Assembly (NCBI GenBank): GCA_013359235.1 | Contig: JABWCE010000007.1 | Coordinates: 26,609-90,608 of the forward strand | Reading direction: 5' to 3' | Origin: Bacteroidota bacterium | GTDB taxonomy: Bacteria; Bacteroidota; Bacteroidia; NS11-12g; UBA9320 | DNA length: 64,000 bases | In this document: piece after piece, positions 1 to 64,000 of the stretch | How the letters are laid out: the number at the start of each line of letters is the position of its first letter | Position numbering within the stretch: the stretch's first letter is position 1 | The notes under the pieces: generated by a model | What the model was told of the DNA's origin: nothing | The model's database searches: none | Seen by the model: only the letters and a program-made list of their open reading frames with translations | Position numbers and translations under genes: made by a program

Positions 1-283
1 CAGTTTCCACATGGCAAAACAGCAGGAATAATAACATTTTTGCCTATCAAATTTTTATCTCCATCCACTACTGTTCCGCTTATTTCATGACCAAGAGTTA
101 AGGGAAGAGTTTTTTTGGTTTGTACTCCGTAATGCCAAAAGCTCAAATCTGTATGGCAAACACCGCATCCTGCAACTTTTACAAGCACTTCTCCATCTGC
201 CAATTTTGGAAAATCACAATTTGTTTTGACAAAGTCTTTGTCAGTTTCTATCATTTGCCACTGGTACATTTTATCTATGTGCA
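1..283 (-). CDS. Zn-dependent alcohol dehydrogenase (MDR family), N-terminal part; continues beyond window start
   Basis: Reverse-strand translation from the ATG at 283 reads MHIDKMYQWQ...CGVCHTDLSFWHYG...GHEISGTVVDGDK. It carries the catalytic-Zn GHExxG and CGxCHTD motifs. It sits 4 nt downstream of the previous minus-strand gene. Confidence 0.55.
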
Positions 284-287
284 TTAT

Positions 288-466
288 TTATTTTTTTATA
301 TCATAAAAACATCTGACAGGAGAATACAATTTCCCTTCTGCCATCAATTTTTTTAGAGTTTTATCTACTATTTTTTTATCAATACCTGTAAGTTCAGCTA
401 TTTCGCCTCCTTTAAGTGGTTTGGCAGATTTTGAAATCTGTTTTAATATTTGTTCTGATGCTTCCA
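288..466 (-). CDS. small hypothetical protein, possible winged-helix/HTH
   Basis: Start trimmed to MEASEQILKQ to avoid overlapping the thiolase. The sequence KGGEIAELTGIDKKIVDKTLKKLMAEGKL resembles an HTH recognition segment. It is embedded inside the operon. Confidence 0.3.
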
Positions 467-474
467 TATTTTTT

Positions 475-1737
475 TTATAAATTGATATTTTCAAATAATA
501 CAGCAGTACCCTGCCCACCTCCAATACAGGCAGAGGCTATTCCGTATCTTATATTTTTTCTTTTCATTTCTTTAGCCAGCGTTAATGATAATCTCAAGCC
601 ACTTGCAGCAAGTGGATGTCCTATGGCAATAGCTCCGCCGTTTACATTTAGTTTGTTTCTATCAAGTCCAAGTTCTATTTCGCAACCTATAACCTGCGAT
701 GAAAATGCTTCATTAATTTCAAATAATCCAATTTCGTCTATTTTTAAACCTGTGATTTCTAATAGATATTTTATAGCGGGCACGGGACCGAGTCCCATTA
801 CCTTTGGGTCTATGCCACTAGTAGCTGCAGCTACAACTTTTGCAATGGGATTAATATTTTTCGACTTTACAAAACTGCCAGAAGCTACAATGCCTGCCGC
901 GGCTCCATCTACTATTCCGCTGCAATTTCCGGCTGTTAAAACTCCCACTTCGGCAAAAACATTTGGTAATTTTGATAAAGATTCAAGATTAGTTTCACGT
1001 ATTTGTTCATCGCTGGTAAAATCTTTAACTCCACCCGATAATTTTACTTTTCTTGATTTTAAACCTTCAATTTCAAAAACTGTTGAATTTATTGGTGTTA
1101 TTTCTTCATTCAAAAAACCATTATTTTTAGCAGCAATAGCACGGTTAAACGATAGTAAAGCATATTCGTCACATTGATTACGAGTAATTTTATGTTTTAC
1201 AGCTACATTTTCGGCAGTAAACCCCATTGGATAGCCGGCGGCTGTATCGTCTAATGCTTCCCAAAGCATATCTTTAAATACAGGACGACCAAGCGGATAT
1301 CCCATTCTGTTTCCAAAACTTACTGTAGGAGCAAGTGACATACTTTCGGCTCCACAACACAGGGTTGCGTCTGCTTTGCCAAGTGTAATCTGTTCGGCAG
1401 AAGTTACAATGGTTTCAAAACCTGAGGCACAAATTCTCTGTACCATCAATGCAGGAATAGGCATTGGCAGCCCTGAAAATAGTGCTACATGACGTGGAAA
1501 AAAATATGCATCGCCTGATGATTGACCTATGTTTGCCATTACTGCCTGGTCAATATCAGAGGGTGAAATATTACTATTACTTATTGCAGCTTTGCTTGCA
1601 AAAATTCCAAGATCGGTTGGCGATACATTTGCAAGAGTGCCACAGTATTTGCCAAATGGCGTTCTTGCTCCATTTATAAAAAAAATGTCGTCAAATATTA
1701 TACCTATACCCTTATCTTTTGAGTGAAATGCTTTCAT
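475..1737 (-). CDS. acetyl-CoA C-acyltransferase (thiolase II family)
   Basis: 420 aa. N-terminal FINGARTPFGKY, CASG active-site region and C-terminal GGGQG motif. Full-length thiolase fold. Confidence 0.85.
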   Translation of the reverse strand: MKAFHSKDKGIGIIFDDIFFINGARTPFGKYCGTLANVSPTDLGIFASKAAISNSNISPSDIDQAVMANIGQSSGDAYFFPRHVALFSGLPMPIPALMVQRICASGFETIVTSAEQITLGKADATLCCGAESMSLAPTVSFGNRMGYPLGRPVFKDMLWEALDDTAAGYPMGFTAENVAVKHKITRNQCDEYALLSFNRAIAAKNNGFLNEEITPINSTVFEIEGLKSRKVKLSGGVKDFTSDEQIRETNLESLSKLPNVFAEVGVLTAGNCSGIVDGAAAGIVASGSFVKSKNINPIAKVVAAATSGIDPKVMGLGPVPAIKYLLEITGLKIDEIGLFEINEAFSSQVIGCEIELGLDRNKLNVNGGAIAIGHPLAASGLRLSLTLAKEMKRKNIRYGIASACIGGGQGTAVLFENINL

Positions 1738-1746
1738 TTATTTTTT

Positions 1747-3597
1747 TTAAACTAACTGTTTTGTTTTATTTTTTGATTCTTTAACAACTTCTGTATTTTT
1801 CCATGTTTGTTTTGCTATAATTGCAGCACCAAGCGAAACAACAAATTGAGGAAAATCAATTGTTTTAACTTCTCTATTAAATTTTTTAATTAAAATAGTA
1901 CTCATGTAAGGATGATGTGCAGCAACGCCTCCAATCATAAAAATAGGAATTCCGGGAACCAATCTCATTTTTGCAACTTTGTTTGCTATTGAAATGTAAA
2001 TACCTCTTGCAATATCTTGCATCGGCATTCCGTCAAATACCCAGTTCATAATTTCTGTTTTGGCAAAAACAGTACAAAAACTGTTTAATTCCTTGTCATA
2101 TTCTGAATGTGATGCAAGGTTGCTCATCTCTTCAATTTTTATTTCTGCTCTTTCTGAAATTTCTTCGAGAAAGGCACCGGTTCCGGCAGCACATTTATCA
2201 TTCATATAAAAGTTTGAAACTTGATTATCATTGTTACAATGAATTACTTTTATGTCTTCGCCACCTATATCTATAATATTTTTTTCTCCGTCATAAGAGT
2301 CTGAAACTCCTGCTGCTGCACAATTTATTTCGGTTTTTGTTATATCTGTTTCGGTAAAATGTTTTCTTCCGTATCCTGTAGCACAACTGTATTTTATATT
2401 GAATGATGAATAAATTGCCTTAATTACATTCTTCATTGCATTTCTGTCTTTATTCATGGTATGTACAATATATCTGAAAACAGGCTTTCCTTTCTCATTA
2501 ATAATTGTAAATTTGGTATATGACGAGCCCAGGTCCATTCCAAGAAAACAGTTTTGTTCTCTGTAGTATTGCAAAGGATGATTTTTTTCAACTAAACCTT
2601 TTAAAACGATTTTTTTGGTTAAAGAAGCATCAGCCCCCATGGGTCTATTCATTACGTTTTTATTAGTCATGGCTTTTATCATGTTTGTAAAAGCGAGGTT
2701 TAACGAAGTTTTTACATAATGCTTTTTGCCATATTCAACTATTTTACCATTGAAATAATCAATTTCGGTAGGACGGTTATTTATTAAATCTAAAGCTAAA
2801 GAAGGGAAATGCTCGCCTCCTTTTTTTAGGTATTGCATACACTTGCGGTAAAAATCGTCGGGAAAACGAATTTTTTCTTTTTCGGCAACTTCTATCCCTT
2901 CGTTTATTAATTGTTCAACGAGTTCAACAGTTTCGGGGTCAGACATTGCTTCGGCCATTGTAAGCCTGCCTACACCACAAAGTGGGCTAAGGGATGCGTT
3001 TAAAATTGTTTTTTCCCAAGTGCGTTTTAATATTTCAAACGAATTTATATTTTCTGTTTTAAAATCTACACTGTTTAATAAGTCTGCAAAAGTTTCGGAT
3101 TGTTTGCATCTGTTGTCATCAATAGAGCCTATATAGTTTGGTGGAGTAAAAAATGTAACTTTTACTGTATTAGGCGACATGAGGTTTCCGGCATAATTAA
3201 TAACCATTCTCAAGGTTTTTGATTCGCCAAAAACCGATGCTAAAATCTGTTCGGTATCTATTCCGTTTTGTGCAGCAATAACGGTCAATTTTTCGGAATT
3301 TAAAATTTCTGCTTCCTTTGCGGCGCCGAGTGTTTGGTATGATTTGAGGGCAAATATCAAATAATCAAGTCCCAAATTTCTCATTTCTGTAACAGAACTA
3401 TAAACATGTTCAAATCTGGTAATAGAAGCATATATATTTTCGAGTATTATTCCTTCGCTTATTACCTTTTTCAGTTTAAATTCGTCTTTATCACATAAAG
3501 CTACCTCGCAACCGGCCTCTTTTAACTTTACAGCCATTATCATACCCACAGGACCAATCCCCACTATTCCAACTTTTATTTTTTCTGATTTTTTCAT
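1747..3597 (-). CDS. fusion protein: ketopantoate-reductase-like (ApbA/PanE) NAD(P)-binding domain + BadF/BadG/BcrA/BcrD-type activase ATPase
   Basis: N-terminal ~310 aa begin KIKVGIVGIGPVGMIMAVKLKEAGCEV (Rossmann GxGxxG) with ApbA_C-like helical region. C-terminal ~300 aa carry MDLGSSYTKF...IGGEDIKVI...MNDKCAAGTGAFLE...IGGVAAH, the activase [4Fe-4S]-bridging Cys motif and ATPase motifs. Confidence 0.8.
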   Translation of the reverse strand: MKKSEKIKVGIVGIGPVGMIMAVKLKEAGCEVALCDKDEFKLKKVISEGIILENIYASITRFEHVYSSVTEMRNLGLDYLIFALKSYQTLGAAKEAEILNSEKLTVIAAQNGIDTEQILASVFGESKTLRMVINYAGNLMSPNTVKVTFFTPPNYIGSIDDNRCKQSETFADLLNSVDFKTENINSFEILKRTWEKTILNASLSPLCGVGRLTMAEAMSDPETVELVEQLINEGIEVAEKEKIRFPDDFYRKCMQYLKKGGEHFPSLALDLINNRPTEIDYFNGKIVEYGKKHYVKTSLNLAFTNMIKAMTNKNVMNRPMGADASLTKKIVLKGLVEKNHPLQYYREQNCFLGMDLGSSYTKFTIINEKGKPVFRYIVHTMNKDRNAMKNVIKAIYSSFNIKYSCATGYGRKHFTETDITKTEINCAAAGVSDSYDGEKNIIDIGGEDIKVIHCNNDNQVSNFYMNDKCAAGTGAFLEEISERAEIKIEEMSNLASHSEYDKELNSFCTVFAKTEIMNWVFDGMPMQDIARGIYISIANKVAKMRLVPGIPIFMIGGVAAHHPYMSTILIKKFNREVKTIDFPQFVVSLGAAIIAKQTWKNTEVVKESKNKTKQLV

Positions 3598-3604
3598 TTA
3601 ATTT

Positions 3605-4051
3605 TTATAAATTTTTTATAAAATAAACCTCATCATTTACTTCCTCGCCTCCGAATGATTTATTAAAAATTTCTTTATATTTTTCTATTTCAGATTCAAT
3701 ATTTTCATCAGTATCAATTATTGCAGCATTGACAATTTTATCATCATTGTTTTCAAAAAGCAAATTCACTTTTTTAATGCAACCGGTAAGGCATCTGCCG
3801 AGTTCGTCGAGATCACGAGGGCAAAAACAACCATCGTTTTCGTTTGGTGTTACAAGGTAATCGGGATTTTTGTAAAGGTTTTTGTCAGGAAAAATAAATG
3901 CAATATTTCGGCTATTACCATCTTTATTCAGCACAACGTATTTCACATAATGACAGGTATCTTTAATAAGTTTTTGAACTTCGTCATTAGCTAATTCTCT
4001 TCCGTCAGCAAGCCTGAAAATTTTGTTTTCTTTCAAATTATCAGATTCCAT
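3605..4051 (-). CDS. hypothetical small acidic protein with CxC-x10-C-x3-C motif
   Basis: 148-aa ORF tightly packed (7-nt gaps) between the HgdB-like gene and the activase fusion. Motif GCFCPRDLDELGRCLTGC. Confidence 0.5.
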   Translation of the reverse strand: MESDNLKENKIFRLADGRELANDEVQKLIKDTCHYVKYVVLNKDGNSRNIAFIFPDKNLYKNPDYLVTPNENDGCFCPRDLDELGRCLTGCIKKVNLLFENNDDKIVNAAIIDTDENIESEIEKYKEIFNKSFGGEEVNDEVYFIKNL

Positions 4052-4058
4052 GTTGTTA

Positions 4059-5282
4059 TTATTTATGTACTAAAACTTTATTACTTGTAATTTGCTCAAT
4101 AAAAGTTTCAATTTTGGTAATACTTTGCCCTTCTGAGTAAAATCTTAGGTCGCACAAATCGCCTTCAATTATCAAAGTGGGTATTCCTGTGCTTTCTGTT
4201 AATCTTTGTGGCAAGCCAAATCTGGAGTTTGAGTTGTTTGCACAGGTTTTTGCATCGTGAAATATTACTCCATCAATTTTAAAGGTTTTGCATAAATCAG
4301 TAAGTATATTTTGTTTTGCATTTTCGCTTCTGTTTATAAAAATTTCAGTATATGCTTTTGCTGATGACTCAAATGGATTTTCGGGGTCGAATGCATCAAA
4401 AACCCAACTGTTGCAATAAGTTGAAGCAACTACTGCTGCATTATTTTGTATAAACAAATCTGAAAGTGATCTTAATTTACCCCAGATTGGCATTCCGTCC
4501 CAGTACAAACGGCAACTTTCGCTTTCCAAAAATCCAATACCTTTTGCAACGTTTTCTTCCATTTCTTTTAGCAAAATTGTATAATAATCTTTTGCCTGTT
4601 GAGTTCCTCTTAAAACAACAATAGGACCCATGTGTATTGTAGCATCAAAAAAACTAATTGGCGAAGGTGTGTTAGTAGCAGTATAAAGTACTTTTTTCCA
4701 AAGGTCTGTAGCTTCTTTGCTCAATTTTAAAGTTTCTCTGAATTTATCAATATCAAATTTTTTTCCGCTTACTTCTTCGCAAACAGGTATCATTTTTCTG
4801 AATTGTGCAGCAACATCTTCTATTACTTCTTCTTTTATTTCGTCTAAGTGCCGTGGGGGGTAAATTCCAATAACCGGCACATTGAGTTCGCGACCAAAAT
4901 ATGTAAACCAATCTTGCACTTCTCTGCACTGGTTTGTGTTGTACACAATCAAATCAGGCTTTGGCGGACCTTCAAGACCGTAGTGTTCTTGCAGAGGTGT
5001 TTCTCCTTTAAGATATGAACCAATATCAGCAGTAAGATAAGAGCAAATATCGTTTGAATATCCAAACTTTGCTGATTCGGGAATAAGATCACCTGCTGTA
5101 CGTGTAGCACCGAGTAATGCTCCATGATTTTCGGGAAAATGTACTTCAAAGCCAAATGAACGCAAAAGTTCGGCTGGTCCTACACTTGTACACCATGCTA
5201 TTTTTTTATTTTTATTTTTCATACCGAGGAAATAATTTCCCATTATTTCCTTCATCACTTTTGTACTTTGTATTTTATACAT
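4059..5282 (-). CDS. 2-hydroxyacyl-CoA dehydratase / BcrB-BcrC family protein (HGD-D domain), lone subunit
   Basis: 407 aa. N-terminal KKIAWCTSVGPAELLRSFGFEVHFPENHGALLGA and the overall pattern are typical of the HgdB/YjiM/DCCP family. No paralogous partner gene is adjacent. Confidence 0.75.
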   Translation of the reverse strand: MYKIQSTKVMKEIMGNYFLGMKNKNKKIAWCTSVGPAELLRSFGFEVHFPENHGALLGATRTAGDLIPESAKFGYSNDICSYLTADIGSYLKGETPLQEHYGLEGPPKPDLIVYNTNQCREVQDWFTYFGRELNVPVIGIYPPRHLDEIKEEVIEDVAAQFRKMIPVCEEVSGKKFDIDKFRETLKLSKEATDLWKKVLYTATNTPSPISFFDATIHMGPIVVLRGTQQAKDYYTILLKEMEENVAKGIGFLESESCRLYWDGMPIWGKLRSLSDLFIQNNAAVVASTYCNSWVFDAFDPENPFESSAKAYTEIFINRSENAKQNILTDLCKTFKIDGVIFHDAKTCANNSNSRFGLPQRLTESTGIPTLIIEGDLCDLRFYSEGQSITKIETFIEQITSNKVLVHK

Positions 5283-5287
5283 TTCTT

Positions 5288-7414
5288 TTATAATTTAATT
5301 CTTGCATCTACAGCAACAGCCTTGTCGCTAAAAGCCATTACAGGATTTAAGTCCATTTCTTTTATCTGTGGAAAATCTGTAACGAGTTGAGAAATTCTTT
5401 GAATTATTTCTACTACACTTTTTTTATCAATTCCTAGCTGACCTCTCACTCCGTCTAATAATTTAGCTGATTTTATAGTTGAAAGCATTTCTTGAGCTTC
5501 GGTTTGAGTTACAGGACTGAGTTTAAAAACTACATCTTTCAGCACTTCTACATAAATTCCGCCCATTCCAAACATTATCAAATGCCCTGCATTACTTCCA
5601 GCCGAAACTCCAATTATAAGTTCTTTGCCACCCGGCATAAACTTCTGAACAAGGTATTTTAAATTAGTGCCACTAAAATTTTTATTAATGTTTTGTATTG
5701 CAGTTCTAAGTTCGTCTTTACATTTTATATTTATAACAACTCCGCCTTTATCGCTTTTGTGAACAATTTCGGGCGACTCGGCTTTTACTACAACAGGGTA
5801 TCCTATTTTTGATGATATTTGTTCTGCCTTTTCGTAACTGTCGGCTATTGCCCAGTTTGCAACAGCAATTTTGTACGCTTCTAATATTTTAAAAACATTT
5901 TCGGAAGAAAGAAACTTATCTTTTTCAGAATTTGAAAGAATATTAAAAACAGTACTTTTTTCAACATCATCAAAAACCATAGCCTCTCCAATTTCTCTGC
6001 TTTGTATTTTATGATATTTGTACAATGCCCCCAATGCTTTTGCAGCAGTAGTAGGAAAACTGTAGCATGGCACTCCACCATCTCTCATGATTTTTGCGGT
6101 ATGTTGATACCTTTCAAAACTCAAATTTGTCATAAAATTACAAATTATAGGTTTTTTCTTTTGTTTGCTTACTTCTACAATATTTCTAGCAACTTCGTCG
6201 GTATCAGTAAATGGTGCAGTTACAAAATTTATAAAAACGCTGTCAATATTTTCTTCGTCCATCAGTACATCCAAAGCACTTCTAAAATGAGCTCCACCAC
6301 CTGTTGCTACCACATCTATAGGGTTGCCTATTGTAGCTTCGGGTAATAGAGTGTTTTTTAAAATATTTACTGCTTTTTCGCTCAATGGAGGTATTTCAAG
6401 GCCTGCACTTACAAGTTCATCTGTAGCAATTACTGCAGGACCTCCGGTATTTGTAATTATTCCTACTCTATTACCTTTTGGAATTGGCTGAGTAGAAAAT
6501 GCCATAGCTGCCTGGCACATTTCTTCTTCATTTGTAAATGATAAAACACCGGTTTTTTCAAAAATCAATTCGGTTGAAATATCAACTCCGGCAAGCGAGC
6601 CAGTATGCGAAGCTGCAGCTTTTGCTCCGGCTTCGGTTCTGCCTGATTTCATAGCTAAAATTGGTTTTTTCTTAGCTACTATTTTAGCTGTTTCAAGAAA
6701 TTCTTTTGGATTGTGAAATCCTTCTGTATATAATATTATTGCTTTTGTACCTGTGTCTTGTCCATAATATTCTACCACATCTGATATAGAAATATCGCAG
6801 GCATTGCCATTTGAGGCATACATTCTCATCCCTATATCCAAATCGAAAAGACTCTGCATAATAAATGCTCCCACTCCACCGCTAAGGGCTACAATAGAAA
6901 TGGTTCCGGGCTTTGGAAATGTGAACGTAAAATCACAATAAGCATTGTAGTCAGGGTCGCAATTTATTATTCCCTGGCAATTGGGTCCGAAAATACGAAC
7001 TCCGTATTTTTTTGCATTTTCAAGAAAAGCATTTTGCAATGCTACTCCTTCATCGCCCATTTCGCTGAAACCTGCCGAATTTATTATTACCGATTTTATT
7101 CCTTTTTTTCCGCAATCTTCAATTATTTGTGGTACAAATTTGCTTGGTATTATTACATGTGCAAGGTCAATTTCATCGGGTACATCAAAAATTGATGGAT
7201 ATGCTTTGATACCTCTAATCTCCGGTTCTTTGGGATTTATAGGATAAATTTTGCCAGTATAATTGAAATGAATTAGATTTTTGGTGATGACATTACCAAT
7301 TGATAACTCTTTTGAAGAAGCACCAATGATAGCTATTGATTTGGGCTTAAAAAGAGTATCCAACTCGTGTTTAATAGACATTTGCTTACTTGCAATTGAA
7401 TTTTGAACTCCCAT
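5288..7414 (-). CDS. acyl-CoA synthetase (NDP/ADP-forming), fused alpha-beta type
   Basis: 708 aa. N-terminal CoA-binding Rossmann (SIAIIGASSKELSIGNV), succinyl-CoA-synthetase-like middle region, C-terminal ATP-grasp_5 (GYPVVVKAESPEIVHKSDKGGV). Confidence 0.8.
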   Translation of the reverse strand: MGVQNSIASKQMSIKHELDTLFKPKSIAIIGASSKELSIGNVITKNLIHFNYTGKIYPINPKEPEIRGIKAYPSIFDVPDEIDLAHVIIPSKFVPQIIEDCGKKGIKSVIINSAGFSEMGDEGVALQNAFLENAKKYGVRIFGPNCQGIINCDPDYNAYCDFTFTFPKPGTISIVALSGGVGAFIMQSLFDLDIGMRMYASNGNACDISISDVVEYYGQDTGTKAIILYTEGFHNPKEFLETAKIVAKKKPILAMKSGRTEAGAKAAASHTGSLAGVDISTELIFEKTGVLSFTNEEEMCQAAMAFSTQPIPKGNRVGIITNTGGPAVIATDELVSAGLEIPPLSEKAVNILKNTLLPEATIGNPIDVVATGGGAHFRSALDVLMDEENIDSVFINFVTAPFTDTDEVARNIVEVSKQKKKPIICNFMTNLSFERYQHTAKIMRDGGVPCYSFPTTAAKALGALYKYHKIQSREIGEAMVFDDVEKSTVFNILSNSEKDKFLSSENVFKILEAYKIAVANWAIADSYEKAEQISSKIGYPVVVKAESPEIVHKSDKGGVVINIKCKDELRTAIQNINKNFSGTNLKYLVQKFMPGGKELIIGVSAGSNAGHLIMFGMGGIYVEVLKDVVFKLSPVTQTEAQEMLSTIKSAKLLDGVRGQLGIDKKSVVEIIQRISQLVTDFPQIKEMDLNPVMAFSDKAVAVDARIKL

Positions 7415-7433
7415 TATTTTTTATGTAAAGCTA

Positions 7434-8270
7434 TCAGGCTACAACTGCCTGTTTTTCTTTAAGTTTTATATGTCTGAAACCGCCCCATAATGCAGCACCA
7501 ATTGCACCTGCATAAATTGCATCAGGATGAGAATGTATTTGATATGATTTTCCCATCTCTTCAAGTTGCTCTTCAAGAGCTTGTATCATACCTTTATTTA
7601 AAGCCATTCCACCTGTAACAACAATGGGCGATTCGGCTTTTAGCGAACTTAAAAGTTTTAGTATTCTGTTGGCAATTGAGATATGAATTCCTTTTATAAT
7701 ATCGGGAGTTGAAATTCCTCTCGAAACCATATTTATAACATCAGTTTCGGCAAGAACAGCACATATTCCTGAAGAAATTTCGGGATTTTGTGATTGCATT
7801 GATACATCGCCAACTTCTTCAATTGAAAGTCCTAAATATCTTGAAATATTTTCAACAAACTGCCCCGATCCCGAAGCACATTGTCCAGTCATTTTGTAAT
7901 CGTAAACTCTTGCATCTTCAGATATTTTTATTGCTCTTACATAAAGTGCTCCCATATCTACCACGGTAATTGCATTGGGGTATAGAAAATGGGCGCCTTT
8001 TGCATGAGTAGTCATTCCATAAAAATGTCCTCTTTTTCTTTTTACCAAATCACCCTCGCCTGTTGAAGCAAAGTAGGCAATATCTTCGTATTTGAGGTTG
8101 TGTTTTGATAGCATTTTCTGAGTCATTTCTTCTGCAACCTGCGATGGATCGCGTTTTCTTATCTTTTCGGTGTGTTTGTCTATAAGTTTGGGATTATCAG
8201 AATAATCAACAAGTACTAATTTTATGAAATTAGACCCAACATCAATCCCCATTGTATAAAAATTTTCCAT
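7434..8270 (-). CDS. BadF/BadG/BcrA/BcrD-family ATPase, short form (BcrD/activase-like)
   Basis: 278 aa. MGIDVGSNFIKLVLVD, MTGQCASGSGQFVE Cys motif and GGMALN. Lacks the insertion seen in the upstream paralog. Confidence 0.8.
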   Translation of the reverse strand: MENFYTMGIDVGSNFIKLVLVDYSDNPKLIDKHTEKIRKRDPSQVAEEMTQKMLSKHNLKYEDIAYFASTGEGDLVKRKRGHFYGMTTHAKGAHFLYPNAITVVDMGALYVRAIKISEDARVYDYKMTGQCASGSGQFVENISRYLGLSIEEVGDVSMQSQNPEISSGICAVLAETDVINMVSRGISTPDIIKGIHISIANRILKLLSSLKAESPIVVTGGMALNKGMIQALEEQLEEMGKSYQIHSHPDAIYAGAIGAALWGGFRHIKLKEKQAVVA

Positions 8271-8287
8271 ATCTATTATTTATTAAT

Positions 8288-9712
8288 CTATTGAATTGCT
8301 TCTTGTGTTTTTTTATTTGAAGGAAGGTCGGCACTAATGTTTCTTCTGGCAAACATTGCTCCTCCCAAAGCGCCCATAAATATTGAATCAGTATGAATAT
8401 TTATTGTTATATCATTGCCGTAATTGTCTCTTACAAGCTGGGTAAGATATTTGATAACAGCAGGATTTCTGGCAACTCCTCCGGTAAATGTAAACTCGTT
8501 GAAAACACCACCCGAACGTGCTATAAGCGACATTGCACGCATAATAATTGCTTTGTGCAAGCCACCGAGTATATCTTCACGTTTTTCGCCAAGGTTTGTA
8601 AGTTCTCTAAGTTCTGCACCTGCAAAAACTGTACATGTTGAGCAAATATTTACTTCCTTTTGAGCTTCCATTGCCATTGGTCCAAGTTCGTTTAACGAAA
8701 TACTCATCTCGTCGGCAATATACCCAAGGTATCTGCCACATCCAGCAGCACAGCGGTCGTTCATTTGAAATGATGTTACAAGTCCATATTTATCAACCTG
8801 TATTGCTTTTGTATCTTGCCCGCCAATGTCGAGTACTGTTCTTGTGTCAGGAAAAACAGCATGTGCCCCAAATGCATGGCACAATATTTCGGAACGAATA
8901 CATTCTTGAGGGAAGGGCAATAATGCTCTGCCATAGCCTGTACCGGTCATATTTTCGATATGAAATTCGAGATCGGCAATGTCGTCAATATGAGAACGAA
9001 GTGTTTCTGAAACCTGGTCAAAATTTCCTTTCAGCAAATTCATTTCTGCATCAAAGTTTATACTTTCGTTTTCGGCTACTGTATCGGGCAAGTTTTTGTA
9101 TTTTTCTTTAAGCTCAACCATAGCTTTGTGTACCAGTTCTTTGAAATCGAATTTAATTCTTTCGTTTTCGGCCGGAGAAATACTTTTGTCCCAAACGGTC
9201 ATTAGTGGCTCGAAAAGTGCCATTTCTAATTTGTTTACTTCTTCGTTGTATTTTTCTGATACAATATCTCTGAAAAACTGATTTTTTTCACCCAGATTGT
9301 TGTACAAATAATCGTGCTTTATTTTTGGTTTAAAGGCTTTGCGAATGTTTCTTAAATGACCTAGAATTTCATTTTTTTGTTCATCGTTTTTAAAAAAATT
9401 GTTGCAAGTTTTTACTAGTTCATCGCCCAATTTATCTAGTTTTATTTTAAATTGTTCGTATTGAAATACACTTTCGAGGTCTGAAATGTATTTTTTGTAT
9501 TCGGGTTTCGAAATTATTTCTTTTTCAAGGTTTTTTTTAAGAATTGAAAATCTAGCATTGTATGTAGCTTCATCTCTTGCTATATCGGCTGCTACAGAAT
9601 AATTTGCACGGGTGTTTGTAATACCTCTACCTATTATTTCGTCTTGCTCGTTGATAATTACAGCTTTTGAAGTTGTGGAGCCGAGGTCAACTCCAAGATA
9701 ATATTTGCTCAT
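8288..9712 (-). CDS. BadF/BadG/BcrA/BcrD-family ATPase, long form with ~190-aa helical insertion (BcrA/BadF-like)
   Basis: 474 aa. YYLGVDLGSTTSKAVII, then a long charged insertion, then IGGQDTKAIQV, MNDRCAAGCGRYLG and TGGVARN. The size and insertion position match the large ATPase subunit of class-I benzoyl-CoA reductases. Confidence 0.75.
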   Translation of the reverse strand: MSKYYLGVDLGSTTSKAVIINEQDEIIGRGITNTRANYSVAADIARDEATYNARFSILKKNLEKEIISKPEYKKYISDLESVFQYEQFKIKLDKLGDELVKTCNNFFKNDEQKNEILGHLRNIRKAFKPKIKHDYLYNNLGEKNQFFRDIVSEKYNEEVNKLEMALFEPLMTVWDKSISPAENERIKFDFKELVHKAMVELKEKYKNLPDTVAENESINFDAEMNLLKGNFDQVSETLRSHIDDIADLEFHIENMTGTGYGRALLPFPQECIRSEILCHAFGAHAVFPDTRTVLDIGGQDTKAIQVDKYGLVTSFQMNDRCAAGCGRYLGYIADEMSISLNELGPMAMEAQKEVNICSTCTVFAGAELRELTNLGEKREDILGGLHKAIIMRAMSLIARSGGVFNEFTFTGGVARNPAVIKYLTQLVRDNYGNDITINIHTDSIFMGALGGAMFARRNISADLPSNKKTQEAIQ

Positions 9713-9725
9713 TTTATTATTTTTT

Positions 9726-11027
9726 TTAAACTGTTACTGATTCTTGTGATAAAATTATTTTACGTTGCTCAAGCATTTGAAAATACGATTCAAGTCTGTT
9801 TTTAATATTTGCATACGAAAAATACCTTGGGTCAACAAGGTCGCTTTCAATAAAACCAACCGGAACGCCAGTGCGTTGTTCTATTTCACGCATTATCATA
9901 AGTTGCCCTGCAGAAAATGAATTGCATGATTTAATTGAGTTAATCAAAAATCCGTCAGCTTGATATTCTTTTACATATTTTTCTATGAGATCAACCCTTT
10001 GTGGAAGGTTTAGATTGGTATAACAACCCATACAATATGTAGCAAGGCTTTCGAGTGGCTCTTCGGGGTTTTGGCGATATCCTAAATCATAAACACCGCC
10101 TACTTTTGTATAAGTAGATGCTACAATTACAGCACCCATATCATAAAATATTTTCCAAAATTCGCGGAAGTTTGTCCAGTTGGGAGGTCCTTCTACTACA
10201 AGACGGAAGCGTTCTTTTTGCATTTCGCCTTCTGGGGTTACCGGAAGTAATTTTTTTTCAGCTCTGTCTTTTATTTCGTGATAAAGTTCTTTGTAATATT
10301 CAAGACATTCGTCTGACCCTCTAAAGGCGGTATTTATAGGACCCATGTAATAAACTCCGGCAAAATACGCATCAATTGGCGATGGTTTGATTTTGGCAAG
10401 TTGCAATACTTTTACCCAGTAATCTTCTGATTGAACCGAGTTGCTCAATAGTTTGCTTAATCTGGCAGAATCAAATTTTTTACCTGATACTTTTTCAAAT
10501 TTTGGCAAAACTTCTTCTTTTAGTTGTTTCACCATATAATCAATTTGTTCTTTTGTTATTTTGCCATCTTCCTGATATGGTGTGTGCAACATTGCTATTT
10601 CGGCATTTGGATAAAGTCTGTTGAGATTTTCAAACCATTTTAGAAATGTAAAACATCCTGTATAGCTCAAAAGTAGCAAATCTGGCTCGGGAAGTTTTTC
10701 TCCTGTAGGACCTATATTTCCGTTTAACATCATTCCTATATCGCATTTCACATAAGTACATACATCTTCTGAATGACCCATTTTTTCGGCATCTTTTATA
10801 TACCCGCCCGATTTTTTTCTCATACCCGATTGTAAAGCGTTAATCTCGGGATATACCGGAAGCATATCGAATGACAAAATGAGTTCTATCAAGTTGCCGG
10901 GGACAAACGTATAACAAACTTTTTTGCCTGTTTCTTTTGCTTTGCTAAGGTCATTAAATTGTTTAGCGAGCATTTCTTTTTGAATAATCATGCTCTTTTC
11001 TTTTACTGCATCTTTTGGATTTGCCAT
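9726..11027 (-). CDS. HgdA/HgdB-BcrB/BcrC family subunit (BcrB-like, 433 aa)
   Basis: HGD-D-type sequence (KKVCYTFVPGNLIELILSFDMLPVYPE, conserved Cys). Paralogous to the next gene. Confidence 0.7.
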   Translation of the reverse strand: MANPKDAVKEKSMIIQKEMLAKQFNDLSKAKETGKKVCYTFVPGNLIELILSFDMLPVYPEINALQSGMRKKSGGYIKDAEKMGHSEDVCTYVKCDIGMMLNGNIGPTGEKLPEPDLLLLSYTGCFTFLKWFENLNRLYPNAEIAMLHTPYQEDGKITKEQIDYMVKQLKEEVLPKFEKVSGKKFDSARLSKLLSNSVQSEDYWVKVLQLAKIKPSPIDAYFAGVYYMGPINTAFRGSDECLEYYKELYHEIKDRAEKKLLPVTPEGEMQKERFRLVVEGPPNWTNFREFWKIFYDMGAVIVASTYTKVGGVYDLGYRQNPEEPLESLATYCMGCYTNLNLPQRVDLIEKYVKEYQADGFLINSIKSCNSFSAGQLMIMREIEQRTGVPVGFIESDLVDPRYFSYANIKNRLESYFQMLEQRKIILSQESVTV

Positions 11028-11076
11028 ATTCTTTAATCTTTTAAAATTTCTACTGCTTTTTCAAATTTATGTTTTT

Positions 11077-12240
11077 TTATGCCCAAAGTTTTATCGAGTC
11101 TGAAAATGTTCCGGCTTGTTCTTTTATTACTTTAAACTGCCCTGTATTTTCGTGATATTGGAAGTTTATATGCGGAACACCTGCCGCATCACATTCTTTT
11201 TGCATTTCGGGGCGGTCTAACAGAGCTGGGTCGCAAAAACTTGCAGCCGAAAATATAACACCATCAGCTTCTCTTCTTTTTACAAGTTCTACAAGTCTTT
11301 TACCTTTTGGATTTCCTACATCGTAATAGCACGAAGCAAAAGTACTTTGGTTGAGATATGCTTTTGTGATAGCTTCGAGGGGGTCGTTGGTATCTTCTTC
11401 AATATCTCCTTGTATCCATCGTGAGCCAAGCATAAAATCGTCGTCAACAATGTAGCATCCAGCCATTTCTATTGATTTTATTAATCCCACTGGCGGTTGT
11501 TCGCAAAACGAGCCTGAAACCACAACTCTAATATTATCCATTGCCTCGCCTCTTTCATTTCTTATTACATTTAATATTTTCTGAAGCATTTCATTGTGTT
11601 CTTCTACTGTAATGCAAATACCGGCTCTAAGAATATGATATGTTTCTACTGCCGAAAGCCTCCAAGGATATTTTTGCCTTATGTCGTAAATCTCTTCTAT
11701 TAACCTTCTGTTTATATTGTAAAGTTTTATTGCTTTATTAAGACCGTCAACACTTGCTTTTACACCATTTACATTGTAAATATCATCTATTACTTTTTCC
11801 ATTTCATGTTTGTAAAATGTACCTCCTATAAATGGGTCAAAGTTTTGTGCATAATCAAAATATCTTTGAAATTTACCTTTTTTTGACAACTTAAACATAC
11901 CTGATAGATTTCTTACGCAATCGCAAATTGCAGGAAATAAAAACCCATCAAAACCATTTAGATTATTATCCAAAGCCATTTCAATTATTCCACGAGGCAA
12001 ATGACAAATGTAAGATTGATAATATGCATCGCCTTTAATAATTTGTTTGCGGTCGCCTGTACCCATAATTCCCACAGCTATACCATTGGCTGCATGAATT
12101 ATTTCTCGAGGAACATATATTGGCAGATATCCAACAATTACTCTTTTTTCATCTTTGCTTTTCCATTGTTTTGCATGAGTAAATTCGAGGTCGAATGCTG
12201 TTTTTTCGCACCACGATAATATTTCTTCTAAACTATTCAT
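11077..12240 (-). CDS. HgdA/HgdB-BcrB/BcrC family subunit (BcrC-like, 387 aa)
   Basis: HGD-D-type sequence (VIVGYLPIYVPREIIHAANGIAVGIMG...ICDCVRNL). First gene of the operon. Confidence 0.7.
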   Translation of the reverse strand: MNSLEEILSWCEKTAFDLEFTHAKQWKSKDEKRVIVGYLPIYVPREIIHAANGIAVGIMGTGDRKQIIKGDAYYQSYICHLPRGIIEMALDNNLNGFDGFLFPAICDCVRNLSGMFKLSKKGKFQRYFDYAQNFDPFIGGTFYKHEMEKVIDDIYNVNGVKASVDGLNKAIKLYNINRRLIEEIYDIRQKYPWRLSAVETYHILRAGICITVEEHNEMLQKILNVIRNERGEAMDNIRVVVSGSFCEQPPVGLIKSIEMAGCYIVDDDFMLGSRWIQGDIEEDTNDPLEAITKAYLNQSTFASCYYDVGNPKGKRLVELVKRREADGVIFSAASFCDPALLDRPEMQKECDAAGVPHINFQYHENTGQFKVIKEQAGTFSDSIKLWA

Positions 12241-12281
12241 TTCTTTTTTAAAAAGTATTTATTTGATAATATAATGTGTGG

Positions 12282-12289
12282 CAAATTTA
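12282..12289 (-). promoter_or_regulatory. candidate Bacteroidota -7 element (TAAATTTG on minus strand) upstream of the bcrC-like gene
   Basis: Matches TAnnTTTG about 45 nt upstream of the ATG at 12240, in the 154-bp intergenic region after rsfS. Confidence 0.25.
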
Positions 12290-12394
12290 TTTTTGTTTAG
12301 TTTGCAATGTAATGATTAAAATCATGCTTAAACAGTTGAACTTTAATCAGCTTTAATTGTTTAAAAAGAAAAGGTTTCTGATTTTTAAGGTTTT

Positions 12395-12766
12395 TTACTC
12401 TACATCACTGTATTTAGTCATTTTGCCATCGTTCCACAATTCTTCAAGGTTATAATAAAATCTTTTTTCACGATTAAAAATATGAACAATTACATCGCTA
12501 TAATCTATTATAATCCATTCGGCATTCATAAATCCTTCGCGGCTAAAAGGTTTTAATCCAGTAGCTTTTCTCACTTCATCTTCAACAGAATCGGCAATTG
12601 CATCAATTTGCTTTGATGAATCAGCATGACATATTACAAAAAAATCGGCAATTGTAATTTTTAGTTTTCTCAGGTCAATTTTTACAATGCTTTTGGCTTT
12701 TTTTTCCTGCATCCCTTTTACTATGATGTCAGCCAGGTTGTTGCCTGATACGGCTTTTTTCAACAT
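12395..12766 (-). CDS. rsfS: ribosome silencing factor RsfS (Iojap family)
   Basis: 123 aa, with IVKGMQEKKAKSIVKIDL...ICHADSSKQIDAIADSVEDEV typical of RsfS. Confidence 0.85.
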   Translation of the reverse strand: MLKKAVSGNNLADIIVKGMQEKKAKSIVKIDLRKLKITIADFFVICHADSSKQIDAIADSVEDEVRKATGLKPFSREGFMNAEWIIIDYSDVIVHIFNREKRFYYNLEELWNDGKMTKYSDVE

Positions 12767-12817
12767 TCAGTATTTTTATATTTATTTTTGCTTCCGCAAA
12801 AATCGTAAAAATTTCAA

Positions 12818-13582
12818 ATGACACATTCTTTTTTTGAAAAAATAACTTTTTATTATTTTGATGAAACAGATTCTACAAACGATTTAGCAAATTTGCTTCT
12901 TAAACAAAACAAAGCAGAAAATGGCGATGTAATTGTTACAAAATTTCAAACCAAAGGAAAAGGACAATCGGGCAGCAATTGGTTTTCTGAAAGAGATAAA
13001 AGTGTTTTGATTTCGCTTATTTGCAAAGAAATAAATATAGATATTTCAATGCTCACAACAATAAATATGCTTGTTTCGCTAGCCTTATCAAAAACAATAA
13101 AAATTTATCTGCAAAATGAAAATATTAAAATAAAGTGGCCAAATGATATTTATGTAAACAATAAAAAAATTTCGGGTATTTTGATTGAAAGTAATATAAT
13201 TGGTGATACATTAAAAAATATAATAATAGGGATTGGGATAAATGTGAACCAAGATAATTTTCCCGACTTATTGCCCCTTGCCTGTTCTTTTTATACAATT
13301 TCTAACAAAAAGTTTGACACTAATGAAATAACAGGTGTTTTAATTGACAATTTGAACAAGCAACTTGCAGAAATTAAATATTTTGACTTAGAAAAAATTA
13401 AAAGCGAATACGAGTCACAATTATACGGCAAAGATGAGAGTAAGCAGTTTATTAGTAATGGCAAATCATTCGAAGGTACAATAAAAGGAATAAATAAAAA
13501 TGGGCAATTAGAAGTATTAGTAAATAATAATTTAGAAATTTTTAACAATAAAGAAATAGAATTTGTACGGAGCAGTAATTGA
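12818..13582 (+). CDS. birA: biotin--[acetyl-CoA-carboxylase] ligase
   Basis: 254 aa. GKGQSGSNWFS and KWPNDIYVNNKKISGIL motifs of BPL/LPL catalytic domain. Confidence 0.8.
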   Translation: MTHSFFEKITFYYFDETDSTNDLANLLLKQNKAENGDVIVTKFQTKGKGQSGSNWFSERDKSVLISLICKEINIDISMLTTINMLVSLALSKTIKIYLQNENIKIKWPNDIYVNNKKISGILIESNIIGDTLKNIIIGIGINVNQDNFPDLLPLACSFYTISNKKFDTNEITGVLIDNLNKQLAEIKYFDLEKIKSEYESQLYGKDESKQFISNGKSFEGTIKGINKNGQLEVLVNNNLEIFNNKEIEFVRSSN

Positions 13583-14279
13583 CATAGGGAACACACGCAT
13601 AAAAGCGGCAATTTTTGAAAATGATATTTTAAAAAAGAAATTTGATTTTGAAAATTTTAACGACCTTATATTATTCGTCAAACAATTTACAGTAGATATA
13701 CCTGTAATAATTTCGGATGTAACAAGCAGCGATATTAATTCGTTAAATGCTTATATCAAAAAACTTATAATTTTGGATTGTAAAACTCCTATACCCATAA
13801 AAAATAATTATAAAACTCCTGATACTCTCGGTTACGACAGACTTGCTGCAGCAATTGGAGCTTCAGCAAAATATAAAAATGAAAACGTACTTGTGATAGA
13901 TATGGGAACTTGCATAAAATACGATTTTATAAATGAAAAACTTGAATACTACGGGGGTAGCATTTCTCCGGGTCTTGAAATAAAATTTCAAGCACTTAAC
14001 CACTTTACACAAAAACTACCACTTGAAAATAAAAACTATGAATTTTCGCTAATTGGAACTACAACTTCCGAAGCAATTGTAAACGGTGTAATGAATGGAA
14101 CTCTTGCCGAAATAAATGGTATTATACAAGAATATAAAATTACATACCCAAACATAAAAGTTGTAATAACCGGAGGTGATATGTTGTATTTTGCAGATAA
14201 AATTAAAGGAGTGATATTTGCAGACCCCGATTTGGTATTCAAAGGGCTTTACGAAGTATTAAAATATAATGTTAAATAA
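13563..14279 (+). CDS. coaX: type III pantothenate kinase
   Basis: VIDIGNTRIKAAIFEND N-terminus, GYDRLAAAIGA and ITGGD motifs. Overlaps the end of birA. Confidence 0.85.
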   Translation: MYGAVIDIGNTRIKAAIFENDILKKKFDFENFNDLILFVKQFTVDIPVIISDVTSSDINSLNAYIKKLIILDCKTPIPIKNNYKTPDTLGYDRLAAAIGASAKYKNENVLVIDMGTCIKYDFINEKLEYYGGSISPGLEIKFQALNHFTQKLPLENKNYEFSLIGTTTSEAIVNGVMNGTLAEINGIIQEYKITYPNIKVVITGGDMLYFADKIKGVIFADPDLVFKGLYEVLKYNVK

Positions 14280-15600
14280 AACAGCAATTATCCTGCTACT
14301 GGCAGAAATTTTATGGACAACCAAAGCACATAGCCAGCAAAACACCCGTTCGCCGTATTCGCTTTTTGGAGTTGGTATATTGCACAGCGAAAGTTTTGCC
14401 GATATTTCGGCATTGGGCAGAAACAATACATCTTACCGTTTTCAAAGTAATTATTCGTTAAAAAACCCTGCATCACTTTCGGCTTTGAACGTTTCTGTAT
14501 TTAATGTTTCTCCATTTTTTGAACTTGGAAATTATAAAACCGGCACACAAACTAATGATTTTTCTAATGCAGGTTTCAACTATATATCGCTTGCTGCACC
14601 TATTAAAAAATACAAAAGCGGTATAGCATTTTCGTTGCTTCCATTTTCTGACATAGGCTACAACATTTACAACACAAAAGATTCGGGAGGTGTGAGCATA
14701 CGAAATGAATACCAAGGCAGAGGGGGTCTTTCAAGATTTAATATAGGAGCAGGTACTCAAATTTTTAAATATTTAAGTGCCGGAATAAGCTATTCTTATA
14801 TTTTTGGGCAAGTGGACGAAACTCAAAAGCGAAGATACCCCGGGAATAGAGTTTTGACAAGTGTGTCTGACAACAACAACCTATATTTGAGAGGCAGCAG
14901 GCTCGATTTAGGGTTACAGTTCCATATTTTATCAGATTCTGGATTAAATCATATTTTGGGTTTAAATTTTACAAGCAATGCAAAACTAAAAGGCGAACAA
15001 AATAGATTAATATATACATTTACAGAGTTGTACAGTGGTAGTGAAACTATTTGGGATACTATTTTATTCGATAAAGAAAAATCAGCTAATATCACTTTAC
15101 CACAAAACATTAATGTTTCTTATACAATAGGGAAAAGCGAAAAATGGCAAGCAAATGCAGCAATAAGTAAAAATATGTGGAGCAATTTTAATAGTATAAC
15201 AGACCACAAAAACAGCTTTATAAACGAGAATCAAATATCTTTTGGTTTTTTTATTTGCCCTAAACCCATATTCGACAAATCAATTAAAAACGATAAGGTG
15301 AAAAACTATTTAAAAAGCATTAGGTATAGTGCCGGATATTATCAGAGTTCGGGTTTTGTAAAAATTAATGATAAAAATATTGTAGAAAATTCAATTAGTT
15401 TTGGTATTGGTTTACCATTTACACAAATACATAAGCACGTTGACGGTACAAGAATTATAAGTACTTCCCGAATATTTTTAACTGCCGAATACATTTCAAG
15501 AGGCACAACTCAAAATAATCTGATAAAAGAAAATTTTTTTAGACTAACTTTAGGCTTAAATCTTGCCGATAAATGGTTTAACAAAAGGCTTTACAATTGA
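14269..15600 (+). CDS. putative outer-membrane beta-barrel protein (signal peptide, conserved between coaX and lptC)
   Basis: 443 aa with N-terminal signal peptide and Ser/Tyr/Gly/Asn-rich alternating pattern typical of OM barrels. Confidence 0.5.
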   Translation: MLNKTAIILLLAEILWTTKAHSQQNTRSPYSLFGVGILHSESFADISALGRNNTSYRFQSNYSLKNPASLSALNVSVFNVSPFFELGNYKTGTQTNDFSNAGFNYISLAAPIKKYKSGIAFSLLPFSDIGYNIYNTKDSGGVSIRNEYQGRGGLSRFNIGAGTQIFKYLSAGISYSYIFGQVDETQKRRYPGNRVLTSVSDNNNLYLRGSRLDLGLQFHILSDSGLNHILGLNFTSNAKLKGEQNRLIYTFTELYSGSETIWDTILFDKEKSANITLPQNINVSYTIGKSEKWQANAAISKNMWSNFNSITDHKNSFINENQISFGFFICPKPIFDKSIKNDKVKNYLKSIRYSAGYYQSSGFVKINDKNIVENSISFGIGLPFTQIHKHVDGTRIISTSRIFLTAEYISRGTTQNNLIKENFFRLTLGLNLADKWFNKRLYN

Positions 15601-16151
15601 TGATTTTGATAAAGTATTATAAACTTCTTATTTTTTTCATAGCATTTGGAGCTATTGTAGCTTGTGCTCCTGATAAAGAAAAACTTAAAAAAGTAAGAAA
15701 AATCAAAACTGAAATAGGTGTTGAAAAAGCAACCGAAGTAACTATTAATTATACTGATTCGGGCAATTTGAGGGCAAAAATTTACTCACCATTAATAGAG
15801 CATTATCAGCAAAAAGCCGAACCTTACTCAGAAATGAAAAAGGGTGTAAAAGGTTTTTTTTATAACAATTACGGCAAAATTGAAAGTTCGCTTACAGCCG
15901 AATACGCCATAAGCTACGAAACACGTAGAATTGTGGTTGTAAAAAACAATGTGAAAGTACTGAATATGCGTGGCGAAGAGTTGGAAACCGAAAAACTTAT
16001 ATGGGACCAACAAAAAGAAAAGATTTATACAGATAAATTCGTAAAAATAAAAACACCCGATGAAATATTATACGGCAATGGTCTTGAATCAAACCAAAGT
16101 TTTACCCGATATAGAATTAATAAACTAAGAGGAAGAATAACAGTAAAATAA
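15597..16151 (+). CDS. lptC: LptC-like periplasmic LPS export protein
   Basis: 184 aa, N-terminal TM/lipobox, beta-jellyroll-like repeats. Position after coaX is typical for Bacteroidota. Confidence 0.5.
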   Translation: MMILIKYYKLLIFFIAFGAIVACAPDKEKLKKVRKIKTEIGVEKATEVTINYTDSGNLRAKIYSPLIEHYQQKAEPYSEMKKGVKGFFYNNYGKIESSLTAEYAISYETRRIVVVKNNVKVLNMRGEELETEKLIWDQQKEKIYTDKFVKIKTPDEILYGNGLESNQSFTRYRINKLRGRITVK

Positions 16152-16155
16152 GGAT

Positions 16156-16353
16156 ATGAGAAGATTTATAGAGATTATGTGGCTTGCAATTGCAGCGGTG
16201 TCTGTTGTTGAAATTATAATTGCCTACAAACAACAAGGAGCATCAAGCCGTAATTTACAAATGTTTGGTGTAGTATTAGTTGTAGCATTGTTTATGTATT
16301 TTCTAAGAAAAAGGCAGCGAAAAAATATTGACTCAAATAATAGTGGGAAATAA
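16156..16353 (+). CDS. small two-TM membrane protein (hypothetical)
   Basis: 65-aa ORF with hydrophobic segment and basic tail, 5 nt after the lptC-like gene. Confidence 0.25.
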   Translation: MRRFIEIMWLAIAAVSVVEIIIAYKQQGASSRNLQMFGVVLVVALFMYFLRKRQRKNIDSNNSGK

Positions 16354-16444
16354 CTTGTTTTTCTTCATTCTTTAAACAATGCTTACTTTGTACAACTCCT
16401 AAAAAAACAAAATAATTAAAATAATTTTGGGTTTAATAAATTTT

Positions 16445-18280
16445 TTACAATTTCTCTGGCAGTGTGTATTTTCTTCCTTTATTTGCTTTTTTCAAATAAA
16501 TAAGTAAAGGTTCAAAATACTCAAGCATTGGTTTGGCACTCATTTCAGAACCTAAATGGTTTTTAAGATGTTGTCTCCAATCAACACTGGCACCTGGATA
16601 CATAAGATCTTTAAGAAACTTTCCTGTTTCTTTGCTTCCCCAGTAGTTGGTATTATGAGGGTCTTGTTTTAAAATTTGCTTAGAAATATGGTCATGAAAC
16701 TGGAATAAAAGTACATTGCTCATTGAGTAATCGTAATACTGTGCTGCATCATCGTTTATATGTGTTTTTGTGGCAGCATCGCAATATTCTTCACCTCTAT
16801 CTGTTGGAGGAATAATTCCCTGATATTTTTTAACATAATTCCACCATGTTTTGTTAAACTCATTTATAGTAATATTTTTTGAGTACAAATCATGTTCAAA
16901 TGCAGTCATAACTCCTGCACCCCAAGGAATATGAACAATAAAATCAAGCGATTCTTTAAGTAAGTTAATTGTATCGTTAGAGGTTTCGTCTTTCCCAATT
17001 AATCCAAAATTTTGTAAAAAAGGTTTTTGCAAAGCTGCAAGTCCAATCAAACTACCCATTGCCTCGTGATAAGCTCTATTTGCTCCACTTCTCAAAATCA
17101 AAGGGACATCATTGTTTGAATAGCTAATGTAATAATAAATATGCCCCAACTCATGTAAAACCGTACCCCACCACTCGGTATTAGGCTCAACACTCATAAG
17201 GCTTCTCACGTCTAAATTATTATCAATATGCCACGCACTTGCATGGTTGTTTTTTTTATACTTAACTTCGGGAGGTAAAGGATACAAACTTGATTTTTCG
17301 TAAAAAGATTTAGGTAGTTCAGAAAAACCGAGGCTTTTGTAAAATTCTTCACCTTGCTTTACTATCCATTCGGCATTTTTTGTTTTAAGTTTTTCGTCAA
17401 GATTAATTCCTGATGAATTCACCATGGCTGTCCAATCTTGTCCCCATCTGTTTGGTAGCCAATGAGCCGGAATGTAATCGGGTACATCTTGCTTGTATCT
17501 TGCAGCAAGTTCGTAACGTGCCCAAGTATGTAATTCTCGGTAAAGTGGCCATACATCATTAATCATCTGACTACAACTCTGCATAATTTCGTCTGATGTC
17601 ATGCCGTATTCAGAAGCCTGATAATCAAAAAAATCTTTATAGCCGAGAGCCTGAACTGATTTATTTCTTAAATTTCTTAAATTCTCAAGTCCGTTTTTCA
17701 ATGTTTTTCCAACTTCTTTGCTTGTACTCCATACTTTTAGTCTTTCTTCAAGTTTATTTGATTTTCTTAAAATATCGTCAATATTGTTTGTAGTTACCTC
17801 TTTGTTGTCAATCAAATATTTATATCCATATAATAACCCTATTTGATTTGTTTCTGCTTTAATTTTTTGCTTTACTATATCGCTTACAGTTTCAGGATTG
17901 GCACCTGCCATAAAAAGAATTGTTTCAAGTTGTTTTACTTGTAAGGGTGATAATTTATCCTTTGTTTTCAGGTATTTTCGGGCTTTTTCAATATTAATTT
18001 TGCTACCTGTAAATTGTGCAAATTTTTCGGCTGCATCGCTTGCTTGTTTTGATGTAATAGAATCTCCTTCAATAATCATTGTGTTTAGTTTCCATTGAGC
18101 TTCATTGTTTACAGTAAGCAATTTTTGAAATTCAATATTGTACGAATCAAGATATTTTTGAACTTCGTTTTGAAGTTCCTTATTTTCATTGGTTTTATTA
18201 CAATTCATATTTGTCATCAAAATTATTGCTATCATAAAAAACAAAATTTTTAAATTTATTTTTTTTAAATTCTCTTTCAT
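16445..18280 (-). CDS. M2-family peptidyl-dipeptidase (angiotensin-converting-enzyme-like), secreted
   Basis: 611 aa with signal peptide. Zinc site VLHELGHIYYY (ACE HEMGH-type) plus a downstream Glu ligand. Size matches a single ACE domain. Confidence 0.75.
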   Translation of the reverse strand: MKENLKKINLKILFFMIAIILMTNMNCNKTNENKELQNEVQKYLDSYNIEFQKLLTVNNEAQWKLNTMIIEGDSITSKQASDAAEKFAQFTGSKINIEKARKYLKTKDKLSPLQVKQLETILFMAGANPETVSDIVKQKIKAETNQIGLLYGYKYLIDNKEVTTNNIDDILRKSNKLEERLKVWSTSKEVGKTLKNGLENLRNLRNKSVQALGYKDFFDYQASEYGMTSDEIMQSCSQMINDVWPLYRELHTWARYELAARYKQDVPDYIPAHWLPNRWGQDWTAMVNSSGINLDEKLKTKNAEWIVKQGEEFYKSLGFSELPKSFYEKSSLYPLPPEVKYKKNNHASAWHIDNNLDVRSLMSVEPNTEWWGTVLHELGHIYYYISYSNNDVPLILRSGANRAYHEAMGSLIGLAALQKPFLQNFGLIGKDETSNDTINLLKESLDFIVHIPWGAGVMTAFEHDLYSKNITINEFNKTWWNYVKKYQGIIPPTDRGEEYCDAATKTHINDDAAQYYDYSMSNVLLFQFHDHISKQILKQDPHNTNYWGSKETGKFLKDLMYPGASVDWRQHLKNHLGSEMSAKPMLEYFEPLLIYLKKANKGRKYTLPEKL

Positions 18281-18324
18281 AATGCCTGCAAATTAGCAAA
18301 AAAATAAAAATGGTAAAAAAAAAT

Positions 18325-18360
18325 CTCCGTTGGTAACAACCAACGGAGATTTATAATAAA
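18325..18360 (-). terminator. Rho-independent terminator after the susC-susD pair
   Basis: 11-bp perfect stem ATCTCCGTTGG / CCAACGGAGAT with 6-nt loop, followed on the minus strand by a run of 9 T. Confidence 0.6.
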
Positions 18361-18374
18361 TGAAAACAACAAAA

Positions 18375-19787
18375 CTAATTTGAATCCCACCAAACAGGAA
18401 CTGACATATCAGAAACTATTGTGGCGTTAGGATTGTACTGTCTTTCTTCTAAAATATTTGGCAGCCTGCGAGGTATTTCGGTAGTTGCACCTGTAGCTTT
18501 GGTTAATGTAGGAAAACCGGTACGTCTCCAATCATTATACACTTCTATTTGAGTAAACAATGCAATATACTTTTGATTCATTATTTTCTCTAAAGTAATA
18601 GTTGAAGCATCTTCAGAAGCATTTGCTGTAATGTAAGCTGCATCCGGTGCACTTCCGGTTACTTTAGTAATGTGTTCAATTACTGCATCATTATATGCTT
18701 TAGCAGCACCGGCTTTGTCTGTCCCGAGTTTTGCTTCGGCTTCCAAAAACTTGGCTTCAACATAAGTAATAAGTGGCAATGATGCATCGGGTGAAGCATA
18801 ATAATTTCCAATTGTAGATACTTTGCTTGCATAAGCTATCATTTCAGCTTCGCCAGCAGGGGTTCCCAAATAAGCGGTAGTATCACTCAAAGCACAATAC
18901 GAAGGCAAACGAGGGTCATTTATTGCATTCATCATATTTACAAGTTTTGCACCCATTCTTATATAACCTTCTCTTTCAACTTTACAGAATGCATACCATT
19001 GGTTGTATTCGTTTGCATTTGTACCGAAAATCATGTTGCAATCATCATCACTACCAGCCAACCCGGCAGTATATGCTGCAGTAAGGGCATCAAGTGTTTT
19101 TTGTGCTGCAGTAGAACTTTTTTTGCTGATTCTCATTTCATATCTGGCTTTAAGCATCCATGCTGTTCTTATCCACTTATCTTTGTCGCCTCCGAAAATA
19201 TAATCGTCAGCACCTGGCAATAAGATGTTTTTGCTATCGTCTTGTCCCAAATCTGCAATTGCTTCTGTAAGTAATGTTTGAATTGCTTTTATTACATCTT
19301 CTTGTTTGTCATATACAGGCTTTCTTGATGCCTCGGTATATTCTTCACCTTTTAAAGCTTGACTGTACGGTACATCACCCCAAAGATCGGTAGCAGCACC
19401 AATCATTAAAGCTCTCAATACTTTTGCAATTCCGTTATAGCGTGGGTTGGCAGCACCGGCAGTTTCCATTAATTTTTTTGTATTAATTAAACCACTTGAA
19501 TACAAATTTTGCCATTCATTGTCATAATCACCTTCTACCATACCATATTTTTCATAAATAAAAGCTTGGTCGGTATTTCCAGAGCTTTGTTGAGTAAAGA
19601 TAGATGCAGTTCTTGACAAGTTTCCGCCATAAGCTGCAAAAACAGCTAATTCGCAATTTGATAATAATAATGCAGCAGTAACTGAGCCTGGAGAGTTTGG
19701 AGAAATTTTATCTCCGTCTGTAAATTTTTTACATCCTTGTGAAATTACAAGTAATGATATTGCTATTGTTATAAATAATTTTTTCAT
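18375..19787 (-). CDS. susD: SusD/RagB-family nutrient-binding outer-membrane lipoprotein
   Basis: 470 aa, lipoprotein signal (…VISQGC), immediately downstream of the SusC gene. TPR-like SusD composition. Confidence 0.8.
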   Translation of the reverse strand: MKKLFITIAISLLVISQGCKKFTDGDKISPNSPGSVTAALLLSNCELAVFAAYGGNLSRTASIFTQQSSGNTDQAFIYEKYGMVEGDYDNEWQNLYSSGLINTKKLMETAGAANPRYNGIAKVLRALMIGAATDLWGDVPYSQALKGEEYTEASRKPVYDKQEDVIKAIQTLLTEAIADLGQDDSKNILLPGADDYIFGGDKDKWIRTAWMLKARYEMRISKKSSTAAQKTLDALTAAYTAGLAGSDDDCNMIFGTNANEYNQWYAFCKVEREGYIRMGAKLVNMMNAINDPRLPSYCALSDTTAYLGTPAGEAEMIAYASKVSTIGNYYASPDASLPLITYVEAKFLEAEAKLGTDKAGAAKAYNDAVIEHITKVTGSAPDAAYITANASEDASTITLEKIMNQKYIALFTQIEVYNDWRRTGFPTLTKATGATTEIPRRLPNILEERQYNPNATIVSDMSVPVWWDSN

Positions 19788-19807
19788 GATTATATCCTCC
19801 TATCTAA

Positions 19808-22800
19808 TTAAAAGTTTGCTTTAAGACTAAAAATCCATGATTTCAAACCGGGGTTATTAAAGTAATCAAAACCACCGATATTAGAACCTGCACCGGTTAA
19901 ACTTGTTTCAGGATCAACACCTTTATATTCTGTTTTCAACCATACGTTTTTGCCTACAATTCCTAAATCAATTGACTTTACATATTTTTCAATTTGCTTA
20001 ATTTTAATATTATAAGAAATTCCAAGTTCTCTTAGCCTCACCCATGAAGCATCTTGCATTGCATTTTCTGATGCATAAGAACCTCCATCACCCTGATATG
20101 TTTGCCAATATGAAGAAGCAGAAACTGGAATATCATTAGTTGTGCCATCGCTTTGTTTTACACCTTCAATAATGTAGTATCTGTTTCTGTCGGCAGATTC
20201 ATCTGTTCTACCCATTCTGTTTAAACGGGCGTAAGTTCCATTCCAAATTTCACCACCTTGTCTAATATCAAACAGACCTGTTAAACGAACTCCTTTAAAA
20301 TTGAATGAGTTTCTAATACCCATCATCCAGTCGGGATAAGGGTTTCCTAAGTTACCTTTTTGCGGGTCAACTGCTGGTAGTCCGTTTGTCTTAATTAATA
20401 ATTGTCCCTGGTCGTTTCTCAACCATTTTGAGCCATATATTACGCCAAATGGTTCACCAACTATTGCATAAGCTGAATTAGAAGTAAATGCTGCTTCGGG
20501 CGATAATTCTTCAACACCATTTCCAAGTTTCAATACCTTGTTATTGTTTTTATTGAAGTTTAATGATATATCCCAGCTAAAGTTTTTATCTTTATATGGA
20601 GTTCCCGAAGCAATTATTTCAATTCCTTTATTTTCCATTTCGCCAGAATTAGTGTACAATGCTCTAAAACCTGATGATGGAGCTACCGGAATTGATAGAA
20701 TTATATTTTTTGATTTTTGATTATACCAAGTAAAGTCAAATCTCAATTTTGAATCAAAAAATCTTAAATCTAAACCTATTTCGGTTGATGATGTCGTTTC
20801 AGGTTTAATATTTGGGTCATTTAATGTATTGCTTATTCCAAATCCATTTTGTGAAAGGTATGGAAATCCTAAGCCTGAGGTGAAACCATCAGTAAATGTT
20901 GGTTTTGCATAATAATTTTGTGTGCGGTAAGGTGAAGGACCTTTTCCTGCCTGTGCATAGGCTAAACGAACTTTACCAAATGTAAACCATTTTTGTTTTA
21001 CAAAGTCTGTAAATAAAAATGCAAGTGATGTAGATGGATAGAATATGGTTTTTGAGAATGATGACCATCTGTCTTGACGACCGGTAACATTTAAAAACAA
21101 ATAATCTTTAAAACTCAAATTCAAATCGCCAAAAACTCCTGTCTTCTTAAGAACAGCATAAGATCCATTAGCATAAAGATTTGAAGCGTTTGATAGATTA
21201 TAATAATTTGGGATTGTAAGGTCTCTACCTCTCAAAAACTGGTCTTCAGATTTTTCGTATTGTACATTGCTGCCTATTGCCAAACTTCCAACTATATCAT
21301 CGGTCAAACTTCTTTTGAAAGTTGCAATAACGTCCTGATATACATATCTGTATGTCTGAATATTTTGATTAATTTCTCCTCCCGGAGCATTATCTGGTTG
21401 GTTTGAACCTATTGAGAATATAGAAACACGTTTATCAGTATAAACATCAGTACCCAAGCGGTAGTTCAAATCCATGAATGAGAATGGAGATGCTTTAAAA
21501 TTAATATTTCCATACATACGATTTACATCTGTAGTGTATGGGTTATTTCTTACACTCCAGTGTGGATTGTCATATAACGGATACCATAAACGTTGTGATC
21601 CATCAACATTTGTCCAACCGTTGGGACCTGTGCTTGTTGGGTCATCTAACCTGTAATCTGTAGGAGTTCTAGTAAGCCCAAGCATTACACCCGCAAGGTT
21701 ACTTCCGTTTTGCACCAATGTACCGCCTGAATTTATATAACTAAATGATGTTCCGAAAGAGAATTTATCGCTTATTTTATGGTCAGCATTTACAGTAATT
21801 GTATTGCGTTTATATTCAGAGTTTGGAATAATACCATCTTGTTTAAGATTAGCAAAAGACAAACGCAATGAAGATTTTTCGTTGAATGCATTAAGTGTAA
21901 TACTATTGCTGAAAACTTCGCCGCGTTTAAAAAACTCTTCTAAATTGTCATAAGCTTTATCAGAAGCAATTGCAGGTCCCCAACTGTTAGGAGTAGAAGC
22001 ACTGAATTTTCCAACTTCTACAACAGAATCAAGTTTTCCGGTAAGTTTGCTTTTTAATAAAGCACCTCCACCATTTCCTTGTCCGTATTTAGTTTGAAGT
22101 TCGGGAAGTTTATTCACTTTCTGCAATTCAATACTTGTAGAATATACTACACCAAAGCCCCTGCCTTTGCCTTTAACTCTTGCTTTTTTGGTAGTGATAA
22201 TAATAGCACCACTTGCAGCCTGTGCACCGTACAATGCAGCAGCAGCAGGACCTTTCAATATATTAATAGATTCGATATCGTCAGGATTTATGTCAATACC
22301 TCTGTTTGAGTTATTAACTCCCTGAAGGTTCATATTAAAAGGATAATCACCGGCAACGGTATTTGACGTACTGTTGTCAATAGGTACACCATCAACTACT
22401 ATAAGTGGTTGATTGTTCCCTTCAAAAGTTACATTACCGCGTAAAAGAATTTTACTTGAAGCACCAGGTGTGCCGCTTGTACCTTGAACAAAAACTCCTG
22501 CTGCTTTGCCTGATAAGCCTTGAATGACATTTTGTTCGCCAGATTCTGCAACCTCTTTACCATCTACTTTTTGAGTTGAATAACCTAAAGATTTGGCTGA
22601 TTTTTCGAGTGCAACTGCAGTTACTACAACTTCATCCAATCCTTTTCCGTCATCCTCCAAACTAACGTCAATTGTAGAATTACTGCCTACGGCAATTTCA
22701 ACTGTTTTCATCGAAATGTAAGAAAAAATCAATACTGATCTTGATGACGGGACAGATACTGTATAATTTCCGTTAATGTCTGTTGAAGTACCAATTGTGG

Positions 22801-22948
22801 TACCTTTTACTACTACTGAAACACCCGGAATAGCTTCTTTTTCGGAAGCTGATGTTACTTTACCGGTAATTGTCCGGTTTTGTGCTACTGATGGAATTAC
22901 CCATCCTACGAGCAATAATCCTAAAAATAATATGTAATACTTTTTCAT
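19808..22948 (-). CDS. susC: SusC/RagA-family TonB-dependent outer-membrane transporter
   Basis: 1046 aa. Signal peptide, carboxypeptidase-regulatory-like N-domain, TonB box/plug, and C-terminal aromatic residue ending ...KANF. Confidence 0.9.
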   Translation of the reverse strand: MKKYYILFLGLLLVGWVIPSVAQNRTITGKVTSASEKEAIPGVSVVVKGTTIGTSTDINGNYTVSVPSSRSVLIFSYISMKTVEIAVGSNSTIDVSLEDDGKGLDEVVVTAVALEKSAKSLGYSTQKVDGKEVAESGEQNVIQGLSGKAAGVFVQGTSGTPGASSKILLRGNVTFEGNNQPLIVVDGVPIDNSTSNTVAGDYPFNMNLQGVNNSNRGIDINPDDIESINILKGPAAAALYGAQAASGAIIITTKKARVKGKGRGFGVVYSTSIELQKVNKLPELQTKYGQGNGGGALLKSKLTGKLDSVVEVGKFSASTPNSWGPAIASDKAYDNLEEFFKRGEVFSNSITLNAFNEKSSLRLSFANLKQDGIIPNSEYKRNTITVNADHKISDKFSFGTSFSYINSGGTLVQNGSNLAGVMLGLTRTPTDYRLDDPTSTGPNGWTNVDGSQRLWYPLYDNPHWSVRNNPYTTDVNRMYGNINFKASPFSFMDLNYRLGTDVYTDKRVSIFSIGSNQPDNAPGGEINQNIQTYRYVYQDVIATFKRSLTDDIVGSLAIGSNVQYEKSEDQFLRGRDLTIPNYYNLSNASNLYANGSYAVLKKTGVFGDLNLSFKDYLFLNVTGRQDRWSSFSKTIFYPSTSLAFLFTDFVKQKWFTFGKVRLAYAQAGKGPSPYRTQNYYAKPTFTDGFTSGLGFPYLSQNGFGISNTLNDPNIKPETTSSTEIGLDLRFFDSKLRFDFTWYNQKSKNIILSIPVAPSSGFRALYTNSGEMENKGIEIIASGTPYKDKNFSWDISLNFNKNNNKVLKLGNGVEELSPEAAFTSNSAYAIVGEPFGVIYGSKWLRNDQGQLLIKTNGLPAVDPQKGNLGNPYPDWMMGIRNSFNFKGVRLTGLFDIRQGGEIWNGTYARLNRMGRTDESADRNRYYIIEGVKQSDGTTNDIPVSASSYWQTYQGDGGSYASENAMQDASWVRLRELGISYNIKIKQIEKYVKSIDLGIVGKNVWLKTEYKGVDPETSLTGAGSNIGGFDYFNNPGLKSWIFSLKANF

Positions 22949-22996
22949 ATAAAAAATAAGTGTTAATTAGATAATTCAAATGTAGCAATATTTTGA

Positions 22997-23019
22997 AATT
23001 ACAACAACGTATTGTAATT
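22997..23019. promoter_or_regulatory. perfect 8-bp inverted repeat AATTACAA-N7-TTGTAATT in the divergent susC / DUF4290-murA promoter region
   Basis: Palindrome read directly from the sequence, about 50 bp upstream of the susC start. Candidate operator. Confidence 0.3.
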
Positions 23020-23109
23020 TTCTTTTAAAATTTTATTTAATCAATTGAAATTCAAATTGGATTTTTTTTATTTAAAACATTTTTAAATAAATTTTATAAA
23101 TTTGAAGCC

Positions 23110-23757
23110 ATGCAGGAACAATTAGAATATAATACACTAAGGCCTCAACTTTACCTAAGCGAGTATGGAAGATGTTTTCAGAAAATGGTAGATAAAATTA
23201 CTTTGACTGAAGATAAAGATCTACGTTCAAAACTTGCAATAAGCTTGATGAATGTAATGGTAAATCTTAATCCATCAATAAAAGAACTCGACAATTACCA
23301 ACAAAAATTATGGGATCAAATACATATAATTTCAGGCTTTAAACTAGATATTGACGGACCATTTCCCAAGCCTGAGCCGGAGTTTATAAACCAAAAACCC
23401 GAACAAATACCATATAATAATGTTAGAATAAAATTCAGATTTTATGGACGCAATCTCCAATATATGGTTGATAGAGCTACAAAAATTGAAAATGAAGATA
23501 TAAAGCAAAGTTTTATAAATATGATTGCATCATTTATGTCAAATTCATCGAGAAACTGGAATAATGAATACCTAACGCCTGATGTAATTGCCGAACATCT
23601 AAAAACACTATCAAAAGACAAGCTTCATTTGCAATCAGAAAATTTAAGTATTCATGTAGAAAAGGATTATAAAAAAATAAAAGCCTTTTATAAACAAAAT
23701 AAAAAATTTAAAAACAAAAACAACCGCAATCATAAAAATAATAAAGACAGGTTCTGA
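23110..23757 (+). CDS. DUF4290-like protein (conserved partner upstream of murA in Bacteroidota)
   Basis: 215 aa, basic C-terminal tail, 3 nt before murA. Confidence 0.5.
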   Translation: MQEQLEYNTLRPQLYLSEYGRCFQKMVDKITLTEDKDLRSKLAISLMNVMVNLNPSIKELDNYQQKLWDQIHIISGFKLDIDGPFPKPEPEFINQKPEQIPYNNVRIKFRFYGRNLQYMVDRATKIENEDIKQSFINMIASFMSNSSRNWNNEYLTPDVIAEHLKTLSKDKLHLQSENLSIHVEKDYKKIKAFYKQNKKFKNKNNRNHKNNKDRF

Positions 23758-23760
23758 AAA

Positions 23761-25071
23761 ATGGGCTCATTTAAAATAAACGGAGGAATAAAACTCAAGG
23801 GCGAACTTGTTCCGCAAGGGGCAAAAAATGAAGCATTGCAGGTGCTTTCGGCTGTTTTATTATCATCTGATGAAATAGAAATCCATAATATTCCCGAAAT
23901 TGCTGATGTAAATAAGTTAATTGAATTACTCAAAGATTTGGGTGTAAAAATTGAAAAACTTAAAACCAAAGGCTCATTGAGATTTAAGGCTGACGAAATT
24001 GATCTGAATTATTTAAACAGCAAAGAATTCAGAAAAAAAGGAGGTAGTCTTAGAGGGTCAATTATGATAATTGGTCCATTGCTCACACGGTTTGGAAAGG
24101 GTTATATACCAAGCCCTGGCGGTGATAAAATAGGAAGACGACGACTTGATACACATTTTACAGGTTTTGAAAAATTAGGGGCAAAATTTGAATTTTTAAA
24201 AGATGAAAATTTTTACAAAGTAAAATCTGGAAAATTAAAAGGAAATTACATTTTACTTGAAGAAGCATCTGTTACCGGAACTGCAAACTTAATAATGGCT
24301 GCTTGTTTGGCTGATGGAAAAACTACACTATATAATGCAGCATGTGAACCATACATTCAGCAACTTTGCAAAATGCTAAATAATATGGGTGCTAAAATAA
24401 GTGGAGTAGGTTCAAATCTTATAACTGTAGAAGGAGTAGAAAAACTAAACGGGTGCTCTCATACTCTTTTGCCTGATATGATTGAAATTGGTAGTTTTAT
24501 GGCTCTTGCTGCACTTACCGAATCTGAAATAACTATTAAGGGAGCAGGAGTTGAGCATCTTGGAATTATACCTTTAACTTTTGAAAAGTTAGGTATGAGT
24601 TTTTTGATAAAAGACGACAATATTTTTATTCCATCTCAAAAACACTACGAAATAGAATCGTTTATTGACGGAAGTATGCTCACAATTGCCGATGCACCAT
24701 GGCCCGGTCTTACACCTGATTTGTTAAGTGTTATACTTGTAATGGCAACTCAGGCAAAAGGAAATGTTCTCATACATCAAAAAATGTTTGAAAGCCGATT
24801 GTTTTTTGTAGATAATTTGATTGATATGGGAGCACAAATTATACTTTGCGACCCACATCGAGCTACAGTTATGGGATTAAATCGGCGTGTGCCGCTAAGA
24901 GGTATAAAAATGACATCGCCCGATATTAGAGCCGGTGTTTCATTATTAATTGCTGCTCTTTCGGCACAAGGCACAAGTATAATTAATAACATTGAGCAAA
25001 TTGATAGAGGATACCAAAATATTGAACATAGGCTTAATGCACTTGGGGCAGATATTGAGCGTATACAGTAG
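23761..25071 (+). CDS. murA: UDP-N-acetylglucosamine 1-carboxyvinyltransferase
   Basis: 436 aa. KINGGIKLKGELVPQGAKNEALQ N-terminus and EPSP-synthase-like fold motifs. Confidence 0.9.
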   Translation: MGSFKINGGIKLKGELVPQGAKNEALQVLSAVLLSSDEIEIHNIPEIADVNKLIELLKDLGVKIEKLKTKGSLRFKADEIDLNYLNSKEFRKKGGSLRGSIMIIGPLLTRFGKGYIPSPGGDKIGRRRLDTHFTGFEKLGAKFEFLKDENFYKVKSGKLKGNYILLEEASVTGTANLIMAACLADGKTTLYNAACEPYIQQLCKMLNNMGAKISGVGSNLITVEGVEKLNGCSHTLLPDMIEIGSFMALAALTESEITIKGAGVEHLGIIPLTFEKLGMSFLIKDDNIFIPSQKHYEIESFIDGSMLTIADAPWPGLTPDLLSVILVMATQAKGNVLIHQKMFESRLFFVDNLIDMGAQIILCDPHRATVMGLNRRVPLRGIKMTSPDIRAGVSLLIAALSAQGTSIINNIEQIDRGYQNIEHRLNALGADIERIQ

Positions 25072-25093
25072 CTTAAAACTTTTGGTTTAAAGA

Positions 25094-25645
25094 TTGCTAT
25101 ATATTTTTATTATGTTTAGAAAATTTTTATTTACAATATTTACATACTTATCTATTTTTCTGTTTTCGTCATTTACAACAAGTAAAAATCATATAAACAG
25201 AATAAAACCAGGCGATATAGCCCCTGAAATTGCTTTACCAAATATATCAAACCATGTTATTTCTTTGAGTTCACTCAAGGGAAATTATATAGTTCTCGAT
25301 TTTTGGGCATCGTGGTGTGCAGCATGTCGGAAAGAAAATCAAAACCTTGTGAGAGTATATAATAAATATAAAGACAAAAAGCTAATCAACTCAAAAACTA
25401 TAATTTTTTATTCAGTTTCGCTTGATACCGACCCCGAAATATGGCAAAAGGCTATTAAAAATGATAAACTCTCGTGGGAGTATCATGTGAGTAGTTTAAA
25501 AAAATGGAAATGCCCGGCAGCAGATTCTTATGGAATTTCAGCATTGCCAGCCGGATTTTTAATAGGTCCTGATGGCGTAATTATTACAGATGATATTCGC
25601 AGTTCTAATCTTGAAAGCGAACTTGAAAAAATACTTTTTAAATAA
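25094..25645 (+). CDS. TlpA-like thiol-disulfide oxidoreductase (thioredoxin fold)
   Basis: 183 aa with signal/TM, WASWCAACRKE (CxxC) motif. Confidence 0.7.
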   Translation: MLYIFIMFRKFLFTIFTYLSIFLFSSFTTSKNHINRIKPGDIAPEIALPNISNHVISLSSLKGNYIVLDFWASWCAACRKENQNLVRVYNKYKDKKLINSKTIIFYSVSLDTDPEIWQKAIKNDKLSWEYHVSSLKKWKCPAADSYGISALPAGFLIGPDGVIITDDIRSSNLESELEKILFK

Positions 25646-25733
25646 TAAAATCAATGGCAGCCAAATTGTCACCAAATTTTATTGGCAAAATTTTTGATAA
25701 GTTAGTATTTATTAATAATTTTTTATAAAACTG

Positions 25734-26288
25734 ATGAAAAATAAAAATCAGCACACAGAAGAAGAAATGTCTAAAGATACCGAAACACAAACAAACCCCG
25801 AAATAAATGAAAATACCATTAATAATGAAACACAAGCCAATGAAACTGAAAATCTGAAAAAAGAAATTGAAGATTTGAAAGATAAATATATTAGGCTTTA
25901 TAGCGAGTTTGAAAATTTCAGACGCAGAAATGCTAAAGAAAAAAATGATTTGATAAATAGTGCCGGGCAAGAAATATTAAAATCTCTTCTGCCAGTGATA
26001 GACGATATGGAAAGAGCCGAAAAATCAATAACAGAAACATCAGACCCCAAAGCTTCAGTAGATGGTTTTGTAATAATTTTACATAAATTTAAAAATATTT
26101 TGGAACAGCATGGCTTAAAAGATTACAACTCAATTGGTGAAAAATTTAACGATGAGTTACATGAAGCAATTACAAAAATTACTACTGACGACAAAAACAA
26201 TAAAGGAAAAATAGTTGACCAGATAGAAAAGGGTTATAAACTTAGAGATAAAGTGCTTAGGTACGCAAAAGTGATTGTTGGAGAATAA
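25734..26288 (+). CDS. grpE: nucleotide exchange factor GrpE
   Basis: 184 aa, coiled-coil N-terminal half, GrpE C-terminal region. Directly upstream of dnaJ. Confidence 0.85.
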
Positions 26289-26290
26289 TT

Positions 26291-27415
26291 ATGAGTAAAA
26301 AAAGAGATTATTACGAAATATTGGGAGTAGGCAAAAATGCCACAGAAGAAGAATTAAAAAAAGCTTATAGAAAACTTGCAATAAAATATCACCCCGATAA
26401 AAATCCGGGAAATAAAGAAGCTGAAGAACATTTTAAAGAAGCTGCCGAAGCTTACGAAGTACTAAGTAATTCGGAAAAGAGAAGTGCCTATGACAGATTT
26501 GGACACGATGGTGTGCGTGGTGCAGGCGGACAAGGTGGTTTTAGCAGTATGAATATGGAAGACATATTCAGCCAGTTTGGTGATATATTTGGCGATAATA
26601 ATCCTTTTGAAAGCTTTTTTGGAAGCGGTGGACGTACTCGTAACCGTGCACCACAAGGCACAAACATTAGAATAAAACTAAAACTTACTCTCGAAGAAAT
26701 TTGTAATGGAGTTGAAAAAAAGGTGAAATATTCAAAAAAAGTTGCAGCACAAGGTGTAAAATTCAATACATGCGATACATGCAAAGGCAGTGGAATGGTA
26801 AACAAAGTTACAAATACTTTTCTTGGACCTATGCAAACTTCGAGTACATGCCATACCTGTAATGGTCTTGGTCGCAAAATAGAAAACCGCCCTCCCGGAG
26901 CCGATAGTAATGGCTTGATTAACGAAGAAGTTACAACTTCAATTAAAATTCCGGCAGGTGTTCAACACGGTATGCAACTCTCTTTAAACGGACAAGGAAA
27001 TGAATCGCCAATGGGCGGAAACAGAGGAGATTTGATTGTATTAATAGAAGAAATTCTACACAATGATTTTAAAAGAGAAGGAAATAATTTGCTTTATGAC
27101 TTGTTTATTAGTTTTCCGATTGCGGCACTTGGTGGCGAAGTAGAAATTCCAACAATTGACAATAAAGTAAAGGTAAAAATTGAACAAGGTACACAAGCAG
27201 GTAAAATGCTAAGATTAAGAAATAAGGGGGTGCCCGATATTAATGGTTATGGACGTGGTGACCAATTGGTACAGATAAACATTTTTACCCCTAAAAAATT
27301 ATCTATAGAGGAAAAAGATATACTTAAAAAACTTGAACAATCAGAAAACTTTATTCCACCAGCAGAAAATAAAGAAAAAGGATTTTTTAGCAGGATGAAA
27401 GATTTATTTCAATAA
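26291..27415 (+). CDS. dnaJ: molecular chaperone DnaJ
   Basis: J-domain (HPDKN), G/F-rich region, four CxxCxGxG zinc-finger repeats, C-terminal domain. Confidence 0.9.
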
Positions 27416-27421
27416 ATTACT

Positions 27422-29503
27422 TTACAATTCTTCGGCTATTTGCAATGTTTCATAAAGATATACGTCTTTTCTGAGTGATTTATACCAATCGTTTGCACGG
27501 TCCATTTTTCCTTTATCTTTTTCCATTTCTTGCTTATCTTCGCTTAGTGTTGATATAGAAAACCCTTGTATTTCTTTAAACGAACTTTCAAGTTTTTTGC
27601 TTTGCTCTTTTTTCAATTTTTCTTCAGCCATATACGATTTTAAATTTAGAATTGTAAATTTTTTATCATCTTCTTTTTTAATCCTTTTAGCATTTTCTTC
27701 AATTAATTTAAATGTTTCATTTTCTTTTGTTCTAGCGGCTGATTTTGATTTTACTTTTGATAAATTATGATAGTATTTACTATAAGTTATGTATTTTGCT
27801 GGACTAATTTTATCCCAAATCATTGGAAAATCCTGTTCAGATTCACCTGTTTTTAGATATGTAAAATTATCAGGAAATTCAATATCTGACTCAACGCCTT
27901 TTAATTGAGTAGCTCCTCCATTTATTCTGTAAAATTTTTGAATAGTAATTTTTACCGAACCATAATCTGATGCTTCTTTAGTTCTTATTTTGTCGCTCAG
28001 GTCTATAAACCTTTGAACTGTACCTTTTCCAAATGTTTGGCGGCTTCCTACAATTATTGCACGTTTGTAATCCTGCATTGCTGCTGCAAGTATTTCGCTT
28101 GCCGAAGCACTAAATTCGTTTACCATTACTACAAGCGGACCGTCCCATTCTAAACTTGGGTCATAATCTTCGAGTACTTCTGGGTCTTCGCCACGTGTTT
28201 TCACTTGTACTATCGGACCGTTTTCTACAAACAAACCCGACATATAAACTACATCCTGCAATGAGCCTCCACCATTATTTCTCAAATCAAAAATAATGCT
28301 TGAGGCACCATTATTTTTAAGTTTTCTAATTTCGTTTCTCACATCTGTCCAACTTGTTCTTCCGCCTCCGCCATTGATATCTGTGTAGAATGATGGTAGA
28401 AAAATGTAGCCTACTTTTTTGTGGTCATTATCTTCAATTATTACTGATTTGGCAAATGTTTCATCCAAAATCACTACATCTCTTATAATTTTGATAACTT
28501 TAGTTGAACCATCAGGTTTTTTAACTGTAAGTCTTACTTCGGTACCTTTTGGACCACGAATCATTTTAATAGCATCGTCCATCGGCATATTTACAACATC
28601 AACTGGTTCTTTATTGCCTTGTGCTACTTTAAGTATTATATCGCCTTCTTTCAATTCTCCCTGCAAAGCCGAAGGGCTGCCAGGCACTATTCTTACAACT
28701 TTTATATAGCCATCTTTTTCTTGCAATGAAGCTCCAATACCTTCTAATCTTCCGGATATGCTAATATCAAAATTTTCTTTATCTGCCGGTGGAAAATAGT
28801 TTGTATGAGGATCAAATACAGAAGTTACAGCATTTATATAATAACTTTTTTTCTCATTTTCTTTTGTTTTTTTCCATCTCGCCACAAAATCTTCCTGTGT
28901 TTTCAAAACACTTTTTCTTGCTTGAAGTTCTAAGGTATCATATAACAAGATTTTAACCGATGTATCTTTATTTTGTTTAGCATTTTCTTGAGTTTCAAGA
29001 CTTAAAGCGAGTTTTGTCATCACATTGTATTTCAAAAATTTCGTTAATCTGTCTTTTAATTCAGTTTCATTTTTTGCAAAAGGTTGTTTGTCATCGTAAT
29101 TAAAAATTTCGTTTGAATTAAAATCCATCGGATTTGACAATATTTCTCTATACCATTTTTGATTTTGATTTATTCGGTTTTCATAAATTTCCATAGTTTT
29201 ATCATAAAATTCATAATCTCCGTTTTTTGCAAAATCATCAATTTTTGTTTTATAAATCGAAATTTTTTCTATATCTTCTTGTGTGAAAAATCTTTTGTTT
29301 GCATCTAAAACTGTAATAAATTCATCAAATACTTTTTTCGAAAAATCATCATCAATTTTTGGTGGATTATAATGATACATTTCAAGATTTTGCAAAATTG
29401 ATGGCAGTAGCGAACTCTTTACAGAGTCTTGATTTTTTATATAAAAACCTGTAAAAATCAGTGATACAGGTACAATAATTAACAAAAAATTTCTAATCTT
29501 CAT
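27422..29503 (-). CDS. carboxy-terminal processing protease (S41 family, tail-specific protease-like)
   Basis: 693 aa. PDZ region, S41 catalytic region (GASSIIFDLRNNGGG, SASASE). Confidence 0.8.
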   Translation of the reverse strand: MKIRNFLLIIVPVSLIFTGFYIKNQDSVKSSLLPSILQNLEMYHYNPPKIDDDFSKKVFDEFITVLDANKRFFTQEDIEKISIYKTKIDDFAKNGDYEFYDKTMEIYENRINQNQKWYREILSNPMDFNSNEIFNYDDKQPFAKNETELKDRLTKFLKYNVMTKLALSLETQENAKQNKDTSVKILLYDTLELQARKSVLKTQEDFVARWKKTKENEKKSYYINAVTSVFDPHTNYFPPADKENFDISISGRLEGIGASLQEKDGYIKVVRIVPGSPSALQGELKEGDIILKVAQGNKEPVDVVNMPMDDAIKMIRGPKGTEVRLTVKKPDGSTKVIKIIRDVVILDETFAKSVIIEDNDHKKVGYIFLPSFYTDINGGGGRTSWTDVRNEIRKLKNNGASSIIFDLRNNGGGSLQDVVYMSGLFVENGPIVQVKTRGEDPEVLEDYDPSLEWDGPLVVMVNEFSASASEILAAAMQDYKRAIIVGSRQTFGKGTVQRFIDLSDKIRTKEASDYGSVKITIQKFYRINGGATQLKGVESDIEFPDNFTYLKTGESEQDFPMIWDKISPAKYITYSKYYHNLSKVKSKSAARTKENETFKLIEENAKRIKKEDDKKFTILNLKSYMAEEKLKKEQSKKLESSFKEIQGFSISTLSEDKQEMEKDKGKMDRANDWYKSLRKDVYLYETLQIAEEL

Positions 29504-29594
29504 TTAATACAACTATACGATTTTTTTGATTGTTTTATTTTTTATAAATATTAAATTATAGTTTAATGCCTTTCAAAATACGATTAAATTAAAT

Positions 29595-31706
29595 TTAATT
29601 ATTTTCGGGCACAATTTCCTCTTTTTTAGGTTCTTCGTTTGTACTTTCCTCGGTTTTAATTTCTTCGGTTTTAGCCGAAGATTCCATATATTCCTGAAGT
29701 GTGGTTTTGGTTTCGAATGGTCTCTTGCCCAAAATTACCTCCAAATCATGTTGAAAGAGTATTTCTTTATCTAAAAGTTCATGAGCAAGTTTTTCAAGAT
29801 TATCTTTTTGTTTGGTAATCAAATCTTTTGTTCTGATGTATGATTCATTAATTAATTTTCTTACTTCTTCATCTATCATTTTAGCTGTTTCTTCAGAGTA
29901 TGGTTTTCCAAACATGCCAAATTCACCTGTTTCATCTCTAAACGAAACATGACCAACTCTTTCATTCATCCCGTAAAGAGTAATCATAGCGTACGCCATT
30001 TTTGTTACCTTTTCTAAATCATTTTGAGCTCCGGTAGATATTTTTCCAAAAAAAACTTCTTCGGCTGCTCTGCCGCCCAGTGTCATACACATCATATCAA
30101 TCAACTGGTCGGTTCGGTAAAGATATTGTTCTTTTGGCAAATACTGTGCATAACCCAAAGCAGCAATTCCACGAGGTACAATTGAAACTTTTACAAGAGG
30201 GTCGGCAAATTCGAGAAACCAACCTACAATTGCATGACCTGATTCATGGTATGCAACTATTTTTTTCTCATCGGGCGAAATAAGTTTATTTTTCTTTTCA
30301 AGTCCGCCAATTACTCTATCAATAGCTGCTTCAAAATCTTTCATACTTATTTCACTCTTATTATTTCGTGCTGCAATTAGGGCTGCTTCATTGCAAACAT
30401 TAGCAATTTCGGCTCCTGCAAAACCAGGAGTTTGTGATGAAAGTTTTTTGGGGTCAATATCTTTGCTGAGTTTTAGCCCTTTTAAATGAACTTTAAATAT
30501 TTCTTCTCTTCCTAATAAATCGGGTTTATCAATAGATATTTGTCTGTCAAATCTACCCGGACGAAGCAATGCTGAATCTAAAATATCGGGGCGGTTTGTA
30601 GCTGCAAGAATTATAACGCCTGAATCTGTTTGAAAGCCGTCCATTTCAGTAAGCAATTGGTTTAGGGTACTTTCGCGTTCGTCATTTCCTCCCTGAATTG
30701 CACTTTTTCCTCTTGCTCTTCCAACTGCGTCAATTTCATCAATAAATATAATACAAGGTGCTTTTTCTTTTGCTTGTCTGAACAAATCTCGTACACGGCT
30801 TGCTCCTACTCCAACAAACATTTCAACAAAATCTGAACCCGAAAGTGAAAAAAATGGGACATTGGCTTCGCCTGCTACTGCTTTTGCCATAAGTGTTTTA
30901 CCGGTACCAGGAGGTCCTATAAGCAATGCTCCTTTAGGTATTTTACCACCAAGCTCTGTGTATTTTTTAGGGTTTTTCAAAAAATCTACTATTTCCATCA
31001 CTTCTGTTTTTGCCTCTTCAAGTCCTGCTACATCTTTAAAAGTAATGTTCACTTTCGTATCTTTATCAAACAATTGAGCTTTGCTTCTTCCAATATTAAA
31101 AATCTGTCCACCACCACTACCGCCTCCACCAACTCTTCTCATCATTATAAACCAAAATAATCCGAATATTGAAAGCATGATTATCCAAGGCATAAATTCT
31201 TGCAGATAATTGCTTCTTATTTGAGGGTCAATACTCACTCTTTCATTGTCTGCAACATTTTCTTGTGCTTTTTCAACCAGTCGGCTAAAGGTTTCAAAGT
31301 CGCCAATATCTTCAAGAACATACGTTGGAGATTTTGAATCATTAAATACACTTCCATTATCAATATCTTTTTTATATTCAGTTTTTAGTTTTGCCGAATC
31401 GGTAAGAAAAATTTCTGCTTTTGCTCTGTTTATTACTATCAATCGGCTCACATCGCCTTTTGATAGCATTGTTTTAAGTTCTTTGGTTGTAATTGTTTTT
31501 GCAGAATTACCGGAATAATATGAAAAAAAAAGAAAAACGACTGCCAATATGCCATAAACCCAATAAAAGCTGAATTTGGGTGATGATGGTTTTTTGTTTT
31601 TATTAAATGGATTATTGTCGGGCTGATTGTTGTTATCGCTTGAATTTTGATTGCGTTTAAACACAATTTTGGGTTTGTGTTCTTTATTTTGCTGTGGATT
31701 TTCCAT
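29595..31706 (-). CDS. ftsH: ATP-dependent zinc metalloprotease FtsH
   Basis: 703 aa. Walker [18 protein letters not shown] zinc motif, N-terminal TM segments. Confidence 0.9.
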
Positions 31707-31825
31707 CTCTATTAAAATGTAACTTTATATAAAAACAATTGATATGCCAAAAGGATTACAAACATAATTTAAAAATTTATATTGATGTTCATTTATAGTA
31801 TTAATTATATTTGATTTTGTCAAAC

Positions 31826-31833
31826 TATCTTTG
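31826..31833 (+). promoter_or_regulatory. candidate -7 element TATCTTTG upstream of kbl
   Basis: TAnnTTTG match about 25 nt upstream of the ATG at 31859, with TTG motifs further upstream. Confidence 0.25.
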
Positions 31834-31858
31834 CCGAAAATAAAAAAATTTAAAAAAA

Positions 31859-33049
31859 ATGTATAATACTTTACAACCCGTATTACAAAAAGAACTTTTA
31901 GATATTGAAGAATCAGGTTTGTATAAACGTGAAAGGATAATTGCTTCGCCACAAGGGGCTGAAATTACTCTTGAAGACGGAAGAAGTGTTATTAACTTTT
32001 GTGCTAATAATTATCTTGGGCTTTCGTCACATCCAAAAGTGATAGATGCTGCAAAAAAAGCAATTGACACACATGGATACGGTATGAGTAGTGTGAGATT
32101 TATTTGTGGTACACAAAACATACACAAAACTTTAGAAAGAAAAATATCAGAATTTCTTGAAACCGAAGACACAATATTATATGCTGCCGCATTTGATGCT
32201 AATGGCGGTGTTTTTGAGCCTTTATTTGATGAAAGAGATGCTATAATCAGTGATGCCCTAAACCATGCTTCAATTATTGATGGTGTAAGACTTTGCAAAG
32301 CGCAGCGTTTTCGCTATATTAATGATGATATGCAGGACTTGGAAAAAAATTTAATTGAAACTCAAAATTTAAGACACCGTATAATTGTTACCGACGGGGT
32401 TTTTAGTATGGATGGAACTATAGCCAGATTAGATAAAATAGTAGAATTAGCCGAAAAATACAACGCACTAATAATGATAGATGAATGCCATGCAAGTGGT
32501 TTTATGGGTAAAACCGGACGAGGTACACATGAGTACAGAGGCGTGATGGGAAAAATTGATATTATTACAGGCACACTTGGCAAAGCTTTAGGTGGAGCAT
32601 CAGGTGGTTTTACAAGTGGGCGTAAAGAAATAATTGATATGCTCAGGCAGAGGTCACGTCCTTATCTTTTCAGCAACACGCTTGCACCTTCAATAGTTGG
32701 AGCTTCTATTGCTGTTTTTGATATGCTTAGCGAAACAACCGAACTTAGAGATAAACTTGAATTAAATACAATTTATTTCAGAGAGCAGATGACTAAAGCC
32801 GGATTTGATATAAAACCCGGTATTCATCCAATATGCCCAATTATGCTTTACGATGCGAAATTAGCTCAGATCTTTGCAGAAGAACTTTTGAATGAAGGAA
32901 TTTACGTTATAGGCTTCTATTACCCAGTAGTAGCAAATGGTATGGCTCGAATTAGGGTTCAAATTTCTGCAGCTCATGAACGTCATCACCTTGATAAAGC
33001 AATATCAGCTTTTAGCAAAATAGGCAAAAAACTTGAGGTTATTAAATAA
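31859..33049 (+). CDS. kbl: glycine C-acetyltransferase (2-amino-3-ketobutyrate CoA ligase)
   Basis: 396 aa PLP-dependent class-II aminotransferase. [10 protein letters not shown] and [10 protein letters not shown] motifs. Confidence 0.8.
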
Positions 33050-33060
33050 TTAAGGTTTTA

Positions 33061-33957
33061 ATGCAATTAAAAATTTGGCAAAAAGCCATAAGACTCAAAA
33101 CATTGCCCTTAGCATCAGGGGGTATAATGTTAGGGAGTTTTCTTGCCGCTTATGAATACTCTTTTTCAGTAAAAATTTTTATTTTTTCACTTTTAACGGC
33201 AGTATTCCTTCAAATACTTTCAAATCTATCAAACGATTATGGTGATTTTAAAAAAGGTACAGATAATACTGCTAATCGTACAGATAGGGCGTTGAGTTCT
33301 GGTCAAGTTACTGAAAAATCAATGAAAAATGCAATAATATTCATGTCAGTTGCCAGCTTTTTAACCGGCATTATATTGTTAGTTCTTTCATTCAAAAAAA
33401 TAGATTCAAATTTCATAATTTGGCTTACAATAGGTTTGACGGCAATTGTTGCTTCAATTAAATACACGGTTGGTAAAAACGCTTATGGTTACAAGGGCTG
33501 GGGAGATTTTTTTGTACTTGTTTTTTTTGGATATGTTTCGGTTGTAGGTTCTTATTATTTAATGAGCGGCAGGCTTCACTCATTGGTTTTATTACCTTCT
33601 ACTGCTTTTGGCTTATTGTGTGTTGCAGTTTTAAACATTAATAATTTGAGGGACATTGATAGTGATAAAATATCAGGGAAAAAAACTATAGCTGTAATTT
33701 TAGGTTATAAAAATGCTTTAATTTATCAATATTCTCTACTGTTTACTGCAATTTTAATTTTTATTTATTTCTCAAAAATTACTCAAACCGAGTTTGACTA
33801 TATTGTACCGCCAATTGCCGCAATTTTTTATTATTTTGCATTGAAAAAAATTTCAAAACCCACAGCCGCTACTAAAGATTACAACCAAGCATTGAAAAAC
33901 GTATCATTGATTAATTTAATATTAGTAATTGTTTTAGGTATTTTTTGGATTATGTAA
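33061..33957 (+). CDS. menA: 1,4-dihydroxy-2-naphthoate polyprenyltransferase
   Basis: 298 aa UbiA-family membrane prenyltransferase. RLKTLPLASGG start and NDYGDFKKG (Asp-rich) motif. Confidence 0.75.
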   Translation: MQLKIWQKAIRLKTLPLASGGIMLGSFLAAYEYSFSVKIFIFSLLTAVFLQILSNLSNDYGDFKKGTDNTANRTDRALSSGQVTEKSMKNAIIFMSVASFLTGIILLVLSFKKIDSNFIIWLTIGLTAIVASIKYTVGKNAYGYKGWGDFFVLVFFGYVSVVGSYYLMSGRLHSLVLLPSTAFGLLCVAVLNINNLRDIDSDKISGKKTIAVILGYKNALIYQYSLLFTAILIFIYFSKITQTEFDYIVPPIAAIFYYFALKKISKPTAATKDYNQALKNVSLINLILVIVLGIFWIM

Positions 33958-34979
33958 TGAAACTTCAATTTGCGGTTGAAAAACACACTTTAAAATTTAT
34001 TACTCCGACAAAAACCTCACGCAATACTTTTGACGAAAAACTGCACTGGATAATAAAAATTTGGGATGTTAAAAAACCTGAAATTGCAGGAATAGGAGAG
34101 GCAGCACCGTTGCAGTATTTAAGCCCTGAGTACAACCAAAACCTTGAAATAACATTAATTAAAAAACTCGATGAAATAGTATCTGGCAAAAGATTGGAAG
34201 ATATTGACTTTTGCAAACTTCCTTCTGTAAAATTTGCAATTGAAAGTGCTTTGATTGATTTAAAAAATGGAGGTAAGCAAATTTATTACAATTCGGCATT
34301 TTTAAAAGGAAAACCCATACCTATAAATGGCTTGGTTTGGATGAATACACCAAATGAAATGCTTAAAGAAGCAATTGAAAAAGCAAAATTGGGTTTTAAT
34401 TGTATTAAATTTAAAATTGGCAGCCATGATTTTGACGAAGAATGTAAGATGATTGAAACATTTAGAAAAAGTGAATGGGGAAAAAACTGTATTATAAGAC
34501 TGGACGCTAATGGTGCTTTTGAAAATGATGAAGCATTGAAAAAAATAAGTGAATTATCAAAATTTAAAATTGATTCAATTGAACAGCCTGTTAAACCGGG
34601 TCAATTTGATGTTTTAGAAAATATATGCCGAAATTCAAAAGTAAAAATTGCTCTTGATGAAGAATTAATAAATATTGATGATTTTGAAAATATTGACCAA
34701 TTTTTAAAATTGATAAGACCTCAAATTATCATAATAAAACCAACACTTTTGGGTGGAATTGCAGAAAGTGAAAAATGGATTGCAAAATCAAAAAAATACG
34801 AAATTGACTGGTGGGCAACGTCTGCATTAGAGTCAAACATTGGATTAAATATAATTTCGCAATGGGTTGGCAAATCTAAACCAGTATTACATCAGGGGCT
34901 TGGAACAGGTAAACTGTATAAAAATAATTTTGCAATTAAATCAAATATATCTAACGGTCAACTCTATTACCGAGTTTAA
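33945..34979 (+). CDS. menC: o-succinylbenzoate synthase (enolase superfamily)
   Basis: 344 aa. Enolase-superfamily capping and TIM barrel with KxK and Asp/Glu metal ligands (IRLDANGAF, LDEE). Adjacent to menA. Confidence 0.7.
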   Translation: MDYVMKLQFAVEKHTLKFITPTKTSRNTFDEKLHWIIKIWDVKKPEIAGIGEAAPLQYLSPEYNQNLEITLIKKLDEIVSGKRLEDIDFCKLPSVKFAIESALIDLKNGGKQIYYNSAFLKGKPIPINGLVWMNTPNEMLKEAIEKAKLGFNCIKFKIGSHDFDEECKMIETFRKSEWGKNCIIRLDANGAFENDEALKKISELSKFKIDSIEQPVKPGQFDVLENICRNSKVKIALDEELINIDDFENIDQFLKLIRPQIIIIKPTLLGGIAESEKWIAKSKKYEIDWWATSALESNIGLNIISQWVGKSKPVLHQGLGTGKLYKNNFAIKSNISNGQLYYRV

Positions 34980-35928
34980 ACCAGTTTTCGGGTTCATTTT
35001 CAATCTCAATTTTTATTGGAATATATGCAATACATATTTTAGAGTTTTTATAAAAATTACCAATTCTCATAAAATCTTTTTCAGTTGTCAAAATCATTGT
35101 ATCGCCTATTGAATTTAATTTCCTATTTATTTTTTCAATTTCAGAAATATTAAAATTATAATGATCGGCAAATTTGAAATGATGAATAATTTCAAAATTT
35201 TCTTTTTTTACAAAATCAATAAAAGGTTTGTGATTAGCAATACCTGTTACTAAAATCACTTTTTTTGTTAGTTTTCCATTAAAAATTATCGGGGTTCCAT
35301 ATTTGATGCTCGAAAATAAAATGTTTTTTTTTAGTACATCGTTCGGAATTTTCAAATTTATAATCTTTGGGCATTTAGTAATAATTATTACATCGGCCCT
35401 TTTATAACCAGACACAAATTCTCTAAGTGAACCACATGGCAATACACAATCATTCCAAAATGGTTTTGAATAATCTGTTAGTAATACATTCAAATCGCGT
35501 TTTACATACCTATGCTGAAAGGCATCATCAAGTAAAATTAATTCGGTATGCGGAAAATCATTTAAAATTTTTTCAATAGCTACAGTTCTTTTCTCACATA
35601 CTGCAACTATTATTTCGTTGTATTTTATCTTTATTTGCAGAGGTTCATCACCTGCATTTTCAGCAATATCTTCAACTTCAACATACCTAAAACCTTTGGT
35701 TTTTCTTCCATAACCACGACTAACAACCGCTATTTTTTTTTGTTTAATATATTTTTCGATTAAATATTCAATATGTGGTGTTTTTCCTGTTCCACCCAAT
35801 GATAAATTTCCAACACTGATTGTCTCTACATCGTATTTCTTTTGTTTTAAAATATTAAAATCAAATAATTTATTTCTTATAAAAGTTATAAGACCATAAA
35901 TAAAAGATAGCGGATATAATAATTTCAA
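34951..35928 (-). CDS. lpxK: tetraacyldisaccharide 4'-kinase
   Basis: 325 aa. VGNLSLGGTGKTP Walker A and VVSRGYGRK motif. Confidence 0.8.
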   Translation of the reverse strand: MKLLYPLSFIYGLITFIRNKLFDFNILKQKKYDVETISVGNLSLGGTGKTPHIEYLIEKYIKQKKIAVVSRGYGRKTKGFRYVEVEDIAENAGDEPLQIKIKYNEIIVAVCEKRTVAIEKILNDFPHTELILLDDAFQHRYVKRDLNVLLTDYSKPFWNDCVLPCGSLREFVSGYKRADVIIITKCPKIINLKIPNDVLKKNILFSSIKYGTPIIFNGKLTKKVILVTGIANHKPFIDFVKKENFEIIHHFKFADHYNFNISEIEKINRKLNSIGDTMILTTEKDFMRIGNFYKNSKICIAYIPIKIEIENEPENWFKLGNRVDR

Positions 35929-36024
35929 AATTTTTAATAAATAAATATTCGAATTAAACGAATTATTGCACTTGAAAAAATCACTGTCTATTAAAATATG
36001 CTTTTATGTACAAAAAAATGAATT

Positions 36025-36057
36025 AAAAAGCCCTTGCGAATGCAAGGGCTTTGTTTT
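36025..36057 (-). terminator. Rho-independent terminator after first DUF1573 gene (bidirectional hairpin)
   Basis: Stem AGCCCTTGC-GAAT-GCAAGGGCT (9 bp, GC-rich) flanked by an A-run on one side and a T-run on the other. Confidence 0.55.
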
Positions 36058-36091
36058 ACTGAAAAATTTATAATGCAATTCTAAAATCTTC

Positions 36092-36502
36092 TTAATTGCT
36101 TACTACTCCTTTTATTATTAAATATTCTGTTCCAGAAGCTCCATTGTGCTTAACAGTAATTGTTTTATTGAAAGTACCGGGTTTGTTTTTCGAATCAAAA
36201 ACCACTTTAATTTTTGAAGATTTCCCCGGTAAAAGAGGCTCTTTTGACCAATCAGGCGATGTACAACTGCAAGGTGTAATTACATCTGTAATAATAAGTG
36301 GTGCTTTGCCATTATTGGTGTATATAAATTCATACGTCGCTTTTGTTCCTTCTGTTATTTTTCCAAAATCATGAATTTTTTCGTTAAATTTTATATTTGA
36401 CTGTTCATCAGCGTATAAAGTTATTTTCTTCTTTCCACTTTGACTAAATGAACTTATTGAAATTAAAATTAAAACTAAAGATAAAATTTTTTGGCGAGTC
36501 AT
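36092..36502 (-). CDS. DUF1573-domain lipoprotein
   Basis: 136 aa, signal peptide, IHDFGKITEGTKATYEFIYTNNGKAPLIITDV...PCSCTSPDW typical of DUF1573. Confidence 0.7.
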   Translation of the reverse strand: MTRQKILSLVLILISISSFSQSGKKKITLYADEQSNIKFNEKIHDFGKITEGTKATYEFIYTNNGKAPLIITDVITPCSCTSPDWSKEPLLPGKSSKIKVVFDSKNKPGTFNKTITVKHNGASGTEYLIIKGVVSN

Positions 36503-36542
36503 TGCTTATAAATTTACAAAAATTATGCCATCTGTCTATAAA

Positions 36543-36577
36543 TTAAAAAAGCCGATTAGTAAACTACCAATCGGCTT
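36543..36577 (-). terminator. Rho-independent terminator after second DUF1573 gene
   Basis: Perfect 9-bp stem AAGCCGATT / AATCGGCTT with 11-nt loop, followed on the minus strand by TTTTTT. Confidence 0.6.
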
Positions 36578-36596
36578 AAATTTATAAAATATTTTA

Positions 36597-37088
36597 TTAA
36601 TTATTAGGTGTTACTACCGGTGTTTGAGGGGTAACAGGAGCTTGCTCAACAAAACCTTTAATAGTTAAAAATTCTGTATTTGATTCTGCAGGTCCATTAT
36701 ATTTTACAGTAATGGTTTTTGTAAAATTACCAGGACGACCCGAGCTATTGAAAGTAGCAGTTACTTTTCCTTTTTTACCTGGTGCAACTGGTTCTTTACT
36801 CCATTCAGGAGTTGTACATCCACAACTTGCCTGAACTGATTCAAGTAATAATGGAGCATTTCCTGTGTTTACAAATTCAAATGTAAAAGTTGCCTGTGTG
36901 CCTTCTGTAATATTCCCAAAATCGTGAATTATTTCGTTAAATTTAATTTTTGGCACTCCATCGGCTACAATTTCAATCTTTTTGTCATCTTCTTTTTGAG
37001 TAGCTTTCTTGCTTTTTTTACCTCTTTGAGCATCTGTTAATCCTACCAAACCGATACTTAATAATGCAATTAATACAATTTTTTTCAT
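36597..37088 (-). CDS. DUF1573-domain lipoprotein (paralog)
   Basis: 163 aa. IHDFGNITEGTQATFTFEFVNTGNAPLLLESVQASCGCTTPEW. Confidence 0.7.
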   Translation of the reverse strand: MKKIVLIALLSIGLVGLTDAQRGKKSKKATQKEDDKKIEIVADGVPKIKFNEIIHDFGNITEGTQATFTFEFVNTGNAPLLLESVQASCGCTTPEWSKEPVAPGKKGKVTATFNSSGRPGNFTKTITVKYNGPAESNTEFLTIKGFVEQAPVTPQTPVVTPNN

Positions 37089-37145
37089 TTTATTTATCTT
37101 TTATTTTTTTTACAAATTTATACAAATTAAATGCCAAAATACTAA

Positions 37146-37916
37146 TTAAAATTTTGGTTTTCTTTTTTCGTTAAATGCGTTAGTTCCTTCAATAAAATCT
37201 GATGTGCCGAATGAGTTTCCAAATTCTTTATTTTCTGTTTCGAATCCGCTTTGTGTACTTTCAAAATGTTTGTTTACACATTCAATAACTTTTGCAACTG
37301 CCGAAGGCGATTTTTCAGTTATTTTATTTATTAATTCTTTGCAATACTCCAATAAATTTTCAATGGGTACAATTTTAGTTATCAAACCATATTCGAGGGC
37401 TTGCTGAGCATTGATTATATCTGCCGTAATAAGCAATTCAAGTGCCCTACCCTTCCCAATAAGTTGTACAAGTCTTTGTGTTCCGCCATATCCGGGTGGC
37501 AATCCAAGATTTACCTCGGGTTGACCAAATTTTGCGTTTTCTGATGCAATTCTTATGTGGCACGACATTGCAAGTTCATTTCCACCACCAAGGCTAAATC
37601 CATTTACTGCAGCAATTGTCGGAATTTTTGAATTTTCTAAAGTATTCATTACCGAATGACCATCTATACTCATTTTTGTTCCTTGCTCATCATTAAAATC
37701 TTTGAATTCTGCAATATCAGCACCTGCGGCAAATGCTTTGTTTCCTTTTCCGGTTAAAATTATTCCTCTAATTTCCTTATTGTTTTGTACACTCAATACT
37801 GCATGTTTAATTTCTTGAAGTGTTTCTATGTTCAGTGCATTAAGTTTGTTTTCTCTGTTTATTGTGATTATAAAAGCATTATTTTCTTGTTTGGTTATGA
37901 TATTATTATATTTCAT
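37146..37916 (-). CDS. enoyl-CoA hydratase/isomerase (crotonase) family protein
   Basis: 256 aa. GKGNKAFAAGADI oxyanion region and GGGNELAMSCH. Confidence 0.8.
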   Translation of the reverse strand: MKYNNIITKQENNAFIITINRENKLNALNIETLQEIKHAVLSVQNNKEIRGIILTGKGNKAFAAGADIAEFKDFNDEQGTKMSIDGHSVMNTLENSKIPTIAAVNGFSLGGGNELAMSCHIRIASENAKFGQPEVNLGLPPGYGGTQRLVQLIGKGRALELLITADIINAQQALEYGLITKIVPIENLLEYCKELINKITEKSPSAVAKVIECVNKHFESTQSGFETENKEFGNSFGTSDFIEGTNAFNEKRKPKF

Positions 37917-37974
37917 TAATATTGAAAATAGATATGGAAAAAGTTCTAATTAATTTTTATTTTTTTTAAAATCT

Positions 37975-39195
37975 TCAATCTTGTCTGTTGTCATCTTTCT
38001 TGGGCGTAGGTGCTTTCTTTTTATCTTCAGAAATTTCAATTTCCGATGTTTTTTTAATGATTTTTTTAGCTGTATCTGATTTTTCAATAGGTGGAGAAGT
38101 TGGATTTGGTTTGCCGTTTTGCTTTGGAGCATTGGGTTTAACACCGTTTGGCGTTTTTTGTTTTATTTGAATTTTTGGCGGCTCTTTTTTCTGTATTTCA
38201 ATTCCTGATTTAAAAACCAATATTCCTTTAGTTTCAAATGAATCGGGTTGGTAATTTAAAGTGGCAAAAATCTTTGTATTGTCATTACTAAAAGCAACTC
38301 CTCTGGCATTTGTACCAATATTTTCAATCAATTTTATTATTTTTTGTTCATCAATATCCCAAACAATAATACTACCATCGTTACTACCTGATACAGCATA
38401 TTTACCGTTTAAAGAAATAGCTACTGATATAACTTTCCAATCATGACCTGTCAATGTTTTTTCAAGTTTGCGGGTTTCGGTGTTCCAAACTTTTACTGTT
38501 TTATCGCTTGATGCAGAAATTAATTTTTTGTTATCTCTACTCAGTGCAATGTAATTTACTTGATCAAGGTGTCCTTCGTAAGTACCAATTAGTTTACCGG
38601 TAATATCATATTTTTTTATAATATTGGTATTGTCAGAGCAATATATACTTCTTCTATCTCTACTTACTGCAATACATGATACAGGATTTGTGTTATTAAT
38701 TTTTTTATCTTTTGCTTTGTATATATCATAATAGCTTATTGTTCCATCATTACTGCCGGTAAATAATAATTTACCGGATGGGTCAATTACTATTGAATTT
38801 ACCGACATTCTATGAATAAAAATGGTTTTATCTTTTATGACAGAACCGAATGAATCAATCAAATAAGTAAATACTTTGCCATCAGTTCCTCCGGTTGCAA
38901 TTACTTTGGCATTTGGTGTTATGGAAATACAATTTACTGCCGAATAATGATCTAATAACGAGCTAATGGGAGTATAAAATGAATCATTAGTAAATAAATT
39001 TACCATTCCATCCCAAGATCCCGAAGCTATGATTTTTCCATTTTCTGAAACTGCCATACATTCCAAATCATCAGAATGTCCTTGTAATTTGAATAAAATT
39101 TCAGATTTAGGTTGTTGTGCAAAACCTACAATGGTAAAGTATGAAAATATTATAGCAAGTAAATGCTTCACAGGACAATTGAAAATGAATTTCAA
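37975..39195 (-). CDS. secreted WD40-repeat (beta-propeller) protein with Lys/Pro-rich C-terminal tail
   Basis: 406 aa, signal peptide, multiple GS/SGS-D-x-V/I-WD-like repeats, C-terminal 70 aa low-complexity K/P-rich. Confidence 0.7.
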   Translation of the reverse strand: MKFIFNCPVKHLLAIIFSYFTIVGFAQQPKSEILFKLQGHSDDLECMAVSENGKIIASGSWDGMVNLFTNDSFYTPISSLLDHYSAVNCISITPNAKVIATGGTDGKVFTYLIDSFGSVIKDKTIFIHRMSVNSIVIDPSGKLLFTGSNDGTISYYDIYKAKDKKINNTNPVSCIAVSRDRRSIYCSDNTNIIKKYDITGKLIGTYEGHLDQVNYIALSRDNKKLISASSDKTVKVWNTETRKLEKTLTGHDWKVISVAISLNGKYAVSGSNDGSIIVWDIDEQKIIKLIENIGTNARGVAFSNDNTKIFATLNYQPDSFETKGILVFKSGIEIQKKEPPKIQIKQKTPNGVKPNAPKQNGKPNPTSPPIEKSDTAKKIIKKTSEIEISEDKKKAPTPKKDDNRQD

Positions 39196-39247
39196 TTTTA
39201 TATTAATTCATTTTAATAAGCAAGTATGTTTAAAAAATAATTTTGTT

Positions 39248-39928
39248 TTAAACCAAGCCTTCATCGGCAAAACTAAAGTATTTATTATTTGCAATTATCA
39301 AATGGTCTATCAGTTTGATATCAATAATTACTCCTGATTCTTTAATTTTTTTGGTTATACTTTTATCAGATTCGCTTGGTTGCAAATTGCCTGATGGATG
39401 ATTGTGAGCTATTATTATACTGCAAGCATTTTCTTCTAAGGCTATTTTAAAAATTTTTCGTGTATCTACAACGGTACCGCTTATTCCGCCTTCGCTTATC
39501 TGACGACATGATATGAGTTTGTTTGCTCTATTGAGCAATAATATCCAAAATTCTTCATATTGGTTATCTGAAATCAAAGGTTCAAGTATTTCGAATGCTT
39601 GTTTGCTCGAATTTACTTTTTGTTTAATGGCTTCTTCTAACTTTCTTCTGCTTGCTAGTTCTATTGCTGCTATTACAGTAATTGCTTTTGCTACTCCAAT
39701 ACCTTTTATTTTTTTTATTTCGTTTACATTAAATCTTGCAAGCAAGTTCAGATCATTTTGAGCTAATTCAAGCAGTTCTCTGCCTAAATCAACTGCCGAT
39801 TTGGTCTTTGTACCTGTTGAGAGTAAAATTCCAATTAATTCGGCGTTGCTCAAACTGCTTTTACCTTTTAAAACAAGTTTTTCTCTTGGTTTTTCATCAT
39901 CAGCCCAATGTTTAATTGGTTTATTCAT
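39248..39928 (-). CDS. radC: RadC-family (JAB/MPN) protein
   Basis: 226 aa. HhH N-terminal region and HNHPSGNLQPSESD JAMM-like motif. Confidence 0.85.
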   Translation of the reverse strand: MNKPIKHWADDEKPREKLVLKGKSSLSNAELIGILLSTGTKTKSAVDLGRELLELAQNDLNLLARFNVNEIKKIKGIGVAKAITVIAAIELASRRKLEEAIKQKVNSSKQAFEILEPLISDNQYEEFWILLLNRANKLISCRQISEGGISGTVVDTRKIFKIALEENACSIIIAHNHPSGNLQPSESDKSITKKIKESGVIIDIKLIDHLIIANNKYFSFADEGLV

Positions 39929-39944
39929 ATTTTACACAACTTTA

Positions 39945-41594
39945 TTAATTGCTTTTTTTCTTTTCTTCAAAAAGTTTATTAAAAAACTCAAGTTTTTTGT
40001 TTGCTGAATCAAGTTCTTTTATTTTGGATACAAAATCTTTTGATTTATCAATTTCTTTATTCACATAATAATAATACGCTAGATATTCGTATGCTTCAAT
40101 TAAATCTTTTTTGTTTTTCTCAAGTGTTTCGGGCTTTGAAAGTATAAGTTCTACCATTTTTTCATAAAATGGTTTTGCAAGCCCAAGTTTTGTTTCGGGG
40201 TCTAGCATTGCATTTGATTTTGCTCTAAATTTTTGTGCATTGTAATTTTCGGAGTTTATATTGGTAACGGTTTTAAATGCACTATCAGCAAGCAAATATT
40301 GTTTTGATAGATAGTACGAAAGTCCTAAATAAATATAATCATTTACTGTAGGTTTCCCGGCAGCAATTTTTTTGTTCAAATACAAAATTGCTTCATTAAA
40401 TTTTTTTACTTTATAATATGCTAATGCTATATCGCTATATAAATCTGTATTGGTTGTATCTAATTGTACGGCTTTTAACAATTCTATCATTGCAAGTGAA
40501 TCTTTCATGTTTTTTGATAATAATTTACCTTTGGCAGAAAAATCGCTTGACAGAAATTTAAAGTCTTTAATTTCTGATGCCAACTGAAAAAATTTATTAA
40601 TTGCATACAAACCTTTTACATAGCCATCTGGTGGAAATTTGTCTCCAACTTCTGAGTAGCTGTATCCAAGAACTCTATATAAGTATAAACTCGAGCTGTC
40701 AGATTGTTGAATTTTTACAATTTCATTTATTGCATCTTCATAAAGTTTGTTTACCCAAAGTATTTGAGCAAATCGGTTTCTTGCTTCGGGATCATTATTT
40801 AGTGCTAAATATTTTTTATATTGCTCTAATGCCTGTTTGTTAAACCCTGCCATAAGATACAGTTCGCCCATTACAATATATGCCGGAGCAAAAGTTGAAT
40901 CAATTTTAATTGCTTCTTTATACCATTTAAGTGCTTCTGTTGGGTTTTTGGCTCTGTAATACAATTTACCTATTCTTAATATTGGTTTTGCAAGGTTTTT
41001 GTCTAACTCTGCTGCTTCGTTATACTTTTTTATTGGACCTGAACCATCCATTTGGTTTTCTTCTAATAATGCATCACCTATCAAAATATGTATTTCGGGA
41101 TTTTTTGGTTCAAGTTTTTGTGCTTTAGTCAACAATTCCTTAGCGTAAGGAAGATTTTTGTTTTTTGAGTTAATAAAATTTTCGGCAATTTTCATAAGAA
41201 TCAAAGCATTTTTGCTTTTGGTTTTTGCTAATGCTTTGTTAAAATATTTTTCGGCTTCGTTTTGGTAGTTTGTATTCCACAAAACTTTTCCAATTCCTAC
41301 ATAATTCAAAATGAAATTTGAGTCTGAAGAAATTCCTTTTTTGTACATCATGTCTGCCGAATCGTACATTGCTTGCTCAAAATATGTTTCTCCAAAATAG
41401 AAATAAACCTTAGCTTTATCGGGGTCGGTATTTACAAGTTTTCTGAATGATTCTTTTGCACTTTCATAACGTTCATTTTCTGCCATTCTTATTGTTTCGC
41501 TCAATGTTTGGCTTTGGGCAAAATATGACCAAAAAATTATAGATACTGTAATTGCTGATTTTATTATTGTTTTTATAGATTTCATTTTTTTCAT
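39945..41594 (-). CDS. tetratricopeptide-repeat protein (secreted)
   Basis: 549 aa with signal peptide and repeated A/Y/L TPR patterns. Conserved downstream partner of the tonB cluster. Confidence 0.7.
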   Translation of the reverse strand: MKKMKSIKTIIKSAITVSIIFWSYFAQSQTLSETIRMAENERYESAKESFRKLVNTDPDKAKVYFYFGETYFEQAMYDSADMMYKKGISSDSNFILNYVGIGKVLWNTNYQNEAEKYFNKALAKTKSKNALILMKIAENFINSKNKNLPYAKELLTKAQKLEPKNPEIHILIGDALLEENQMDGSGPIKKYNEAAELDKNLAKPILRIGKLYYRAKNPTEALKWYKEAIKIDSTFAPAYIVMGELYLMAGFNKQALEQYKKYLALNNDPEARNRFAQILWVNKLYEDAINEIVKIQQSDSSSLYLYRVLGYSYSEVGDKFPPDGYVKGLYAINKFFQLASEIKDFKFLSSDFSAKGKLLSKNMKDSLAMIELLKAVQLDTTNTDLYSDIALAYYKVKKFNEAILYLNKKIAAGKPTVNDYIYLGLSYYLSKQYLLADSAFKTVTNINSENYNAQKFRAKSNAMLDPETKLGLAKPFYEKMVELILSKPETLEKNKKDLIEAYEYLAYYYYVNKEIDKSKDFVSKIKELDSANKKLEFFNKLFEEKKKSN

Positions 41595-42520
41595 TCTACG
41601 TTTGCTTTTATATCTCTTACTTTTAAATATACTGGAACTAAACCTGCTTTTGTAAGTATTAGCTGTCCTTTGTCAATATTACAAATAAAGTTTACAAAGC
41701 CTGTACCAAGACCCATTCTTGTTTGACGATTTATCAAAAAAACTCTTCTTATAAATGGATAACTGTTATCGGCAATGTAATATTGATAAGGTTTGTAGTA
41801 TAATCCACTGCTTTTGTGCCCTATGCCCATCACATTTATTTTTTTTAAAAAAGCTTTTGAAATATTGCTGTAATCATCTGTTATCCAACCTGCGCTTACT
41901 ACTCCGATAGCATTTTTGTTTTTTGATACATATTCAATTACTTCTTTGTTACTGTTCACTCCAAAGCAGTTTTTCTGCAAGTCGGCTCCATTGAGCAACG
42001 AATCTTTTATGTAATGAAAATTTGCCGAATTGGGGTTGTCAAAAATTACAAGTATATCTTTATCGCTGCTCTTTCCTAATTCATTCCATTTTGTAATTTT
42101 TCCTATCAATATTTTTTTAAAATCTTCAACATCTAAAGTAGAATCTTTATTCTCTGTATTTGATATTATAGCTACTGCATCATAAGCAAATAGTGTAGTT
42201 TTGGGATAAATATTCTTGCTGTTGAACAATTCTATTTCATTTTTACTCAATTCGCGGTTTGAAACAATAACTTTACACGAATCATCAAGCAAAGATTTTA
42301 TAGCTTCTTTTTCGTTTTGCACCAATGTATTTATTTTAGCTTCAGGATTTGTATCTTCAAATACCCGTGTAAAGGTTTCAAACAAAAAAGTGTATGATTC
42401 GTCAATTGCAATAGTGGTTTTGCCCGAAGTCAAAGTATCTGTTGGCTCGTCAATTACTTTATTGTTGCAAGCGGTAAAAAAAATTAACAATGAAGCTAAA
42501 ATGCAAAATATTGATTTCAT
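41591..42520 (-). CDS. PstS/PBP-like substrate-binding lipoprotein
   Basis: 309 aa, lipoprotein signal (FFTAC), periplasmic-binding-protein type-II fold pattern. 4-nt overlap with the TPR gene. Confidence 0.6.
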   Translation of the reverse strand: MKSIFCILASLLIFFTACNNKVIDEPTDTLTSGKTTIAIDESYTFLFETFTRVFEDTNPEAKINTLVQNEKEAIKSLLDDSCKVIVSNRELSKNEIELFNSKNIYPKTTLFAYDAVAIISNTENKDSTLDVEDFKKILIGKITKWNELGKSSDKDILVIFDNPNSANFHYIKDSLLNGADLQKNCFGVNSNKEVIEYVSKNKNAIGVVSAGWITDDYSNISKAFLKKINVMGIGHKSSGLYYKPYQYYIADNSYPFIRRVFLINRQTRMGLGTGFVNFICNIDKGQLILTKAGLVPVYLKVRDIKANVE

Positions 42521-42524
42521 ATTT

Positions 42525-42728
42525 CTAAATTTTGTTTCTGAAATCTGATAAATAAATTTTAATAAGTTTTATTACTCCGTAAATACATAAAATTCCGCCA
42601 AAAAAATATTTATTTGAATTTGTTACTAAACCTCCTGTTTCAAATTTTTTAACAAAAACATATATCCCAATTGATATAAATATAAGTCCTAAAACTAATT
42701 GTAATATGGACTTAAGACCTAAATTCAT
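42525..42728 (-). CDS. small two-TM membrane protein (hypothetical)
   Basis: Start trimmed to MNLGLKS to avoid overlap with tonB. Two hydrophobic helices. Confidence 0.3.
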   Translation of the reverse strand: MNLGLKSILQLVLGLIFISIGIYVFVKKFETGGLVTNSNKYFFGGILCIYGVIKLIKIYLSDFRNKI

Positions 42729-42750
42729 TAATTGAAAACAAACAGAAATT

Positions 42751-43584
42751 TTAAAACAACCTAAATCTAATAGGTATATTGAAGTAAACCGGAACAGGTT
42801 GTCCATTTTGGCGCCCTGGTTTCCACTTTGGCATTTTTTTGATTACAGCAATTGCTGCTTCTTCGCATCCATAGCCTAATTTTTCTCTACTAAGAATAAC
42901 TATGTCTTTAATGTGTCCATCAGCAGTTACAGTAAATTTAAGATGTACTCTGCCTTCTATATTTGCATCTTTTGCTTGCTGCGGGTATTCAAGATTTTCG
43001 GCAATAAACCTCATCATTGCTGATTCGCCTCCTGGAAATTCGGGCATTTGCTCAACTGAAACAAAAGGCTCAACTTCTTTTGGCTGTTCAATCACTTGAT
43101 TACCATCTCCCACTTCGTCGGGTATTATTATATTGTCATCTCCTGTACCTTCTTGTGTTTTTTCACCGGCATTGGTTTCTACAAGTTTTTCTTGAGTAAC
43201 AACTTCTTCTACAATTGGTTCGTCAACAACTACTGGTGGAGTAAATTTAACCATTTCTTGTGCCGGAGGTGGAGGTGGAGGTGGTGGAGGCGGTGGTTCG
43301 GGTTCTGTTTTGTCAACAGGTGGTGGCTCTAAATCTACTTGAGTATCTACATTTTCAACTATTTCGGCTTTGGGTTTAAATACTGTTAACAGTTTTGGTA
43401 TTGAAAAACCTAATACAAAGGCTGCAATTGTAAAAATTAAAGCAAGCGTATATGATCTATTGTAACTTTTTCTTAGCTGATAAGCACCGTATTCTTTATT
43501 ACGGTCAGAAAATACAATTTCATTCCTATAATCAGATGTTACATTTGTCCAATTGTTGAAAAATTTGTCTATTACGCTTTCCAT
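42751..43584 (-). CDS. tonB: energy transducer TonB
   Basis: 277 aa. N-terminal TM anchor, Pro-rich spacer with a run of 12 Pro, C-terminal TonB_C domain. Confidence 0.8.
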   Translation of the reverse strand: MESVIDKFFNNWTNVTSDYRNEIVFSDRNKEYGAYQLRKSYNRSYTLALIFTIAAFVLGFSIPKLLTVFKPKAEIVENVDTQVDLEPPPVDKTEPEPPPPPPPPPPPAQEMVKFTPPVVVDEPIVEEVVTQEKLVETNAGEKTQEGTGDDNIIIPDEVGDGNQVIEQPKEVEPFVSVEQMPEFPGGESAMMRFIAENLEYPQQAKDANIEGRVHLKFTVTADGHIKDIVILSREKLGYGCEEAAIAVIKKMPKWKPGRQNGQPVPVYFNIPIRFRLF

Positions 43585-43593
43585 AACCTTATA

Positions 43594-44226
43594 TTACTTT
43601 ATTGTTTGTTTAAGTAAATTTAACTCTCCCATTGTAATATCAGTAACTGCATATTTACCGATATTACATATATTAAATTCGTCAATCAAATCTATTAAGT
43701 TCCTGTAAACTGCTTTGTCATCAGCTTTAACTACAAAAAATGGAGCTTCTTTTCTTGCTTTTGCATCTACTGCTAAATTTTTATAAGTTGTATCGTCTAT
43801 TTGTTTATTAATTTTTTTCTTTTTTAAATCTTTAATGGTTTTAATTACCAAATCGTTTTTATCTAATAAAAACTTATTCAAATCTTCGCCAAACTTAATT
43901 TCGCTAAGTGATGTTGCTGGTTTTCCGTTTTTGGGAACTTCCTTAAACTCGCCTTCATACCAAAAAACTCTATTTTCGGCTGTAAGAATAAATGTATAGC
44001 CATTTACTAAAGTAGTATTTTGCTTTGGGTCTTTTGGTGGAACAGGAAAGGTTATCTCCATCGTTTTTGGCTTGCTAAAAGTAGATGTGAGCACAAAAAA
44101 AGTAAGTAATAAAAAAGCAAGGTCAACCATAGGTGTCATATCTACTCTGGTACTTTGCTTTTTGGCTCTCAGCTTCCCTTTCTTACCATGCCCTGCGGCT
44201 CCTGCGTCTGTGTTTAATTCTGCCAT
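43594..44226 (-). CDS. exbD: biopolymer transport protein ExbD/TolR
   Basis: 210 aa. N-terminal basic stretch then VDMTPMVDLAFLLLTFFVLT TM helix. Confidence 0.8.
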   Translation of the reverse strand: MAELNTDAGAAGHGKKGKLRAKKQSTRVDMTPMVDLAFLLLTFFVLTSTFSKPKTMEITFPVPPKDPKQNTTLVNGYTFILTAENRVFWYEGEFKEVPKNGKPATSLSEIKFGEDLNKFLLDKNDLVIKTIKDLKKKKINKQIDDTTYKNLAVDAKARKEAPFFVVKADDKAVYRNLIDLIDEFNICNIGKYAVTDITMGELNLLKQTIK

Positions 44227-44238
44227 ATTTCTTTCAAA

Positions 44239-44898
44239 TTATTCTTCAGGACCTTTCTCAAAATTTGTCAACAGATTAAATCTATATATTTTTAAATCTG
44301 TAAAAGTTTTAATTACTTCTTTTACTACTATATAATTTGCATTACCATCAGCTTTTATCGCAAAACGCAGCGGTTCTACTGATAATTGCTTACCGGCTGC
44401 ATCGGCTGTTTCTTTAAGTTCTTTATATTTTGTTGCTCCTTCTATCCAACCATATTGTATCCAATCTTTAAGTTGATTATTCAACGAATCGTAAGGGATA
44501 CCGCTCGAAGGAAATTTTTCTCTCATTCCTGGTTCGGTATTGATGTATTTAGCCAAATTCTGCATTGTAACTCCAATACTCGACATTTTTCCAAATTCAT
44601 CAATTTCACTTTCCGAAAATTCAAATTTGTATTTTTTAGCCATTCTAATTAATACATTTTTCCTTACCTCATATCCTGTAACATTAAAATATACCTTTCC
44701 GTCATTACTTATGGTAATAAGTACCGAATTTTCGGGCATTAATTTTGATGATGTAGAACTTGGAGTAAGAACTTGTACAGGTTCAGGGTTGCGGAATGAT
44801 GCAGTTAAAATAAAAAAAGTTACAAGAAGGAATGCAAGGTCAACCATTGGAGTCATATCCAATGAGGGACTTGATCTTGGCATTTTTACTTTTGGCAT
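44239..44898 (-). CDS. exbD: biopolymer transport protein ExbD/TolR (second copy)
   Basis: 219 aa. LDMTPMVDLAFLLVTFFILT. Confidence 0.8.
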   Translation of the reverse strand: MPKVKMPRSSPSLDMTPMVDLAFLLVTFFILTASFRNPEPVQVLTPSSTSSKLMPENSVLITISNDGKVYFNVTGYEVRKNVLIRMAKKYKFEFSESEIDEFGKMSSIGVTMQNLAKYINTEPGMREKFPSSGIPYDSLNNQLKDWIQYGWIEGATKYKELKETADAAGKQLSVEPLRFAIKADGNANYIVVKEVIKTFTDLKIYRFNLLTNFEKGPEE

Positions 44899-44918
44899 AT
44901 TTTTATTTTTTTAAAAAA

Positions 44919-45713
44919 TTAACCTTGCGATTTTAAAGTTTGCATAATACTGAAACCGGCTTCATCCATGCTATATGTAAGAGCATCAATTTTTGTAGCA
45001 AAAACATTATAAAAAATAATTGCAAAAGTTGACGAAACTATACCTACGGCTGTGTTTACAAGTGCTTCAGATATACCAGTTGCAAGTGCTGCGGTATCTG
45101 GCTGTCCTGCTGTTGCAAGAGCAGCAAATGCTCTAATCATTCCAAATACAGTTCCAATAAGTCCTATAAGTGTTCCTATTGATGCGGCTGTAGATAAAAT
45201 TGGTAAGTTTTGACTTAGCATTGGTAATTCTAATGCAGTAGCTTCTTCAAGTTCCTTTTGTATTGCAGCTTCTTTTGCTTCTTTGTCCATCGAACTGTCA
45301 TTGTGAACATCTTTGTATCGCTGAAGTCCACATTTCATTACGTTTGCAAGTGAACCTTTTTGATTGTCACACTCATTAATTGCAGTATCAATTTGCCCTG
45401 AAGCAAGCATACCTTTGATTTTTTTTACAAAAAGGTCAATTGAACCTTTGCCTTTTGCCCGTTGAATTGTAATAAATCTTTCAATTCCAATTGTAATTAC
45501 AGTAATCAACAAAGCTAAAAGTATTGGTACAATAAACCCTCCTTTGTACATAATACCGAGAATATTTCCAGCTTTTGGATGTCCTTCTGCGTCAAAATTT
45601 GCTTTGTCACCCAATACTAAATAATAAATGAGATGACCGATAATTACGGCGAGTACTATTACCATTCCGGCAAAAAACCTGCTTAAATTTGATGTTAGTT
45701 TTTGATTAGCCAT
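44919..45713 (-). CDS. exbB: MotA/TolQ/ExbB proton-channel protein
   Basis: 264 aa, three TM helices, C-terminal GLIGTVFGMIRAF motif. Confidence 0.85.
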   Translation of the reverse strand: MANQKLTSNLSRFFAGMVIVLAVIIGHLIYYLVLGDKANFDAEGHPKAGNILGIMYKGGFIVPILLALLITVITIGIERFITIQRAKGKGSIDLFVKKIKGMLASGQIDTAINECDNQKGSLANVMKCGLQRYKDVHNDSSMDKEAKEAAIQKELEEATALELPMLSQNLPILSTAASIGTLIGLIGTVFGMIRAFAALATAGQPDTAALATGISEALVNTAVGIVSSTFAIIFYNVFATKIDALTYSMDEAGFSIMQTLKSQG

Positions 45714-45916
45714 ACTATATTTTTTTTTGTTTTTTTATATTTTTCGTTTAATAATCGGTTGGCAAAAATATAATTTATCTTCAATCATTCAATTAATTTA
45801 ACGTTTTTATTTATGTTTTTGTGATTAAAATAATTTTAAACTTCGCCTAAAAACCTCATTTTCAATTTCAATCTAATTACCAAAGGTATTAAAAAATTTG
45901 TATTCGGATAAAAAAA

Positions 45917-45939
45917 AATCTGCTGTCAGCAGATTTTTT
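45917..45939 (-). terminator. Rho-independent terminator after rpsT
   Basis: ATCTGCTG-TC-AGCAGAT hairpin flanked by an A-run upstream and T-run downstream; reads as a terminator on both strands. Confidence 0.6.
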
Positions 45940-45957
45940 AAAATGTTTTTTCAGCTC

Positions 45958-46212
45958 TTATCCTAATGAATTGACAAGTTTTGTCAATTTACTCTTCTGA
46001 TTTGATGCCTTATTTTTATGTATAACGTTTTTCTTTACAAGTTTATCGAGCATCGAAAATATTTTTGGAAGCATCGAAGCAGCATTTGTTTTGTCGCTTG
46101 TTTTGCGAATTGATTTTAACACTGTACGTACAGATTTGTGTTGATATCTGTTTCTAAGCCTTTTTGTGTTATTTGAGCGAATTCTTTTTATTGATGATTT
46201 ATGATTTGCCAT
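45958..46212 (-). CDS. rpsT: 30S ribosomal protein S20
   Basis: 84 aa. MANHKSSIKRIR...RNRYQHKS. Confidence 0.9.
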   Translation of the reverse strand: MANHKSSIKRIRSNNTKRLRNRYQHKSVRTVLKSIRKTSDKTNAASMLPKIFSMLDKLVKKNVIHKNKASNQKSKLTKLVNSLG

Positions 46213-46224
46213 TTTTTATTTTCA

Positions 46225-46232
46225 GGGTTGCA
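46225..46232 (-). promoter_or_regulatory. candidate -7 element TACTTTTG upstream of rpsT
   Basis: TAnnTTTG match on the minus strand about 20 nt upstream of the rpsT ATG. Confidence 0.3.
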
Positions 46233-46279
46233 AAAGTATAATTATAACATTTAATTTCCAAACAATTATTAAAAATAAA

Positions 46280-47260
46280 CTAAGTGCTGCAAGGGTCTTC
46301 TATTTCAAGACATACGAGTTTCCATGTTTCATTATGTTTTATGAAATAAAAACCGAGATTTCCATCGGTACTGTAAATAAAAGCAATAATTGTTTTTTCG
46401 AGTTCTTTTATCTCATTTATTTCATTCATTAGAGGTATTTCTTCTTCAGGGCTGAATTCTTTTAAATCTTCGATAGATTTTGAAATTTTATTAAAATTTT
46501 CTTCAATTCCACCATAACAGCCTCTTTTGTTGTATAAATCTGCCATATCGCAGTTTATCTCTGGTTTTTCTCCTTCAATAAACGAAAAATTTGATTTTTT
46601 AAATGATTCGAGTGCTATTTTCCAAGGGATTTCTTCGGCAAATTCTGATATATCATTTATTTTAACAACTGCAGTAATAAATCCGGGTTTTGATAAATAA
46701 AACAAATTAGTAGAATCAGAAATATATTCTTTTAAAGATTTTTCTCCATCTTTTTTTAATTTACTTATAAATTCTAATGCAAAATTGTTAAAATTTTGAG
46801 TTTTAAGATTTGTATTAATTTTGTTTTTTTCATTCTTTTCTTTTTCTATTTGTTTTTCAAAAATCTCTAACGAATCACCACCTATTACATTTCTAATTAA
46901 AATTTGATGAATTTCAACCTTTTTTATTAATTGTTCATACAGTTTTTTTAATTTTTGATTTTCTTCTGTAACAGACTGATTAAGGTTTTTTAACACAATA
47001 AGTTCATTGTTTAGGTCAATTACATATTGCTTGATATCCTTCATTTCGCTCGAAAGCCTTTTGATTTCTGAAAATGACAATGAATCTCTGAATTGCAGAT
47101 TGTTAATTTCACTTTTTTGAACTTTTAAAAGCATTTCTAAAGTATCTATTTTGCTTTTCAATTCTTTTTTCTTGGGACCAAATTGTGAAAAACCTAAATT
47201 TATAGAAAAAACAAATATTAATAATATTATAAAATTCATGTATTTCATATAATAACACAT
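46280..47260 (-). CDS. hypothetical secreted coiled-coil protein
   Basis: 326 aa, signal peptide, heptad-rich middle, Cys-containing C-terminal domain. Confidence 0.5.
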   Translation of the reverse strand: MCYYMKYMNFIILLIFVFSINLGFSQFGPKKKELKSKIDTLEMLLKVQKSEINNLQFRDSLSFSEIKRLSSEMKDIKQYVIDLNNELIVLKNLNQSVTEENQKLKKLYEQLIKKVEIHQILIRNVIGGDSLEIFEKQIEKEKNEKNKINTNLKTQNFNNFALEFISKLKKDGEKSLKEYISDSTNLFYLSKPGFITAVVKINDISEFAEEIPWKIALESFKKSNFSFIEGEKPEINCDMADLYNKRGCYGGIEENFNKISKSIEDLKEFSPEEEIPLMNEINEIKELEKTIIAFIYSTDGNLGFYFIKHNETWKLVCLEIEDPCST

Positions 47261-47303
47261 TATTCAATATTACAAAAATACATATATATCGGCTTAAAAT
47301 ATT

Positions 47304-47311
47304 TAGTTTTG
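47304..47311 (+). promoter_or_regulatory. candidate -7 element TAGTTTTG upstream of glyQS
   Basis: TAnnTTTG match 13 nt upstream of the ATG at 47325. Confidence 0.25.
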
Positions 47312-47324
47312 TGCCCTTTTAATA

Positions 47325-48860
47325 ATGAATTCAGAAGAAAAGTTTAAAAACATTATTTCACATTGCAAAGAATATGGATTTATTTTCCCTTCAAGCGAAA
47401 TTTACGATGGACTTGCAGCGGTTTACGATTATGGGCAAAATGGGGTTGAACTTAAAAATAATTTGAGAACTTATTGGTGGAAAAGCATGGTACAGTTTCA
47501 TCAAAATATTGTTGGTATTGATGCTTCGATTTTTATGCAACCTCGTGTGTGGAAAGCAAGTGGCCATGTTGATGGTTTTAACGACCCTATGATTGATAAC
47601 AAAGACAGTAAAAAAAGGTATAGAGCTGATGTGCTTATTGAAGAATTTATAGAAAAAATTAACTCAAAAATTGATAAAGAAGTTGAAAAAGCACGTTCAC
47701 GTTTTGGCGAAAAATTCGATTTTCAAACATTTGTGAATACAAATGAAAAAACACTGGGTTACAAAAGAGAAATTGCCAGAATTGAGGAAATTTTAAAAAA
47801 TTCATTAGAAAAAAGTGATTTTTCAAGCCTAAAAAATCTTATTGATGAACTTGGAATTGTATGCCCAATAAGCGGTTCGAAAAACTGGACCGAAGTACGC
47901 CAATACAACCTAATGTATAGTACTCAAATGAGTGCTACCGATGGTGAAACCGAACTTTACCTAAGACCCGAAACTGCTCAGGGAATTTTTGTAAACTTTC
48001 TTAATGTGCAAAAAACAGGCAGGATGAAAATTCCGTTTGGTATTGCTCAAACGGGCAAAGCATTCAGAAACGAAATTGTTGCCCGGCAGTTTATTATGAG
48101 AATGAAAGAATTTGAGCAAATGGAAATGCAATTTTTTGTAAAACCTGGTACTGAATTACAATGGTACGAATACTGGAAAAAATTGAGACTTAAATGGCAT
48201 CTGTCTATTGGCACAAATTCAAACAACCTTAAATATCACGATCATTTAAAATTAGCGCATTACGCAAATGCAGCAGTAGATATTGAGTACAACTTTCCAT
48301 TTGGTTTTAAAGAGGTAGAGGGCATACATAGTCGTACAGATTTTGATTTATCAAGGCATCAGGAATTTTCGGGTAAAAAAATTCAGTATTTTGATAACGA
48401 AACCAACAGCAATTACACCCCTTATGTAATAGAAACTTCAATAGGCTTAGACAGGTTATTTTTGATGCAACTTTGCGAAAACCTGGTAGATGAACAGCTT
48501 GAAAATGGCGAAACTCGTACAGTTTTTAAGGTAAATCCAATACTTGCTCCCTACAAAATTGCCATTTTGCCTTTAGTAAAAAAAGATGGTTTGCCTGAAT
48601 TTGCCGAAAAAATTTACAACGAATTGAAATTTGATTACAATTGTTTTTACGAAGAAAAAGACACTATTGGCAAGAGATATCGCAGGCAAGATGCTATCGG
48701 AACCCCATTTTGCATAACTATTGATTATGATAGCTTAAAAGACAATACCGTAACTTTGAGAAACCGCGACACTATGGTTCAAGACCGAATAAATGTAAAT
48801 GAAATAAACAAGTTTCTTTTTGAAGAAATAAACTGGAAAAAATTACTTATAAAATTATAA
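47325..48860 (+). CDS. glyQS: glycine--tRNA ligase (dimeric class II type)
   Basis: 511 aa. [29 protein letters not shown]-terminus and class-II motifs. Confidence 0.9.
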
Positions 48861-51800
48861 TGGATTTCAATGAGTTTGAAAAAAATTTGAAAACAGACTG
48901 GCTCAACAAAGTAAAAAAAACACTTGATGCAAATGAAAATATTGATTTTTTAAGCTATAAACCTTCGGCTGATGTACAAGTTCCTTCGTATTGCACAGTA
49001 GAAGATTGTTTTGATATAATATCAAATAAAAAAATTAAAAATTGTATAAATGCTGAAAAATATCAAACAAATATTTTTACAAATTCAGGTTTTGATAATT
49101 TTCCCATAAGCTTGCTTGAAGGAGTAGATGCTATTGATGTTATAAATTTCAATAAAGAAATTCCTGAAAATTTTTCTTTCAAAAATATTCATCTAAACAT
49201 TGAAAAACCAGAACTACATAAGGTAAAAAACATATTAAGCAAATGTAAAAAAGGCTCTGTTACTATTACAGGAATAAAAAGTGATGAAGAATATGTATAT
49301 GCTCATAAAACACTTTTAAATACCAATCCAGATGGATTTAAGATGTTTTGTATTGATTTAACACAAATTAAAACAGATGAAATAAAACAAATAGCAGATG
49401 AGGCAACAAACAAGCTTAAATTAATATTTGGTAAAATCATTAAAAATGAAACAGAGCTAATAAAATCAATATTTTTCAGGCATACACTTAATGATGACTT
49501 TTATTTAAATCTTTCATTAATTAGAGCAATAAAGCAGATTTGGTATAATTTTTTAGAAACCAATAAAATTAAAATTGTTGAACCATTTATAATTTCACAA
49601 ACCTGTAATTTAAGTGAAACAGTTAATGAAACAGAACAAAATCTTATAAGAATTACTACTATGGCATTGGCTTCAATTGCAGGTGGTACAAATGTATTTT
49701 CTGCAAGGGGTTTAAATTTTGAAAACAAGTTTAAACCTGAGTTTTATTTTAGGATGCAAAAAAATATTCAATTATTGCTATTAGAAGAAAGCTTCATTAA
49801 TAATGTAACCGATCCTGCAAGAGGAAGTTATTTTTATGAAATATTAACCTATAAACTTTCAAATATTGAAAAACTATATGAAACACGATACGAAAACAAT
49901 GAGTTCATCAAAACATTTTCTAATGATGATGTAAAAAATATTGGTTTAGAAAAATTTGGAGCCGGCACATCTCCATTTTTAAGAGGACCGTATCCAACTA
50001 TGTATTTACAAAAACCATGGACAGTAAGACAATATGCAGGATTTTCAACTGCCGAAGAATCAAATGCATTTTACAAGCGAAACTTAGCTGCAGGTCAGAT
50101 GGGTTTATCTGTAGCATTTGATTTAGCCACACACAGAGGATACGACAGCGACCATCCCCGTGTAAGTGGAGATGTAGGAATGGCAGGTGTTGCAATAGAC
50201 ACAGTTGAAGATATGAAAACTCTTTTTAACGAGATACCCCTTGAAAAAATGAGTGTAAGTATGACAATGAATGGTGCAGTAATTCCAATAATGGCTTTTT
50301 TTATTACAGCCGCTGAAGAACAAGGTGTATCACCCGAAAAACTTTCAGGAACCATACAAAATGACATACTTAAAGAATTTATGGTTCGCAATACATTTAT
50401 CTACCCACCACAGCCTTCAATGCGTATTATCGGTGATATTTTTAAATACACATCTGAAAAAATGCCAAAGTTCAACAGCATAAGTGTTAGCGGATATCAT
50501 ATTCACGAGGCTGGAGCATCTGCCGAAATAGAACTTGCCTACACTCTTGCCGACGGGCTTGAATATGTAAAAACCGGTATAGCATCAGGGTTAAAGATAG
50601 ATGAATTTGCTCCGCGTATTTCATTTTTTTGGGGTATTGGCATGAATTTTTTTCTTGAAATTGCTAAAATGCGTGCCGGCAGACTTTTATGGTCAAAATT
50701 GATAAAGCAATTTAACCCTAAAAACGAAAAATCTTTAGCTCTGCGTACTCATTGCCAAACATCCGGCTGGAGTCTTACAGAACACGACCCATATAACAAT
50801 ATAGCCCGCACATGTATTGAAGCAATGGCTGCTGTTTTTGGAGGTACACAAAGTTTGCACACTAATGCACTTGATGAAGCAATTGCTTTACCAACAGATT
50901 ACTCAGCCCGAATAGCCAGAAACACTCAACTTTACCTTGCAAAAAACACAAATATAACCAAGGCAATTGACCCATGGGGAGGCTCATATTACATTGAATT
51001 TTTGACAAACCAAATAGCACAAAAAGCATGGAAATTAATTGAAGAAATTGAATCGCTTGGAGGTATGGCAAAAGCTATAGAAACAGGTTTACCTAAATTG
51101 AAAATTGAAGAATCTGCAGCTAAAAAACAAGCTGGAATTGATAGCGGAGCCGAGATTATAGTAGGTGTAAATAAATATGTATTTTCAGAAAAATCAAGTT
51201 TCGAAATTTTGTCAATAGACAATAACCAAGTGAGAAACAAACAAATTGAAAAACTTACTAAATACAAAGCAAACCGCAACCAAGCTGAACTAAATACAGC
51301 ACTTGAAAATATTACTTTAGCAACACAAACAGGAAAAGGAAATCTACTCGAACTTGCTATTGATGCAGCAAAAAAGAAAGCTACATTGGGAGAAATTTCA
51401 TTAGCTTTGGAAAAAAGTTATGGCAGATATAGCCCAAAAATCAGAATGATAATGGGTGTATATAAAAATGAATCGCAAATGGAAGAAAACTATAATAATG
51501 CCGTAGAGCTTGCTGATAAATTTGCAAGAAAAGATGGCAGACGCCCCAGAATTATGATAGCAAAAATGGGACAAGACGGGCATGACCGCGGAGCAAAAGT
51601 AATTGCAACTGCTTTTGCAGATATAGGATTTGATGTGGATATTGGTCCATTGTTTCAAACACCTCACGAAGTAGCAAAACAAGCAGTAGAAAATGATGTA
51701 CATTGTCTTGGAATTTCAAGTCTTGCGGGGGGGCATAAAACTTTAATTCCCGAAGTAGTTGAAGAACTAAAAAAATTTGGAATGAATGATATAATAATTA

Positions 51801-51928
51801 TTGTAGGTGGTGTAATTCCTGAAAAAGATTACAAAGCACTTTACAAGGCTGGGGCACATTTTATTTTTGGACCAGGTACCAATATTTCAAAAGCAGCAAG
51901 CGATGTATTAATGAAGTTGCTTGAATGA
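48860..51928 (+). CDS. methylmalonyl-CoA mutase, single-chain form: N-terminal MutA-like (beta-subunit-like) domain fused to the full catalytic subunit with C-terminal B12-binding domain
   Basis: 1022 aa. Residues ~1-360 resemble a cofactor-less MutA TIM barrel ([29 protein letters not shown]). Then the canonical MutB ([37 protein letters not shown]). The C-terminal Rossmann carries the B12 motif QDGHDRG. The ATG overlaps the glyQS stop (TAATG). Confidence 0.8.
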
Positions 51929-51930
51929 AT

Positions 51931-52772
51931 TTATTTTAACATTTCATCAATCACTTCTTTTTCAAATTCGCGAAAAACTGGTTTTAAAAAACTTTCAGAA
52001 TCTGTACCGTAGTTTATAAACAAATTAAGAGTAAAATTCTTGTTAGGAAACCAGAATAAATCGGCTGTGTAGCCCAAGTCTCTACCTGAATGCCCTATTC
52101 CGTAATCGGCTCCGCGGTCATTAAATTTTTTCATAATTCCAAGTCCATAATTATTAATTTCGTCGGGCGGTCCATAGGTTTGCATCAATGCAAGAGATTT
52201 ATCAGACAACACGGTTTTGTTTATCAAAACTCCTTCAATAAATTTTTGTAAATCGTACACATTCGAAAATATGCCATTAAAGCCATTTCCGCTTCCAGGC
52301 AATATATTCGATACGTTTGACAATTGCTTTTTGTTGTACAAATCAAAATAACCTTGTGTTATAATTTCGGGCAAATCTTCGCGACCTTGATAATAGGTAT
52401 CATTCATTCCCAAAGGGTTTAATATTTTTTCTCTAAGCAACTGATGATGTGGCTTTCCACTGGCTTTTTCGATTATCATACTTATCAAAATTGTGTTTGT
52501 GTTTGAATAAACCGATGATTGAAAATACCCAATTTAAAATCATAATAAATAGTTGACTTATTTTTAGTTTTTATATTTTTTAATAACCCGGCCGAAAAGC
52601 CTAAATGATACTTTGAAGTGAACTAGTTTTTTACTCCGGTAAATGGTAAATAAGTTTGGTTATTAAAAATTGTAAATTGGCAAGATTCAAAGTTTTTGAT
52701 AATATTTTTTTGGGCTTGCGATTTGTTTACAAACAGTGAGATTATCAATAACAGCAATATTTTTCTATTCAT
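51931..52772 (-). pseudogene. disrupted serine hydrolase (beta-lactamase/PBP-like family) gene: signal-peptide fragment plus C-terminal fragment
   Basis: A 49-aa ORF (52623-52772) encodes only a signal peptide (MNRKILLLLIISLFVNKSQAQ...). A separate 185-aa ORF (51931-52488) encodes the C-terminal half of a class-C beta-lactamase-like fold (GHSGRDLGYTADLFWFP). The catalytic SxxK N-terminal half is absent. Confidence 0.5.
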
Positions 52773-52811
52773 TTTTTTATGCAAATAAACATGATAATAT
52801 TTAAAAAAAGT

Positions 52812-55274
52812 TTAACGCACAATTGTAATAGTGCCTTTGTTTGTTTTTAGAGAGCCATCACAACCCTTGTATTTTACAATCCAGATATAGGCATCAAGTT
52901 GGTCGTCGTTTTTGTTTGTTTCACCATTCCAAGGCTCGGGTGTAAAATCTGAATCGTAAATTTTTTCGCCCCAACGGTTAAAAATTTTCAAATTGTAATC
53001 AGAGTGAAGTACTGCATCCTTAAAGGGAAATACATCATTTAGCTCGTCACCATTGGGGGTAAAAGCATTTGGTACAAATATTTCATTGGGCAAACGGTTG
53101 GGATCGGTTTTTACAATTATTGAATCAGTATTTGTACAACCGGCTTCGTCTGTTACTGTGACGAAATATGTACCTTCTGTTTCAACTTTTATTGATTCAC
53201 TCGTTGCCCCGGTATTCCACAAATATGCTGTATATCCTTTGCCTGCTGATAATTTTATTGGCGACCTAACACATATTACAGTATCTTTTCCAATATTTAT
53301 TTTTGGAGAGATTGTCATAAAAAATTGTATTGTATCAGAATTACTACAACCAAAATTATCAGTAATTCGTGCCCAATGCTTTCCGGTATGTCGTATAAGT
53401 GTAGTACGGTTTGTTTCATTGTTACTCCATAAATAAGTGCAGGTTGTGCCAGTTCTTGGTGGACCGGCATCTAAAACTATATTTACCGAATCGCAAAAAT
53501 GCCTATCGTTGCCTAAATCAATATTTACTTTCGAATTATCAATTTTTACAGTATCAGATTTTGTACAATGTTTTAATCTTGTTGTAACCCAAAATTTACC
53601 TGGCTGCGAAGTACTTATCGCTCTTTCTGTTGAACCGTTATTCCACAAAAATTGTGTTCCTTCGGGCATATTTCCGGCATCAAATGTTATTGAAAAATCG
53701 TTACAAACAAATATATCATTTCCCAAGTTTGGTTGTATTCTGGCTATTGTCATCAAGGCTGTATCGTCTTTTGCACAAAAACTATTAAATAGTCTTACAG
53801 TATATTTTCCTTCTTTGGTTGCTGTTGTTCTTAGTATTGTATCTCCGGTACTCCACATTACTCTTGAATTTGGAGTTGCGTTTATTAGTTCAAGAGTTGT
53901 ATTTACATTTTCGCAAAACAAAGAGTCTTTTAATGGATTAAAATTTACAGGTTCATAACCTATTTTAATTGTATCTTTCAAAACACAAAGTCCATAAACA
54001 GCTTCAACCCAGTATGTGCCTGGTGTGCTAATATTTATAAATGTTGTATTTTCTCCTGTTGACCAATTAATTGTATTGTAATCGTTCCATGGAACAGAAA
54101 GTTGATTTTTGAATGGTACACAATAAGTATAATTTTTGCCTAAGTCAAAACCTTTTTTAATTCTAACTTTTACTTTGAAAGAATACTCATCAATACAAGC
54201 CGAATTCCATGCTTTGAGTTTTACAATATAATCGCCACCTTTTGAGAAAACATGTACAGGATTTTTCAAATTGCTTCTATTATTTGTAAAACCAGAAGAA
54301 GGATCTCCAAAATCCCATTCATAACCTTCTGCACCTATACTTTTATTCGAAAAAATTACTGTATCCGAGCAAGAGGTGAGTGGCTTGAAGTACGAAACTA
54401 CTACTGCTTTGCAATCTAATACATTAAACTGGTAGTCCCTTAATGTTTCGCCAATCAAAACACCATTTCTCCATTCTTTAACTTTTATTCCAATTACAAA
54501 CTGTCCTGTGATACTTGGTGTAACAGTAAGTTCGCCGGTTTCAGGGTCTATTGCAAGGCTTGGATTACCCCACATCGGGTTTTGTGTATTAAAACCACCG
54601 CTCCACCAAATTTTTGAATATGGTGGATCGGCAGGAGGTATGGGCTGTGGCATATCTTTATCTGCTCCCTGATATGGTTGATAAAGTTCGTAGCTCAAAG
54701 AATCTCCATCGGCATCTGTTGCCGAATGGTCAAAAACTAAAGGCAATTGGTTGCAGATATAGATAGGTGGAAATTTTTTAAAAATTGGGCTATTATCAGA
54801 GTTATAATCATTTCTATCCGGTATTTTTACCCAGTATGTTGAACCCGTACCGCCAGGATTTGTAATATTTTTAATAGTATTGTTTCGGCAGCATCGTTGA
54901 AATGCAATTATATAACCTCCTTTGCGTTTGGGTAACTCTGTTTCAAAAACATAGGTGTATTGGTCAACACAAACAGATTCTGTATTTACAATGCACTTGT
55001 ACGGTACCCCCGAAAGATGTACGGGTCCTGTTCTTTCTATTTCAATTCCTTTGATATAATCATTATTTGCTCCATCAAAAATCCCAAAATATGCTTTTTT
55101 ATCAGATTCTATTGCTTCGGGTCTTCCATTATAGCAATCAACATAAAGTTTCATGGTAATACGGTAAAGATCATTGCCAAGATGCTGGTAATATATATCA
55201 CCACCTACAATGTGTGAAGCACTTAGTTTTAAACCTACCAGAAGAAACAATGCTATAGTTAGAAATTTTCGCAC
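52812..55274 (-). CDS. T9SS type-B (gliding-motility-associated CTD) sorting-domain protein with Ig/PKD-like repeats
   Basis: 820 aa. Signal peptide, repeated beta-sandwich segments with paired Cys, C-terminal NAFTPNGDELND...KIFNRWGEKIY domain. Confidence 0.75.
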   Translation of the reverse strand: MRKFLTIALFLLVGLKLSASHIVGGDIYYQHLGNDLYRITMKLYVDCYNGRPEAIESDKKAYFGIFDGANNDYIKGIEIERTGPVHLSGVPYKCIVNTESVCVDQYTYVFETELPKRKGGYIIAFQRCCRNNTIKNITNPGGTGSTYWVKIPDRNDYNSDNSPIFKKFPPIYICNQLPLVFDHSATDADGDSLSYELYQPYQGADKDMPQPIPPADPPYSKIWWSGGFNTQNPMWGNPSLAIDPETGELTVTPSITGQFVIGIKVKEWRNGVLIGETLRDYQFNVLDCKAVVVSYFKPLTSCSDTVIFSNKSIGAEGYEWDFGDPSSGFTNNRSNLKNPVHVFSKGGDYIVKLKAWNSACIDEYSFKVKVRIKKGFDLGKNYTYCVPFKNQLSVPWNDYNTINWSTGENTTFINISTPGTYWVEAVYGLCVLKDTIKIGYEPVNFNPLKDSLFCENVNTTLELINATPNSRVMWSTGDTILRTTATKEGKYTVRLFNSFCAKDDTALMTIARIQPNLGNDIFVCNDFSITFDAGNMPEGTQFLWNNGSTERAISTSQPGKFWVTTRLKHCTKSDTVKIDNSKVNIDLGNDRHFCDSVNIVLDAGPPRTGTTCTYLWSNNETNRTTLIRHTGKHWARITDNFGCSNSDTIQFFMTISPKINIGKDTVICVRSPIKLSAGKGYTAYLWNTGATSESIKVETEGTYFVTVTDEAGCTNTDSIIVKTDPNRLPNEIFVPNAFTPNGDELNDVFPFKDAVLHSDYNLKIFNRWGEKIYDSDFTPEPWNGETNKNDDQLDAYIWIVKYKGCDGSLKTNKGTITIVR

Positions 55275-55418
55275 TTTTTATATATTGACGCAACTTTTAA
55301 TTAAAAAGTTATGTAAAAATAATTTGTTTTATTATTTTATCAAATTGTTTTTTTAAAAAACACTTTATTTGGTATTTTATTACAGCATAATTGAGAAATT
55401 TTACAATTTATAGACATG

Positions 55419-57839
55419 TTATTGCAAACCCATTTGTCTTGCTCTGTTTAAAAATTCATCAGCCTGAGGATTGCCCTGACGTTTCAATATTTCACCTATT
55501 GACTTGTATGGATATGGAAAATTAGGATTTAATTTAGTAGAATAATCATAGTATATAAGAGCAGAATCGGGGTAACTAAGTATTTCGTAAACTCTTCCAA
55601 TATTGTAATATAAAAAATAATTATTGCCTCCGTATTCAGCGGCACGCAATAGTTGCTTTTTGGCAGTGTAGGCATCGTTTTTTTCTAATGAAATTGTGCC
55701 CAATCCATCCCATGCACTACTCATGTTTTGCTTGTATTCTATAGCTTTTTTAAAATAATACTCGGCTGAATCTGTATTTTTTTTCTGTTGATATAAATAT
55801 CCTAAATATGTGAATGAATAATAGTTTTCGGGACACAGTTCTATTGATTTTTTTAATAATGGCACAGCTTCGTCAAATTTGTTTTGAATAAATTTTATAT
55901 ATCCCATTTCTCGGTAAGGTCCTTCGTTTAATGGGGCATATTTTGTTGCTTTTTTAAATAAAATAAGGGCGGTGTCAAGTTTGTTTTCGTGTTTTAGTTT
56001 AATAGCTTGATAGTAATCAAAATTCTGTCTTTTCACTACTATTGCTATTGGCACTCCGTCAACAGTAATTTTATGAATTGTACCTTTTAGCGGAAAATAT
56101 CCATTTGTTAATTGAACTTTGCTGAGAGTACGGGTTGTAAAAATTGCATAATCCCAATATTTTTCATCCCATTCAAAATCACGTGTCCATACAATTGTAA
56201 TGCTGTCGGTTTGTTTTTCGGCATAATAGCTCATACTATGGCTTTCATTATTGCTGGCTACAAAAATTCTCTTTTTAGTATTTTTTAGATTTTCATTTTC
56301 AAGGAGCCATTCTATTGCTGCTCTTGGACTTTGGCACCAATAATCGGTTTCGTAATTGCCATAAGCACCTTTTACACCACCTACTATTTCGTTGTAATAC
56401 AAATACTGGTATGGATGATTTTTTATCATCCATGCACCTGTTTTTCCTGCAAGTGCAATTATAATAATTACCGTAACCCATTTTAAATATCCTGATTTTA
56501 TTTTGTGAATTAATCTCTGCCAACCTATAGCAGCCATTACTACTATTGTTGGATAAACAAACAGTAAATGCCTCCAACTACTGTAAACTGCTGATTTTTT
56601 ATAAATAATATAAAAAACGGGAAATGCAGTAGCAAATAGCAAAATCAACACATGCCATAGTTTTATCTTTTTAAAATCAATTGACGATAAAATAAGAGCA
56701 AGTGCATATCCTGCAAGTACAAAAAGCGGTATAGTAATTAACATACTTTTTGGCTCGTAATACCATGGAAAATCTTTCATGTAATACTTTTTGCCCTCAA
56801 AAATTTCGTAAATATGAACCAAACTAAATTTTTCAAAGTTTTTCAACGCTTCAAATGGATGCTTAAATGGAGCTTGTAATGCTGCTGGCCAAAATATAAC
56901 ACCTACACCATAGCCAAGTGCAATTGGTTTAAATAGTTTTTTTATATATAGCCAAATATTTGAACTATTGAATGAATGATTTTTCTTGTAAACATTTATC
57001 AAAAACAAAATTGCTGAAAAGAGTAAAAGATAAGCAAAAACTATAAGACCACCTACTCTTATACTCATCAAAATCCCCATGCTTATTCCGAGTTTTATCC
57101 ATGTACCTCGAGTTGGGTCGGGCATTTCTTCAATAAATTTTATTATATAATAAAGAGAAACTACATAAAATGCCATAAAAGGTATGTCTTTCTGATTGTT
57201 CATACCATGCCCAAAAATTGTAGGTGTAAGAAGTATAAACAGAAAAGCTAAAACTGCTGTTTGCCAATTGCCTGCACGTTTAGCCAAAAGTCCTGTAAAC
57301 ATTAGCCCTATGCAAGTAAATAATGAAACTACTAAGTGGCGGGTTTCGTACAAGCCAAAAGGCGATAAAAATTTATATGCAAATGCACTGCTGAGGTTTA
57401 CAAAAGGACCGTAATTTACAAGATGTGGAATAAGAGCGGTTTTTACTTCATGTCCTTGCATTGTACCTTCCACATCAAGACAGCGCTTATCTTCGCCAAA
57501 GGAAGTAAAATATGCAAGTACTTCATTAAAATATCCAATGTCCTCAAATTCGTCCCAGGTTATTCCAAAGTCAAAACTTAGATATGGTATGAAAATAAAA
57601 GAACTAATTACTAAAATGGCAAAAATGAACCGATAAAATGGATGCTGCCCATTTGCCCAAGTTTTTTTAAACTCGTCCTGTTTTAATGCAGCTAATGGTT
57701 CGGTGAAAAAAAATGTACGCTTTTGTGTAAAAAAATCTTTAAATCTTTCTTTTAATGGTTTGCGTATTTCTTTGTTTTTGGGCTTTGCTTGTGCAGCAGC
57801 AGGCTTTATTTCAGGATTTCGATGTTTTTTTTTCGACAT
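55419..57839 (-). CDS. polytopic membrane protein with PMT/ArnT-like glycosyltransferase-type core fused to C-terminal TPR repeats
   Basis: 806 aa. Basic N-terminal tail, ~11 predicted TM helices with a DxxE/D-like loop region (FDFGITWDEFED), then ~200 aa of TPR (AEYYFKKAIE..., ALIYYDYSTKLNP). Confidence 0.6.
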   Translation of the reverse strand: MSKKKHRNPEIKPAAAQAKPKNKEIRKPLKERFKDFFTQKRTFFFTEPLAALKQDEFKKTWANGQHPFYRFIFAILVISSFIFIPYLSFDFGITWDEFEDIGYFNEVLAYFTSFGEDKRCLDVEGTMQGHEVKTALIPHLVNYGPFVNLSSAFAYKFLSPFGLYETRHLVVSLFTCIGLMFTGLLAKRAGNWQTAVLAFLFILLTPTIFGHGMNNQKDIPFMAFYVVSLYYIIKFIEEMPDPTRGTWIKLGISMGILMSIRVGGLIVFAYLLLFSAILFLINVYKKNHSFNSSNIWLYIKKLFKPIALGYGVGVIFWPAALQAPFKHPFEALKNFEKFSLVHIYEIFEGKKYYMKDFPWYYEPKSMLITIPLFVLAGYALALILSSIDFKKIKLWHVLILLFATAFPVFYIIYKKSAVYSSWRHLLFVYPTIVVMAAIGWQRLIHKIKSGYLKWVTVIIIIALAGKTGAWMIKNHPYQYLYYNEIVGGVKGAYGNYETDYWCQSPRAAIEWLLENENLKNTKKRIFVASNNESHSMSYYAEKQTDSITIVWTRDFEWDEKYWDYAIFTTRTLSKVQLTNGYFPLKGTIHKITVDGVPIAIVVKRQNFDYYQAIKLKHENKLDTALILFKKATKYAPLNEGPYREMGYIKFIQNKFDEAVPLLKKSIELCPENYYSFTYLGYLYQQKKNTDSAEYYFKKAIEYKQNMSSAWDGLGTISLEKNDAYTAKKQLLRAAEYGGNNYFLYYNIGRVYEILSYPDSALIYYDYSTKLNPNFPYPYKSIGEILKRQGNPQADEFLNRARQMGLQ

Positions 57840-57901
57840 TTTTTTTTCAAAAATAACTAAAAATTAAAAAATATAAATATTGTGATTGCATAGGAGTTTA
57901 A

Positions 57902-58468
57902 TCAATGCTTTTTCAAAGCATTTTTAAGTAGTTTCAAATATTTATCACTACTTATTTCATAAGCTCCAAATTGCTCGATATGACTGTTTAAATATTGGCT
58001 ATCCAATAATTTAAATTTATTTATTCTAAGAGTTTCTACCAAATATATCAATGCAATTTTTGATGCATTACTCACTTCAAAAAACATACTTTCGCCAAAA
58101 AATGCTTTATTTATTGCTATTCCATATAAACCACCTGCAAGTTTGCCGTTTTGCCATACTTCAAAACTGTGTGCAAAGCCCAGTTTATTCAGGTTGCAGT
58201 ATGTTTCTATAATTTCTTCCGATATCCAAGTTTCATCTCTTTCGGCACATTTTCTAATTACTTTTTCAAAATCTTTATTTTGATTTAATTCAAAAATATT
58301 TTTTTCATAAAGTTTTTTTAGATTTTTACTTACTTTAAAATTATGGTCAATGGGTATTATTGCCCTTCTATGAGGAAAATGCCAATAAATTTTATTACCT
58401 TCATCAGGGTGCGCCATAGGAAAATATCCTTGTGAATATGCAAGAATTATTTCTTGTGGGGATATCAT
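57902..58468 (-). CDS. aat: leucyl/phenylalanyl-tRNA--protein transferase
   Basis: 188 aa. ILAYSQGYFPM and SFEVWQNGKLAGGLYG motifs. Confidence 0.85.
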   Translation of the reverse strand: MISPQEIILAYSQGYFPMAHPDEGNKIYWHFPHRRAIIPIDHNFKVSKNLKKLYEKNIFELNQNKDFEKVIRKCAERDETWISEEIIETYCNLNKLGFAHSFEVWQNGKLAGGLYGIAINKAFFGESMFFEVSNASKIALIYLVETLRINKFKLLDSQYLNSHIEQFGAYEISSDKYLKLLKNALKKH

Positions 58469-58857
58469 TTATTTGATTTTTTATTCTTATTAATAATAGT
58501 TTGTGCACGAAATATTAATATTTTCTCAATTAATTTTACAGGTATGGGCTGCCCATCGGTAAATTGAATTGTGCCTTTTCCGCCTTTGTAATTTTTTAGC
58601 TCACTTTCAAATTCGTTTACAGTACGTGGTGCCGGGAAAATACTGATATGATTTTTAAAAGCTGCAAAATATATAAGAATTTTCCCATTAAGTTTAAATG
58701 CAGGCATTTTGAAACTTATAGTTTCTATTGCTTCAGGAAAATTTAATTTCACAAGGTTTCTGATTTCTATAAGTTTTAACTTTTTATCATTATCTATTCT
58801 TTTTAAATAGTCATTAATGCTTAAAATTTTATTTTCGTTCATTTTTTTTATGAACAT
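58465..58857 (-). CDS. DUF1801 (YdhG-like) domain protein
   Basis: 130 aa. ISFKMPAFKLNGKILIYFAAFKNHISIFP pattern. Confidence 0.6.
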   Translation of the reverse strand: MFIKKMNENKILSINDYLKRIDNDKKLKLIEIRNLVKLNFPEAIETISFKMPAFKLNGKILIYFAAFKNHISIFPAPRTVNEFESELKNYKGGKGTIQFTDGQPIPVKLIEKILIFRAQTIINKNKKSNK

Positions 58858-58875
58858 TTGAAAAATAAATATGTT

Positions 58876-60546
58876 TTAACCGTTCATGCTGTTTAAAAAC
58901 TCCATGTTGTCTTTTGTGCTTTCCATGTGTTTTAGCATTGTATTCATGCTTTCTTCGGGATTCATATCAGCCATATAGTTTCTTAAAATCCACATTTTTT
59001 GCAAAACGCCTTTGTCTAACAATAAATCTTCGCGGCGAGTACCTGATGAAATGATATCTATTGCCGGATATATGCGTTTGTTACTCAATTTGCGGTCTAA
59101 CTGCAATTCCATATTGCCGGTTCCTTTAAATTCTTCAAAAATAACTTCATCCATTTTTGAGCCGGTTTCGGTAAGAGCAGTGGCAATTATAGTTAAAGAA
59201 CCTCCAAATTCTATTTTACGAGCTGCACCAAAAAACCTCTTTGGTTTTTGCAAAGCATTTGCATCTACACCACCTGATAGAATTTTGCCTGAAGCAGGTT
59301 GAACAGTGTTATAAGCTCTTGCCAAACGTGTAATTGAATCGAGTAAAATCACTACATCGTGTCCGCATTCTGTAAGTCGTTTTGCTTTTTCGAGTACAAT
59401 ATTTGCAAGTTTTACATGTTTGTCAGCAGGTTCATCAAAGGTGCTTGCAACTACTTCGGCTTTCACGCTTCTTGCCATGTCTGTTACCTCTTCAGGGCGT
59501 TCATCAACTAATAGAATAATCATATAAACCTCAGGATGATTAGCAGCAATTGCATTAGCAAGCCCTTTTAACAATGTTGTTTTACCGGTTTTGGGTTGTG
59601 CAACAATTAAGCCTCTTTGCCCCTTTCCTATAGGCGAAATCATGTCAATAATTCTATTTGAAAAATGACGTGGATTATCGCACAAATTCAATTTTTCTTC
59701 AGGAAATAGCGGAGTTAAATGCTCAAATGAAACGCGGTCTCTAACCATTTCGGGGCTTTTTCCGTTTATTGTTTCAACTTTTATCAGAGCAAAGTATTTT
59801 TCACCTTCTTTGGGAGGTCTAATTGTACCTTTTACAGTATCGCCTGTACGTAGCCCGTGATGTTTTATTTGTGAGGGTGAAATATAAACATCATCAGGTG
59901 ATGGCATATAATTGTAATCAGACGAACGCAAAAATCCATATCCATCGGGTATAACTTCGAGTACGCCTTGTGTTGTTACATTGCCTTCTGTTTCAAGAAA
60001 GTTTATTAAAGCTTCGTCAAATAATTTTTGATTTTTCTGCTGTTCTTGTCTTGTATTTTCGTTTCGCTGGGGTTGCTGCACTTGTTCAGCAATTACTAAT
60101 TCTTTCTCTTCAGGTACTTCATTGGCTAAAGGCATTTCGAAAGTATCATTTATAATTGTTTCACTTTCGGTACTTGTTTCTTCTGTAATAAGCTCCGGAA
60201 GCGGTTCAGATTCTATTACTTTTTTATTTCTTTTGCGTTTTTTTTGTTCAGGATCAGTTGTTGTTTCTTCAATAATGGGTAATTCAATACTTGGCTCTTG
60301 AATTATTTCTTTTTCATTATCGTTTTTTTCTGTTTTTGCCTTAGTTTTTTTGGCTTTTGCAGGTTTTTTTTCTTCTAATGGCGGTTCTACAGTTTGGTTT
60401 GGACCAAAAAGAAATTTTTCTTGTTCAGATATGATGTAATTTATCAAATCGTCTTTAGAACTTTTTTTATCTTCTATGCCAAGTGCTGCAGCAATTTCGT
60501 TGAGTTCTGCAATTGACATAAGTTCGAGTGATTCACGCTTAAACAT
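58876..60546 (-). CDS. rho: transcription termination factor Rho with extended N-terminal insertion
   Basis: 556 aa. N-terminal SAP-like region, ~130-aa acidic/low-complexity insertion, OB-fold RNA-binding domain, and RecA-like domain with [15 protein letters not shown]. Confidence 0.9.
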
Positions 60547-60695
60547 GAAATATATAAATTAAAGAATTATTATTTGTTGTTTTAATACTAAACTAAAATT
60601 GGATTTGTCGAAATAAGGAATTTTTGATTTTTTCCTAAGACGCAGCAAATTTGAAATATTTTTTTTATTAAAACAAGAAAAAAAAATTTTGACTT

Positions 60696-60748
60696 AAGAT
60701 TACAAAACCCCAATTGTGCTTTTTTGGGTGAATTTAGCACAATTAGGG
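60696..60748 (-). terminator. hairpin terminator after trxA / in the rho leader region
   Basis: CCCCAATTGTGCT-N15-AGCACAATTAGGG stem (one mismatch), followed on the minus strand by GGGGTTTTGT. About 150 nt upstream of rho. Confidence 0.45.
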
Positions 60749-60770
60749 TTTATTATTTTTTAGAATATGA

Positions 60771-61070
60771 TTAAGAAAATTTAGAAATAATCATTTGTAA
60801 TTCACTTGAAGAAACTACTCCTGATTGCCTCCATTTTGCTTCACCATTTTTAAATAGAATAAGCGTAGGAACGCCTTGTATCTGATATGTTAAAGCTATT
60901 GAAGGGTTGCGGTCAACATCAATTTTTATAATTTTTGCTTTATCGCCAACTTTTCCCTTTAAATCTTCAAGTATGGGTTTCATTGTTTTGCAAGGTCCGC
61001 ACCATTCTGCATAAAAATCAACCAAAACAGGAATATTTTCATTAATAATTTGCGAAAAACTTGATTTCAT
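60771..61070 (-). CDS. trxA: thioredoxin
   Basis: 99 aa with WCGPC active site. Confidence 0.85.
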
Positions 61071-61076
61071 GACTAT

Positions 61077-61532
61077 CTAATTATTTAAAATTATACTATT
61101 GGCAATTTCAATATGAGGTATCAATGAAATTTTTGAATTTATTGAATTTGAAATTAAACAAGCTTTTTCTGATTTTTCAAGTATTCGGTTTGCTTTTTCA
61201 ATATCTTCGCTTTTTATAATAGTTAATTTTGGTTCTAAAATCACTTCAGACATTACAAATTTTCCATCAACTTGCTCAAGTTTTCCTTTTGAGTTGCATG
61301 AAAAACTTTCGAATTCAAGTTTTGAGTTTTCGGCTATGGCAAGAAATGTAGTCATATAACAACTGCTAACTGCTGCGGTAAACAAATGTTCGGGAGACCA
61401 AATTCCTTCTATTCCTTTGTTGAATTGAGGTGGTGTTGCTACTTCAATTTTTGTAATTAACTCAGGCGATTCTAACTCACCAATTCTGTCATTTTTCCAA
61501 TTAACGTTTACGTTATAATAATGTGGTTCCAT
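61077..61532 (-). CDS. OsmC/Ohr-family peroxiredoxin-like protein
   Basis: 151 aa with two conserved Cys regions (AAVSSCYM..., EKACLISN). Confidence 0.8.
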   Translation of the reverse strand: MEPHYYNVNVNWKNDRIGELESPELITKIEVATPPQFNKGIEGIWSPEHLFTAAVSSCYMTTFLAIAENSKLEFESFSCNSKGKLEQVDGKFVMSEVILEPKLTIIKSEDIEKANRILEKSEKACLISNSINSKISLIPHIEIANSIILNN

Positions 61533-61546
61533 TTTTTTATTTTATT

Positions 61547-61864
61547 TTATAATTTATTTTGAAGTTTATGCCATGCTCCTCCATTGTGTACTTGCAGAAA
61601 ACCTTTTGATTTTAAAATGCTTTTTGCAGACGCACTTCTCATACCCGATGCACAGCAAGTAATAATGGGTTGATTTTTGTCTTTTAATTTTGAAAGAAAA
61701 CCTGAAAGATTTTCAACAGGTATATTTACCGAATTTTTAATATGCCCTCCAGCAAATTCACCCTTTGATCTTACATCTAAAATTATCCCACCGTTGTTAA
61801 TCAATTCTTTGTAGTCTACTGCGGGTTTTGATAAACCAAAAATATCTAAAATTTTTCTTATCAT
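61547..61864 (-). CDS. single-domain rhodanese-like sulfurtransferase
   Basis: 105 aa. Active-site loop CCASGMRS. Confidence 0.75.
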   Translation of the reverse strand: MIRKILDIFGLSKPAVDYKELINNGGIILDVRSKGEFAGGHIKNSVNIPVENLSGFLSKLKDKNQPIITCCASGMRSASAKSILKSKGFLQVHNGGAWHKLQNKL

Positions 61865-61868
61865 TTTT

Positions 61869-62144
61869 TTAATTAATAAATCCTACAACATCAAGCCACG
61901 AACCGCCATTGTAACATTCAATTGAATGTTGCTGTACAATATCTGTAGCAATTTTGCTTCTTATACCCGAAGCACAACATAATATAACCGGACTGTTCAT
62001 TTCTTTAATTTCGTCAATTCTGTACGGAAGTTCGTTTAATGGTATATTTACCGACCCTTCAACGCATCCAACACAAAACTCGTTTGGAGTTCTTACATCA
62101 ACGATTTTTGCATTTTTGTTTTTAATTAAATTTTCTATGTTCAT
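61869..62144 (-). CDS. single-domain rhodanese-like sulfurtransferase (paralog)
   Basis: 91 aa. Active-site loop CCASGIRS. Confidence 0.75.
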   Translation of the reverse strand: MNIENLIKNKNAKIVDVRTPNEFCVGCVEGSVNIPLNELPYRIDEIKEMNSPVILCCASGIRSKIATDIVQQHSIECYNGGSWLDVVGFIN

Positions 62145-62157
62145 TATATTTTTTATT

Positions 62158-62343
62158 TTATTTTTTAAAAAAACTGAAAACTAATCCCCCCATAACTGCA
62201 CCGTAAATTGATGAAACTATAGGGTTTGATGTTATTGGACAAGTACCAGATGCACATCCAACAAATTTCCAGTAAAAAAAGCCCGAAATTGTTCCAACAA
62301 TAACACCTAAAGTAATAATAATAGTTTTACTTAAACTTTTCAT
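62158..62343 (-). CDS. small membrane protein with GCASGTCP motif
   Basis: 61 aa, two TM helices flanking a CxxxxC motif. Heads the rhodanese pair. Confidence 0.4.
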   Translation of the reverse strand: MKSLSKTIIITLGVIVGTISGFFYWKFVGCASGTCPITSNPIVSSIYGAVMGGLVFSFFKK

Positions 62344-62402
62344 TTCCTCAAATTTTATGATGCAAAATTAGAGCATGTATTTTGCTCAAATAGGAACAAT
62401 TG

Positions 62403-63014
62403 TTACAATTCGAAAGTTTTTTTAAGAATTTTTATTTTATTTCTTCCGGTTTCAATTATACCGAGTTTTTTTAGTTTTTTAAGCAATCTTGTAGCAGATT
62501 CACGTTGTATATTCAGTTCTCGTGCTATTTCTTCGTGACTTACATGTAAAACATCGTTTCTTGTTGCATTTGCCCTATGTAAAAGATATTTTAAAATTCT
62601 GTTGTCAAGATTGTTAAAAGCTATATCATCTATTACATTAAGCAATTTTTCAAATCTTTTTTGGTAAGAAAGACCAATGAAATCCCTCCATTCTGAAAAT
62701 TTCTGCCATTCTTCGTATTTGCTTACGGGTATTGCCCAAATCTGTGTATTTTCTTCGGCTATAGTTTTTACTTCGCTTGTACGATAATTTGAGCAACAAG
62801 TAAGCGATAAAGCACATGTTTCGCCAGGCATAATATGGTAAAGAAAAATTTCATTTCCATCATCGTCTTGTCTAACTACTCTTATGCACCCATTTTTAAC
62901 AATAGGAATAAATTTTATATATTGTCCAGGTTCAATAATGATGTGGTCTTCATCAAATTTTTTAATTTGAACACATTTTTCAAAATCCTGTTTGAGTTCG
63001 GGCGTATTAAACAA
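62403..63014 (-). CDS. Crp/Fnr-family transcriptional regulator
   Basis: 203 aa. cNMP-binding beta-roll, C-terminal HTH (SHEEIARELNIQRESATRLLKKL). Confidence 0.8.
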   Translation of the reverse strand: MFNTPELKQDFEKCVQIKKFDEDHIIIEPGQYIKFIPIVKNGCIRVVRQDDDGNEIFLYHIMPGETCALSLTCCSNYRTSEVKTIAEENTQIWAIPVSKYEEWQKFSEWRDFIGLSYQKRFEKLLNVIDDIAFNNLDNRILKYLLHRANATRNDVLHVSHEEIARELNIQRESATRLLKKLKKLGIIETGRNKIKILKKTFEL

Positions 63015-63035
63015 ATTATTTTATAAATTATTTTT

Positions 63036-63725
63036 TTAAATTACAAATTTATACCCTATGCCTTTTATAGTTGAAATATAACTTTCGCCTATTTTTTCTC
63101 TGATTTTTCGAATATGCACATCAATGGTTCTATCGCCAACAATTACTTCATCACCCCATACGGCTGCTAATATTTTATCTCTGTTAAAAATTATATTTGG
63201 TTTTGAAGCAAGCAGGTAAAGTAAATCAAATTCTTTTTTGGGTAAAAAAATTTTATCGCCCTTTACTGAAACAGAATAAGTACTTTTATCAATTTCAAAA
63301 TCGCTAATTTTAATAAGAGAAAGTTCATTTTCATTTGGTTTATTTCTTTTTAAAATTACTTTTAGCCTGCTTATTAAAGCTCTTGGTTTAATTGGTTTAT
63401 AAATGTAGTCTTCGGCTCCTGCATCAAATCCAGCAAGTTCTGAAAACTCTTCGGAACGAGCTGTAAGAAAAACTACTGATATTTTATCAAACTCCGGGTT
63501 TGATTTTATTTGCCTGCAAGCTTCTATTCCGTCTAATTGAGGCATCATTACATCCATAAGTATTAAATCGGGTTTAAAAATTTTTGCTTTTCTTATAGCT
63601 TCTATACCATTTTTTGCCGAGTCAACAATAAAACTCTCCTTTAATAGCAAGTATTTTATAAATTCAATAATATCATCCTCGTCATCTACAATTAAAATTT
63701 TATTTTTTAGTTCGGTTTCCGACAT
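63036..63725 (-). CDS. OmpR/PhoB-family response regulator
   Basis: 229 aa. Receiver domain (DDEDD, LILMDVMMP, K) and winged-helix output (YKFV end). Confidence 0.85.
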   Translation of the reverse strand: MSETELKNKILIVDDEDDIIEFIKYLLLKESFIVDSAKNGIEAIRKAKIFKPDLILMDVMMPQLDGIEACRQIKSNPEFDKISVVFLTARSEEFSELAGFDAGAEDYIYKPIKPRALISRLKVILKRNKPNENELSLIKISDFEIDKSTYSVSVKGDKIFLPKKEFDLLYLLASKPNIIFNRDKILAAVWGDEVIVGDRTIDVHIRKIREKIGESYISTIKGIGYKFVI

Positions 63726-63741
63726 TAAAGAAACATAAAAT

Positions 63742-64000
63742 TTATTTTAAAATTTCATCGAGTTTTGCTTCGAGGTCAGCACCTCTTAATCCTTTTGCAA
63801 TGACTCTGCCGTTTTTGTCAAGCAAAACTGTAAAGGGAATTGACGAAACTTGATAAATACGTGCTGCCATACTTTGCCACCCTTTTAGGTCGCTTACATG
63901 TATCCAAGTAAGTCCGTCATTTTGTACAGCAGCTTTCCATTTTTCGCTGTTTTCGTCAAGCGAAACTCCAAATATTTCAAACCCTTTGCTTTTGAATTTA
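63742..64000 (-). CDS. TlpA/ResA-like thiol-disulfide oxidoreductase, C-terminal part (continues beyond window end)
   Basis: Reverse translation ...FEIFGVSLDENSEKWKAAVQNDGLTWIHVSDLKGWQSMAARIYQVSSIPFTVLLDKNGRVIAKGLRG...EIL-stop is a typical TlpA-family C-terminus. No sensor kinase follows the response regulator. Confidence 0.5.
   Translation of the reverse strand, partial: KFKSKGFEIFGVSLDENSEKWKAAVQNDGLTWIHVSDLKGWQSMAARIYQVSSIPFTVLLDKNGRVIAKGLRGADLEAKLDEILK

Follow-up and report, generated by a model that had tools for sequence, protein, structure and literature searches.

The 2-hydroxyacyl-CoA dehydratases characterized so far are, to our knowledge, alpha-beta heterodimers without exception, and the FldABC phenyllactyl-CoA dehydratase provides a precedent for a CoA-activating subunit inside such an enzyme. 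Enzymes of anaerobic benzoyl-CoA degradation were reported as expressed by a Flavobacteriales metagenome-assembled genome in a benzene/nitrate reactor (PMC8099898), and for another anaerobe a route from phenylpyruvate via cinnamoyl-CoA to benzoyl-CoA has been put forward (PMC13416013). We analyzed a 64,000-nucleotide stretch of DNA (the window) from an uncultured Bacteroidota bacterium, whose first 12,240 positions had been predicted to carry an anaerobic aryl-CoA (benzoyl-CoA type) operon. A core benzoyl-CoA pathway with an additional module embedded in it is the likely explanation of the locus as a whole.

Organization of the operon

ORF listing and direct translation agree with the prediction of eleven co-directional minus-strand genes in positions 1-12240 (Table 1). 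The genes are closely spaced, as had been claimed, but the minimum gap is 3 bp rather than 4 bp (from the end of bcrC to had: 49, 13, 17, 19, 5, 7, 7, 9, 7, and 3 bp). All of the gene families named were confirmed by Pfam and NCBIfam, whereas two genes had been swapped: the order is PanE-activase, thiolase, 59-aa HTH protein, and Zn-ADH. As predicted, the operon extends beyond position 1. Contig L001 (Logan SRR20608311), which matched the window with 100% identity and 0 mismatches over the 11,737 bp compared, contains the remainder of had and six further genes, namely oah, a gene for a 77-aa 2x[4Fe-4S] ferredoxin-like protein, the alpha, beta, and gamma genes of a 2-oxoacid:ferredoxin oxidoreductase (OFOR, termed four-subunit), and dch, after which come opposite-strand genes. 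The full operon thus has 17 genes in ∼17.7 kb, of which the window block is the first two thirds. On the basis of the spacing and synteny we infer a single transcript, and the candidate element TAAATTTG fits the Bacteroides promoter consensus TAnnTTTG. The 59-aa HTH gene, whose L001 copy had no NCBIfam match, was present, among the related loci examined, only in the closest relatives (L005, L022, and L067).

Table 1. Features of the operon within the window.
Feature	Positions	Strand	Basis or remark
Candidate Bacteroidetes-type -7 promoter element	12282..12289	-	41 nt upstream of bcrC ATG; read from sequence
bcrC-like catalytic subunit, 387 aa, HGD-D family	11077..12240	-	Pfam HGD-D E 2.4e-67
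bcrB-like substrate-binding catalytic subunit, 433 aa	9726..11027	-	TIGR02260
bcrA-like long ATPase subunit, 474 aa, BcrA-type insertion	8288..9712	-	Pfam BcrAD_BadFG E 1.3e-66, residues 6-455
bcrD-like short ATPase subunit, 278 aa	7434..8270	-	TIGR02261
ADP-forming acyl-CoA synthetase (ACD), fused alpha-beta, 708 aa	5288..7414	-	Pfam CoA_binding_2, Succ_CoA_lig, Ligase_CoA_2, ATP-grasp_5
HgdX, single alpha-type HGD-D protein, HadB-like, 407 aa	4059..5282	-	PDB sequence search; AF2/Foldseek
p148, 148-aa Cys/His-rich putative stand-alone AMP-ligase C-terminal domain remnant	3605..4051	-	homologues, AF2/Foldseek, blastp
Ketopantoate-reductase-family NAD(P)H ketoreductase + HAD/BCR-type activase fusion	1747..3597	-	Pfam ApbA, ApbA_C, BcrAD_BadFG
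Thiolase, 420 aa	475..1737	-	Pfam Thiolase_N + Thiolase_C
59-aa HTH protein	288..467	-	translation; weak Pfam HTH_11 on identical L001 gene
had 5' end, 94 codons; putative 6-hydroxycyclohex-1-ene-1-carbonyl-CoA dehydrogenase	1..284	-	gene runs off window

The core genes match a class I benzoyl-CoA pathway

NCBIfam equivalog cut-offs were used as the criterion for assignment to the Thauera-type benzoyl-CoA reductase. BcrC (TIGR02263 benz_CoA_red_C, 456.7; cut-off 421.15), BcrB (TIGR02260 benz_CoA_red_B, 680.8; cut-off 486.55), and BcrD (TIGR02261 benz_CoA_red_D, 320.7; cut-off 312.85) exceeded them, as did full-length Had (352 aa in L001, 461.3; cut-off 338.65) and the ring-opening hydrolase Oah (586.4; cut-off 464.45), so that the original prediction was largely right. 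The had fragment in the window scored 114.2 bits over profile positions 1-90 of TIGR03201. TIGR02259 benz_CoA_red_A was the top match of BcrA and aligned over profile positions 3-432 out of 432, yet at 439.8 it fell below the cut-off of 578; likewise, the Dch model was the best match of the L001 hydratase but at 207.3 was under its cut-off of 292.5. These two shortfalls count against the core pathway, as does the absence of a canonical benzoate-CoA ligase. Readings of the core genes as HadB/HadC, Bzd-type, or BadI scored far under the respective NCBIfam cut-offs. The closest solved structure to BcrB by sequence was the 3-methylbenzoyl-CoA reductase subunit MbdO (9g87_A, E 3.5e-56). Conserved cysteines were found in all four Bcr subunits, with invariant residues at 79, 106, 246, 262, and 336 of BcrC (39 orthologues), 90, 95, 125, 332, 335, and 368 of BcrB, 321, 325, 357, and 360 of BcrA, and 131 and 170 of BcrD (54 orthologues).

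The original prediction had noted that a ring-opening crotonase was missing. The sole crotonase of the window is indeed at 37146-37916, and the window block lacks one, but the operon does not; Oah and the Dch-like hydratase directly beyond the window remove this reservation.

For comparison, 80 species-level loci, almost all from metagenome-assembled genomes, were kept from 144 matched species. The proposed check for synteny gave the same order, bcrCBAD-[activating enzyme]-hgdX-panE/act-thl-had-oah-dch, in nearly all 80, an arrangement far beyond chance. The relatives were labeled Bacteroidia, Chitinophagales, and Flavobacteriales, leaving the earlier mention of Bacteroidales unsupported. Relatives also encode a Mo enzyme resembling 4-hydroxybenzoyl-CoA reductase, and a NarK-like transporter divergent from bcrC.

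Taken together, the equivalog-level matches and synteny, the two separate ATPase subunits (of which the longer has the BcrA-type insertion), the conserved cysteines, the ferredoxin-like protein and OFOR, the failure of the rival models, the Mo enzyme and transporter of the relatives, and the Flavobacteriales expression report argue that the operon very probably codes for an entire Thauera-type class I (ATP-dependent) pathway. BcrCBAD would convert benzoyl-CoA to cyclohexa-1,5-diene-1-carbonyl-CoA, with ATP hydrolysis by BcrA and BcrD energizing electron transfer from the 2x[4Fe-4S] protein, itself re-reduced by the OFOR. Dch would hydrate the diene, Had would oxidize the 6-hydroxy group, and Oah would open the ring to 3-hydroxypimelyl-CoA, with the thiolase serving subsequent beta-oxidation.

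An embedded module of ACD, HgdX, p148, and the PanE-activase fusion

The module lies inside bcr clusters in nearly all 80 loci, which span Bacteroidota, Ignavibacteria, and Chlorobiota. HgdX had been called HgdB-like (beta-type), but a PDB sequence search (HadB 3o3m_A, E 3.8e-51; MbdO, E 3.3e-37) and Foldseek identify an alpha-type, HadB/BcrB-like protein. Its AF2 model (pLDDT 78.7) aligned best with HadB (TM 0.89/0.91), followed by MbdO (0.85), BzdO (0.82), DCCP (0.76), and beta-type subunits (∼0.70). Cys80, Cys119, and Cys347, presumably cluster ligands, line up with the three conserved cysteines of HadB; these and Cys31 and Cys290 are invariant in 69 orthologues. HgdX scored 221 against the HadB equivalog (cut-off 750) and 59.9 against the double-cubane model (cut-off 350) and, in contrast to the heterodimeric characterized dehydratases, has no beta-type partner; the HadB shortfall and the missing partner count against a dehydratase.

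In the fusion protein, the ketoreductase (residues ∼1-315) and activase (residues ∼350-600) domains exceeded the cut-offs of TIGR00745 (160.8; cut-off 141.35) and TIGR00241 CoA_E_activ (167.9; cut-off 125.4). The PanE motifs GxGPVG, WeKTiLN (lysine), and TEIDY (glutamate) are at least 98% conserved among orthologues, and Cys469 and Cys508 of the activase domain do not vary across 78 of these. Such fusions are rare, with ∼3-5 representatives when 1.84 billion proteins were clustered at 50%.

The closest relatives of the ACD are ADP-forming 4-hydroxybutyrate- and 3-hydroxypropionate-CoA ligases (NCBIfam and PDB; 8wzu_A, E 1.6e-134). In 37 related loci its position is occupied by a ∼580-aa AMP-forming ligase, and HgdX identity splits cleanly by activating enzyme (72-91% in ACD loci vs 64-70% in ligase loci), whereas BcrA and BcrB identities do not. 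The small protein p148 does have the Cys motif for which it had been named, and it is now recognizable as a stand-alone homologue of the ligase C-terminal domain. The window copy matched nothing in Pfam or NCBIfam, but 7 of 14 homologues matched AMP-binding_C_3 (best E 2.5e-7), the leading Foldseek hits of its AF2 model (pLDDT 63.8) were nearly all adenylate-forming enzymes, and blastp aligned it with residues 418-569 of a 581-aa ligase (L087, E 2e-29). Both share CH...GCFCPR...G(R/K)CL.GC, and C33, H34, C75, C77, C87, and C91 are invariant among p148 homologues; a deletion in p148 covers the stretch with the ligase's TPSMKVAPR lysine segment. By sequence, p148 is a ligase C-domain retained beside hgdX once ACD displaced the ligase, and the L066 arrangement is an intermediate. 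It probably stays attached to the dehydratase as an accessory subunit and possibly binds metal.

Proposed function of the module

The original prediction had named a CoA-transferase-independent 2-hydroxy acid route as a refuting scenario; this does not apply to the reductase core but appears to apply to ACD, HgdX, and the PanE-activase. We slightly favor a module in which the PanE-like domain would reduce a 2-oxo acid to the (R)-2-hydroxy acid, ACD (the AMP-forming ligase in most relatives) would form its CoA ester, and HgdX, switched on by the fused activase, would dehydrate this to the enoyl-CoA. Consistent with this route are the HadB-like sequence, fold, and cysteines of HgdX, the conserved PanE and activase residues, the HgdX identity split, the retention of p148 with its intermediate, the hydroxy acid substrates of the nearest characterized ACDs, the precedent of FldABC, with its CoA-activating subunit, and the phenylpyruvate route put forward for another anaerobe. 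In addition, L089 has individual genes for ACD, HgdX, PanE, and activase and carries no bcr.

The preferred substrate, an arylpyruvate or aryl-lactate, is tentative and rather doubtful. Phenyllactyl-CoA would yield cinnamoyl-CoA and, by hydration, oxidation, and thiolysis, benzoyl-CoA and acetyl-CoA, so that the one activating enzyme of the cluster would supply the reductase. The thiolase (TIGR01930, 390.5; cut-off 240.55; next best BktB and 3-oxoadipyl-CoA thiolase, both under cut-off) comes after the fusion gene in nearly all of the related loci, and in L071 and L072 it does so alone. A FadB-like 3-hydroxyacyl-CoA dehydrogenase/hydratase, needed from cinnamoyl-CoA to benzoylacetyl-CoA, is present in most related clusters, favoring the module, but missing from the window's own operon; oxidation of 3-hydroxypimelyl-CoA would account for both proteins just as well. 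An aliphatic amino-acid substrate is hinted at by the bcr-free module of L089/L091, which adjoins caprolactamase-like, RidA, acyl-CoA dehydrogenase, and B12-mutase genes, and the lack of an aminotransferase in the cluster counts against the aromatic substrate.

The errors in gene order, subunit type, and order-level taxonomy leave the earlier interpretation standing. What is known in this operon is the class I benzoyl-CoA pathway; what it would add is an embedded, uncharacterized radical-enzyme module.

Operon layout and extent

The ORF listing places 11 consecutive minus-strand genes at positions 1 to 12240 of the window (table below), confirming the co-directional, closely spaced genes of the original prediction. 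The families named there were all recovered by Pfam and NCBIfam, but its gene order had the HTH and thiolase genes exchanged. From bcrC to had, the intergenic gaps are 49, 13, 17, 19, 5, 7, 7, 9, 7, and 3 bp. Embedded between bcrD and had is a module encoding a fused ADP-forming acyl-CoA synthetase (ACD), a HadB-like protein termed HgdX, a small protein termed p148, and a fusion of a ketopantoate-reductase-family (PanE) domain to a HAD/BCR-type activase.

Genes of the operon lying within the window
Gene or product	Position	Strand	Length
bcrC-like	11077-12240	-	387 aa
bcrB-like	9726-11027	-	433 aa
bcrA-like	8288-9712	-	474 aa
bcrD-like	7434-8270	-	278 aa
ADP-forming acyl-CoA synthetase (ACD)	5288-7414	-	708 aa
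HgdX	4059-5282	-	407 aa
p148	3605-4051	-	148 aa
PanE-activase fusion	1747-3597	-	616 aa
Thiolase	475-1737	-	420 aa
HTH protein	288-467	-	59 aa
Zn-ADH (had), 5' end	1-284	-	first 94 codons

When the thiolase was used as the query of an exact-protein search, a 57-kb Logan contig (L001) was recovered; the 11,737 bases that it shares with the window are all identical. The expected continuation of the operon past position 1 was borne out by this extension, which adds six genes. Past had, on the same strand and with gaps of 4 to 85 bp, L001 encodes a 360-aa crotonase and a 77-aa 2×[4Fe-4S] protein, then the alpha (360 aa), beta (258 aa), and gamma (183 aa) subunits of a 2-oxoacid:ferredoxin oxidoreductase (OFOR) and a 257-aa crotonase; opposite-strand genes follow, and the operon therefore comprises 17 genes. 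The gene for the ring-opening crotonase (Oah), at L001 12535-13617, follows had after 22 bp, a short way beyond the window. The original prediction was thus right that this enzyme is absent from the in-window block, but the pathway gap that it read there does not exist.

Both the gene spacing and the synteny suggest that the operon is transcribed as a single unit. Several independent transcription units are improbable. The 49-bp gap between bcrC and bcrB and the 85-bp gap between oah and fdx (outside the window) could house internal promoters, and modules recombine in evolution, but all in-window gaps are ≤49 bp (8 of the 10 are <18 bp) and strand and gene order are conserved across loci. A terminator scan of the operon returned mostly intragenic sites at a count only modestly above that of shuffled sequences (22 versus 14 ± 4), and the sole junction site, between the thiolase and HTH genes (L001 11223-11236), is weak.

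Candidate regulatory sequences and the remainder of the window

The element TAAATTTG is located at window positions 12289-12282, 41 nt upstream of bcrC; it matches the Bacteroides -7 consensus and is a candidate promoter element. A sigma-70 promoter scan of the operon gave counts of promoter-like sites equal to those of shuffles, and the sigma-70 consensus does not apply to Bacteroidota. An imperfect inverted repeat, TTAAACAGTTGAA / TTTAATTGTTTAA, with its arms 11 nt apart, occupies positions 12328-12364 in the AT-rich stretch upstream of bcrC and may be a regulator site or a chance occurrence. No Rfam family (tRNA, riboswitch, or other known RNA) reached its gathering score in the 64-kb window.

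From 12.3 to 64 kb the window carries ordinary Bacteroidota housekeeping genes (SusC/D, ExbBD/TonB, LptC, LpxK, FtsH, and DnaJ/GrpE), and the GC content is ~33%. A plus-strand ORF of 1022 aa at 48860-51928, ~37 kb away from the operon, combines MM_CoA_mutase and B12-binding domains in one polypeptide, a fused acyl-CoA mutase. The only crotonase gene in the window, on the minus strand at 37146-37916 and already named in the original prediction, is flanked by a WD40-repeat gene and DUF1573 genes; its product shares 41% identity with the hydratase domain of a FadB-like protein from related bcr clusters.

The core reductase and ring-opening enzymes

Together the four reductase genes encode two HGD-D catalytic subunits and two BcrAD_BadFG ATPases, a long BcrA and a short BcrD, according to Pfam. 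Subunit identity was judged against the NCBIfam equivalog cut-offs. BcrC (456.7 versus 421.15, TIGR02263), BcrB (680.8 versus 486.55, TIGR02260), and BcrD (320.7 versus 312.85, TIGR02261) all exceeded their thresholds; BcrA scored 439.8, below the cut-off of 578 for TIGR02259, its best match, to which it aligned along the full profile length with the BcrA-specific insertion included. The FeS-cluster cysteines are invariant in 39 to 54 orthologues of each subunit, with exactly two invariant residues in BcrD (Cys131 and Cys170) and CAAGCG and CSTC motifs in BcrA; these residues are the predicted cluster ligands, assigned individually by alignment only.

Among the downstream enzymes, full-length Had from L001 scored 461.3 against a cut-off of 338.65 (TIGR03201), and the fragment in the window gave 114.2 bits over 90 profile positions. 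Oah, the 360-aa crotonase, reached 586.4 against 464.45 (TIGR03200). For the 257-aa crotonase the best match was Dch, below the cut-off (207.3 versus 292.5, TIGR03189), and its place after oah is kept in most loci. The OFOR alpha subunit fits the VorB-type subfamily (528.6 versus 399).

A class I benzoyl-CoA reductase (BCR) is defined as a heterotetramer in which the ATP-binding dimer carries a bridging [4Fe-4S] cluster and the catalytic dimer consists of HGD-D subunits (PMC11971306). Because the block has the composition of this published definition, we assign it as a BCR-type class I system with a Dch/Had/Oah branch. On these sequence comparisons, the core is very likely a class I (Thauera-type) benzoyl-CoA reductase operon that also encodes Dch/Had/Oah, a thiolase, and its own ferredoxin-reducing system; the equivalog scores of BcrC, BcrB, BcrD, Had, and Oah likewise support the benzoyl-CoA-type pathway originally predicted.

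Other assignments were considered and rejected. The 360-aa crotonase, which passes the Oah model, scored 120.4 against 467.6 on BadI (TIGR03210), excluding the Rhodopseudomonas palustris Bad-type pathway. With 86 to 141 bits against Bzd cut-offs of 380 to 454 (BzdN, 86.4 versus 453.8; BzdO, 106.4 versus 448.6; BzdQ, 141/109 versus 380.2), the enzyme is not of the Aromatoleum BZD type. The OFOR is not a phenylglyoxylate oxidoreductase, for which PadG, PadI, and PadE gave 35 to 77 bits against cut-offs of 300 to 700.

There is a small chance that the reductase is a genuine class I enzyme whose physiological substrate is a substituted or other aryl- or alicyclic-CoA, such as methyl-, hydroxy-, or halobenzoyl-CoA. 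Among solved structures, BcrB comes closest to MbdO of 3-methylbenzoyl-CoA reductase, but this match carries little weight because MbdO (MBR type) appears to be the sole Thauera-type (permanently heterotetrameric) B-type subunit with a solved structure. BcrA lies under its equivalog cut-off, the operon lacks a classical benzoate-CoA ligase, and a 4-hydroxybenzoyl-CoA-reductase-like enzyme in relatives suggests hydroxylated inputs. Against such a substrate, BcrB exceeds the B cut-off by ~200 bits, and Had and Oah pass equivalogs for unsubstituted intermediates. That the HGD-D and activase genes all serve amino-acid fermentation through Hgd/Had/Fld-type dehydratases, with no aromatic ring reduction, is very improbable: each catalytic subunit is Pfam HGD-D, one of the three (HgdX) is truly HadB-like, and the ACD and PanE domain suit a 2-hydroxy-acid route, yet BcrC, BcrB, and BcrD lie above the BCR cut-offs and reach only 154 to 202 bits against HadC/HadB cut-offs of 700 to 750, there are two different ATPase subunits including the long BcrA type, Had and Oah pass equivalogs and together with Dch have no role in 2-hydroxy-acid fermentation, and the synteny with had, oah, and dch genes recurs in nearly all of the best 80 of 144 related loci.

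Distribution and variation among relatives

Relatives were collected by scanning the fusion protein against one genome per GTDB species; 144 stretches matched, and the best 80 loci were kept. Almost all of these best 80 of 144 are MAGs of Bacteroidota, labeled as Flavobacteriales (Vicingaceae, Crocinitomicaceae, Parvicellaceae), Chitinophagales, Saprospiraceae, and Lewinellaceae, with a few Ignavibacteria or Chlorobiota; isolate names trace many of the relatives to lakes, reservoirs, groundwater, and reactors. The synteny comparison proposed originally, carried out by tblastn and ORF mapping, showed the order bcrCBAD-[activating enzyme]-hgdX-panE/activase-thl-had-oah-dch in nearly all of the best 80 of 144. 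Frequent extras in related clusters are a FadB-like 3-hydroxyacyl-CoA dehydrogenase/hydratase (665 to 672 aa) and a two-subunit KorAB-type OFOR.

Two loci that lack bcr, L089 and L091, encode the ACD, HgdX, PanE, and activase in separate genes; behind these come genes for a caprolactamase-like pair, a PLP enzyme, RidA, an AcrC-like acyl-CoA dehydrogenase, and a B12 mutase. When metagenomes were scanned for unfused relatives of PanE, in order to sample contexts other than bcr clusters, two loci only were recovered, both of the L089 type.

Several further arrangements were observed. In L025 (12654-19409) the module is followed by a caprolactamase/acetophenone-carboxylase-family pair (667 and 396 bits, under the cut-offs), RidA, an AcrC/Acd-like acyl-CoA dehydrogenase, and an HMG-CoA-synthase-like/BbsA-like protein; such a caprolactamase-like accessory set stands after the module in the bcr clusters of L025, L029, L030, L051, and L057, and in the bcr-less L089. 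In L090 (9418-18672), as in many relatives, MocA-like, XdhC, and SDR genes are divergent from bcrC, and next come a fused 928-aa HcrC-HcrA-like Mo enzyme, whose best NCBIfam matches are the alpha (825 versus 994) and gamma subunits of 4-hydroxybenzoyl-CoA reductase, an HcrB-like FAD subunit, hemerythrin, and a NarK-like nitrate/nitrite transporter. None of the MocA, XdhC, SDR, Hcr-like, or NarK-like genes was found in the window. A gene of ~380 aa lies between bcrA and bcrD in L045 (3914-5059), L070, L075, and L087 (6110-7252), an unusual splitting of the ATPase genes; Pfam places saccharopine-dehydrogenase domains in the L087 copy, NCBIfam gave no match for the L045 copy, and a similar ~380-aa ORF separates bcrC from bcrB in L035 and L052. 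Genes with Por_Secre_tail (type IX secretion C-terminal sorting) domains occur inside the catabolic cluster of L060 (2235-3335 and 13057-14238).

Expression of enzymes for anaerobic benzoyl-CoA degradation has been reported for a Flavobacteriales MAG in a benzene/nitrate reactor (PMC8099898), as has the presence of bcrABCD in Krumholzibacteriota (PMC10936416). The literature searched on benzoyl-CoA reductase and Bacteroidota taxa otherwise contained passing mentions only, and nothing on the embedded module.

HgdX

By sequence, the PDB entries nearest to HgdX are HadB (E = 3.8e-51) and then MbdO. A Foldseek search with its AF2 model (pLDDT 78.7) gave TM-scores of 0.89/0.91 with HadB (3o3m_A, 28% identity), 0.85 with MbdO, 0.82 with BzdO, 0.76 with DCCP, and ~0.70 with beta-type subunits. 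On the basis of these comparisons with the PDB and NCBIfam, neither of which includes HgdA, FldB, or LcdA, HgdX is assigned as an alpha-type HGD-D protein with a predicted HadB-like fold. Its HadB equivalog score of 221 against a cut-off of 750 indicates that it is not a HadB orthologue. Cys80, Cys119, and Cys347 align with the three conserved cysteines of HadB, presumably the cluster ligands of that enzyme; among 69 orthologues, Cys31, Cys80, Cys119, Cys290, and Cys347 are invariant, and Cys168 and Cys377 are nearly so.

No beta-type HGD-D partner for HgdX is encoded in the operon, where bcrB and bcrC are the only other HGD-D genes, and no second HGD-D gene was found within 10 kb in L089. Like DCCP/DCCP-R (PDB 6ENO, 7YYL) and YjiM/YjiL, the system thus pairs one HGD-D protein with one dedicated ATPase and has no second catalytic subunit nearby. 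The 3+3 invariant or near-invariant cysteines prompted consideration of a double-cubane (DCCP/YjiM-type) protein. The DCCP motif is CX19CX18-19CX29CX166-170CX32-34CX32C (PMC7317905). This assignment was rejected: HgdX lacks the spacing of that 7-Cys motif, scores 59.9 against 350 on the double-cubane model (NF040772), and has a predicted fold nearer to HadB than to DCCP. HgdX may nevertheless hold an unusual cluster other than the DCCP type.

The PanE-activase fusion and thiolase

In the ketopantoate-reductase-family domain of the fusion, the motif for NAD(P) binding and the Lys and Glu motifs show at least 98% conservation, and every relative of this domain is a 2-oxo-acid reductase from the ketopantoate reductase family. 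The activase part (residues 352-594) scored 167.9 against 125.4 on TIGR00241, and its Cys469 and Cys508 are invariant. The fused architecture is represented by ~3 to 5 sequences at 50% clustering of 1.84 billion proteins. In L071 (10001-13115) and L072, genes for the fusion and the thiolase form an isolated pair among PASTA, T9SS-tail, and pseudouridine synthase genes, with neither hgdX nor bcr within 10 kb.

Activating enzymes and p148

The window copy of p148 matched no family, and its sequence gave nothing meaningful against the PDB. Seven of 14 homologues match Pfam AMP-binding_C_3, and a fold search with the p148 model returned adenylate-forming enzymes almost exclusively. Moreover, p148 aligns (E = 2e-29) with residues 418-569 of the 581-aa AMP-forming ligase encoded directly upstream of hgdX in L087; both contain a CH...GCFCPR...GxCLxGC motif, and the 'LTPSMKVAPR' lysine segment of the ligase is deleted in p148. 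These results support p148 being a homologue of the C-terminal domain of ANL ligases. A complete ANL acyl-CoA ligase was rejected, since only the C-terminal domain is present and the catalytic-lysine segment is gone.

Two architectures were distinguished among the relatives. At least 37 loci have a full-length ligase upstream of hgdX, and at least 27 have an ACD upstream and a 147- to 173-aa remnant downstream. In one exception, L066, the order is bcrD - 181-aa remnant - ACD - hgdX - fusion, with the remnant at the old ligase position; this locus is apparently an evolutionary intermediate in which the ACD was inserted downstream of the remnant. No CoA-transferase is encoded in the operon or the related loci, an ADP-forming synthetase or AMP-forming ligase being present instead. 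The closest characterized ACDs act on short hydroxy acids.

The identity of HgdX to the window copy is 72 to 91% in ACD loci and 64 to 70% in ligase loci, without overlap, whereas high- and low-identity classes of BcrA and BcrB are both present in either kind of locus. HgdX therefore co-evolves with the activating enzyme and not with the reductase, and the Cys-rich ligase domain seems to be required independently. In the FldABC dehydratase complex, FldA forms one of the subunits (PMC13416013). By analogy, p148 may have been kept because the CoA-activating component is bound to the dehydratase.

Possible functions of the module

We cautiously favor a dehydratase route as the function of the module. 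The PanE domain would reduce a 2-oxo acid to an (R)-2-hydroxy acid, the ACD or ligase would convert this product to its CoA ester, and HgdX, activated by the fused ATPase, would dehydrate the 2-hydroxyacyl-CoA to an enoyl-CoA. An aromatic substrate is a distinctly more tentative proposal. Arylpyruvate or aryl-lactate would be the preferred input, and the resulting cinnamoyl-CoA would be β-oxidized and then cut by the adjacent thiolase to benzoyl-CoA. These inputs are favored because the cluster has one activating enzyme and no benzoate-CoA ligase, because the nearest characterized ACDs use hydroxy acids, and because the Hcr-like enzyme of relatives would handle the 4-hydroxy series. Against an aromatic substrate, the module without bcr in L089 stands beside genes that suggest aliphatic amino-acid metabolism, the operon of the window strain lacks the FadB-like enzyme, and cleavage of 3-oxopimelyl-CoA would account for the thiolase just as well.

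An independent aliphatic 2-hydroxy-acid route (lactyl-CoA to acryloyl-CoA or 2-hydroxybutyryl-CoA to crotonyl-CoA, for example), serving as a reductive electron sink or a branch of amino-acid catabolism and co-located and co-regulated with the ring pathway, is unlikely. It would account for the bcr-less ACD-HgdX-PanE-activase sets of L089 and L091 with their caprolactamase-like, PLP, RidA, AcrC-like, and B12 mutase genes and for the same accessory genes after the module in L025, L029, L030, L051, and L057, and it suits the short hydroxy acids on which the nearest characterized ACDs act. However, nearly all species with a fused PanE-activase, the search query, have the module inside bcr clusters, only two unfused loci emerged from the metagenome scan, and ETF genes are absent nearby. 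HgdX of L089 belongs to the ACD-type identity class (75%), so this locus looks derived from a bcr cluster.

Also rather improbable is that the PanE-like domain is the missing 3-hydroxypimelyl-CoA dehydrogenase feeding the thiolase, with HgdX and the activase performing other chemistry, such as radical elimination or reduction on a ring CoA ester. The fusion and thiolase genes nearly always adjoin, even as the isolated pair of L071 and L072, the operon of the window has no other 3-hydroxyacyl-CoA dehydrogenase, and HgdX resembles the reductase B/O subunits (TM 0.82 to 0.85). Yet the relatives of the PanE domain are uniformly 2-oxo-acid reductases, and most clusters already have a FadB-like dehydrogenase. 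Known dehydratase operons pair ldhA with hadI and fldH with fldI, and the joining of a 2-oxo-acid reductase to an activase mirrors this arrangement.

We doubt that the module runs in reverse as a hydroxyglutarate loop, in which glutaconyl-CoA derived from glutaryl-CoA would be converted to (R)-2-hydroxyglutaryl-CoA, then to 2-hydroxyglutarate (with ATP formed via the ACD) and 2-oxoglutarate (by PanE), from which the OFOR would reduce ferredoxin for the reductase. One 2-oxoglutarate, and two electrons, per ring would fit the stoichiometry exactly; an OFOR is encoded inside the operon and KorAB-type OFORs in many relatives, ADP-forming synthetases are reversible, and an Acd/AcrC-like acyl-CoA dehydrogenase lies beside the module in several loci. 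Most clusters, however, place an effectively irreversible AMP-forming ligase where the ACD sits, the operon of the window lacks a glutaryl-CoA dehydrogenase, and the OFOR alpha subunit matches the VorB-type subfamily and not a 2-oxoglutarate equivalog. The co-evolution of the ligase domain with HgdX also argues for the acid to CoA-ester direction.

Relationship to known systems

The operon resembles the Thauera aromatica and Magnetospirillum clusters in its class I four-subunit reductase, C-B-A-D gene order, Dch/Had/Oah modified β-oxidation, and accompanying 2×[4Fe-4S] carrier and 2-oxoacid:ferredoxin oxidoreductase; the fdx/korAB arrangement of T. aromatica is mirrored by the 77-aa ferredoxin-like protein and OFOR. 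Unlike those clusters, its host is a low-GC Bacteroidota and not a denitrifying proteobacterium, an ACD (in relatives, an unusual LC-FACS-like ligase) replaces benzoate-CoA ligase, the OFOR of this strain is a four-subunit VorB-type enzyme, BcrA and Dch are divergent, and the HadB-like protein, PanE-activase fusion, ligase remnant, and thiolase are inserted between bcrD and had. With BzdNO (8S02) and MbdONPQ (9G87, 9GAI) it shares membership in the BCR/HAD radical enzyme family, and BcrB aligns with MbdO over its full length (E = 3.5e-56).

The module shares with HadBC/HadI of Clostridioides difficile (PDB 3O3M) the predicted HadB fold and three aligned cysteines of HgdX, and with both this system and FldABC/FldI of Clostridium sporogenes a dedicated two-Cys activase and a 2-oxo-acid reductase alongside. 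As in FldABC, the CoA-activating component is seemingly tied to the dehydratase, to judge from the retention of p148. The module thus parallels ldhA/hadA/hadI/hadBC and fldH/fldA/fldI/fldBC but has a synthetase in place of the CoA-transferase and a single catalytic subunit. In contrast to HadBC and FldABC, HgdX has no HadC/FldC-type beta subunit, the activase is fused to a ketopantoate-reductase-family domain and not paired with a separate D-2-hydroxyacid dehydrogenase, and the genes reside in an aromatic-ring degradation operon and not in a Stickland-type fermentation operon.

Significance

Because the pathway is one that reference models already recognize, the novelty does not lie in the reductase. 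It lies in the lineage and breadth, across uncultured Bacteroidota and their relatives, and chiefly in the conserved accessory module. To our knowledge, work on class I benzoyl-CoA reductases has been confined almost entirely to denitrifying and phototrophic Proteobacteria; here, a whole equivalog-grade pathway forms one operon in a Bacteroidota genome, and its layout is repeated in nearly all of the best 80 of 144 loci, most of them MAGs and many from lakes and groundwater. This suggests a large unstudied guild mineralizing lignin-, humic-, or amino-acid-derived aromatic rings in anoxic waters. The conserved insertion, with its beta-less HadB-like enzyme, activase-ketoreductase fusion, and Cys-rich ligase domain that outlived replacement of the ligase, is a concrete target for enzymology that could uncover a reaction or a mode of assembly new to the BCR/HAD radical enzyme family and could explain how the hosts feed or fuel ring reduction.

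We tentatively propose, as a possibility still open to considerable doubt, that HgdX, the PanE-fused activase, and the Cys/His-rich ligase domain constitute an undescribed single-catalytic-subunit branch of the BCR/HAD family that is obligatory in the anaerobic aromatic degradation of Bacteroidota, Ignavibacteria, and Chlorobiota and acts as a self-contained metabolon or in a 2-oxoglutarate/ferredoxin loop. If so, the metabolon might convert phenylalanine- and tyrosine-derived 2-oxo acids to cinnamoyl-CoA-type precursors of benzoyl-CoA without a CoA-transferase; alternatively, the 2-oxoglutarate/ferredoxin loop might pay for ring reduction. Either version would be a new peripheral or energy-coupling route, and uncultured freshwater Bacteroidota would be significant anaerobic degraders of aromatic compounds.

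Follow-up and report, generated by a model that had tools for sequence, protein, structure and literature searches.

In C. difficile, the 2-oxoacid reductase, the CoA activation step, the activator and the HGD-D subunits of a 2-hydroxyacyl-CoA dehydratase system are encoded in one operon (LdhA/HadA/HadI/HadBC; PDB entries 3o3m and 4eht). The activator HadI is ATP-dependent and carries a dimer-bridging [4Fe-4S] cluster, and every characterised 2-hydroxyacyl-CoA dehydratase possesses a beta subunit. A related system is the phenyllactate dehydratase FldABC of C. sporogenes with its initiator FldI and a phenyllactate dehydrogenase (Dickert et al. 2002, as cited in PMC13416013), which leads from aryl-pyruvate via (R)-aryl-lactate and its CoA ester to cinnamoyl-CoA and employs an HgdC-type activator. 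The (R)-products of aromatic 2-oxoacids are also formed by NADH-dependent D-mandelate dehydrogenases of the ketopantoate reductase (KPR) family (Wada et al. 2008, as cited in PMC4580590), which are likewise described in bioRxiv 10.1101/2024.01.05.573888.

The window analysed here, a stretch of 64,000 nucleotides from a Bacteroidota bacterium, encodes a reductase and an activase of these kinds in one open reading frame.

A conserved fusion of a reductase and an activase

The 616-aa fusion ORF already recognised in the preliminary description is a clean reading frame with an ATG start, located on the minus strand, which had been omitted there. It is organized as follows:

1747..3597, minus strand: fusion ORF, ApbA/KPR-family reductase plus HgdC/HadI-type activase (616 aa, ATG start)
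2638..3597, minus strand: N-terminal reductase domain (Rossmann plus ApbA_C), aa 1-320, from Pfam and residue alignment
2551..2637, minus strand: inter-domain linker, aa 321-349, moderately conserved and partly helical in the model
1804..2550, minus strand: C-terminal activase (archerase) domain, aa 350-598, from Pfam, NCBIfam, motifs and Foldseek

Pfam delimits an ApbA/ApbA_C part spanning aa 9-310 (ApbA at aa 9-158, 67.9 bits, cut-off 22.2; ApbA_C at aa 189-310, 103.6 bits, cut-off 22.7), a linker of about 30 aa and a BcrAD_BadFG part at aa 352-595 (125.2 bits, cut-off 31.5). Membership of the N-terminal half in the ApbA/PanE family (PF02558 and PF08546) is corroborated by the NCBIfam model TIGR00745 apbA_panE (160.8, cut-off 141.35), and that of the C-terminal half in the HgdC/HadI-type activases (PF01869) by TIGR00241 CoA_E_activ (167.9, cut-off 125.4).

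A sequencing or assembly frameshift that joins two genes had been named as a possible source of this ORF, and the existence of unfused orthologues encoded by adjacent genes would fit such an artefact. However, 10 contigs carry the identical protein, and the three occurrences displayed stem from three separate sequencing runs. Both halves form one ORF in 80/80 genome loci from MAGs of Bacteroidota, Ignavibacteria and Chlorobiota, and the database search yielded the same three-domain architecture in more than 120 protein clusters with 65-100% identity, the sequence material being MAGs or metagenomes throughout. An independent, BcrB-based retrieval of loci, which served as a non-circular control for the fusion and module counts, returned the fused state in 27 of 37 complete loci, down to 47% identity. 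Furthermore, the linker is conserved (mean column identity of 0.63 for aa 313-350, compared to 0.72-0.83 in the domains and 0.24 in the C-terminal tail) and the remaining two reading frames are stop-rich, i.e. closed, in this region. We thus rejected the artefact, the probability of which we regard as negligible. The ORF is a genuine, widely conserved gene fusion of two operon neighbours, and both intact halves are, as judged from their sequences, under purifying selection. In the unfused orthologues the gene ends and starts fall around the linker region and the gene order is unchanged. An AlphaFold model contains a helix at aa 322-334 within the linker and has a pTM of 0.50; hence, neither a fixed geometry nor a defined interface between the two halves is predicted. 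Most likely the fusion secures co-expression of two proteins of the same pathway, and evidence for a new mechanism created by it was not seen.

Functional residues of both halves

Alignment with E. coli PanE, the reference sequence of which was verified against 1yjq_A, places K72, N98, K176, N180, S244, D248 and E256 of the E. coli enzyme at K85, N111, K196, N200, S266, D270 and E278 of the fusion. This catalytic set and the GxGxxG motif (G13/G15/G18) are invariant across 59 fusions, so that the N-terminal half is not the degenerate Rossmann remnant that had been considered beforehand. The conservation of the carbonyl-reducing set implies a 2-oxoacid as substrate of this domain. In place of the pantoate-contacting residues N184/N194/N241 the fusion has S204/M214/H263, and in place of R31, which binds the 2'-phosphate of NADPH, it has L34, with Asp36 following strand 2. 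The loss of Arg31 together with the acidic Asp36 suggests NADH as cofactor. Since the pantoate residues and Arg31 are replaced and every NCBIfam KPR equivalog model stays far under its cut-off (e.g. 111.2 versus 252), we rejected the NCBI/JGI name of a 2-dehydropantoate 2-reductase (EC 1.1.1.169). The nearest solved structures, by sequence and by Foldseek, are 2ew2 from E. faecalis and the D-mandelate dehydrogenases 3wfi/5x20/8wl1; the PDB sequence search gave E values of 2.7e-16 for 8wl1, 1.1e-14 for 3wfi and 3e-5 for E. coli KPR, and the order in Foldseek was the same. By these measures, characterised D-mandelate dehydrogenases are nearer to the N-terminal half than ketopantoate reductases are. 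The protein P0140, encoded beside an ETF gene, joins a related ApbA domain to an enoyl-CoA hydratase (ECH), a hint that CoA esters might serve as substrates for part of this ApbA subfamily.

The C-terminal half harbors the ATP-binding (ASKHA) motifs DLGS (355), DIGGEDIK (443) and IGGVA (555), all of them invariant. The cluster motif MNDKCAAGTG, correctly recognised beforehand, lies at aa 465-474; its C469 and the C508 of SFCTVFA (506) align with Cys127 and Cys166 of HgdC and are invariant in 59 sequences. Foldseek superimposes the domain on MbdQ, HadI, HgdC and DCCP-R with a TM of about 0.8, and it is 27% identical to BcrA/BcrD of its own operon.

The fusion sits in a benzoyl-CoA degradation operon

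The fusion is part of an anaerobic benzoyl-CoA degradation operon that encodes BcrCBAD, Had, Oah, Dch, a thiolase, a ferredoxin and a 2-oxoacid:ferredoxin oxidoreductase. Around the fusion, the window holds the following features:

12282..12289, minus strand: TAAATTTG, candidate Bacteroidetes -7 promoter element, 42 nt upstream of the bcrC start
7434..12240, minus strand: class I benzoyl-CoA reductase genes at the operon head, with bcrC at 11077-12240 and bcrB at 9726-11027
8288-9712 and 7434-8270, minus strand: the remaining bcr genes, bcrA and bcrD, respectively (NCBIfam)
475..1737, minus strand: thiolase, 420 aa, directly downstream of the fusion with a 9-nt gap (Pfam, NCBIfam)
288..467, minus strand: 59-aa ORF between thiolase and had, weak HTH_11 match
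1..284, minus strand: had (6-hydroxycyclohex-1-ene-1-carbonyl-CoA dehydrogenase), first 94 codons, cut by the window edge (translation)

BcrB (680.8, cut-off 486.6), BcrC (456.7, cut-off 421.2) and BcrD (320.7, cut-off 312.9) pass their NCBIfam equivalog cut-offs, while BcrA reaches 439.8, under its cut-off of 578. The full-length Had of a longer contig (L001) scores 461.3 on TIGR03201 (cut-off 338.7) and passes as an equivalog; there the operon runs on with oah-like, ferredoxin, korABG-like and dch-like genes. Intergenic gaps in the operon are 5-49 nt. The element TAAATTTG fits the Bacteroidetes -7 promoter consensus TAnnTTTG and is considered a candidate only; a scan for sigma-70 promoters stayed at chance level (49 found, 50 expected). 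The thiolase is present in 61/80 genome loci and the 59-aa ORF in only 3/80. Hcr-like Mo enzymes occur in at least eight FCB loci and additionally in L088, L090, L092, L093 and L095. Aromatic aminotransferase genes are found within the cluster in only 2/80 loci; the cluster of L084 contains a HisC-family aminotransferase and an IOR-alpha-like gene. The gene list of L001 reveals no spare hydratase or 3-hydroxyacyl-CoA dehydrogenase for a cinnamoyl-CoA step in the operon of the window. This operon setting narrows the likely substrate of the fusion to an aromatic acid.

A four-function module with a single HGD-D subunit

Three genes lie between bcrD and the fusion:

5288..7414, minus strand: ADP-forming acyl-CoA synthetase (ACD), 708 aa, assigned to CoA activation within the module (Pfam, NCBIfam)
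4059..5282, minus strand: HGD407, single HadB-like (alpha-type, catalytic) HGD-D subunit, presumed electron acceptor of the activase
3605..4051, minus strand: orf148, 148 aa, free-standing homologue of the C-terminal domain of AMP-forming CoA ligases (PF23562)

Across loci, a CoA ligase, one HadB-like subunit, an ApbA-type reductase and an activase always travel together, either fused or as adjacent genes. The arrangements are BcrCBAD-ACD-HGD-orf148-fusion as in the window, BcrCBAD-ligase-HGD-fusion with an AMP-forming ligase, the unfused ligase-HGD-ApbA-activase (L091/L092), ACD-ApbA-Had-Oah-Dch-HGD-activase in class II-type clusters (L093/L095), and this class II-type gene order behind BcrCBAD (L154, L156, L165). 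No BcrCBAD is found within about 6 kb upstream in L092. In the BcrB-based retrieval, HGD and ApbA/activase genes were present in 33 of the 35 loci that are long enough; the other two contain ACD and ApbA and end early. The module accompanies both class I (Bcr) and ATP-independent class II (BamB/BamBC) reductases, and its occurrence with BamBC would fit an enzyme with catalytic ATP use better than one that spends ATP per electron. An independent fusion of ApbA with an HGD-D domain is represented by one Myxococcota MAG sequence only.

HGD407 possesses the cluster ligands C80, C119 and C347 (conservation 1.0) and the glutamate of the PEN motif, and thereby keeps the three cysteines and the glutamate of the HadB/BzdO active site (PMC11971306). 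It additionally contains the invariant cysteines C31, C168, C290 and C377. Match scores decrease from HadB (177.6 bits) via MbdO (131.6) to BzdO (80.6), and HGD407 is 28% identical to the BcrB of the window. With 221.2 bits it does not reach the cut-off of 750 of the HadB equivalog model, and it also remains under the class I cut-offs (BcrB 173.1 versus 486.55, BzdO 80.8 versus 448.6). We rejected an identity as BcrB/BzdO because these cut-offs are failed and the module occurs without BcrC in L091, L092, L093 and L095. An identity as double-cubane cluster protein (DCCP) was dismissed as well, since NF040772 scores 59.9 against a cut-off of 350, the 7-Cys motif is absent, the cysteine spacing differs and the sixth cysteine has no counterpart. 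The neighbouring protein had been expected to be HgdB-like; an HGD-D neighbour exists, but it is of the HadB/HgdA-like, catalytic alpha type and separated from the fusion by orf148. A beta-type (HadC/HgdB/FldC) subunit does not accompany HGD407, each module having one HGD-D gene across the loci examined, and class II clusters contain no second HGD-D gene at all.

In none of the clusters examined did we find a family III CoA-transferase; a ligase stands in its place, which is AMP-forming in 37 and ADP-forming in 28 of 65 genome loci, never both and never neither. The best NCBIfam match of the ACD is the ADP-forming 4-hydroxybutyrate-CoA ligase (565 bits, under cut-off). The AMP-forming ligase of other genomes occupies the position of orf148, and orf148 is 35% identical (E 7e-32) to aa 419-558 of the L084 ligase, in which PF23562 covers aa 421-556. 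The relatives of orf148 are free-standing homologues of 144-155 aa only, with five invariant cysteines (33, 75, 77, 87, 91; n=72). The presence of a ligase in every locus and the 14-nt overlap of the ligase and HGD genes in L085 argue for a flux from acid to CoA ester.

A proposed dehydratase route and alternative readings

The classical ldhA-hadA-hadI-hadBC set comprises exactly the four functions of the module. From gene context and homology, we consider it somewhat better than even (roughly 55%) that the fusion is a bifunctional protein of a variant (R)-2-hydroxyacyl-CoA dehydratase route ahead of the benzoyl-CoA pathway, both halves serving this one HAD-type route. It probably marks an undescribed side route feeding aromatic 2-oxo or 2-hydroxy acids into the benzoyl-CoA pathway; a specific aromatic (aryl-lactate) acid as substrate is a tentative assignment. 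For this route we infer the activities, the flux direction, the substrate and the oligomeric state, while domains, conservation, linkage and the fused and unfused states are observations. The N-terminal domain, as a KPR-family and probably NADH-linked D-2-hydroxyacid dehydrogenase, would act on an aromatic 2-oxoacid, with phenylpyruvate and 4-hydroxyphenylpyruvate as the most likely candidates, and reduce it to its (R)-2-hydroxyacid. The CoA thioester would then be made by the ACD or, in other genomes, by an AMP-forming ligase. The C-terminal domain would dimerize, with C469 and C508 holding the [4Fe-4S] cluster between the monomers, receive an electron from the operon-encoded ferredoxin and, driven by ATP hydrolysis, pass it to the [4Fe-4S] cluster of HGD407 (C80/C119/C347). 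HGD407 would then convert the 2-hydroxyacyl-CoA via a ketyl radical to an enoyl-CoA of the cinnamoyl-CoA type with recycling of the electron. A hydratase/dehydrogenase and the adjacent thiolase would release (4-hydroxy)benzoyl-CoA and acetyl-CoA, the former of which may enter the Hcr-like/BcrCBAD/Dch/Had/Oah reactions. The earlier proposal that the fusion links 2-oxoacid reduction to radical initiation survives as the reading best supported by co-travel, residues and the D-mandelate dehydrogenase relatives, but it missed the benzoyl-CoA operon setting and the absent beta subunit, and its HgdB label was wrong.

Several observations speak against the dehydratase route: the beta subunit is absent, HGD407 stays under the HadB equivalog cut-off and HGD407 carries extra cysteines, two of them common to MbdO. 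The rarity of aromatic aminotransferase genes in the clusters, the absence of spare enzymes for the cinnamoyl-CoA step from the operon of the window, the single-sequence basis of the ApbA-HGD-D fusion, the undefined interface in the AlphaFold model and the ApbA-ECH fusion of P0140 count against it as well, and the ligase might serve benzoate or 4-hydroxybenzoate instead of a 2-hydroxyacid. HGD407 and the activase may instead form a minimal ATP-dependent reductase built from the alpha subunit alone, of BCR-like or dehydroxylating type, with a substituted benzoyl-CoA or ring intermediate as substrate; the ApbA domain would then reduce a keto group made or needed by the HGD407 reaction. We consider this unlikely. 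The catalytic group of HGD407 does hold BCR beta as well as dehydratase alpha subunits (PMC7317905), HGD407 scores 173 bits on the BcrB model and shares C31 and C168 with MbdO, the module occurs without exception in clusters for the benzoyl-CoA pathway, and L092 shows no BcrCBAD in the roughly 6 kb upstream. Furthermore, the ligase could be a benzoate/4-hydroxybenzoate-CoA ligase, an enzyme required by every operon of this type, leaving the CoA esters of the pathway to the module. However, HGD407 is nearer to HadB than to MbdO or BzdO, has no BcrC/BzdN-type [8Fe-9S] partner for two-electron storage and lacks the 7-Cys double-cubane motif. A further ring reductase is also unneeded where complete class I or II reductases co-occur, stoichiometric ATP use fits class II organisms poorly, and the dehydratase pathway comprises precisely these four functions. 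Quite unlikely in our estimation is an unrecognised alpha-only radical enzyme of the BCR/HAD family catalysing neither the known dehydration nor ring reduction, for instance an ATP-driven dehydroxylation or reduction of a pathway intermediate via the four extra cysteines with ApbA coupled as carbonyl reductase; if true, this would be a third ATP-dependent radical step in anaerobic aromatic degradation in Bacteroidota, Ignavibacteria and Chlorobi.

KPR and 3-hydroxyacyl-CoA dehydrogenases have a 6PGDH-type C-terminal fold in common, which lends some plausibility to the ApbA domain filling the vacant 3-hydroxyacyl-CoA (3-hydroxypimelyl-CoA) dehydrogenase step in lower benzoyl-CoA degradation, acting with the thiolase and fused to the activase incidentally. 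The operon of the window offers no other candidate, the thiolase follows after 9 nt and P0140 joins ApbA to an enoyl-CoA hydratase beside an ETF gene. We nevertheless judge this improbable: many clusters have a FadB-like protein, an 821-aa 3HCDH protein or an SDR besides ApbA, which itself is always beside the ligase, HGD or activase and not specifically the thiolase; moreover, the carboxylate-binding serine is retained (S244 to S266) and the nearest structures are D-mandelate dehydrogenases, which use free acids. An aliphatic dicarboxylate, with 2-oxoglutarate converted via (R)-2-hydroxyglutaryl-CoA to glutaconyl-CoA, or the reverse feeding a 2-oxoacid:ferredoxin oxidoreductase (OFOR), appears highly improbable as well. 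Both glutaconyl-CoA and glutaryl-CoA arise in the lower pathway, KorABG-like genes lie in the operon of the window, a two-subunit OFOR is found in 11 loci, an acyl-CoA dehydrogenase of L093 scores best as glutaryl-CoA dehydrogenase and ACD enzymes can operate in the ATP-forming direction. Yet the ligase is AMP-forming in 37/65 loci and such an enzyme is effectively irreversible towards the CoA ester, which excludes the reverse route as a common function. The clusters also contain neither a glutaconyl-CoA decarboxylase nor a CoA-transferase, the relatives of the N-terminal half use aromatic or branched 2-oxoacids and the Hcr-like genes would be left unexplained. The preliminary description had alternatively suggested that the ApbA domain passes NAD(P)H electrons to the [4Fe-4S] cluster of the activase in place of ferredoxin or flavodoxin. 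A nicotinamide-binding domain is indeed physically fused to an electron-transferring ATPase by a moderately conserved linker. However, Pfam and NCBIfam reveal neither a flavin domain nor any other that converts two-electron into one-electron transfer, all catalytic residues for carbonyl reduction are retained and no inter-domain interface is predicted. The orthologues are separate proteins in L091, L092 and L093, in the last with three genes between ApbA and HGD/activase, and the operon itself codes for ferredoxin and OFOR. With a potential of about -320 mV and obligate hydride transfer, NAD(P)H is poorly suited to reduce activase-type clusters, and KPR-family enzymes are hydride-to-carbonyl reductases. 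We therefore give this suggestion hardly any credence.

Comparison with known systems

With the dehydratase route as the preferred reading, the closest counterpart is the Had system of C. difficile, in which the same functions are united in one operon. HadI is the top PDB match of the C-terminal half (E 6e-40) and HadB that of HGD407 (E 4e-51), and the cluster-binding residues of both have counterparts here. In contrast to C. difficile, an ADP- or AMP-forming ligase replaces the CoA-transferase, a HadC-type beta subunit is missing, the reductase is joined to the activator in one protein, four further invariant cysteines are present in HGD407, and the genes belong to a degradative benzoyl-CoA operon rather than to amino-acid fermentation. 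Fld, likened here by its chemistry, would share the proposed reactions; it is a heterotrimer in which a CoA-transferase is combined with a pair of HGD-D subunits, and phenylpropionate is formed by reduction of its product, whereas the product here would be oxidised to benzoyl-CoA, the substrate itself being a prediction. The KPR-family D-2-hydroxyacid dehydrogenases (3wfi/3wfj/5x20, 8wl1, 2ew2) are the closest structures to the N-terminal half (E 6e-21 to 1e-14) and share its catalytic Lys/Asn/Glu and the loss of the NADPH-specific Arg31, but are only about 20-25% identical and not fused to an activase. The N-terminal half, in which Met214 and His263 are invariant at positions that contact the substrate, forms a subfamily apart from the D-mandelate dehydrogenases. 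Class I BCRs (BcrCBAD, MbdONQP 9gai, BzdNO 8s02) belong to the superfamily of the activase half and HGD407, and the operon also encodes a genuine BcrCBAD; HGD407 has C31 and C168 in common with MbdO but no BcrC/BzdN partner. DCCP/DCCP-R (6eno, 7yyl) likewise combine a single HGD-D-type subunit with a homodimeric activase, and DCCP has seven conserved cysteines, four in the N-terminal and three in the C-terminal half, as has HGD407; the motif CX19CX18-19CX29CX166-170CX32-34CX32C differs from the spacing of 48/38/48/121/56/29 in HGD407. Compared to the known dehydratase systems, the module would thus represent a variant with a KPR-family reductase, a ligase in place of the CoA-transferase and a single, alpha-type HGD-D subunit.

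Structure and conservation of the ApbA-activase fusion

Window positions 1747-3597 on the minus strand hold one ORF of 616 aa that joins an ApbA/PanE-family reductase to an activase, as the preliminary description had claimed. Placement of the domain boundaries with Pfam, proposed there together with a database search for the same fusion, yielded ApbA (aa 9-158), ApbA_C (aa 189-310) and BcrAD_BadFG (aa 352-595), all far over their gathering scores and with a linker between the two halves. The protein also passes the cut-offs of the NCBIfam apbA_panE subfamily and CoA_E_activ domain models, and the MNDKCAAGTG motif is located at aa 465-474. The two other reading frames of the linker are closed. 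The database search recovered the three-domain architecture at about 615 aa in more than 120 protein clusters (65-100% identity), and both halves lie in one ORF in all 80 related loci from species-representative genomes. To avoid circularity, we fetched 80 metagenome loci via the BcrB protein encoded in the same operon; in this independent set the halves are fused in 27 of the 37 complete cases, down to 47% identity. Moreover, 10 contigs carry the identical protein, and the three occurrences shown originate from three different sequencing runs. Given this recurrence, a frameshift or assembly artefact, against which the preliminary description had cautioned, can be dismissed with near certainty.

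Across 80 orthologues, the domains show a mean column identity of 0.72-0.83, compared with 0.63 for the linker and 0.24 for the C-terminal tail. Since unfused orthologues in two loci (L091, L092) keep the same order ligase-HGD-ApbA-activase, the window ORF represents a fusion of neighbouring genes and is a sound Rosetta-stone clue. An AlphaFold model (mean pLDDT 76, pTM 0.50), in which aa 263-290 are poor owing to a shallow alignment with every sequence at least 64% identical, predicts no fixed interface between the halves and is uninformative on their inter-domain geometry. Because the orthologues work unfused and no fixed interface is predicted, we see no sign that the fusion itself would create new chemistry. 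That the reductase half provides an NAD(P)H-dependent electron input to the activase, an alternative raised in the preliminary description, appears highly implausible to us.

Both halves retain the residues of their families

We aligned the N-terminal half with E. coli PanE, the query having been checked against PDB entry 1yjq_A (302/303 residues). The GxGxxG motif, K72, N98, K176, N180, S244, D248 and E256 of the E. coli ketopantoate reductase (KPR) correspond to G13/G15/G18, K85, N111, K196, N200, S266, D270 and E278. All these positions are invariant in 59 fusion proteins, which argues against a degenerate Rossmann remnant devoid of the catalytic Lys, Asn and Glu. The pantoate-contacting N184, N194 and N241 are replaced by S204, M214 and H263. 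The NADPH-specific R31 is not conserved, and strand 2 is followed by an Asp. Hence, the N-terminal half belongs to the KPR family without being a ketopantoate reductase. Its closest solved relatives, by sequence and by fold, are 2ew2 from E. faecalis and the D-mandelate dehydrogenases 3wfi, 5x20 and 8wl1. The latter, which reduce aromatic 2-oxoacids with NADH, are an established branch of this family (Wada et al. 2008 as cited in PMC4580590; bioRxiv 10.1101/2024.01.05.573888).

The fusion sequences are already public under a misleading name: NCBI and JGI call the fusion and its orthologues '2-dehydropantoate 2-reductase', although the pantoate-binding residues are absent, and overlook the activase half. 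Our assignment corrects this systematic misannotation, which conceals the activase and may misdirect pantothenate pathway reconstruction from these MAGs.

Further fusions of the same ApbA subfamily were observed:

L088:10001-12187, P0142, ApbA-HGD-D fusion of 728 aa beside an activase and Hcr-like genes, represented by one sequence from a Myxococcota MAG
L089:1341-3200, P0140, ApbA-enoyl-CoA hydratase fusion of 619 aa, adjoining ETF-alpha
L087:1164-2993, P0124, distant ApbA-activase (39% identity) beside NifU/NifS-like genes on a 12.6-kb contig devoid of HGD-D genes

The idea that P0142 provides another, independent Rosetta stone was dropped, since a singleton on one contig is evidence of adjacency only.

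The C-terminal half aligns over its full length with HadI, MbdQ, HgdC and DCCP-R (TM about 0.8). C469 and C508 align with Cys127 and Cys166 of HgdC, and the intact ATP-binding motifs do not vary. Both halves are clear members of known families.

The fusion lies in a benzoyl-CoA pathway operon

The fusion is the eighth gene of a tight operon on the minus strand, its genes 5-49 nt apart, which reads in order of transcription:

7434-12240 (-), bcrC, bcrB, bcrA and bcrD
5288-7414 (-), ACD, an ADP-forming acyl-CoA synthetase
4059-5282 (-), HGD407, a single HadB-like HGD-D subunit of 407 aa
3605-4051 (-), orf148, 148 aa
1747-3597 (-), the ApbA-activase fusion
475-1737 (-), a thiolase

BcrB, BcrC and BcrD pass their equivalog cut-offs, BcrA alone scoring below (439.8 vs 578). 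On a longer contig with an identical fusion gene (L001), the thiolase is followed by a 59-aa ORF, had, whose product passes its equivalog cut-off, an oah-like hydrolase gene, a ferredoxin gene, korABG-like genes and a dch-like hydratase gene. By its predicted gene content, the operon encodes a full benzoyl-CoA pathway of the Thauera type. The 59-aa ORF between thiolase and had (window 288-467, minus strand) has a weak HTH_11 match. With occurrences in just 3 of the 80 related loci, it is either no gene at all or a small regulator restricted to its lineage.

Outside the operon, the window consists of unremarkable Bacteroidota chromosomal DNA. Scans of the window gave no Rfam matches and no tRNA genes, and a sigma-70 promoter scan stayed at chance level. 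We note birA-like and coaX genes on the opposite strand (12818-14279, plus), which have no relation to the operon, an M2 peptidase of the angiotensin-converting-enzyme type (611 aa, 16445-18280, minus) adjoining a SusC/SusD pair, a WD40 beta-propeller protein (406 aa, 37975-39195, minus) and two sizeable ORFs without a Pfam match (443 aa, 14269-15600, plus; 326 aa, 46280-47260, minus).

Bacteroidota, Ignavibacteria and Chlorobiota do not rank among the customary model groups for anaerobic breakdown of aromatics. As judged by the MAG record titles, complete benzoyl-CoA operons occur in uncultured members of all three, several from lake, reservoir and groundwater samples, and complete degradation operons with either ring-reductase class are thereby documented in these groups.

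A CoA ligase, HGD407, reductase and activase form a recurrent module

Among the 80 genome loci, the fusion is accompanied by HGD407 in 74 and by an orf148-like sequence in 70. Every locus reaching upstream of HGD407 contains exactly one CoA ligase, AMP-forming in 37 and ADP-forming in 28 of 65, and never both. ACD and the AMP-forming ligase (e.g. L084:7040-8794) illustrate a non-orthologous displacement at one operon position. The best NCBIfam matches of ACD are thaumarchaeal ADP-forming 4-hydroxybutyrate- and 3-hydroxypropionate-CoA ligases, enzymes that activate hydroxyacids. The protein encoded by orf148 is a free-standing divergent homologue of the C-terminal domain PF23562 of AMP-forming ligases (35% identity, E 7e-32) with five invariant Cys (C33, a GCFC motif at 75/77, C87 and C91). 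It persists as an independent gene precisely where ACD has taken the place of the AMP-forming ligase, which suggests that the domain does more than adenylate chemistry, perhaps partnering HGD407, which lacks a beta subunit.

HGD407 scores highest against HadB (177.6 bits), followed by MbdO (131.6) and BzdO (80.6), the opposite order to that of the window's BcrB, with which it shares only 28% identity. It fails all equivalog models (HadB 221/750, BcrB 173/487, double-cubane 60/350). The three Cys ligands and the Glu common to the active sites of HadB and BzdO (PMC11971306) are kept. Of its seven invariant Cys, three are these cluster ligands; among the four extra ones, C31 and C168 are common to MbdO, and C290 and C377 are unique to the HGD407 clade. 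We discarded an assignment as double-cubane protein, suggested by the seven conserved Cys, because their spacing misfits the 7-Cys motif (review PMC7317905) and one ligand position is empty. A second, beta-type HGD-D gene beside HGD407 was found in none of the module arrangements examined.

HGD and ApbA/activase genes are present in 33 of the 35 BcrB-retrieved loci of sufficient extent; the other two carry ACD and ApbA in an order with HGD further downstream, and these loci end early. Within the sampled BcrB clade (70-87% identity), we found no cluster without the module. Three Bacteroidota/Bacteroidales loci (L093-L095) have the order ACD-ApbA-Had-Oah-Dch-HGD-activase-thiolase-3HCDH-ACAD-Hcr-like without BcrCBAD, and harbor divergently transcribed genes of a class II reductase (BamB 1242 bits to 4z3w_A, BamC 269 bits to 4z3w_E). 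Their module proteins are orthologous to those of the window (ApbA 46-48%, HGD 53% and ACD 55% identity). In all three, the Fe-S subunit of the Hcr-like Mo enzyme is fused to the Mo subunit (about 935 aa).

Proposed route and rival explanations

By analogy, the four functions of the module would make up the classical 2-hydroxyacyl-CoA dehydratase set, namely reduction to an (R)-hydroxyacid, CoA activation, activator and catalytic subunit. Since the ligase is constantly present and often AMP-forming, we infer the direction from acid via CoA ester to enoyl-CoA. An aryl-pyruvate would be reduced to the (R)-aryl-lactate and this converted to its CoA ester, which may be dehydrated to a cinnamoyl-type enoyl-CoA and by beta-oxidation yield (4-hydroxy)benzoyl-CoA.

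The gene setting points to an aromatic 2-oxo or 2-hydroxy acid as substrate, because the module is found with benzoyl-CoA pathway genes, recurrent Hcr-like Mo enzymes, HisC-family and IOR-alpha-like genes, and FadB-like genes plus thiolase. The Hcr-like enzymes, of the xanthine-dehydrogenase family, match 4-hydroxybenzoyl-CoA reductase alpha best (733-818 bits, under the cut-off of 995). Their genes stand at the downstream cluster edge in L021, L079, L078, L015, L052, L027, L075, L063, L088, L090 and L092 and are probably commoner than counted, since each locus was truncated at 10 kb. One cluster includes a HisC-family aminotransferase gene together with an IOR-alpha-like gene. An aliphatic, hydroxyglutarate-type substrate fits this setting poorly and is quite improbable. 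We likewise dropped as common function a reverse route from glutaconyl-CoA via 2-hydroxyglutaryl-CoA to 2-oxoglutarate, supplying the operon's OFOR, because the ligase at the ACD position in 37 of 65 loci is AMP-forming and effectively irreversible. As a side observation, L086:14132-20930 and about 8 genome loci (L009, L024, L028, L029, L046, L050, L056, L073) carry behind the FadB-like gene a sub-cluster of hydantoinase A/B-family proteins, RidA, an acyl-CoA dehydrogenase and a DUF35/SCP-x-type thiolase pair. The hydantoinase A/B family includes acetone and acetophenone carboxylases; if it encodes an acetophenone-type carboxylase, the sub-cluster would also converge on benzoylacetyl-CoA.

HGD407 and the activase might instead constitute an alpha-only ATP-dependent reductase. 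His131 of BzdO, tried as a discriminator between reductase and dehydratase, proved undiagnostic (Phe in the window's BcrB and MbdO, Val in HGD407 and HadB). The module also occurs with an ATP-independent class II reductase, which favours an enzyme needing only catalytic ATP, and we consider the reductase reading unlikely. A role of the ApbA domain as the missing 3-hydroxypimelyl-CoA dehydrogenase is a minor and rather improbable rival, since FadB-like, 3HCDH or SDR genes lie alongside ApbA in many clusters. The dehydratase route is most vulnerable at the ligase, which could in fact be the benzoate/4-hydroxybenzoate ligase of the operon and would then leave the substrate of the module undefined. 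The module is unusual and widespread, and its chemistry is probably familiar.

Comparison with known systems

Our literature searches found no description of the fusion or of the module in benzoyl-CoA clusters. The module would work in a HAD-like manner but, unlike HAD systems, has neither a beta subunit nor a CoA-transferase nor an equivalog-level match. Since these three HAD-defining features fail, we do not file it under any characterised dehydratase. Known anaerobic routes of phenylalanine/tyrosine-type carbon to benzoyl-CoA proceed via phenylacetate/phenylglyoxylate or via phenylpropanoids. The proposed route, if true, would be a third one, which could also take phenyllactate and phenylpyruvate from fermenters and plants. 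A route from phenylpyruvate via cinnamoyl-CoA to benzoyl-CoA with a "yet unassigned dehydratase" has been put forward, as a hypothesis only, in a 2026 study of a benzene degrader (PMC13416013). If our reading holds, a 2-hydroxyacyl-CoA dehydratase-type enzyme can operate on only one type of subunit, served by a ligase and a reductase of the KPR family, and searches for such oxygen-sensitive radical chemistry could be cast more widely.

Follow-up and report, generated by a model that had tools for sequence, protein, structure and literature searches.

The 64-kb stretch of Bacteroidota DNA analyzed here (the window) contains a tightly packed series of minus-strand genes, listed in Table 1. From bcrB to the thiolase the intergenic gaps are 5 to 19 nucleotides (nt), and the gap between bcrC and bcrB is 49 nt. 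The last gene, coding for the 6-hydroxycyclohex-1-ene-1-carbonyl-CoA dehydrogenase Had, is cut at the window edge, so the operon runs past the window. At a 91%-identical locus (L001), the genes that come after the thiolase code for Had (TIGR03201, 461 bits; cutoff 338), Oah (TIGR03200, 588 bits; cutoff 464), and a hydratase resembling Dch. The gene under study, which we call HGDx, and the module around it sit within a complete anaerobic benzoyl-CoA (benzoate-degradation) operon, and all hydratases and the dehydrogenase close to HGDx can be accounted for by the benzoyl-CoA pathway. No tRNA genes were found in the window. To our knowledge, the Bacteroidota are not a phylum known for anaerobic aromatic degradation, and the literature searched gave no description of Bcr in this phylum, of a beta-less HAD, or of a PanE-activase fusion.

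Table 1 Features of the operon in the window, in order of their coordinates
Feature	Coordinates	Strand	Length	Matches and remarks
Had, start	1..284	minus	N-terminal 94 aa	Zn-dependent alcohol dehydrogenase, from the translation; cut by the window edge
Thiolase (acetyl-CoA C-acyltransferase family)	475..1737	minus	420 aa	PF00108, PF02803; TIGR01930, 390 bits (cutoff 240)
PanE-activase fusion	1747..3597	minus	616 aa	PF02558, PF08546, PF01869
orf148	3605..4051	minus	148 aa	Cys-rich stand-alone C-terminal subdomain of an AMP-forming (ANL) acyl-CoA ligase
HGDx	4059..5282	minus	407 aa	ATG start; predicted beta-less alpha/catalytic-type BCR/HAD (HGD-D) member
ADP-forming (NDP-forming) acyl-CoA synthetase	5288..7414	minus	708 aa	Alpha and beta domains fused; PF13549, PF13607, PF13380, PF19045
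BcrD-type ATPase subunit	7434..8270	minus	278 aa	TIGR02261, 320.7 bits (cutoff 312.85)
BcrA-type ATPase subunit	8288..9712	minus	474 aa	PF01869; TIGR02259, 439.8 bits (under the cutoff of 578)
BcrB-type catalytic subunit	9726..11027	minus	433 aa	TIGR02260, 680.8 bits (cutoff 486); HGDx paralog
BcrC-type (beta/gamma-type) subunit, Thauera-type class I BCR	11077..12240	minus	387 aa	TIGR02263, 456.7 bits (cutoff 421)

HGDx is a genuine protein of the HGD-D (BCR/HAD) family, and a chance open reading frame is ruled out. Residues 34 to 398 match Pfam PF06050 (E 8.5e-65; 220 bits, cutoff 28.4), 7643 database proteins match the sequence at an E value of 1e-10 or lower, and GTDB species genomes yield orthologs with 68 to 92% identity on at least 550 stretches, chiefly from Bacteroidota MAGs plus some Ignavibacteria. 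The AF2 model has a pLDDT of 85.8 and a pTM of 0.88, and the top 20 Foldseek matches in the PDB are all members of the BCR/HAD family (20/20).

The initial annotation labeled the protein as HgdB family, a label that we would replace, as sequence and model comparisons both place HGDx with the catalytic alpha type (nearest to HadB, then to MbdO, BzdO, and BcrB) and not with the HgdB/beta type. The closest solved relative is the HadB alpha subunit (PDB 3o3m), with an E value of 3.8e-51, 28% identity, and a Foldseek TM score of 0.90 to 0.92 (rmsd 2.2 A), followed by MbdO at 3.3e-37, while the match to DCCP is far weaker (E 5.7e-6, with the C-terminal two-thirds alone aligned; TM 0.71 to 0.77). Within the window, HGDx aligns over its full length with BcrB (hhalign probability 100, 30% identity), and profile comparison with BcrC gives a probability of only 19. 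The best NCBIfam match is the HadB alpha model NF052455, but the score of 221.2 bits is far under the equivalog cutoff of 750, and HGDx is therefore not a HadB ortholog; it also remains under the cutoffs for the catalytic subunits of BCR (TIGR02260, 173.1 versus 486.55 bits; TIGR03191, 80.8 versus 448.6 bits). The names of distant relatives are generic ("BcrC/BadD/HgdB" or "2-hydroxyacyl-CoA dehydratase") and give no clue to the substrate.

The predicted ligands of the catalytic [4Fe-4S] cluster are C80, C119, and C347, which are invariant in 121 of 121 orthologs and align with the HadB ligands and with C95, C128, and C380 of BzdO, so the absence of cluster-binding cysteines that the initial annotation had contemplated is not the case. 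In HAD alpha subunits, the three-cysteine [4Fe-4S]-OH2 cluster binds the thioester carbonyl (PMC7317905, PMC11971306). Another two cysteines, C31 and C290, are equally invariant (121/121 and 76/76 orthologs) and are kept in relatives with 38 to 54% identity. Two other candidates were rejected as cluster ligands: C257, a variable position (C, S, or T), and C377, which is nearly invariant within the Bacteroidota clade but is not conserved beyond it.

The seven-cysteine motif of the double-cubane cluster (DCC) proteins is CX19CX18-19CX29CX166-170CX32-34CX32C, with six ligands holding the [8Fe-9S] cluster (PMC7317905). The initial annotation proposed an alignment of this kind to reveal the ligand pattern, and a ligand-column table built from DCCP, BzdN, Escherichia coli YjiM, and HGDx returns the three catalytic cysteines but not the full DCC set. 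HGDx has cysteines in four of the six columns (N2, N3, C2, and C3), the N1 cysteine is shifted by one residue, the seventh cysteine is missing, and the loop of the sixth ligand is missing altogether, as it is in all alpha-type subunits. C290 falls in the column of the distal-cubane ligand (C263 of BzdN, which by residue count comes after strand 2 of the C domain, C309 of DCCP, and C273 of YjiM), and C31 is one residue off C36 of BzdN. As two of the three positions that bind the distal cubane have C31 or C290 on them or one residue away, HGDx may have a partial DCC-like site. In BzdO, the region equivalent to the distal-cubane space accommodates the benzoyl ring together with Trp46 (PMC11971306), and the cysteine pair of HGDx should therefore face the substrate. 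The catalytic His131 of BzdO and its Trp46 (residues taken from PMC11971306) correspond to V122 and G35 in HGDx, the same as in HadB; as C31 and C290 lack a counterpart in HadB, the chemistry may differ from a plain dehydration.

The PanE-activase fusion is predicted to consist of an N-terminal PanE/ApbA-type NAD(P)H-dependent 2-oxo-acid reductase domain (residues ~1 to 320; TIGR00745, 160.8 bits, cutoff 141) and a C-terminal HgdC/HadI-type ATP-dependent activase domain of the BcrAD_BadFG family (residues ~350 to 595; TIGR00241, 167.9 bits, cutoff 125). The catalytic ketopantoate reductase (KPR) motifs of the PanE domain (QNG, WxKxxxN, and S..D....R.TE) are kept in at least 95% of 63 orthologs, and the bridging-cluster cysteines of the activase domain, C469 and C508, are kept in 63/63 and 62/63. 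On the other side of HGDx, 5 nt upstream, lies the acyl-CoA synthetase, whose best NCBIfam matches, 4-hydroxybutyrate--CoA ligase and acetate--CoA ligase (ADP-forming), are both under the cutoff. Its probable role in the module is CoA activation (or ATP formation). The ligase at HGDx loci is ADP-forming in 45 of 80 and AMP-forming in 26, and at what we call type-B loci an AMP-forming ligase takes the place of the ADP-forming synthetase. The thiolase, 9 nt downstream of the fusion, is conserved in 55 of 80 loci.

The initial annotation was right about the two flanks of HGDx, the ADP-forming synthetase and the activase fusion, but HGDx does not stand alone between them, since orf148 intervenes between the HGDx gene and the fusion. 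This small protein is identical to P0271 ("hypothetical protein HUU47_05060 [Bacteroidetes bacterium]") and has no Pfam or NCBIfam match, although one homolog carries PF23562. It aligns with the C-terminal ~150 residues of the 582-aa AMP-forming ligases found directly upstream of HGDx at type-B loci, with the region of the catalytic lysine (A10) deleted, and the top Foldseek matches of its weak AF2 model (pLDDT 63.8) are adenylating enzymes throughout. We considered it as a truncated beta subunit and rejected this, as the alignment and Foldseek identify it as the C-terminal subdomain of an ANL ligase. Its invariant motifs are C33-H-Y, C75-F-C77-P-R, and C87-x3-C91, and this cysteine motif is missing from the ordinary C_3-domain ligase of locus L083. 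A possible role for orf148 is that of an accessory or metal-binding partner to HGDx.

As far as we know, the characterized 2-hydroxyacyl-CoA dehydratases and class I benzoyl-CoA reductases are all alpha/beta heterodimers, and the only single-subunit members of the family known to us are DCCP and YjiM, double-cubane proteins that have no known physiological substrate. The 64-kb window codes for just three HGD-D proteins, HGDx, BcrB, and BcrC, of which BcrC (best PDB match MbdN, E 1.2e-55) is the only one of beta type. As the initial annotation stated, HGDx is a lone subunit with its own activase. No beta-type gene beyond that of Bcr itself was found at any of 89 related loci, viewed over at most 10 kb on either side in each other genome. 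A beta gene does adjoin the canonical relatives at L088 and L089, which are at a similar distance and lack C31 and C290, and none was found at the loci of the distant relatives L081 to L085. The lone arrangement recurs in relatives of 38 to 54% identity, in unrelated contexts and with no Bcr on the DNA covered; members of the subfamily at L063 and L081 to L085 have neither Bcr nor a beta gene on their short contigs (6.5 to 22 kb), and the one at L075 is accompanied by a Bzd-type reductase. A beta subunit may exist elsewhere in the genome, given a view of 64 kb here and at most 10 kb to each side in the others, and the BcrC of the same operon could in principle be shared by HGDx.

The conserved unit consists of the HGD-D protein, the activase, and the PanE/ApbA ketoreductase, usually with an acyl-CoA ligase alongside. 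An activase adjoins the HGD-D gene in every relative examined, and the triad is retained down to 38% identity (L085, L083, and L081). The placement of PanE varies, as it can be fused to the activase (as in the window), fused to the HGD-D protein (P0122 is a PanE::HGDx fusion of 728 aa), or separate; its fusion to either partner indicates that PanE and HGDx are functionally linked. The divergence of HGDx tracks that of the PanE-activase (rho +0.76) and of orf148 (rho +0.55) but not that of the Bcr subunits (BcrC, -0.18; BcrB, 0.01; BcrA, -0.26; Bcr range, -0.26 to +0.06), so, by this measure of sequence divergence, the HGDx module evolves independently of BcrCBAD. With its own activase, no dedicated beta gene, and a lone arrangement that recurs without Bcr, HGDx would therefore be a second ATP-dependent radical enzyme of the operon, distinct from Bcr, which bears out what had been suggested from the window alone.

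The most likely function of the module is the conversion of a 2-oxo compound to a 2-hydroxy compound and, by radical dehydration, to an enoyl-CoA that feeds or serves the benzoyl-CoA pathway. The PanE domain would reduce a 2-oxo acid (or 2-oxoacyl-CoA) to the (R)-2-hydroxy compound, and the acyl-CoA ligase would provide the CoA thioester. The activase, with ATP and reduced ferredoxin or flavodoxin, would then deliver one low-potential electron into the three-cysteine [4Fe-4S] cluster of HGDx, which, having no beta subunit, is probably an alpha2 homodimer. Binding of the thioester carbonyl to the free iron would give a ketyl radical, followed by loss of the alpha-hydroxyl, removal of the beta-proton, release of the enoyl-CoA, and return of the electron. 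The space in which C31 and C290 would lie is that of the distal cubane of double-cubane proteins and, in BzdO, that of the acyl group. The enoyl-CoA could then enter beta-oxidation through the adjoining thiolase.

From the gene context, the main candidate substrates are an arylpyruvate and 2-oxoglutaryl-CoA. We favor phenylpyruvate/phenyllactate (or the 4-hydroxy analog), which would be converted to cinnamoyl-CoA and then to benzoyl-CoA plus acetyl-CoA, with the benzoyl-CoA degraded by BcrCBAD-Dch-Had-Oah. The route from phenylpyruvate through phenyllactyl-CoA and cinnamoyl-CoA to benzoyl-CoA has so far been put forward only as a hypothesis, in a 2026 paper (PMC13416013), and our literature search for a phenyllactyl-CoA to benzoyl-CoA route found nothing else. 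We give about an even chance to this reading as a whole, in which HGDx is the catalytic part of a beta-less, oxygen-sensitive radical enzyme resembling 2-hydroxyacyl-CoA dehydratases and works with the activase, PanE, and ligase on this substrate. One difficulty is the order of steps, since the CoA thioester would have to be formed after the PanE reaction and before that of HGDx, unless PanE takes the 2-oxoacyl-CoA. No aminotransferase is conserved in the HGDx neighborhood, and the thiolase and the ligase could serve the benzoyl-CoA pathway instead, in 3-oxopimelyl-CoA cleavage and benzoate activation, respectively.

The proposed module most resembles HadBC/HadI of Clostridioides difficile, with which it shares the three catalytic-cluster cysteines, the C-x-x-V after the second ligand, an adjoining gene for a dedicated ASKHA-type activase, and a pathway that combines a 2-oxo-acid reductase with a CoA-activating enzyme. 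It differs in lacking a HadC-type beta subunit, in having C31 and C290 where HadB has Ser and Pro, in the fusion of a PanE/ApbA reductase to the activase in place of the separate D-2-hydroxyacid dehydrogenase LdhA, and in using an ADP- or AMP-forming ligase where the HadBC system uses a CoA transferase. The same logic is seen in FldABC/FldI/FldH of Clostridium sporogenes, where an arylpyruvate is converted to the aryl-lactate, aryl-lactyl-CoA, and cinnamoyl-CoA by way of a radical dehydratase with an ATP-dependent initiator; we compare the two by the published description (PMC13416013) and with a presumed HGDx substrate. FldBC is a heterodimer complexed with a CoA transferase, in contrast to HGDx with no beta gene, and the Clostridium product is reduced to phenylpropionate, whereas that of HGDx would be beta-oxidized to benzoyl-CoA. 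With BcrB, BzdO, and MbdO, HGDx shares the three cluster cysteines, the Glu of the PEN motif, and the benzoyl-CoA operon setting, but it has a single activase of its own in place of the BcrAD heterodimer. Single activases of the homodimeric type typically go with an electron supply that is catalytic rather than stoichiometric.

The initial annotation compared HGDx to DCCP/DCCP-R and YjiM/YjiL, and the gene organization is indeed alike: one HGD-D subunit type with a two-domain fold and one gene for an activase-like ATPase (PMC7317905), together with aligned cysteines in four of the six DCC columns and a fifth one residue out of register. Nevertheless, the NCBIfam score (NF040772 double_cubane, 59.9 bits versus a cutoff of 350, with residues 151 to 398 alone matching), the sequence and fold searches against the PDB, and the ligand columns led us to reject membership in this group. 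HGDx falls in the alpha/catalytic sequence cluster and not in cluster IV, its fold is nearer to the subunits that bind CoA esters, and C377, the sole candidate to substitute for the missing ligands, is limited to one clade. Its conserved neighbors, a CoA ligase, a ketoreductase, and a thiolase, are a further difference from DCCP and YjiM and, taken with the similarity in fold to HadB, suggest that the substrate is a CoA ester; a CoA-ester dehydratase fits this context better than the reduction of small molecules, and a homodimeric [8Fe-9S] protein reducing small molecules or another substrate is very improbable. Nearly as improbable is that HGDx is not a lone subunit at all but an alternative catalytic subunit of BCR, working with BcrC (and perhaps BcrAD) on a second aromatic CoA ester. 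HGDx does share its operon with exactly one beta-type subunit, BcrC, and the paralogous alpha subunit BcrB in 51 of 89 loci, and its 30% identity to BcrB extends over the full length. Its own activase, a divergence that follows PanE-activase and not BcrC, BcrB, or BcrA, the existence of PanE::HGDx fusions, a TIGR02260 score so far below the cutoff, and the subfamily members found beside a Bzd-type reductase or, on short contigs, with no Bcr all speak against it.

Two other alternatives leave HGDx as a distinct enzyme and are harder to set aside. The same chemistry could act on 2-oxoglutaryl-CoA (or 2-oxoglutarate/2-hydroxyglutarate), giving (R)-2-hydroxyglutaryl-CoA and glutaconyl-CoA, or run in reverse, and so join an XDH-family (hetero)aromatic acyl-CoA hydroxylase, or the glutaryl/glutaconyl-CoA lower branch of the benzoyl-CoA pathway, to crotonyl-CoA and the thiolase. 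At L081, a PanE::HGDx fusion and the activase come directly before genes for the S, M, and L subunits of an XDH-family enzyme and for XdhC and MocA; the large subunit has 4-hydroxybenzoyl-CoA reductase alpha as its best match (733 bits, under the cutoff), which suggests an acyl-CoA substrate. For the FAD subunit, the full-length resemblance is to XdhB and not to the beta subunit of that reductase (4-HBCR). Of 80 Bacteroidota loci, at least 35 have XdhC/MocA, with or without XDH subunits, beside the cluster. There is a precedent in the Trudgill furoate pathway, where a Mo-dependent furoyl-CoA dehydrogenase leads to 2-oxoglutaroyl-CoA (PMC3223595), and with 2-oxoglutaryl-CoA as the substrate PanE and HGDx would catalyze consecutive CoA-ester steps, which would explain their fusion. 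Yet the 64-kb window has no XDH-family gene, and neither a glutaconyl-CoA decarboxylase nor a glutaryl-CoA dehydrogenase is among the conserved neighbors, so we hold this substrate to be possible but clearly less probable than an arylpyruvate. Somewhat less probable again is a net-reductive radical reaction with stoichiometric ATP use in place of a redox-neutral dehydration, in which, for example, a substituted aryl- or 2-oxo/hydroxyacyl-CoA would be reduced or reductively dehydroxylated at the expense of ATP, with C31 and C290 as hydrogen, proton, or electron donors or as extra Fe-S ligands. The invariance of this pair, its match to distal-cubane ligands, and its expected substrate-facing position are consistent with such a role, and the Bcr and 4-HBCR-like neighbors put the module in the setting of aryl-CoA reductive chemistry. 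Against this, HGDx is most similar overall to a dehydratase in sequence, NCBIfam match, and fold, it has V122 and G35 in place of His131 and Trp46 of BzdO, as HadB does, its single homodimeric-type activase is no BcrAD-like pair, and the conserved PanE partner suits the classical 2-hydroxy-acid route. The dehydration of an aryl-lactyl-CoA is our preferred reading.

A broader interpretation, which we offer tentatively and think unlikely to hold in all its parts, is that the beta-less subfamily with C31 and C290 represents a third architecture of the BCR/HAD family, an alpha2 enzyme with a partial ancestral distal-cubane site that would be intermediate between DCCP and the heterodimers. The remnant of the distal cubane would be an extra Fe-S unit or a cysteine pair acting in redox or hydrogen donation, the Bacteroidota enzymes would perhaps be aided by the Cys-rich orf148 derived from an AMP-forming ligase, and aromatic 2-oxo/2-hydroxy acids or XDH-made 2-oxoacyl-CoAs would be led to benzoyl-CoA by a new anaerobic route.

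The HGDx subfamily combines an alpha-type, beta-less protein with a clear metabolic context of CoA ligase, ketoreductase, thiolase, and benzoyl-CoA pathway, which makes it a tractable system for learning what the beta subunit or a second cluster is needed for and how the BCR/HAD family evolved from DCCP-like ancestors. The loci also indicate a complete ATP-dependent benzoyl-CoA pathway with a peripheral module in many uncultured Bacteroidota and Ignavibacteria from freshwater, groundwater, and peat, and in this way they bear on how aromatic and humic carbon is turned over under anaerobic conditions.

HGDx, the HGD-D-family gene at the center of this analysis, is clearly a real gene, with a match to Pfam HGD-D (PF06050, E value of 8.5e-65) over almost its full length. 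Orthologs of 68 to 92% identity were found in 550 or more stretches of GTDB species genomes; most of these are MAGs of Bacteroidota sampled in stratified lakes, groundwater, peat, or activated sludge, and some belong to Ignavibacteria. The operon is tightly packed, with a gap of 49 nt between bcrC and bcrB and of 5 to 19 nt between all subsequent genes. The initial annotation placed HGDx and its neighbors correctly, except that it left out the 148-aa gene. For BcrB, BcrC, and BcrD, the scores against the NCBIfam equivalog models of the Thauera-type benzoyl-CoA reductase (Bcr) lie above the cutoffs. In L001, a 91%-identical locus, the thiolase is followed by Had (TIGR03201, 461 bits; cutoff, 338), Oah (TIGR03200, 588 bits; cutoff, 464), and a Dch-like hydratase. 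Taken together, the Bcr genes, these three genes of L001, and the start of Had at the window edge show HGDx to lie centrally within a full operon for benzoyl-CoA degradation. In 32 loci, a fusion of a 3-hydroxyacyl-CoA dehydrogenase with an enoyl-CoA hydratase is present as well.

Coordinates of the HGDx operon and of the downstream pathway genes in a related locus
Feature	Position	Strand	Remarks
BcrC-type	11077-12240	minus	before BcrB-type
BcrB-type	9726-11027	minus	after BcrC-type
BcrA-type	8288-9712	minus	after BcrB-type
BcrD-type	7434-8270	minus	after BcrA-type
ADP-forming acyl-CoA synthetase	5288-7414	minus	between BcrD-type and HGDx
HGDx	4059-5282	minus	407 aa, ATG start
148-aa ORF	3605-4051	minus	between HGDx and PanE/ApbA-activase fusion
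PanE/ApbA reductase-activase fusion	1747-3597	minus	616 aa; between 148-aa ORF and thiolase
Thiolase	475-1737	minus	after PanE-activase fusion
59-aa ORF (MEASEQILKQ...)	288-467	minus	between thiolase and Had
Had start (Zn-dependent alcohol dehydrogenase)	1-284	minus	first 94 codons; truncated by window edge
Had/Oah/Dch-like hydratase	L001 15004-17928		after thiolase in L001

The complete class I pathway of the Thauera type (BcrCBAD, Had, Oah, and Dch-like hydratase) was found in dozens of uncultured Bacteroidota MAGs and some Ignavibacteria, and we found no published description of it in these MAGs. The 59-aa ORF is kept at 53 to 73% identity in four loci (L001, L020, L023, and L048), and that it encodes a small DNA-binding protein is only a guess. 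Elsewhere in the window (16445-22948, minus strand), a peptidase M2 gene of the angiotensin-converting-enzyme family is the next gene downstream of a SusD-like/TonB-dependent-receptor pair, which suggests a peptide-uptake locus unrelated to HGDx.

Among solved structures, the best sequence match of HGDx was HadB, the alpha subunit of 2-hydroxyisocaproyl-CoA dehydratase (E value of 3.8e-51), followed by MbdO (3.3e-37), BzdO (1e-21), the double-cubane protein DCCP (5.7e-6, confined to the C-terminal two-thirds), and BzdN (0.32). NCBIfam models gave the same ranking, none reaching its equivalog cutoff (HadB alpha, 221 bits; BcrB, 173; BzdO, 81). In profile comparisons, HGDx matched the BcrB of its own operon over the full length (probability of 100, 30% identity) and BcrC with a probability of only 19. 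The AlphaFold2 model (pLDDT of 85.8, pTM of 0.88) superposed best on HadB alpha (TM of 0.90 to 0.92, rmsd of 2.2 Å), with lower values for MbdO/BzdO (0.86 to 0.89), DCCP (0.71 to 0.77), and beta-type subunits (0.69 to 0.72). As HadB comes first in sequence, profile, and predicted fold, these comparisons class HGDx with the catalytic, alpha-type members of the family, which bind CoA esters. The HgdB-family label of the initial annotation does not hold, given this order and the low BcrC probability, and HGDx is likewise not a cluster-IV double-cubane protein, judged by the weak DCCP match, the lower DCCP TM score, and the score against the double_cubane model (60 bits versus a cutoff of 350).

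Following a check suggested in the initial annotation, the cysteines were compared in an alignment of E. coli YjiM with HadB, HadC, MbdO, MbdN, BzdN, and DCCP sequences reconstructed from HMMER alignments, in which BzdN numbering agrees with the published ligands Cys36/73/100/263/293/327 and Arg53 (PMC11971306). All six double-cubane ligand columns hold Cys in YjiM, DCCP, and BzdN, and only the three proximal ones do so in HadB, BcrB, and MbdO. HGDx keeps these three (C80, C119, and C347, invariant in 121 of 121 sequences). In addition, C290 lies exactly in the column of BzdN C263/DCCP C309/YjiM C273, and C31 is one residue off the register of BzdN C36/DCCP C76/YjiM C40, so that by alignment conserved cysteines fill two of the three distal-cubane positions. 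The loop with the sixth ligand is missing, as in every alpha-type subunit, and HGDx therefore lacks the 7-Cys motif defined for DCCP (PMC7317905). C31 and C290 are invariant among the Bacteroidota orthologs and retained in six of seven relatives examined at only 38 to 54% identity (P0121 to P0126 and P0134), C377 is near-invariant in the Bacteroidota clade only, and C257 is variable. We infer that the C31/C290 pair should either point toward the acyl group or accommodate something that takes the place of this group.

All three cluster-binding cysteines are lost in two PanE::HGD-D fusions (P0127, S/G/S; P0141, S/G/T) and in one unfused relative (P0153, Q/G/N), and these proteins may have been inactivated or repurposed. 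In the BcrC-type subunit, two double-cubane columns of BzdN/DCCP (N1 and C2) do not hold Cys. Other cysteines, C246 (within GSFCEQPP) and C262, are invariant in this subunit, and MbdN likewise has other cysteines. The cluster of this subunit may therefore not be the same in reductases of the Thauera and Azoarcus types.

We compared 80 loci, with flanks of up to 10 kb, and added eight loci from relatives at greater distance. No beta-type gene beyond the need of Bcr was found across 89 loci: 51 have two alpha-type genes and one beta-type gene, and in 32, many of them on short contigs, a single alpha-type gene stands without any beta-type gene. Two seeming exceptions are BcrC genes split into two overlapping pieces (L070, 2190-3339; L077, 1614-2764), by either frameshift or assembly error. 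The distant relatives with C31 and C290 have neither a beta gene nor Bcr on contigs of 6.5 to 22 kb, their gene orders being ApbA::HGDx fusion, activase, and XDH-family genes (L081); HGDx, activase, and ADP-forming acyl-CoA synthetase (L082); ApbA, HGDx, activase, and AMP ligase (L083); HGDx and activase (L084); and ApbA, HGDx, and activase (L085). Similarly distant relatives without these cysteines show the canonical layout (beta, alpha, and activase in L088; activase, beta, and alpha in L089), and L087 is ambiguous. HGDx divergence across loci follows that of the PanE-activase (Spearman, +0.76) and the 148-aa protein (+0.55) but not that of BcrC (-0.18), BcrB (0.01), BcrA (-0.26), or BcrD (0.06), while the BcrCBAD divergences correlate mutually (0.66 to 0.83). 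In L075, a Bzd-type reductase adjoins the module in place of Bcr. At the gene level, these data favor an enzyme that has no beta subunit of its own, with a partner encoded elsewhere possible, and argue against an obligatory sharing of BcrC. The observation of the initial annotation is confirmed, and its interpretation is supported in part: it was right to describe a lone subunit with its own activase, forming a second radical enzyme in the Bcr operon, but HGDx is neither HgdB-like nor a carrier of the DCCP/YjiM motif.

The activase and a PanE/ApbA-family reductase are the constant companions of HGDx. PanE is fused to the activase in the window and most Bacteroidota loci, a separate gene in L062, L063, L075, L083, and L085, and fused to HGDx itself in P0122 (728 aa), P0141, and P0127. 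The PanE domain retains the ketopantoate reductase motifs QNG, WxKxxxN, and S..D....R.TE, which we take to contain the equivalents of Asn98, Lys176, Asn180, Ser244, and Glu256 of E. coli KPR, and the activase retains two cysteines spaced 39 residues apart, as in HgdC. A CoA ligase usually adjoins HGDx, either an ADP-forming synthetase (type A, 45 of 80 loci, window included) or an AMP-forming ligase of ~582 aa immediately upstream (type B, 26 of 80). Hydantoinase A/B genes, resembling the ATP-dependent caprolactamase and acetophenone carboxylase, follow the module in seven loci (e.g., L012, 8540-12501; L063, 7899-14357), and a sodium:solute symporter adjoins HGDx in L056 and L063.

The 148-aa product, identical to hypothetical protein HUU47_05060 [Bacteroidetes bacterium], aligns with the last ~150 residues of the type-B AMP ligase, and the best fold matches of its weak model are all adenylating enzymes. 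Its invariant five-Cys/His motif (C33-H-Y, C75-F-C77-P-R, and C87-x3-C91) is common to type-B ligases and absent from the ordinary C_3-domain ligase beside the distant HGDx relative in L083. Stand-alone copies keep this motif, with the A10 lysine segment of the ligase deleted or degenerate, and several type-A loci lack the gene. It looks like an ANL-ligase C-terminal subdomain that gained a metal-binding site and survived separately, always beside HGDx, after the ADP-forming synthetase replaced the AMP ligase; its product may be a metal-binding accessory subunit.

At least 35 of the 80 loci have XdhC/MocA genes at the edge of the cluster, with or without XDH-family subunits; the 64-kb window lacks all of these genes. 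In L081, genes for the XDH S, M, and L subunits, XdhC, and MocA come directly after the PanE::HGDx fusion and the activase. The large XDH subunit best matches 4-hydroxybenzoyl-CoA reductase alpha (733 bits, below the cutoff), and the FAD subunit resembles XdhB, not the 4-hydroxybenzoyl-CoA reductase beta subunit. Such genes recur beside the module in two distant lineages, examples being L081 (13019-18157) and L075 (14286-21190).

Published surveys of the family describe catalytic subunits that pair with support subunits, double-cubane homodimers of cluster IV, and activase fusions (PMC7317905, PMC11971306), as well as TudS (PMC11971306). We found no description in the literature of an alpha-type subfamily that lacks a beta subunit and is partnered by PanE, or of this Bacteroidota operon. 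All four functions of the classical 2-hydroxy acid route (2-oxo acid reductase, CoA activation, radical dehydratase, and ATP-dependent activator) are present, two of them fused in varying combinations, and we therefore favor, at roughly even odds, a module leading from a 2-oxo acid or 2-oxoacyl-CoA to an enoyl-CoA. The 2-oxo compound would be reduced to the (R)-2-hydroxyacyl-CoA, which HGDx, active without a beta subunit and probably as a homodimer, would dehydrate by ketyl-radical chemistry at its three-Cys [4Fe-4S] cluster, primed by one ATP-driven electron. The conserved pair C31/C290 leaves room for a different, net-reductive chemistry. As to the substrate, conversion of 2-oxoglutaryl-CoA via 2-hydroxyglutaryl-CoA to glutaconyl-CoA would suit the recurring XDH-type enzyme and the PanE::HGDx fusion and would parallel the furoate pathway, which has a 2-oxoglutaroyl-CoA intermediate (PMC3223595). 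Fitting equally well, from the operon position and the adjoining thiolase, the 2-oxo-to-enoyl-CoA module would convert phenylpyruvate or phenyllactate to cinnamoyl-CoA and then to benzoyl-CoA and acetyl-CoA, a route so far only hypothesized (PMC13416013).
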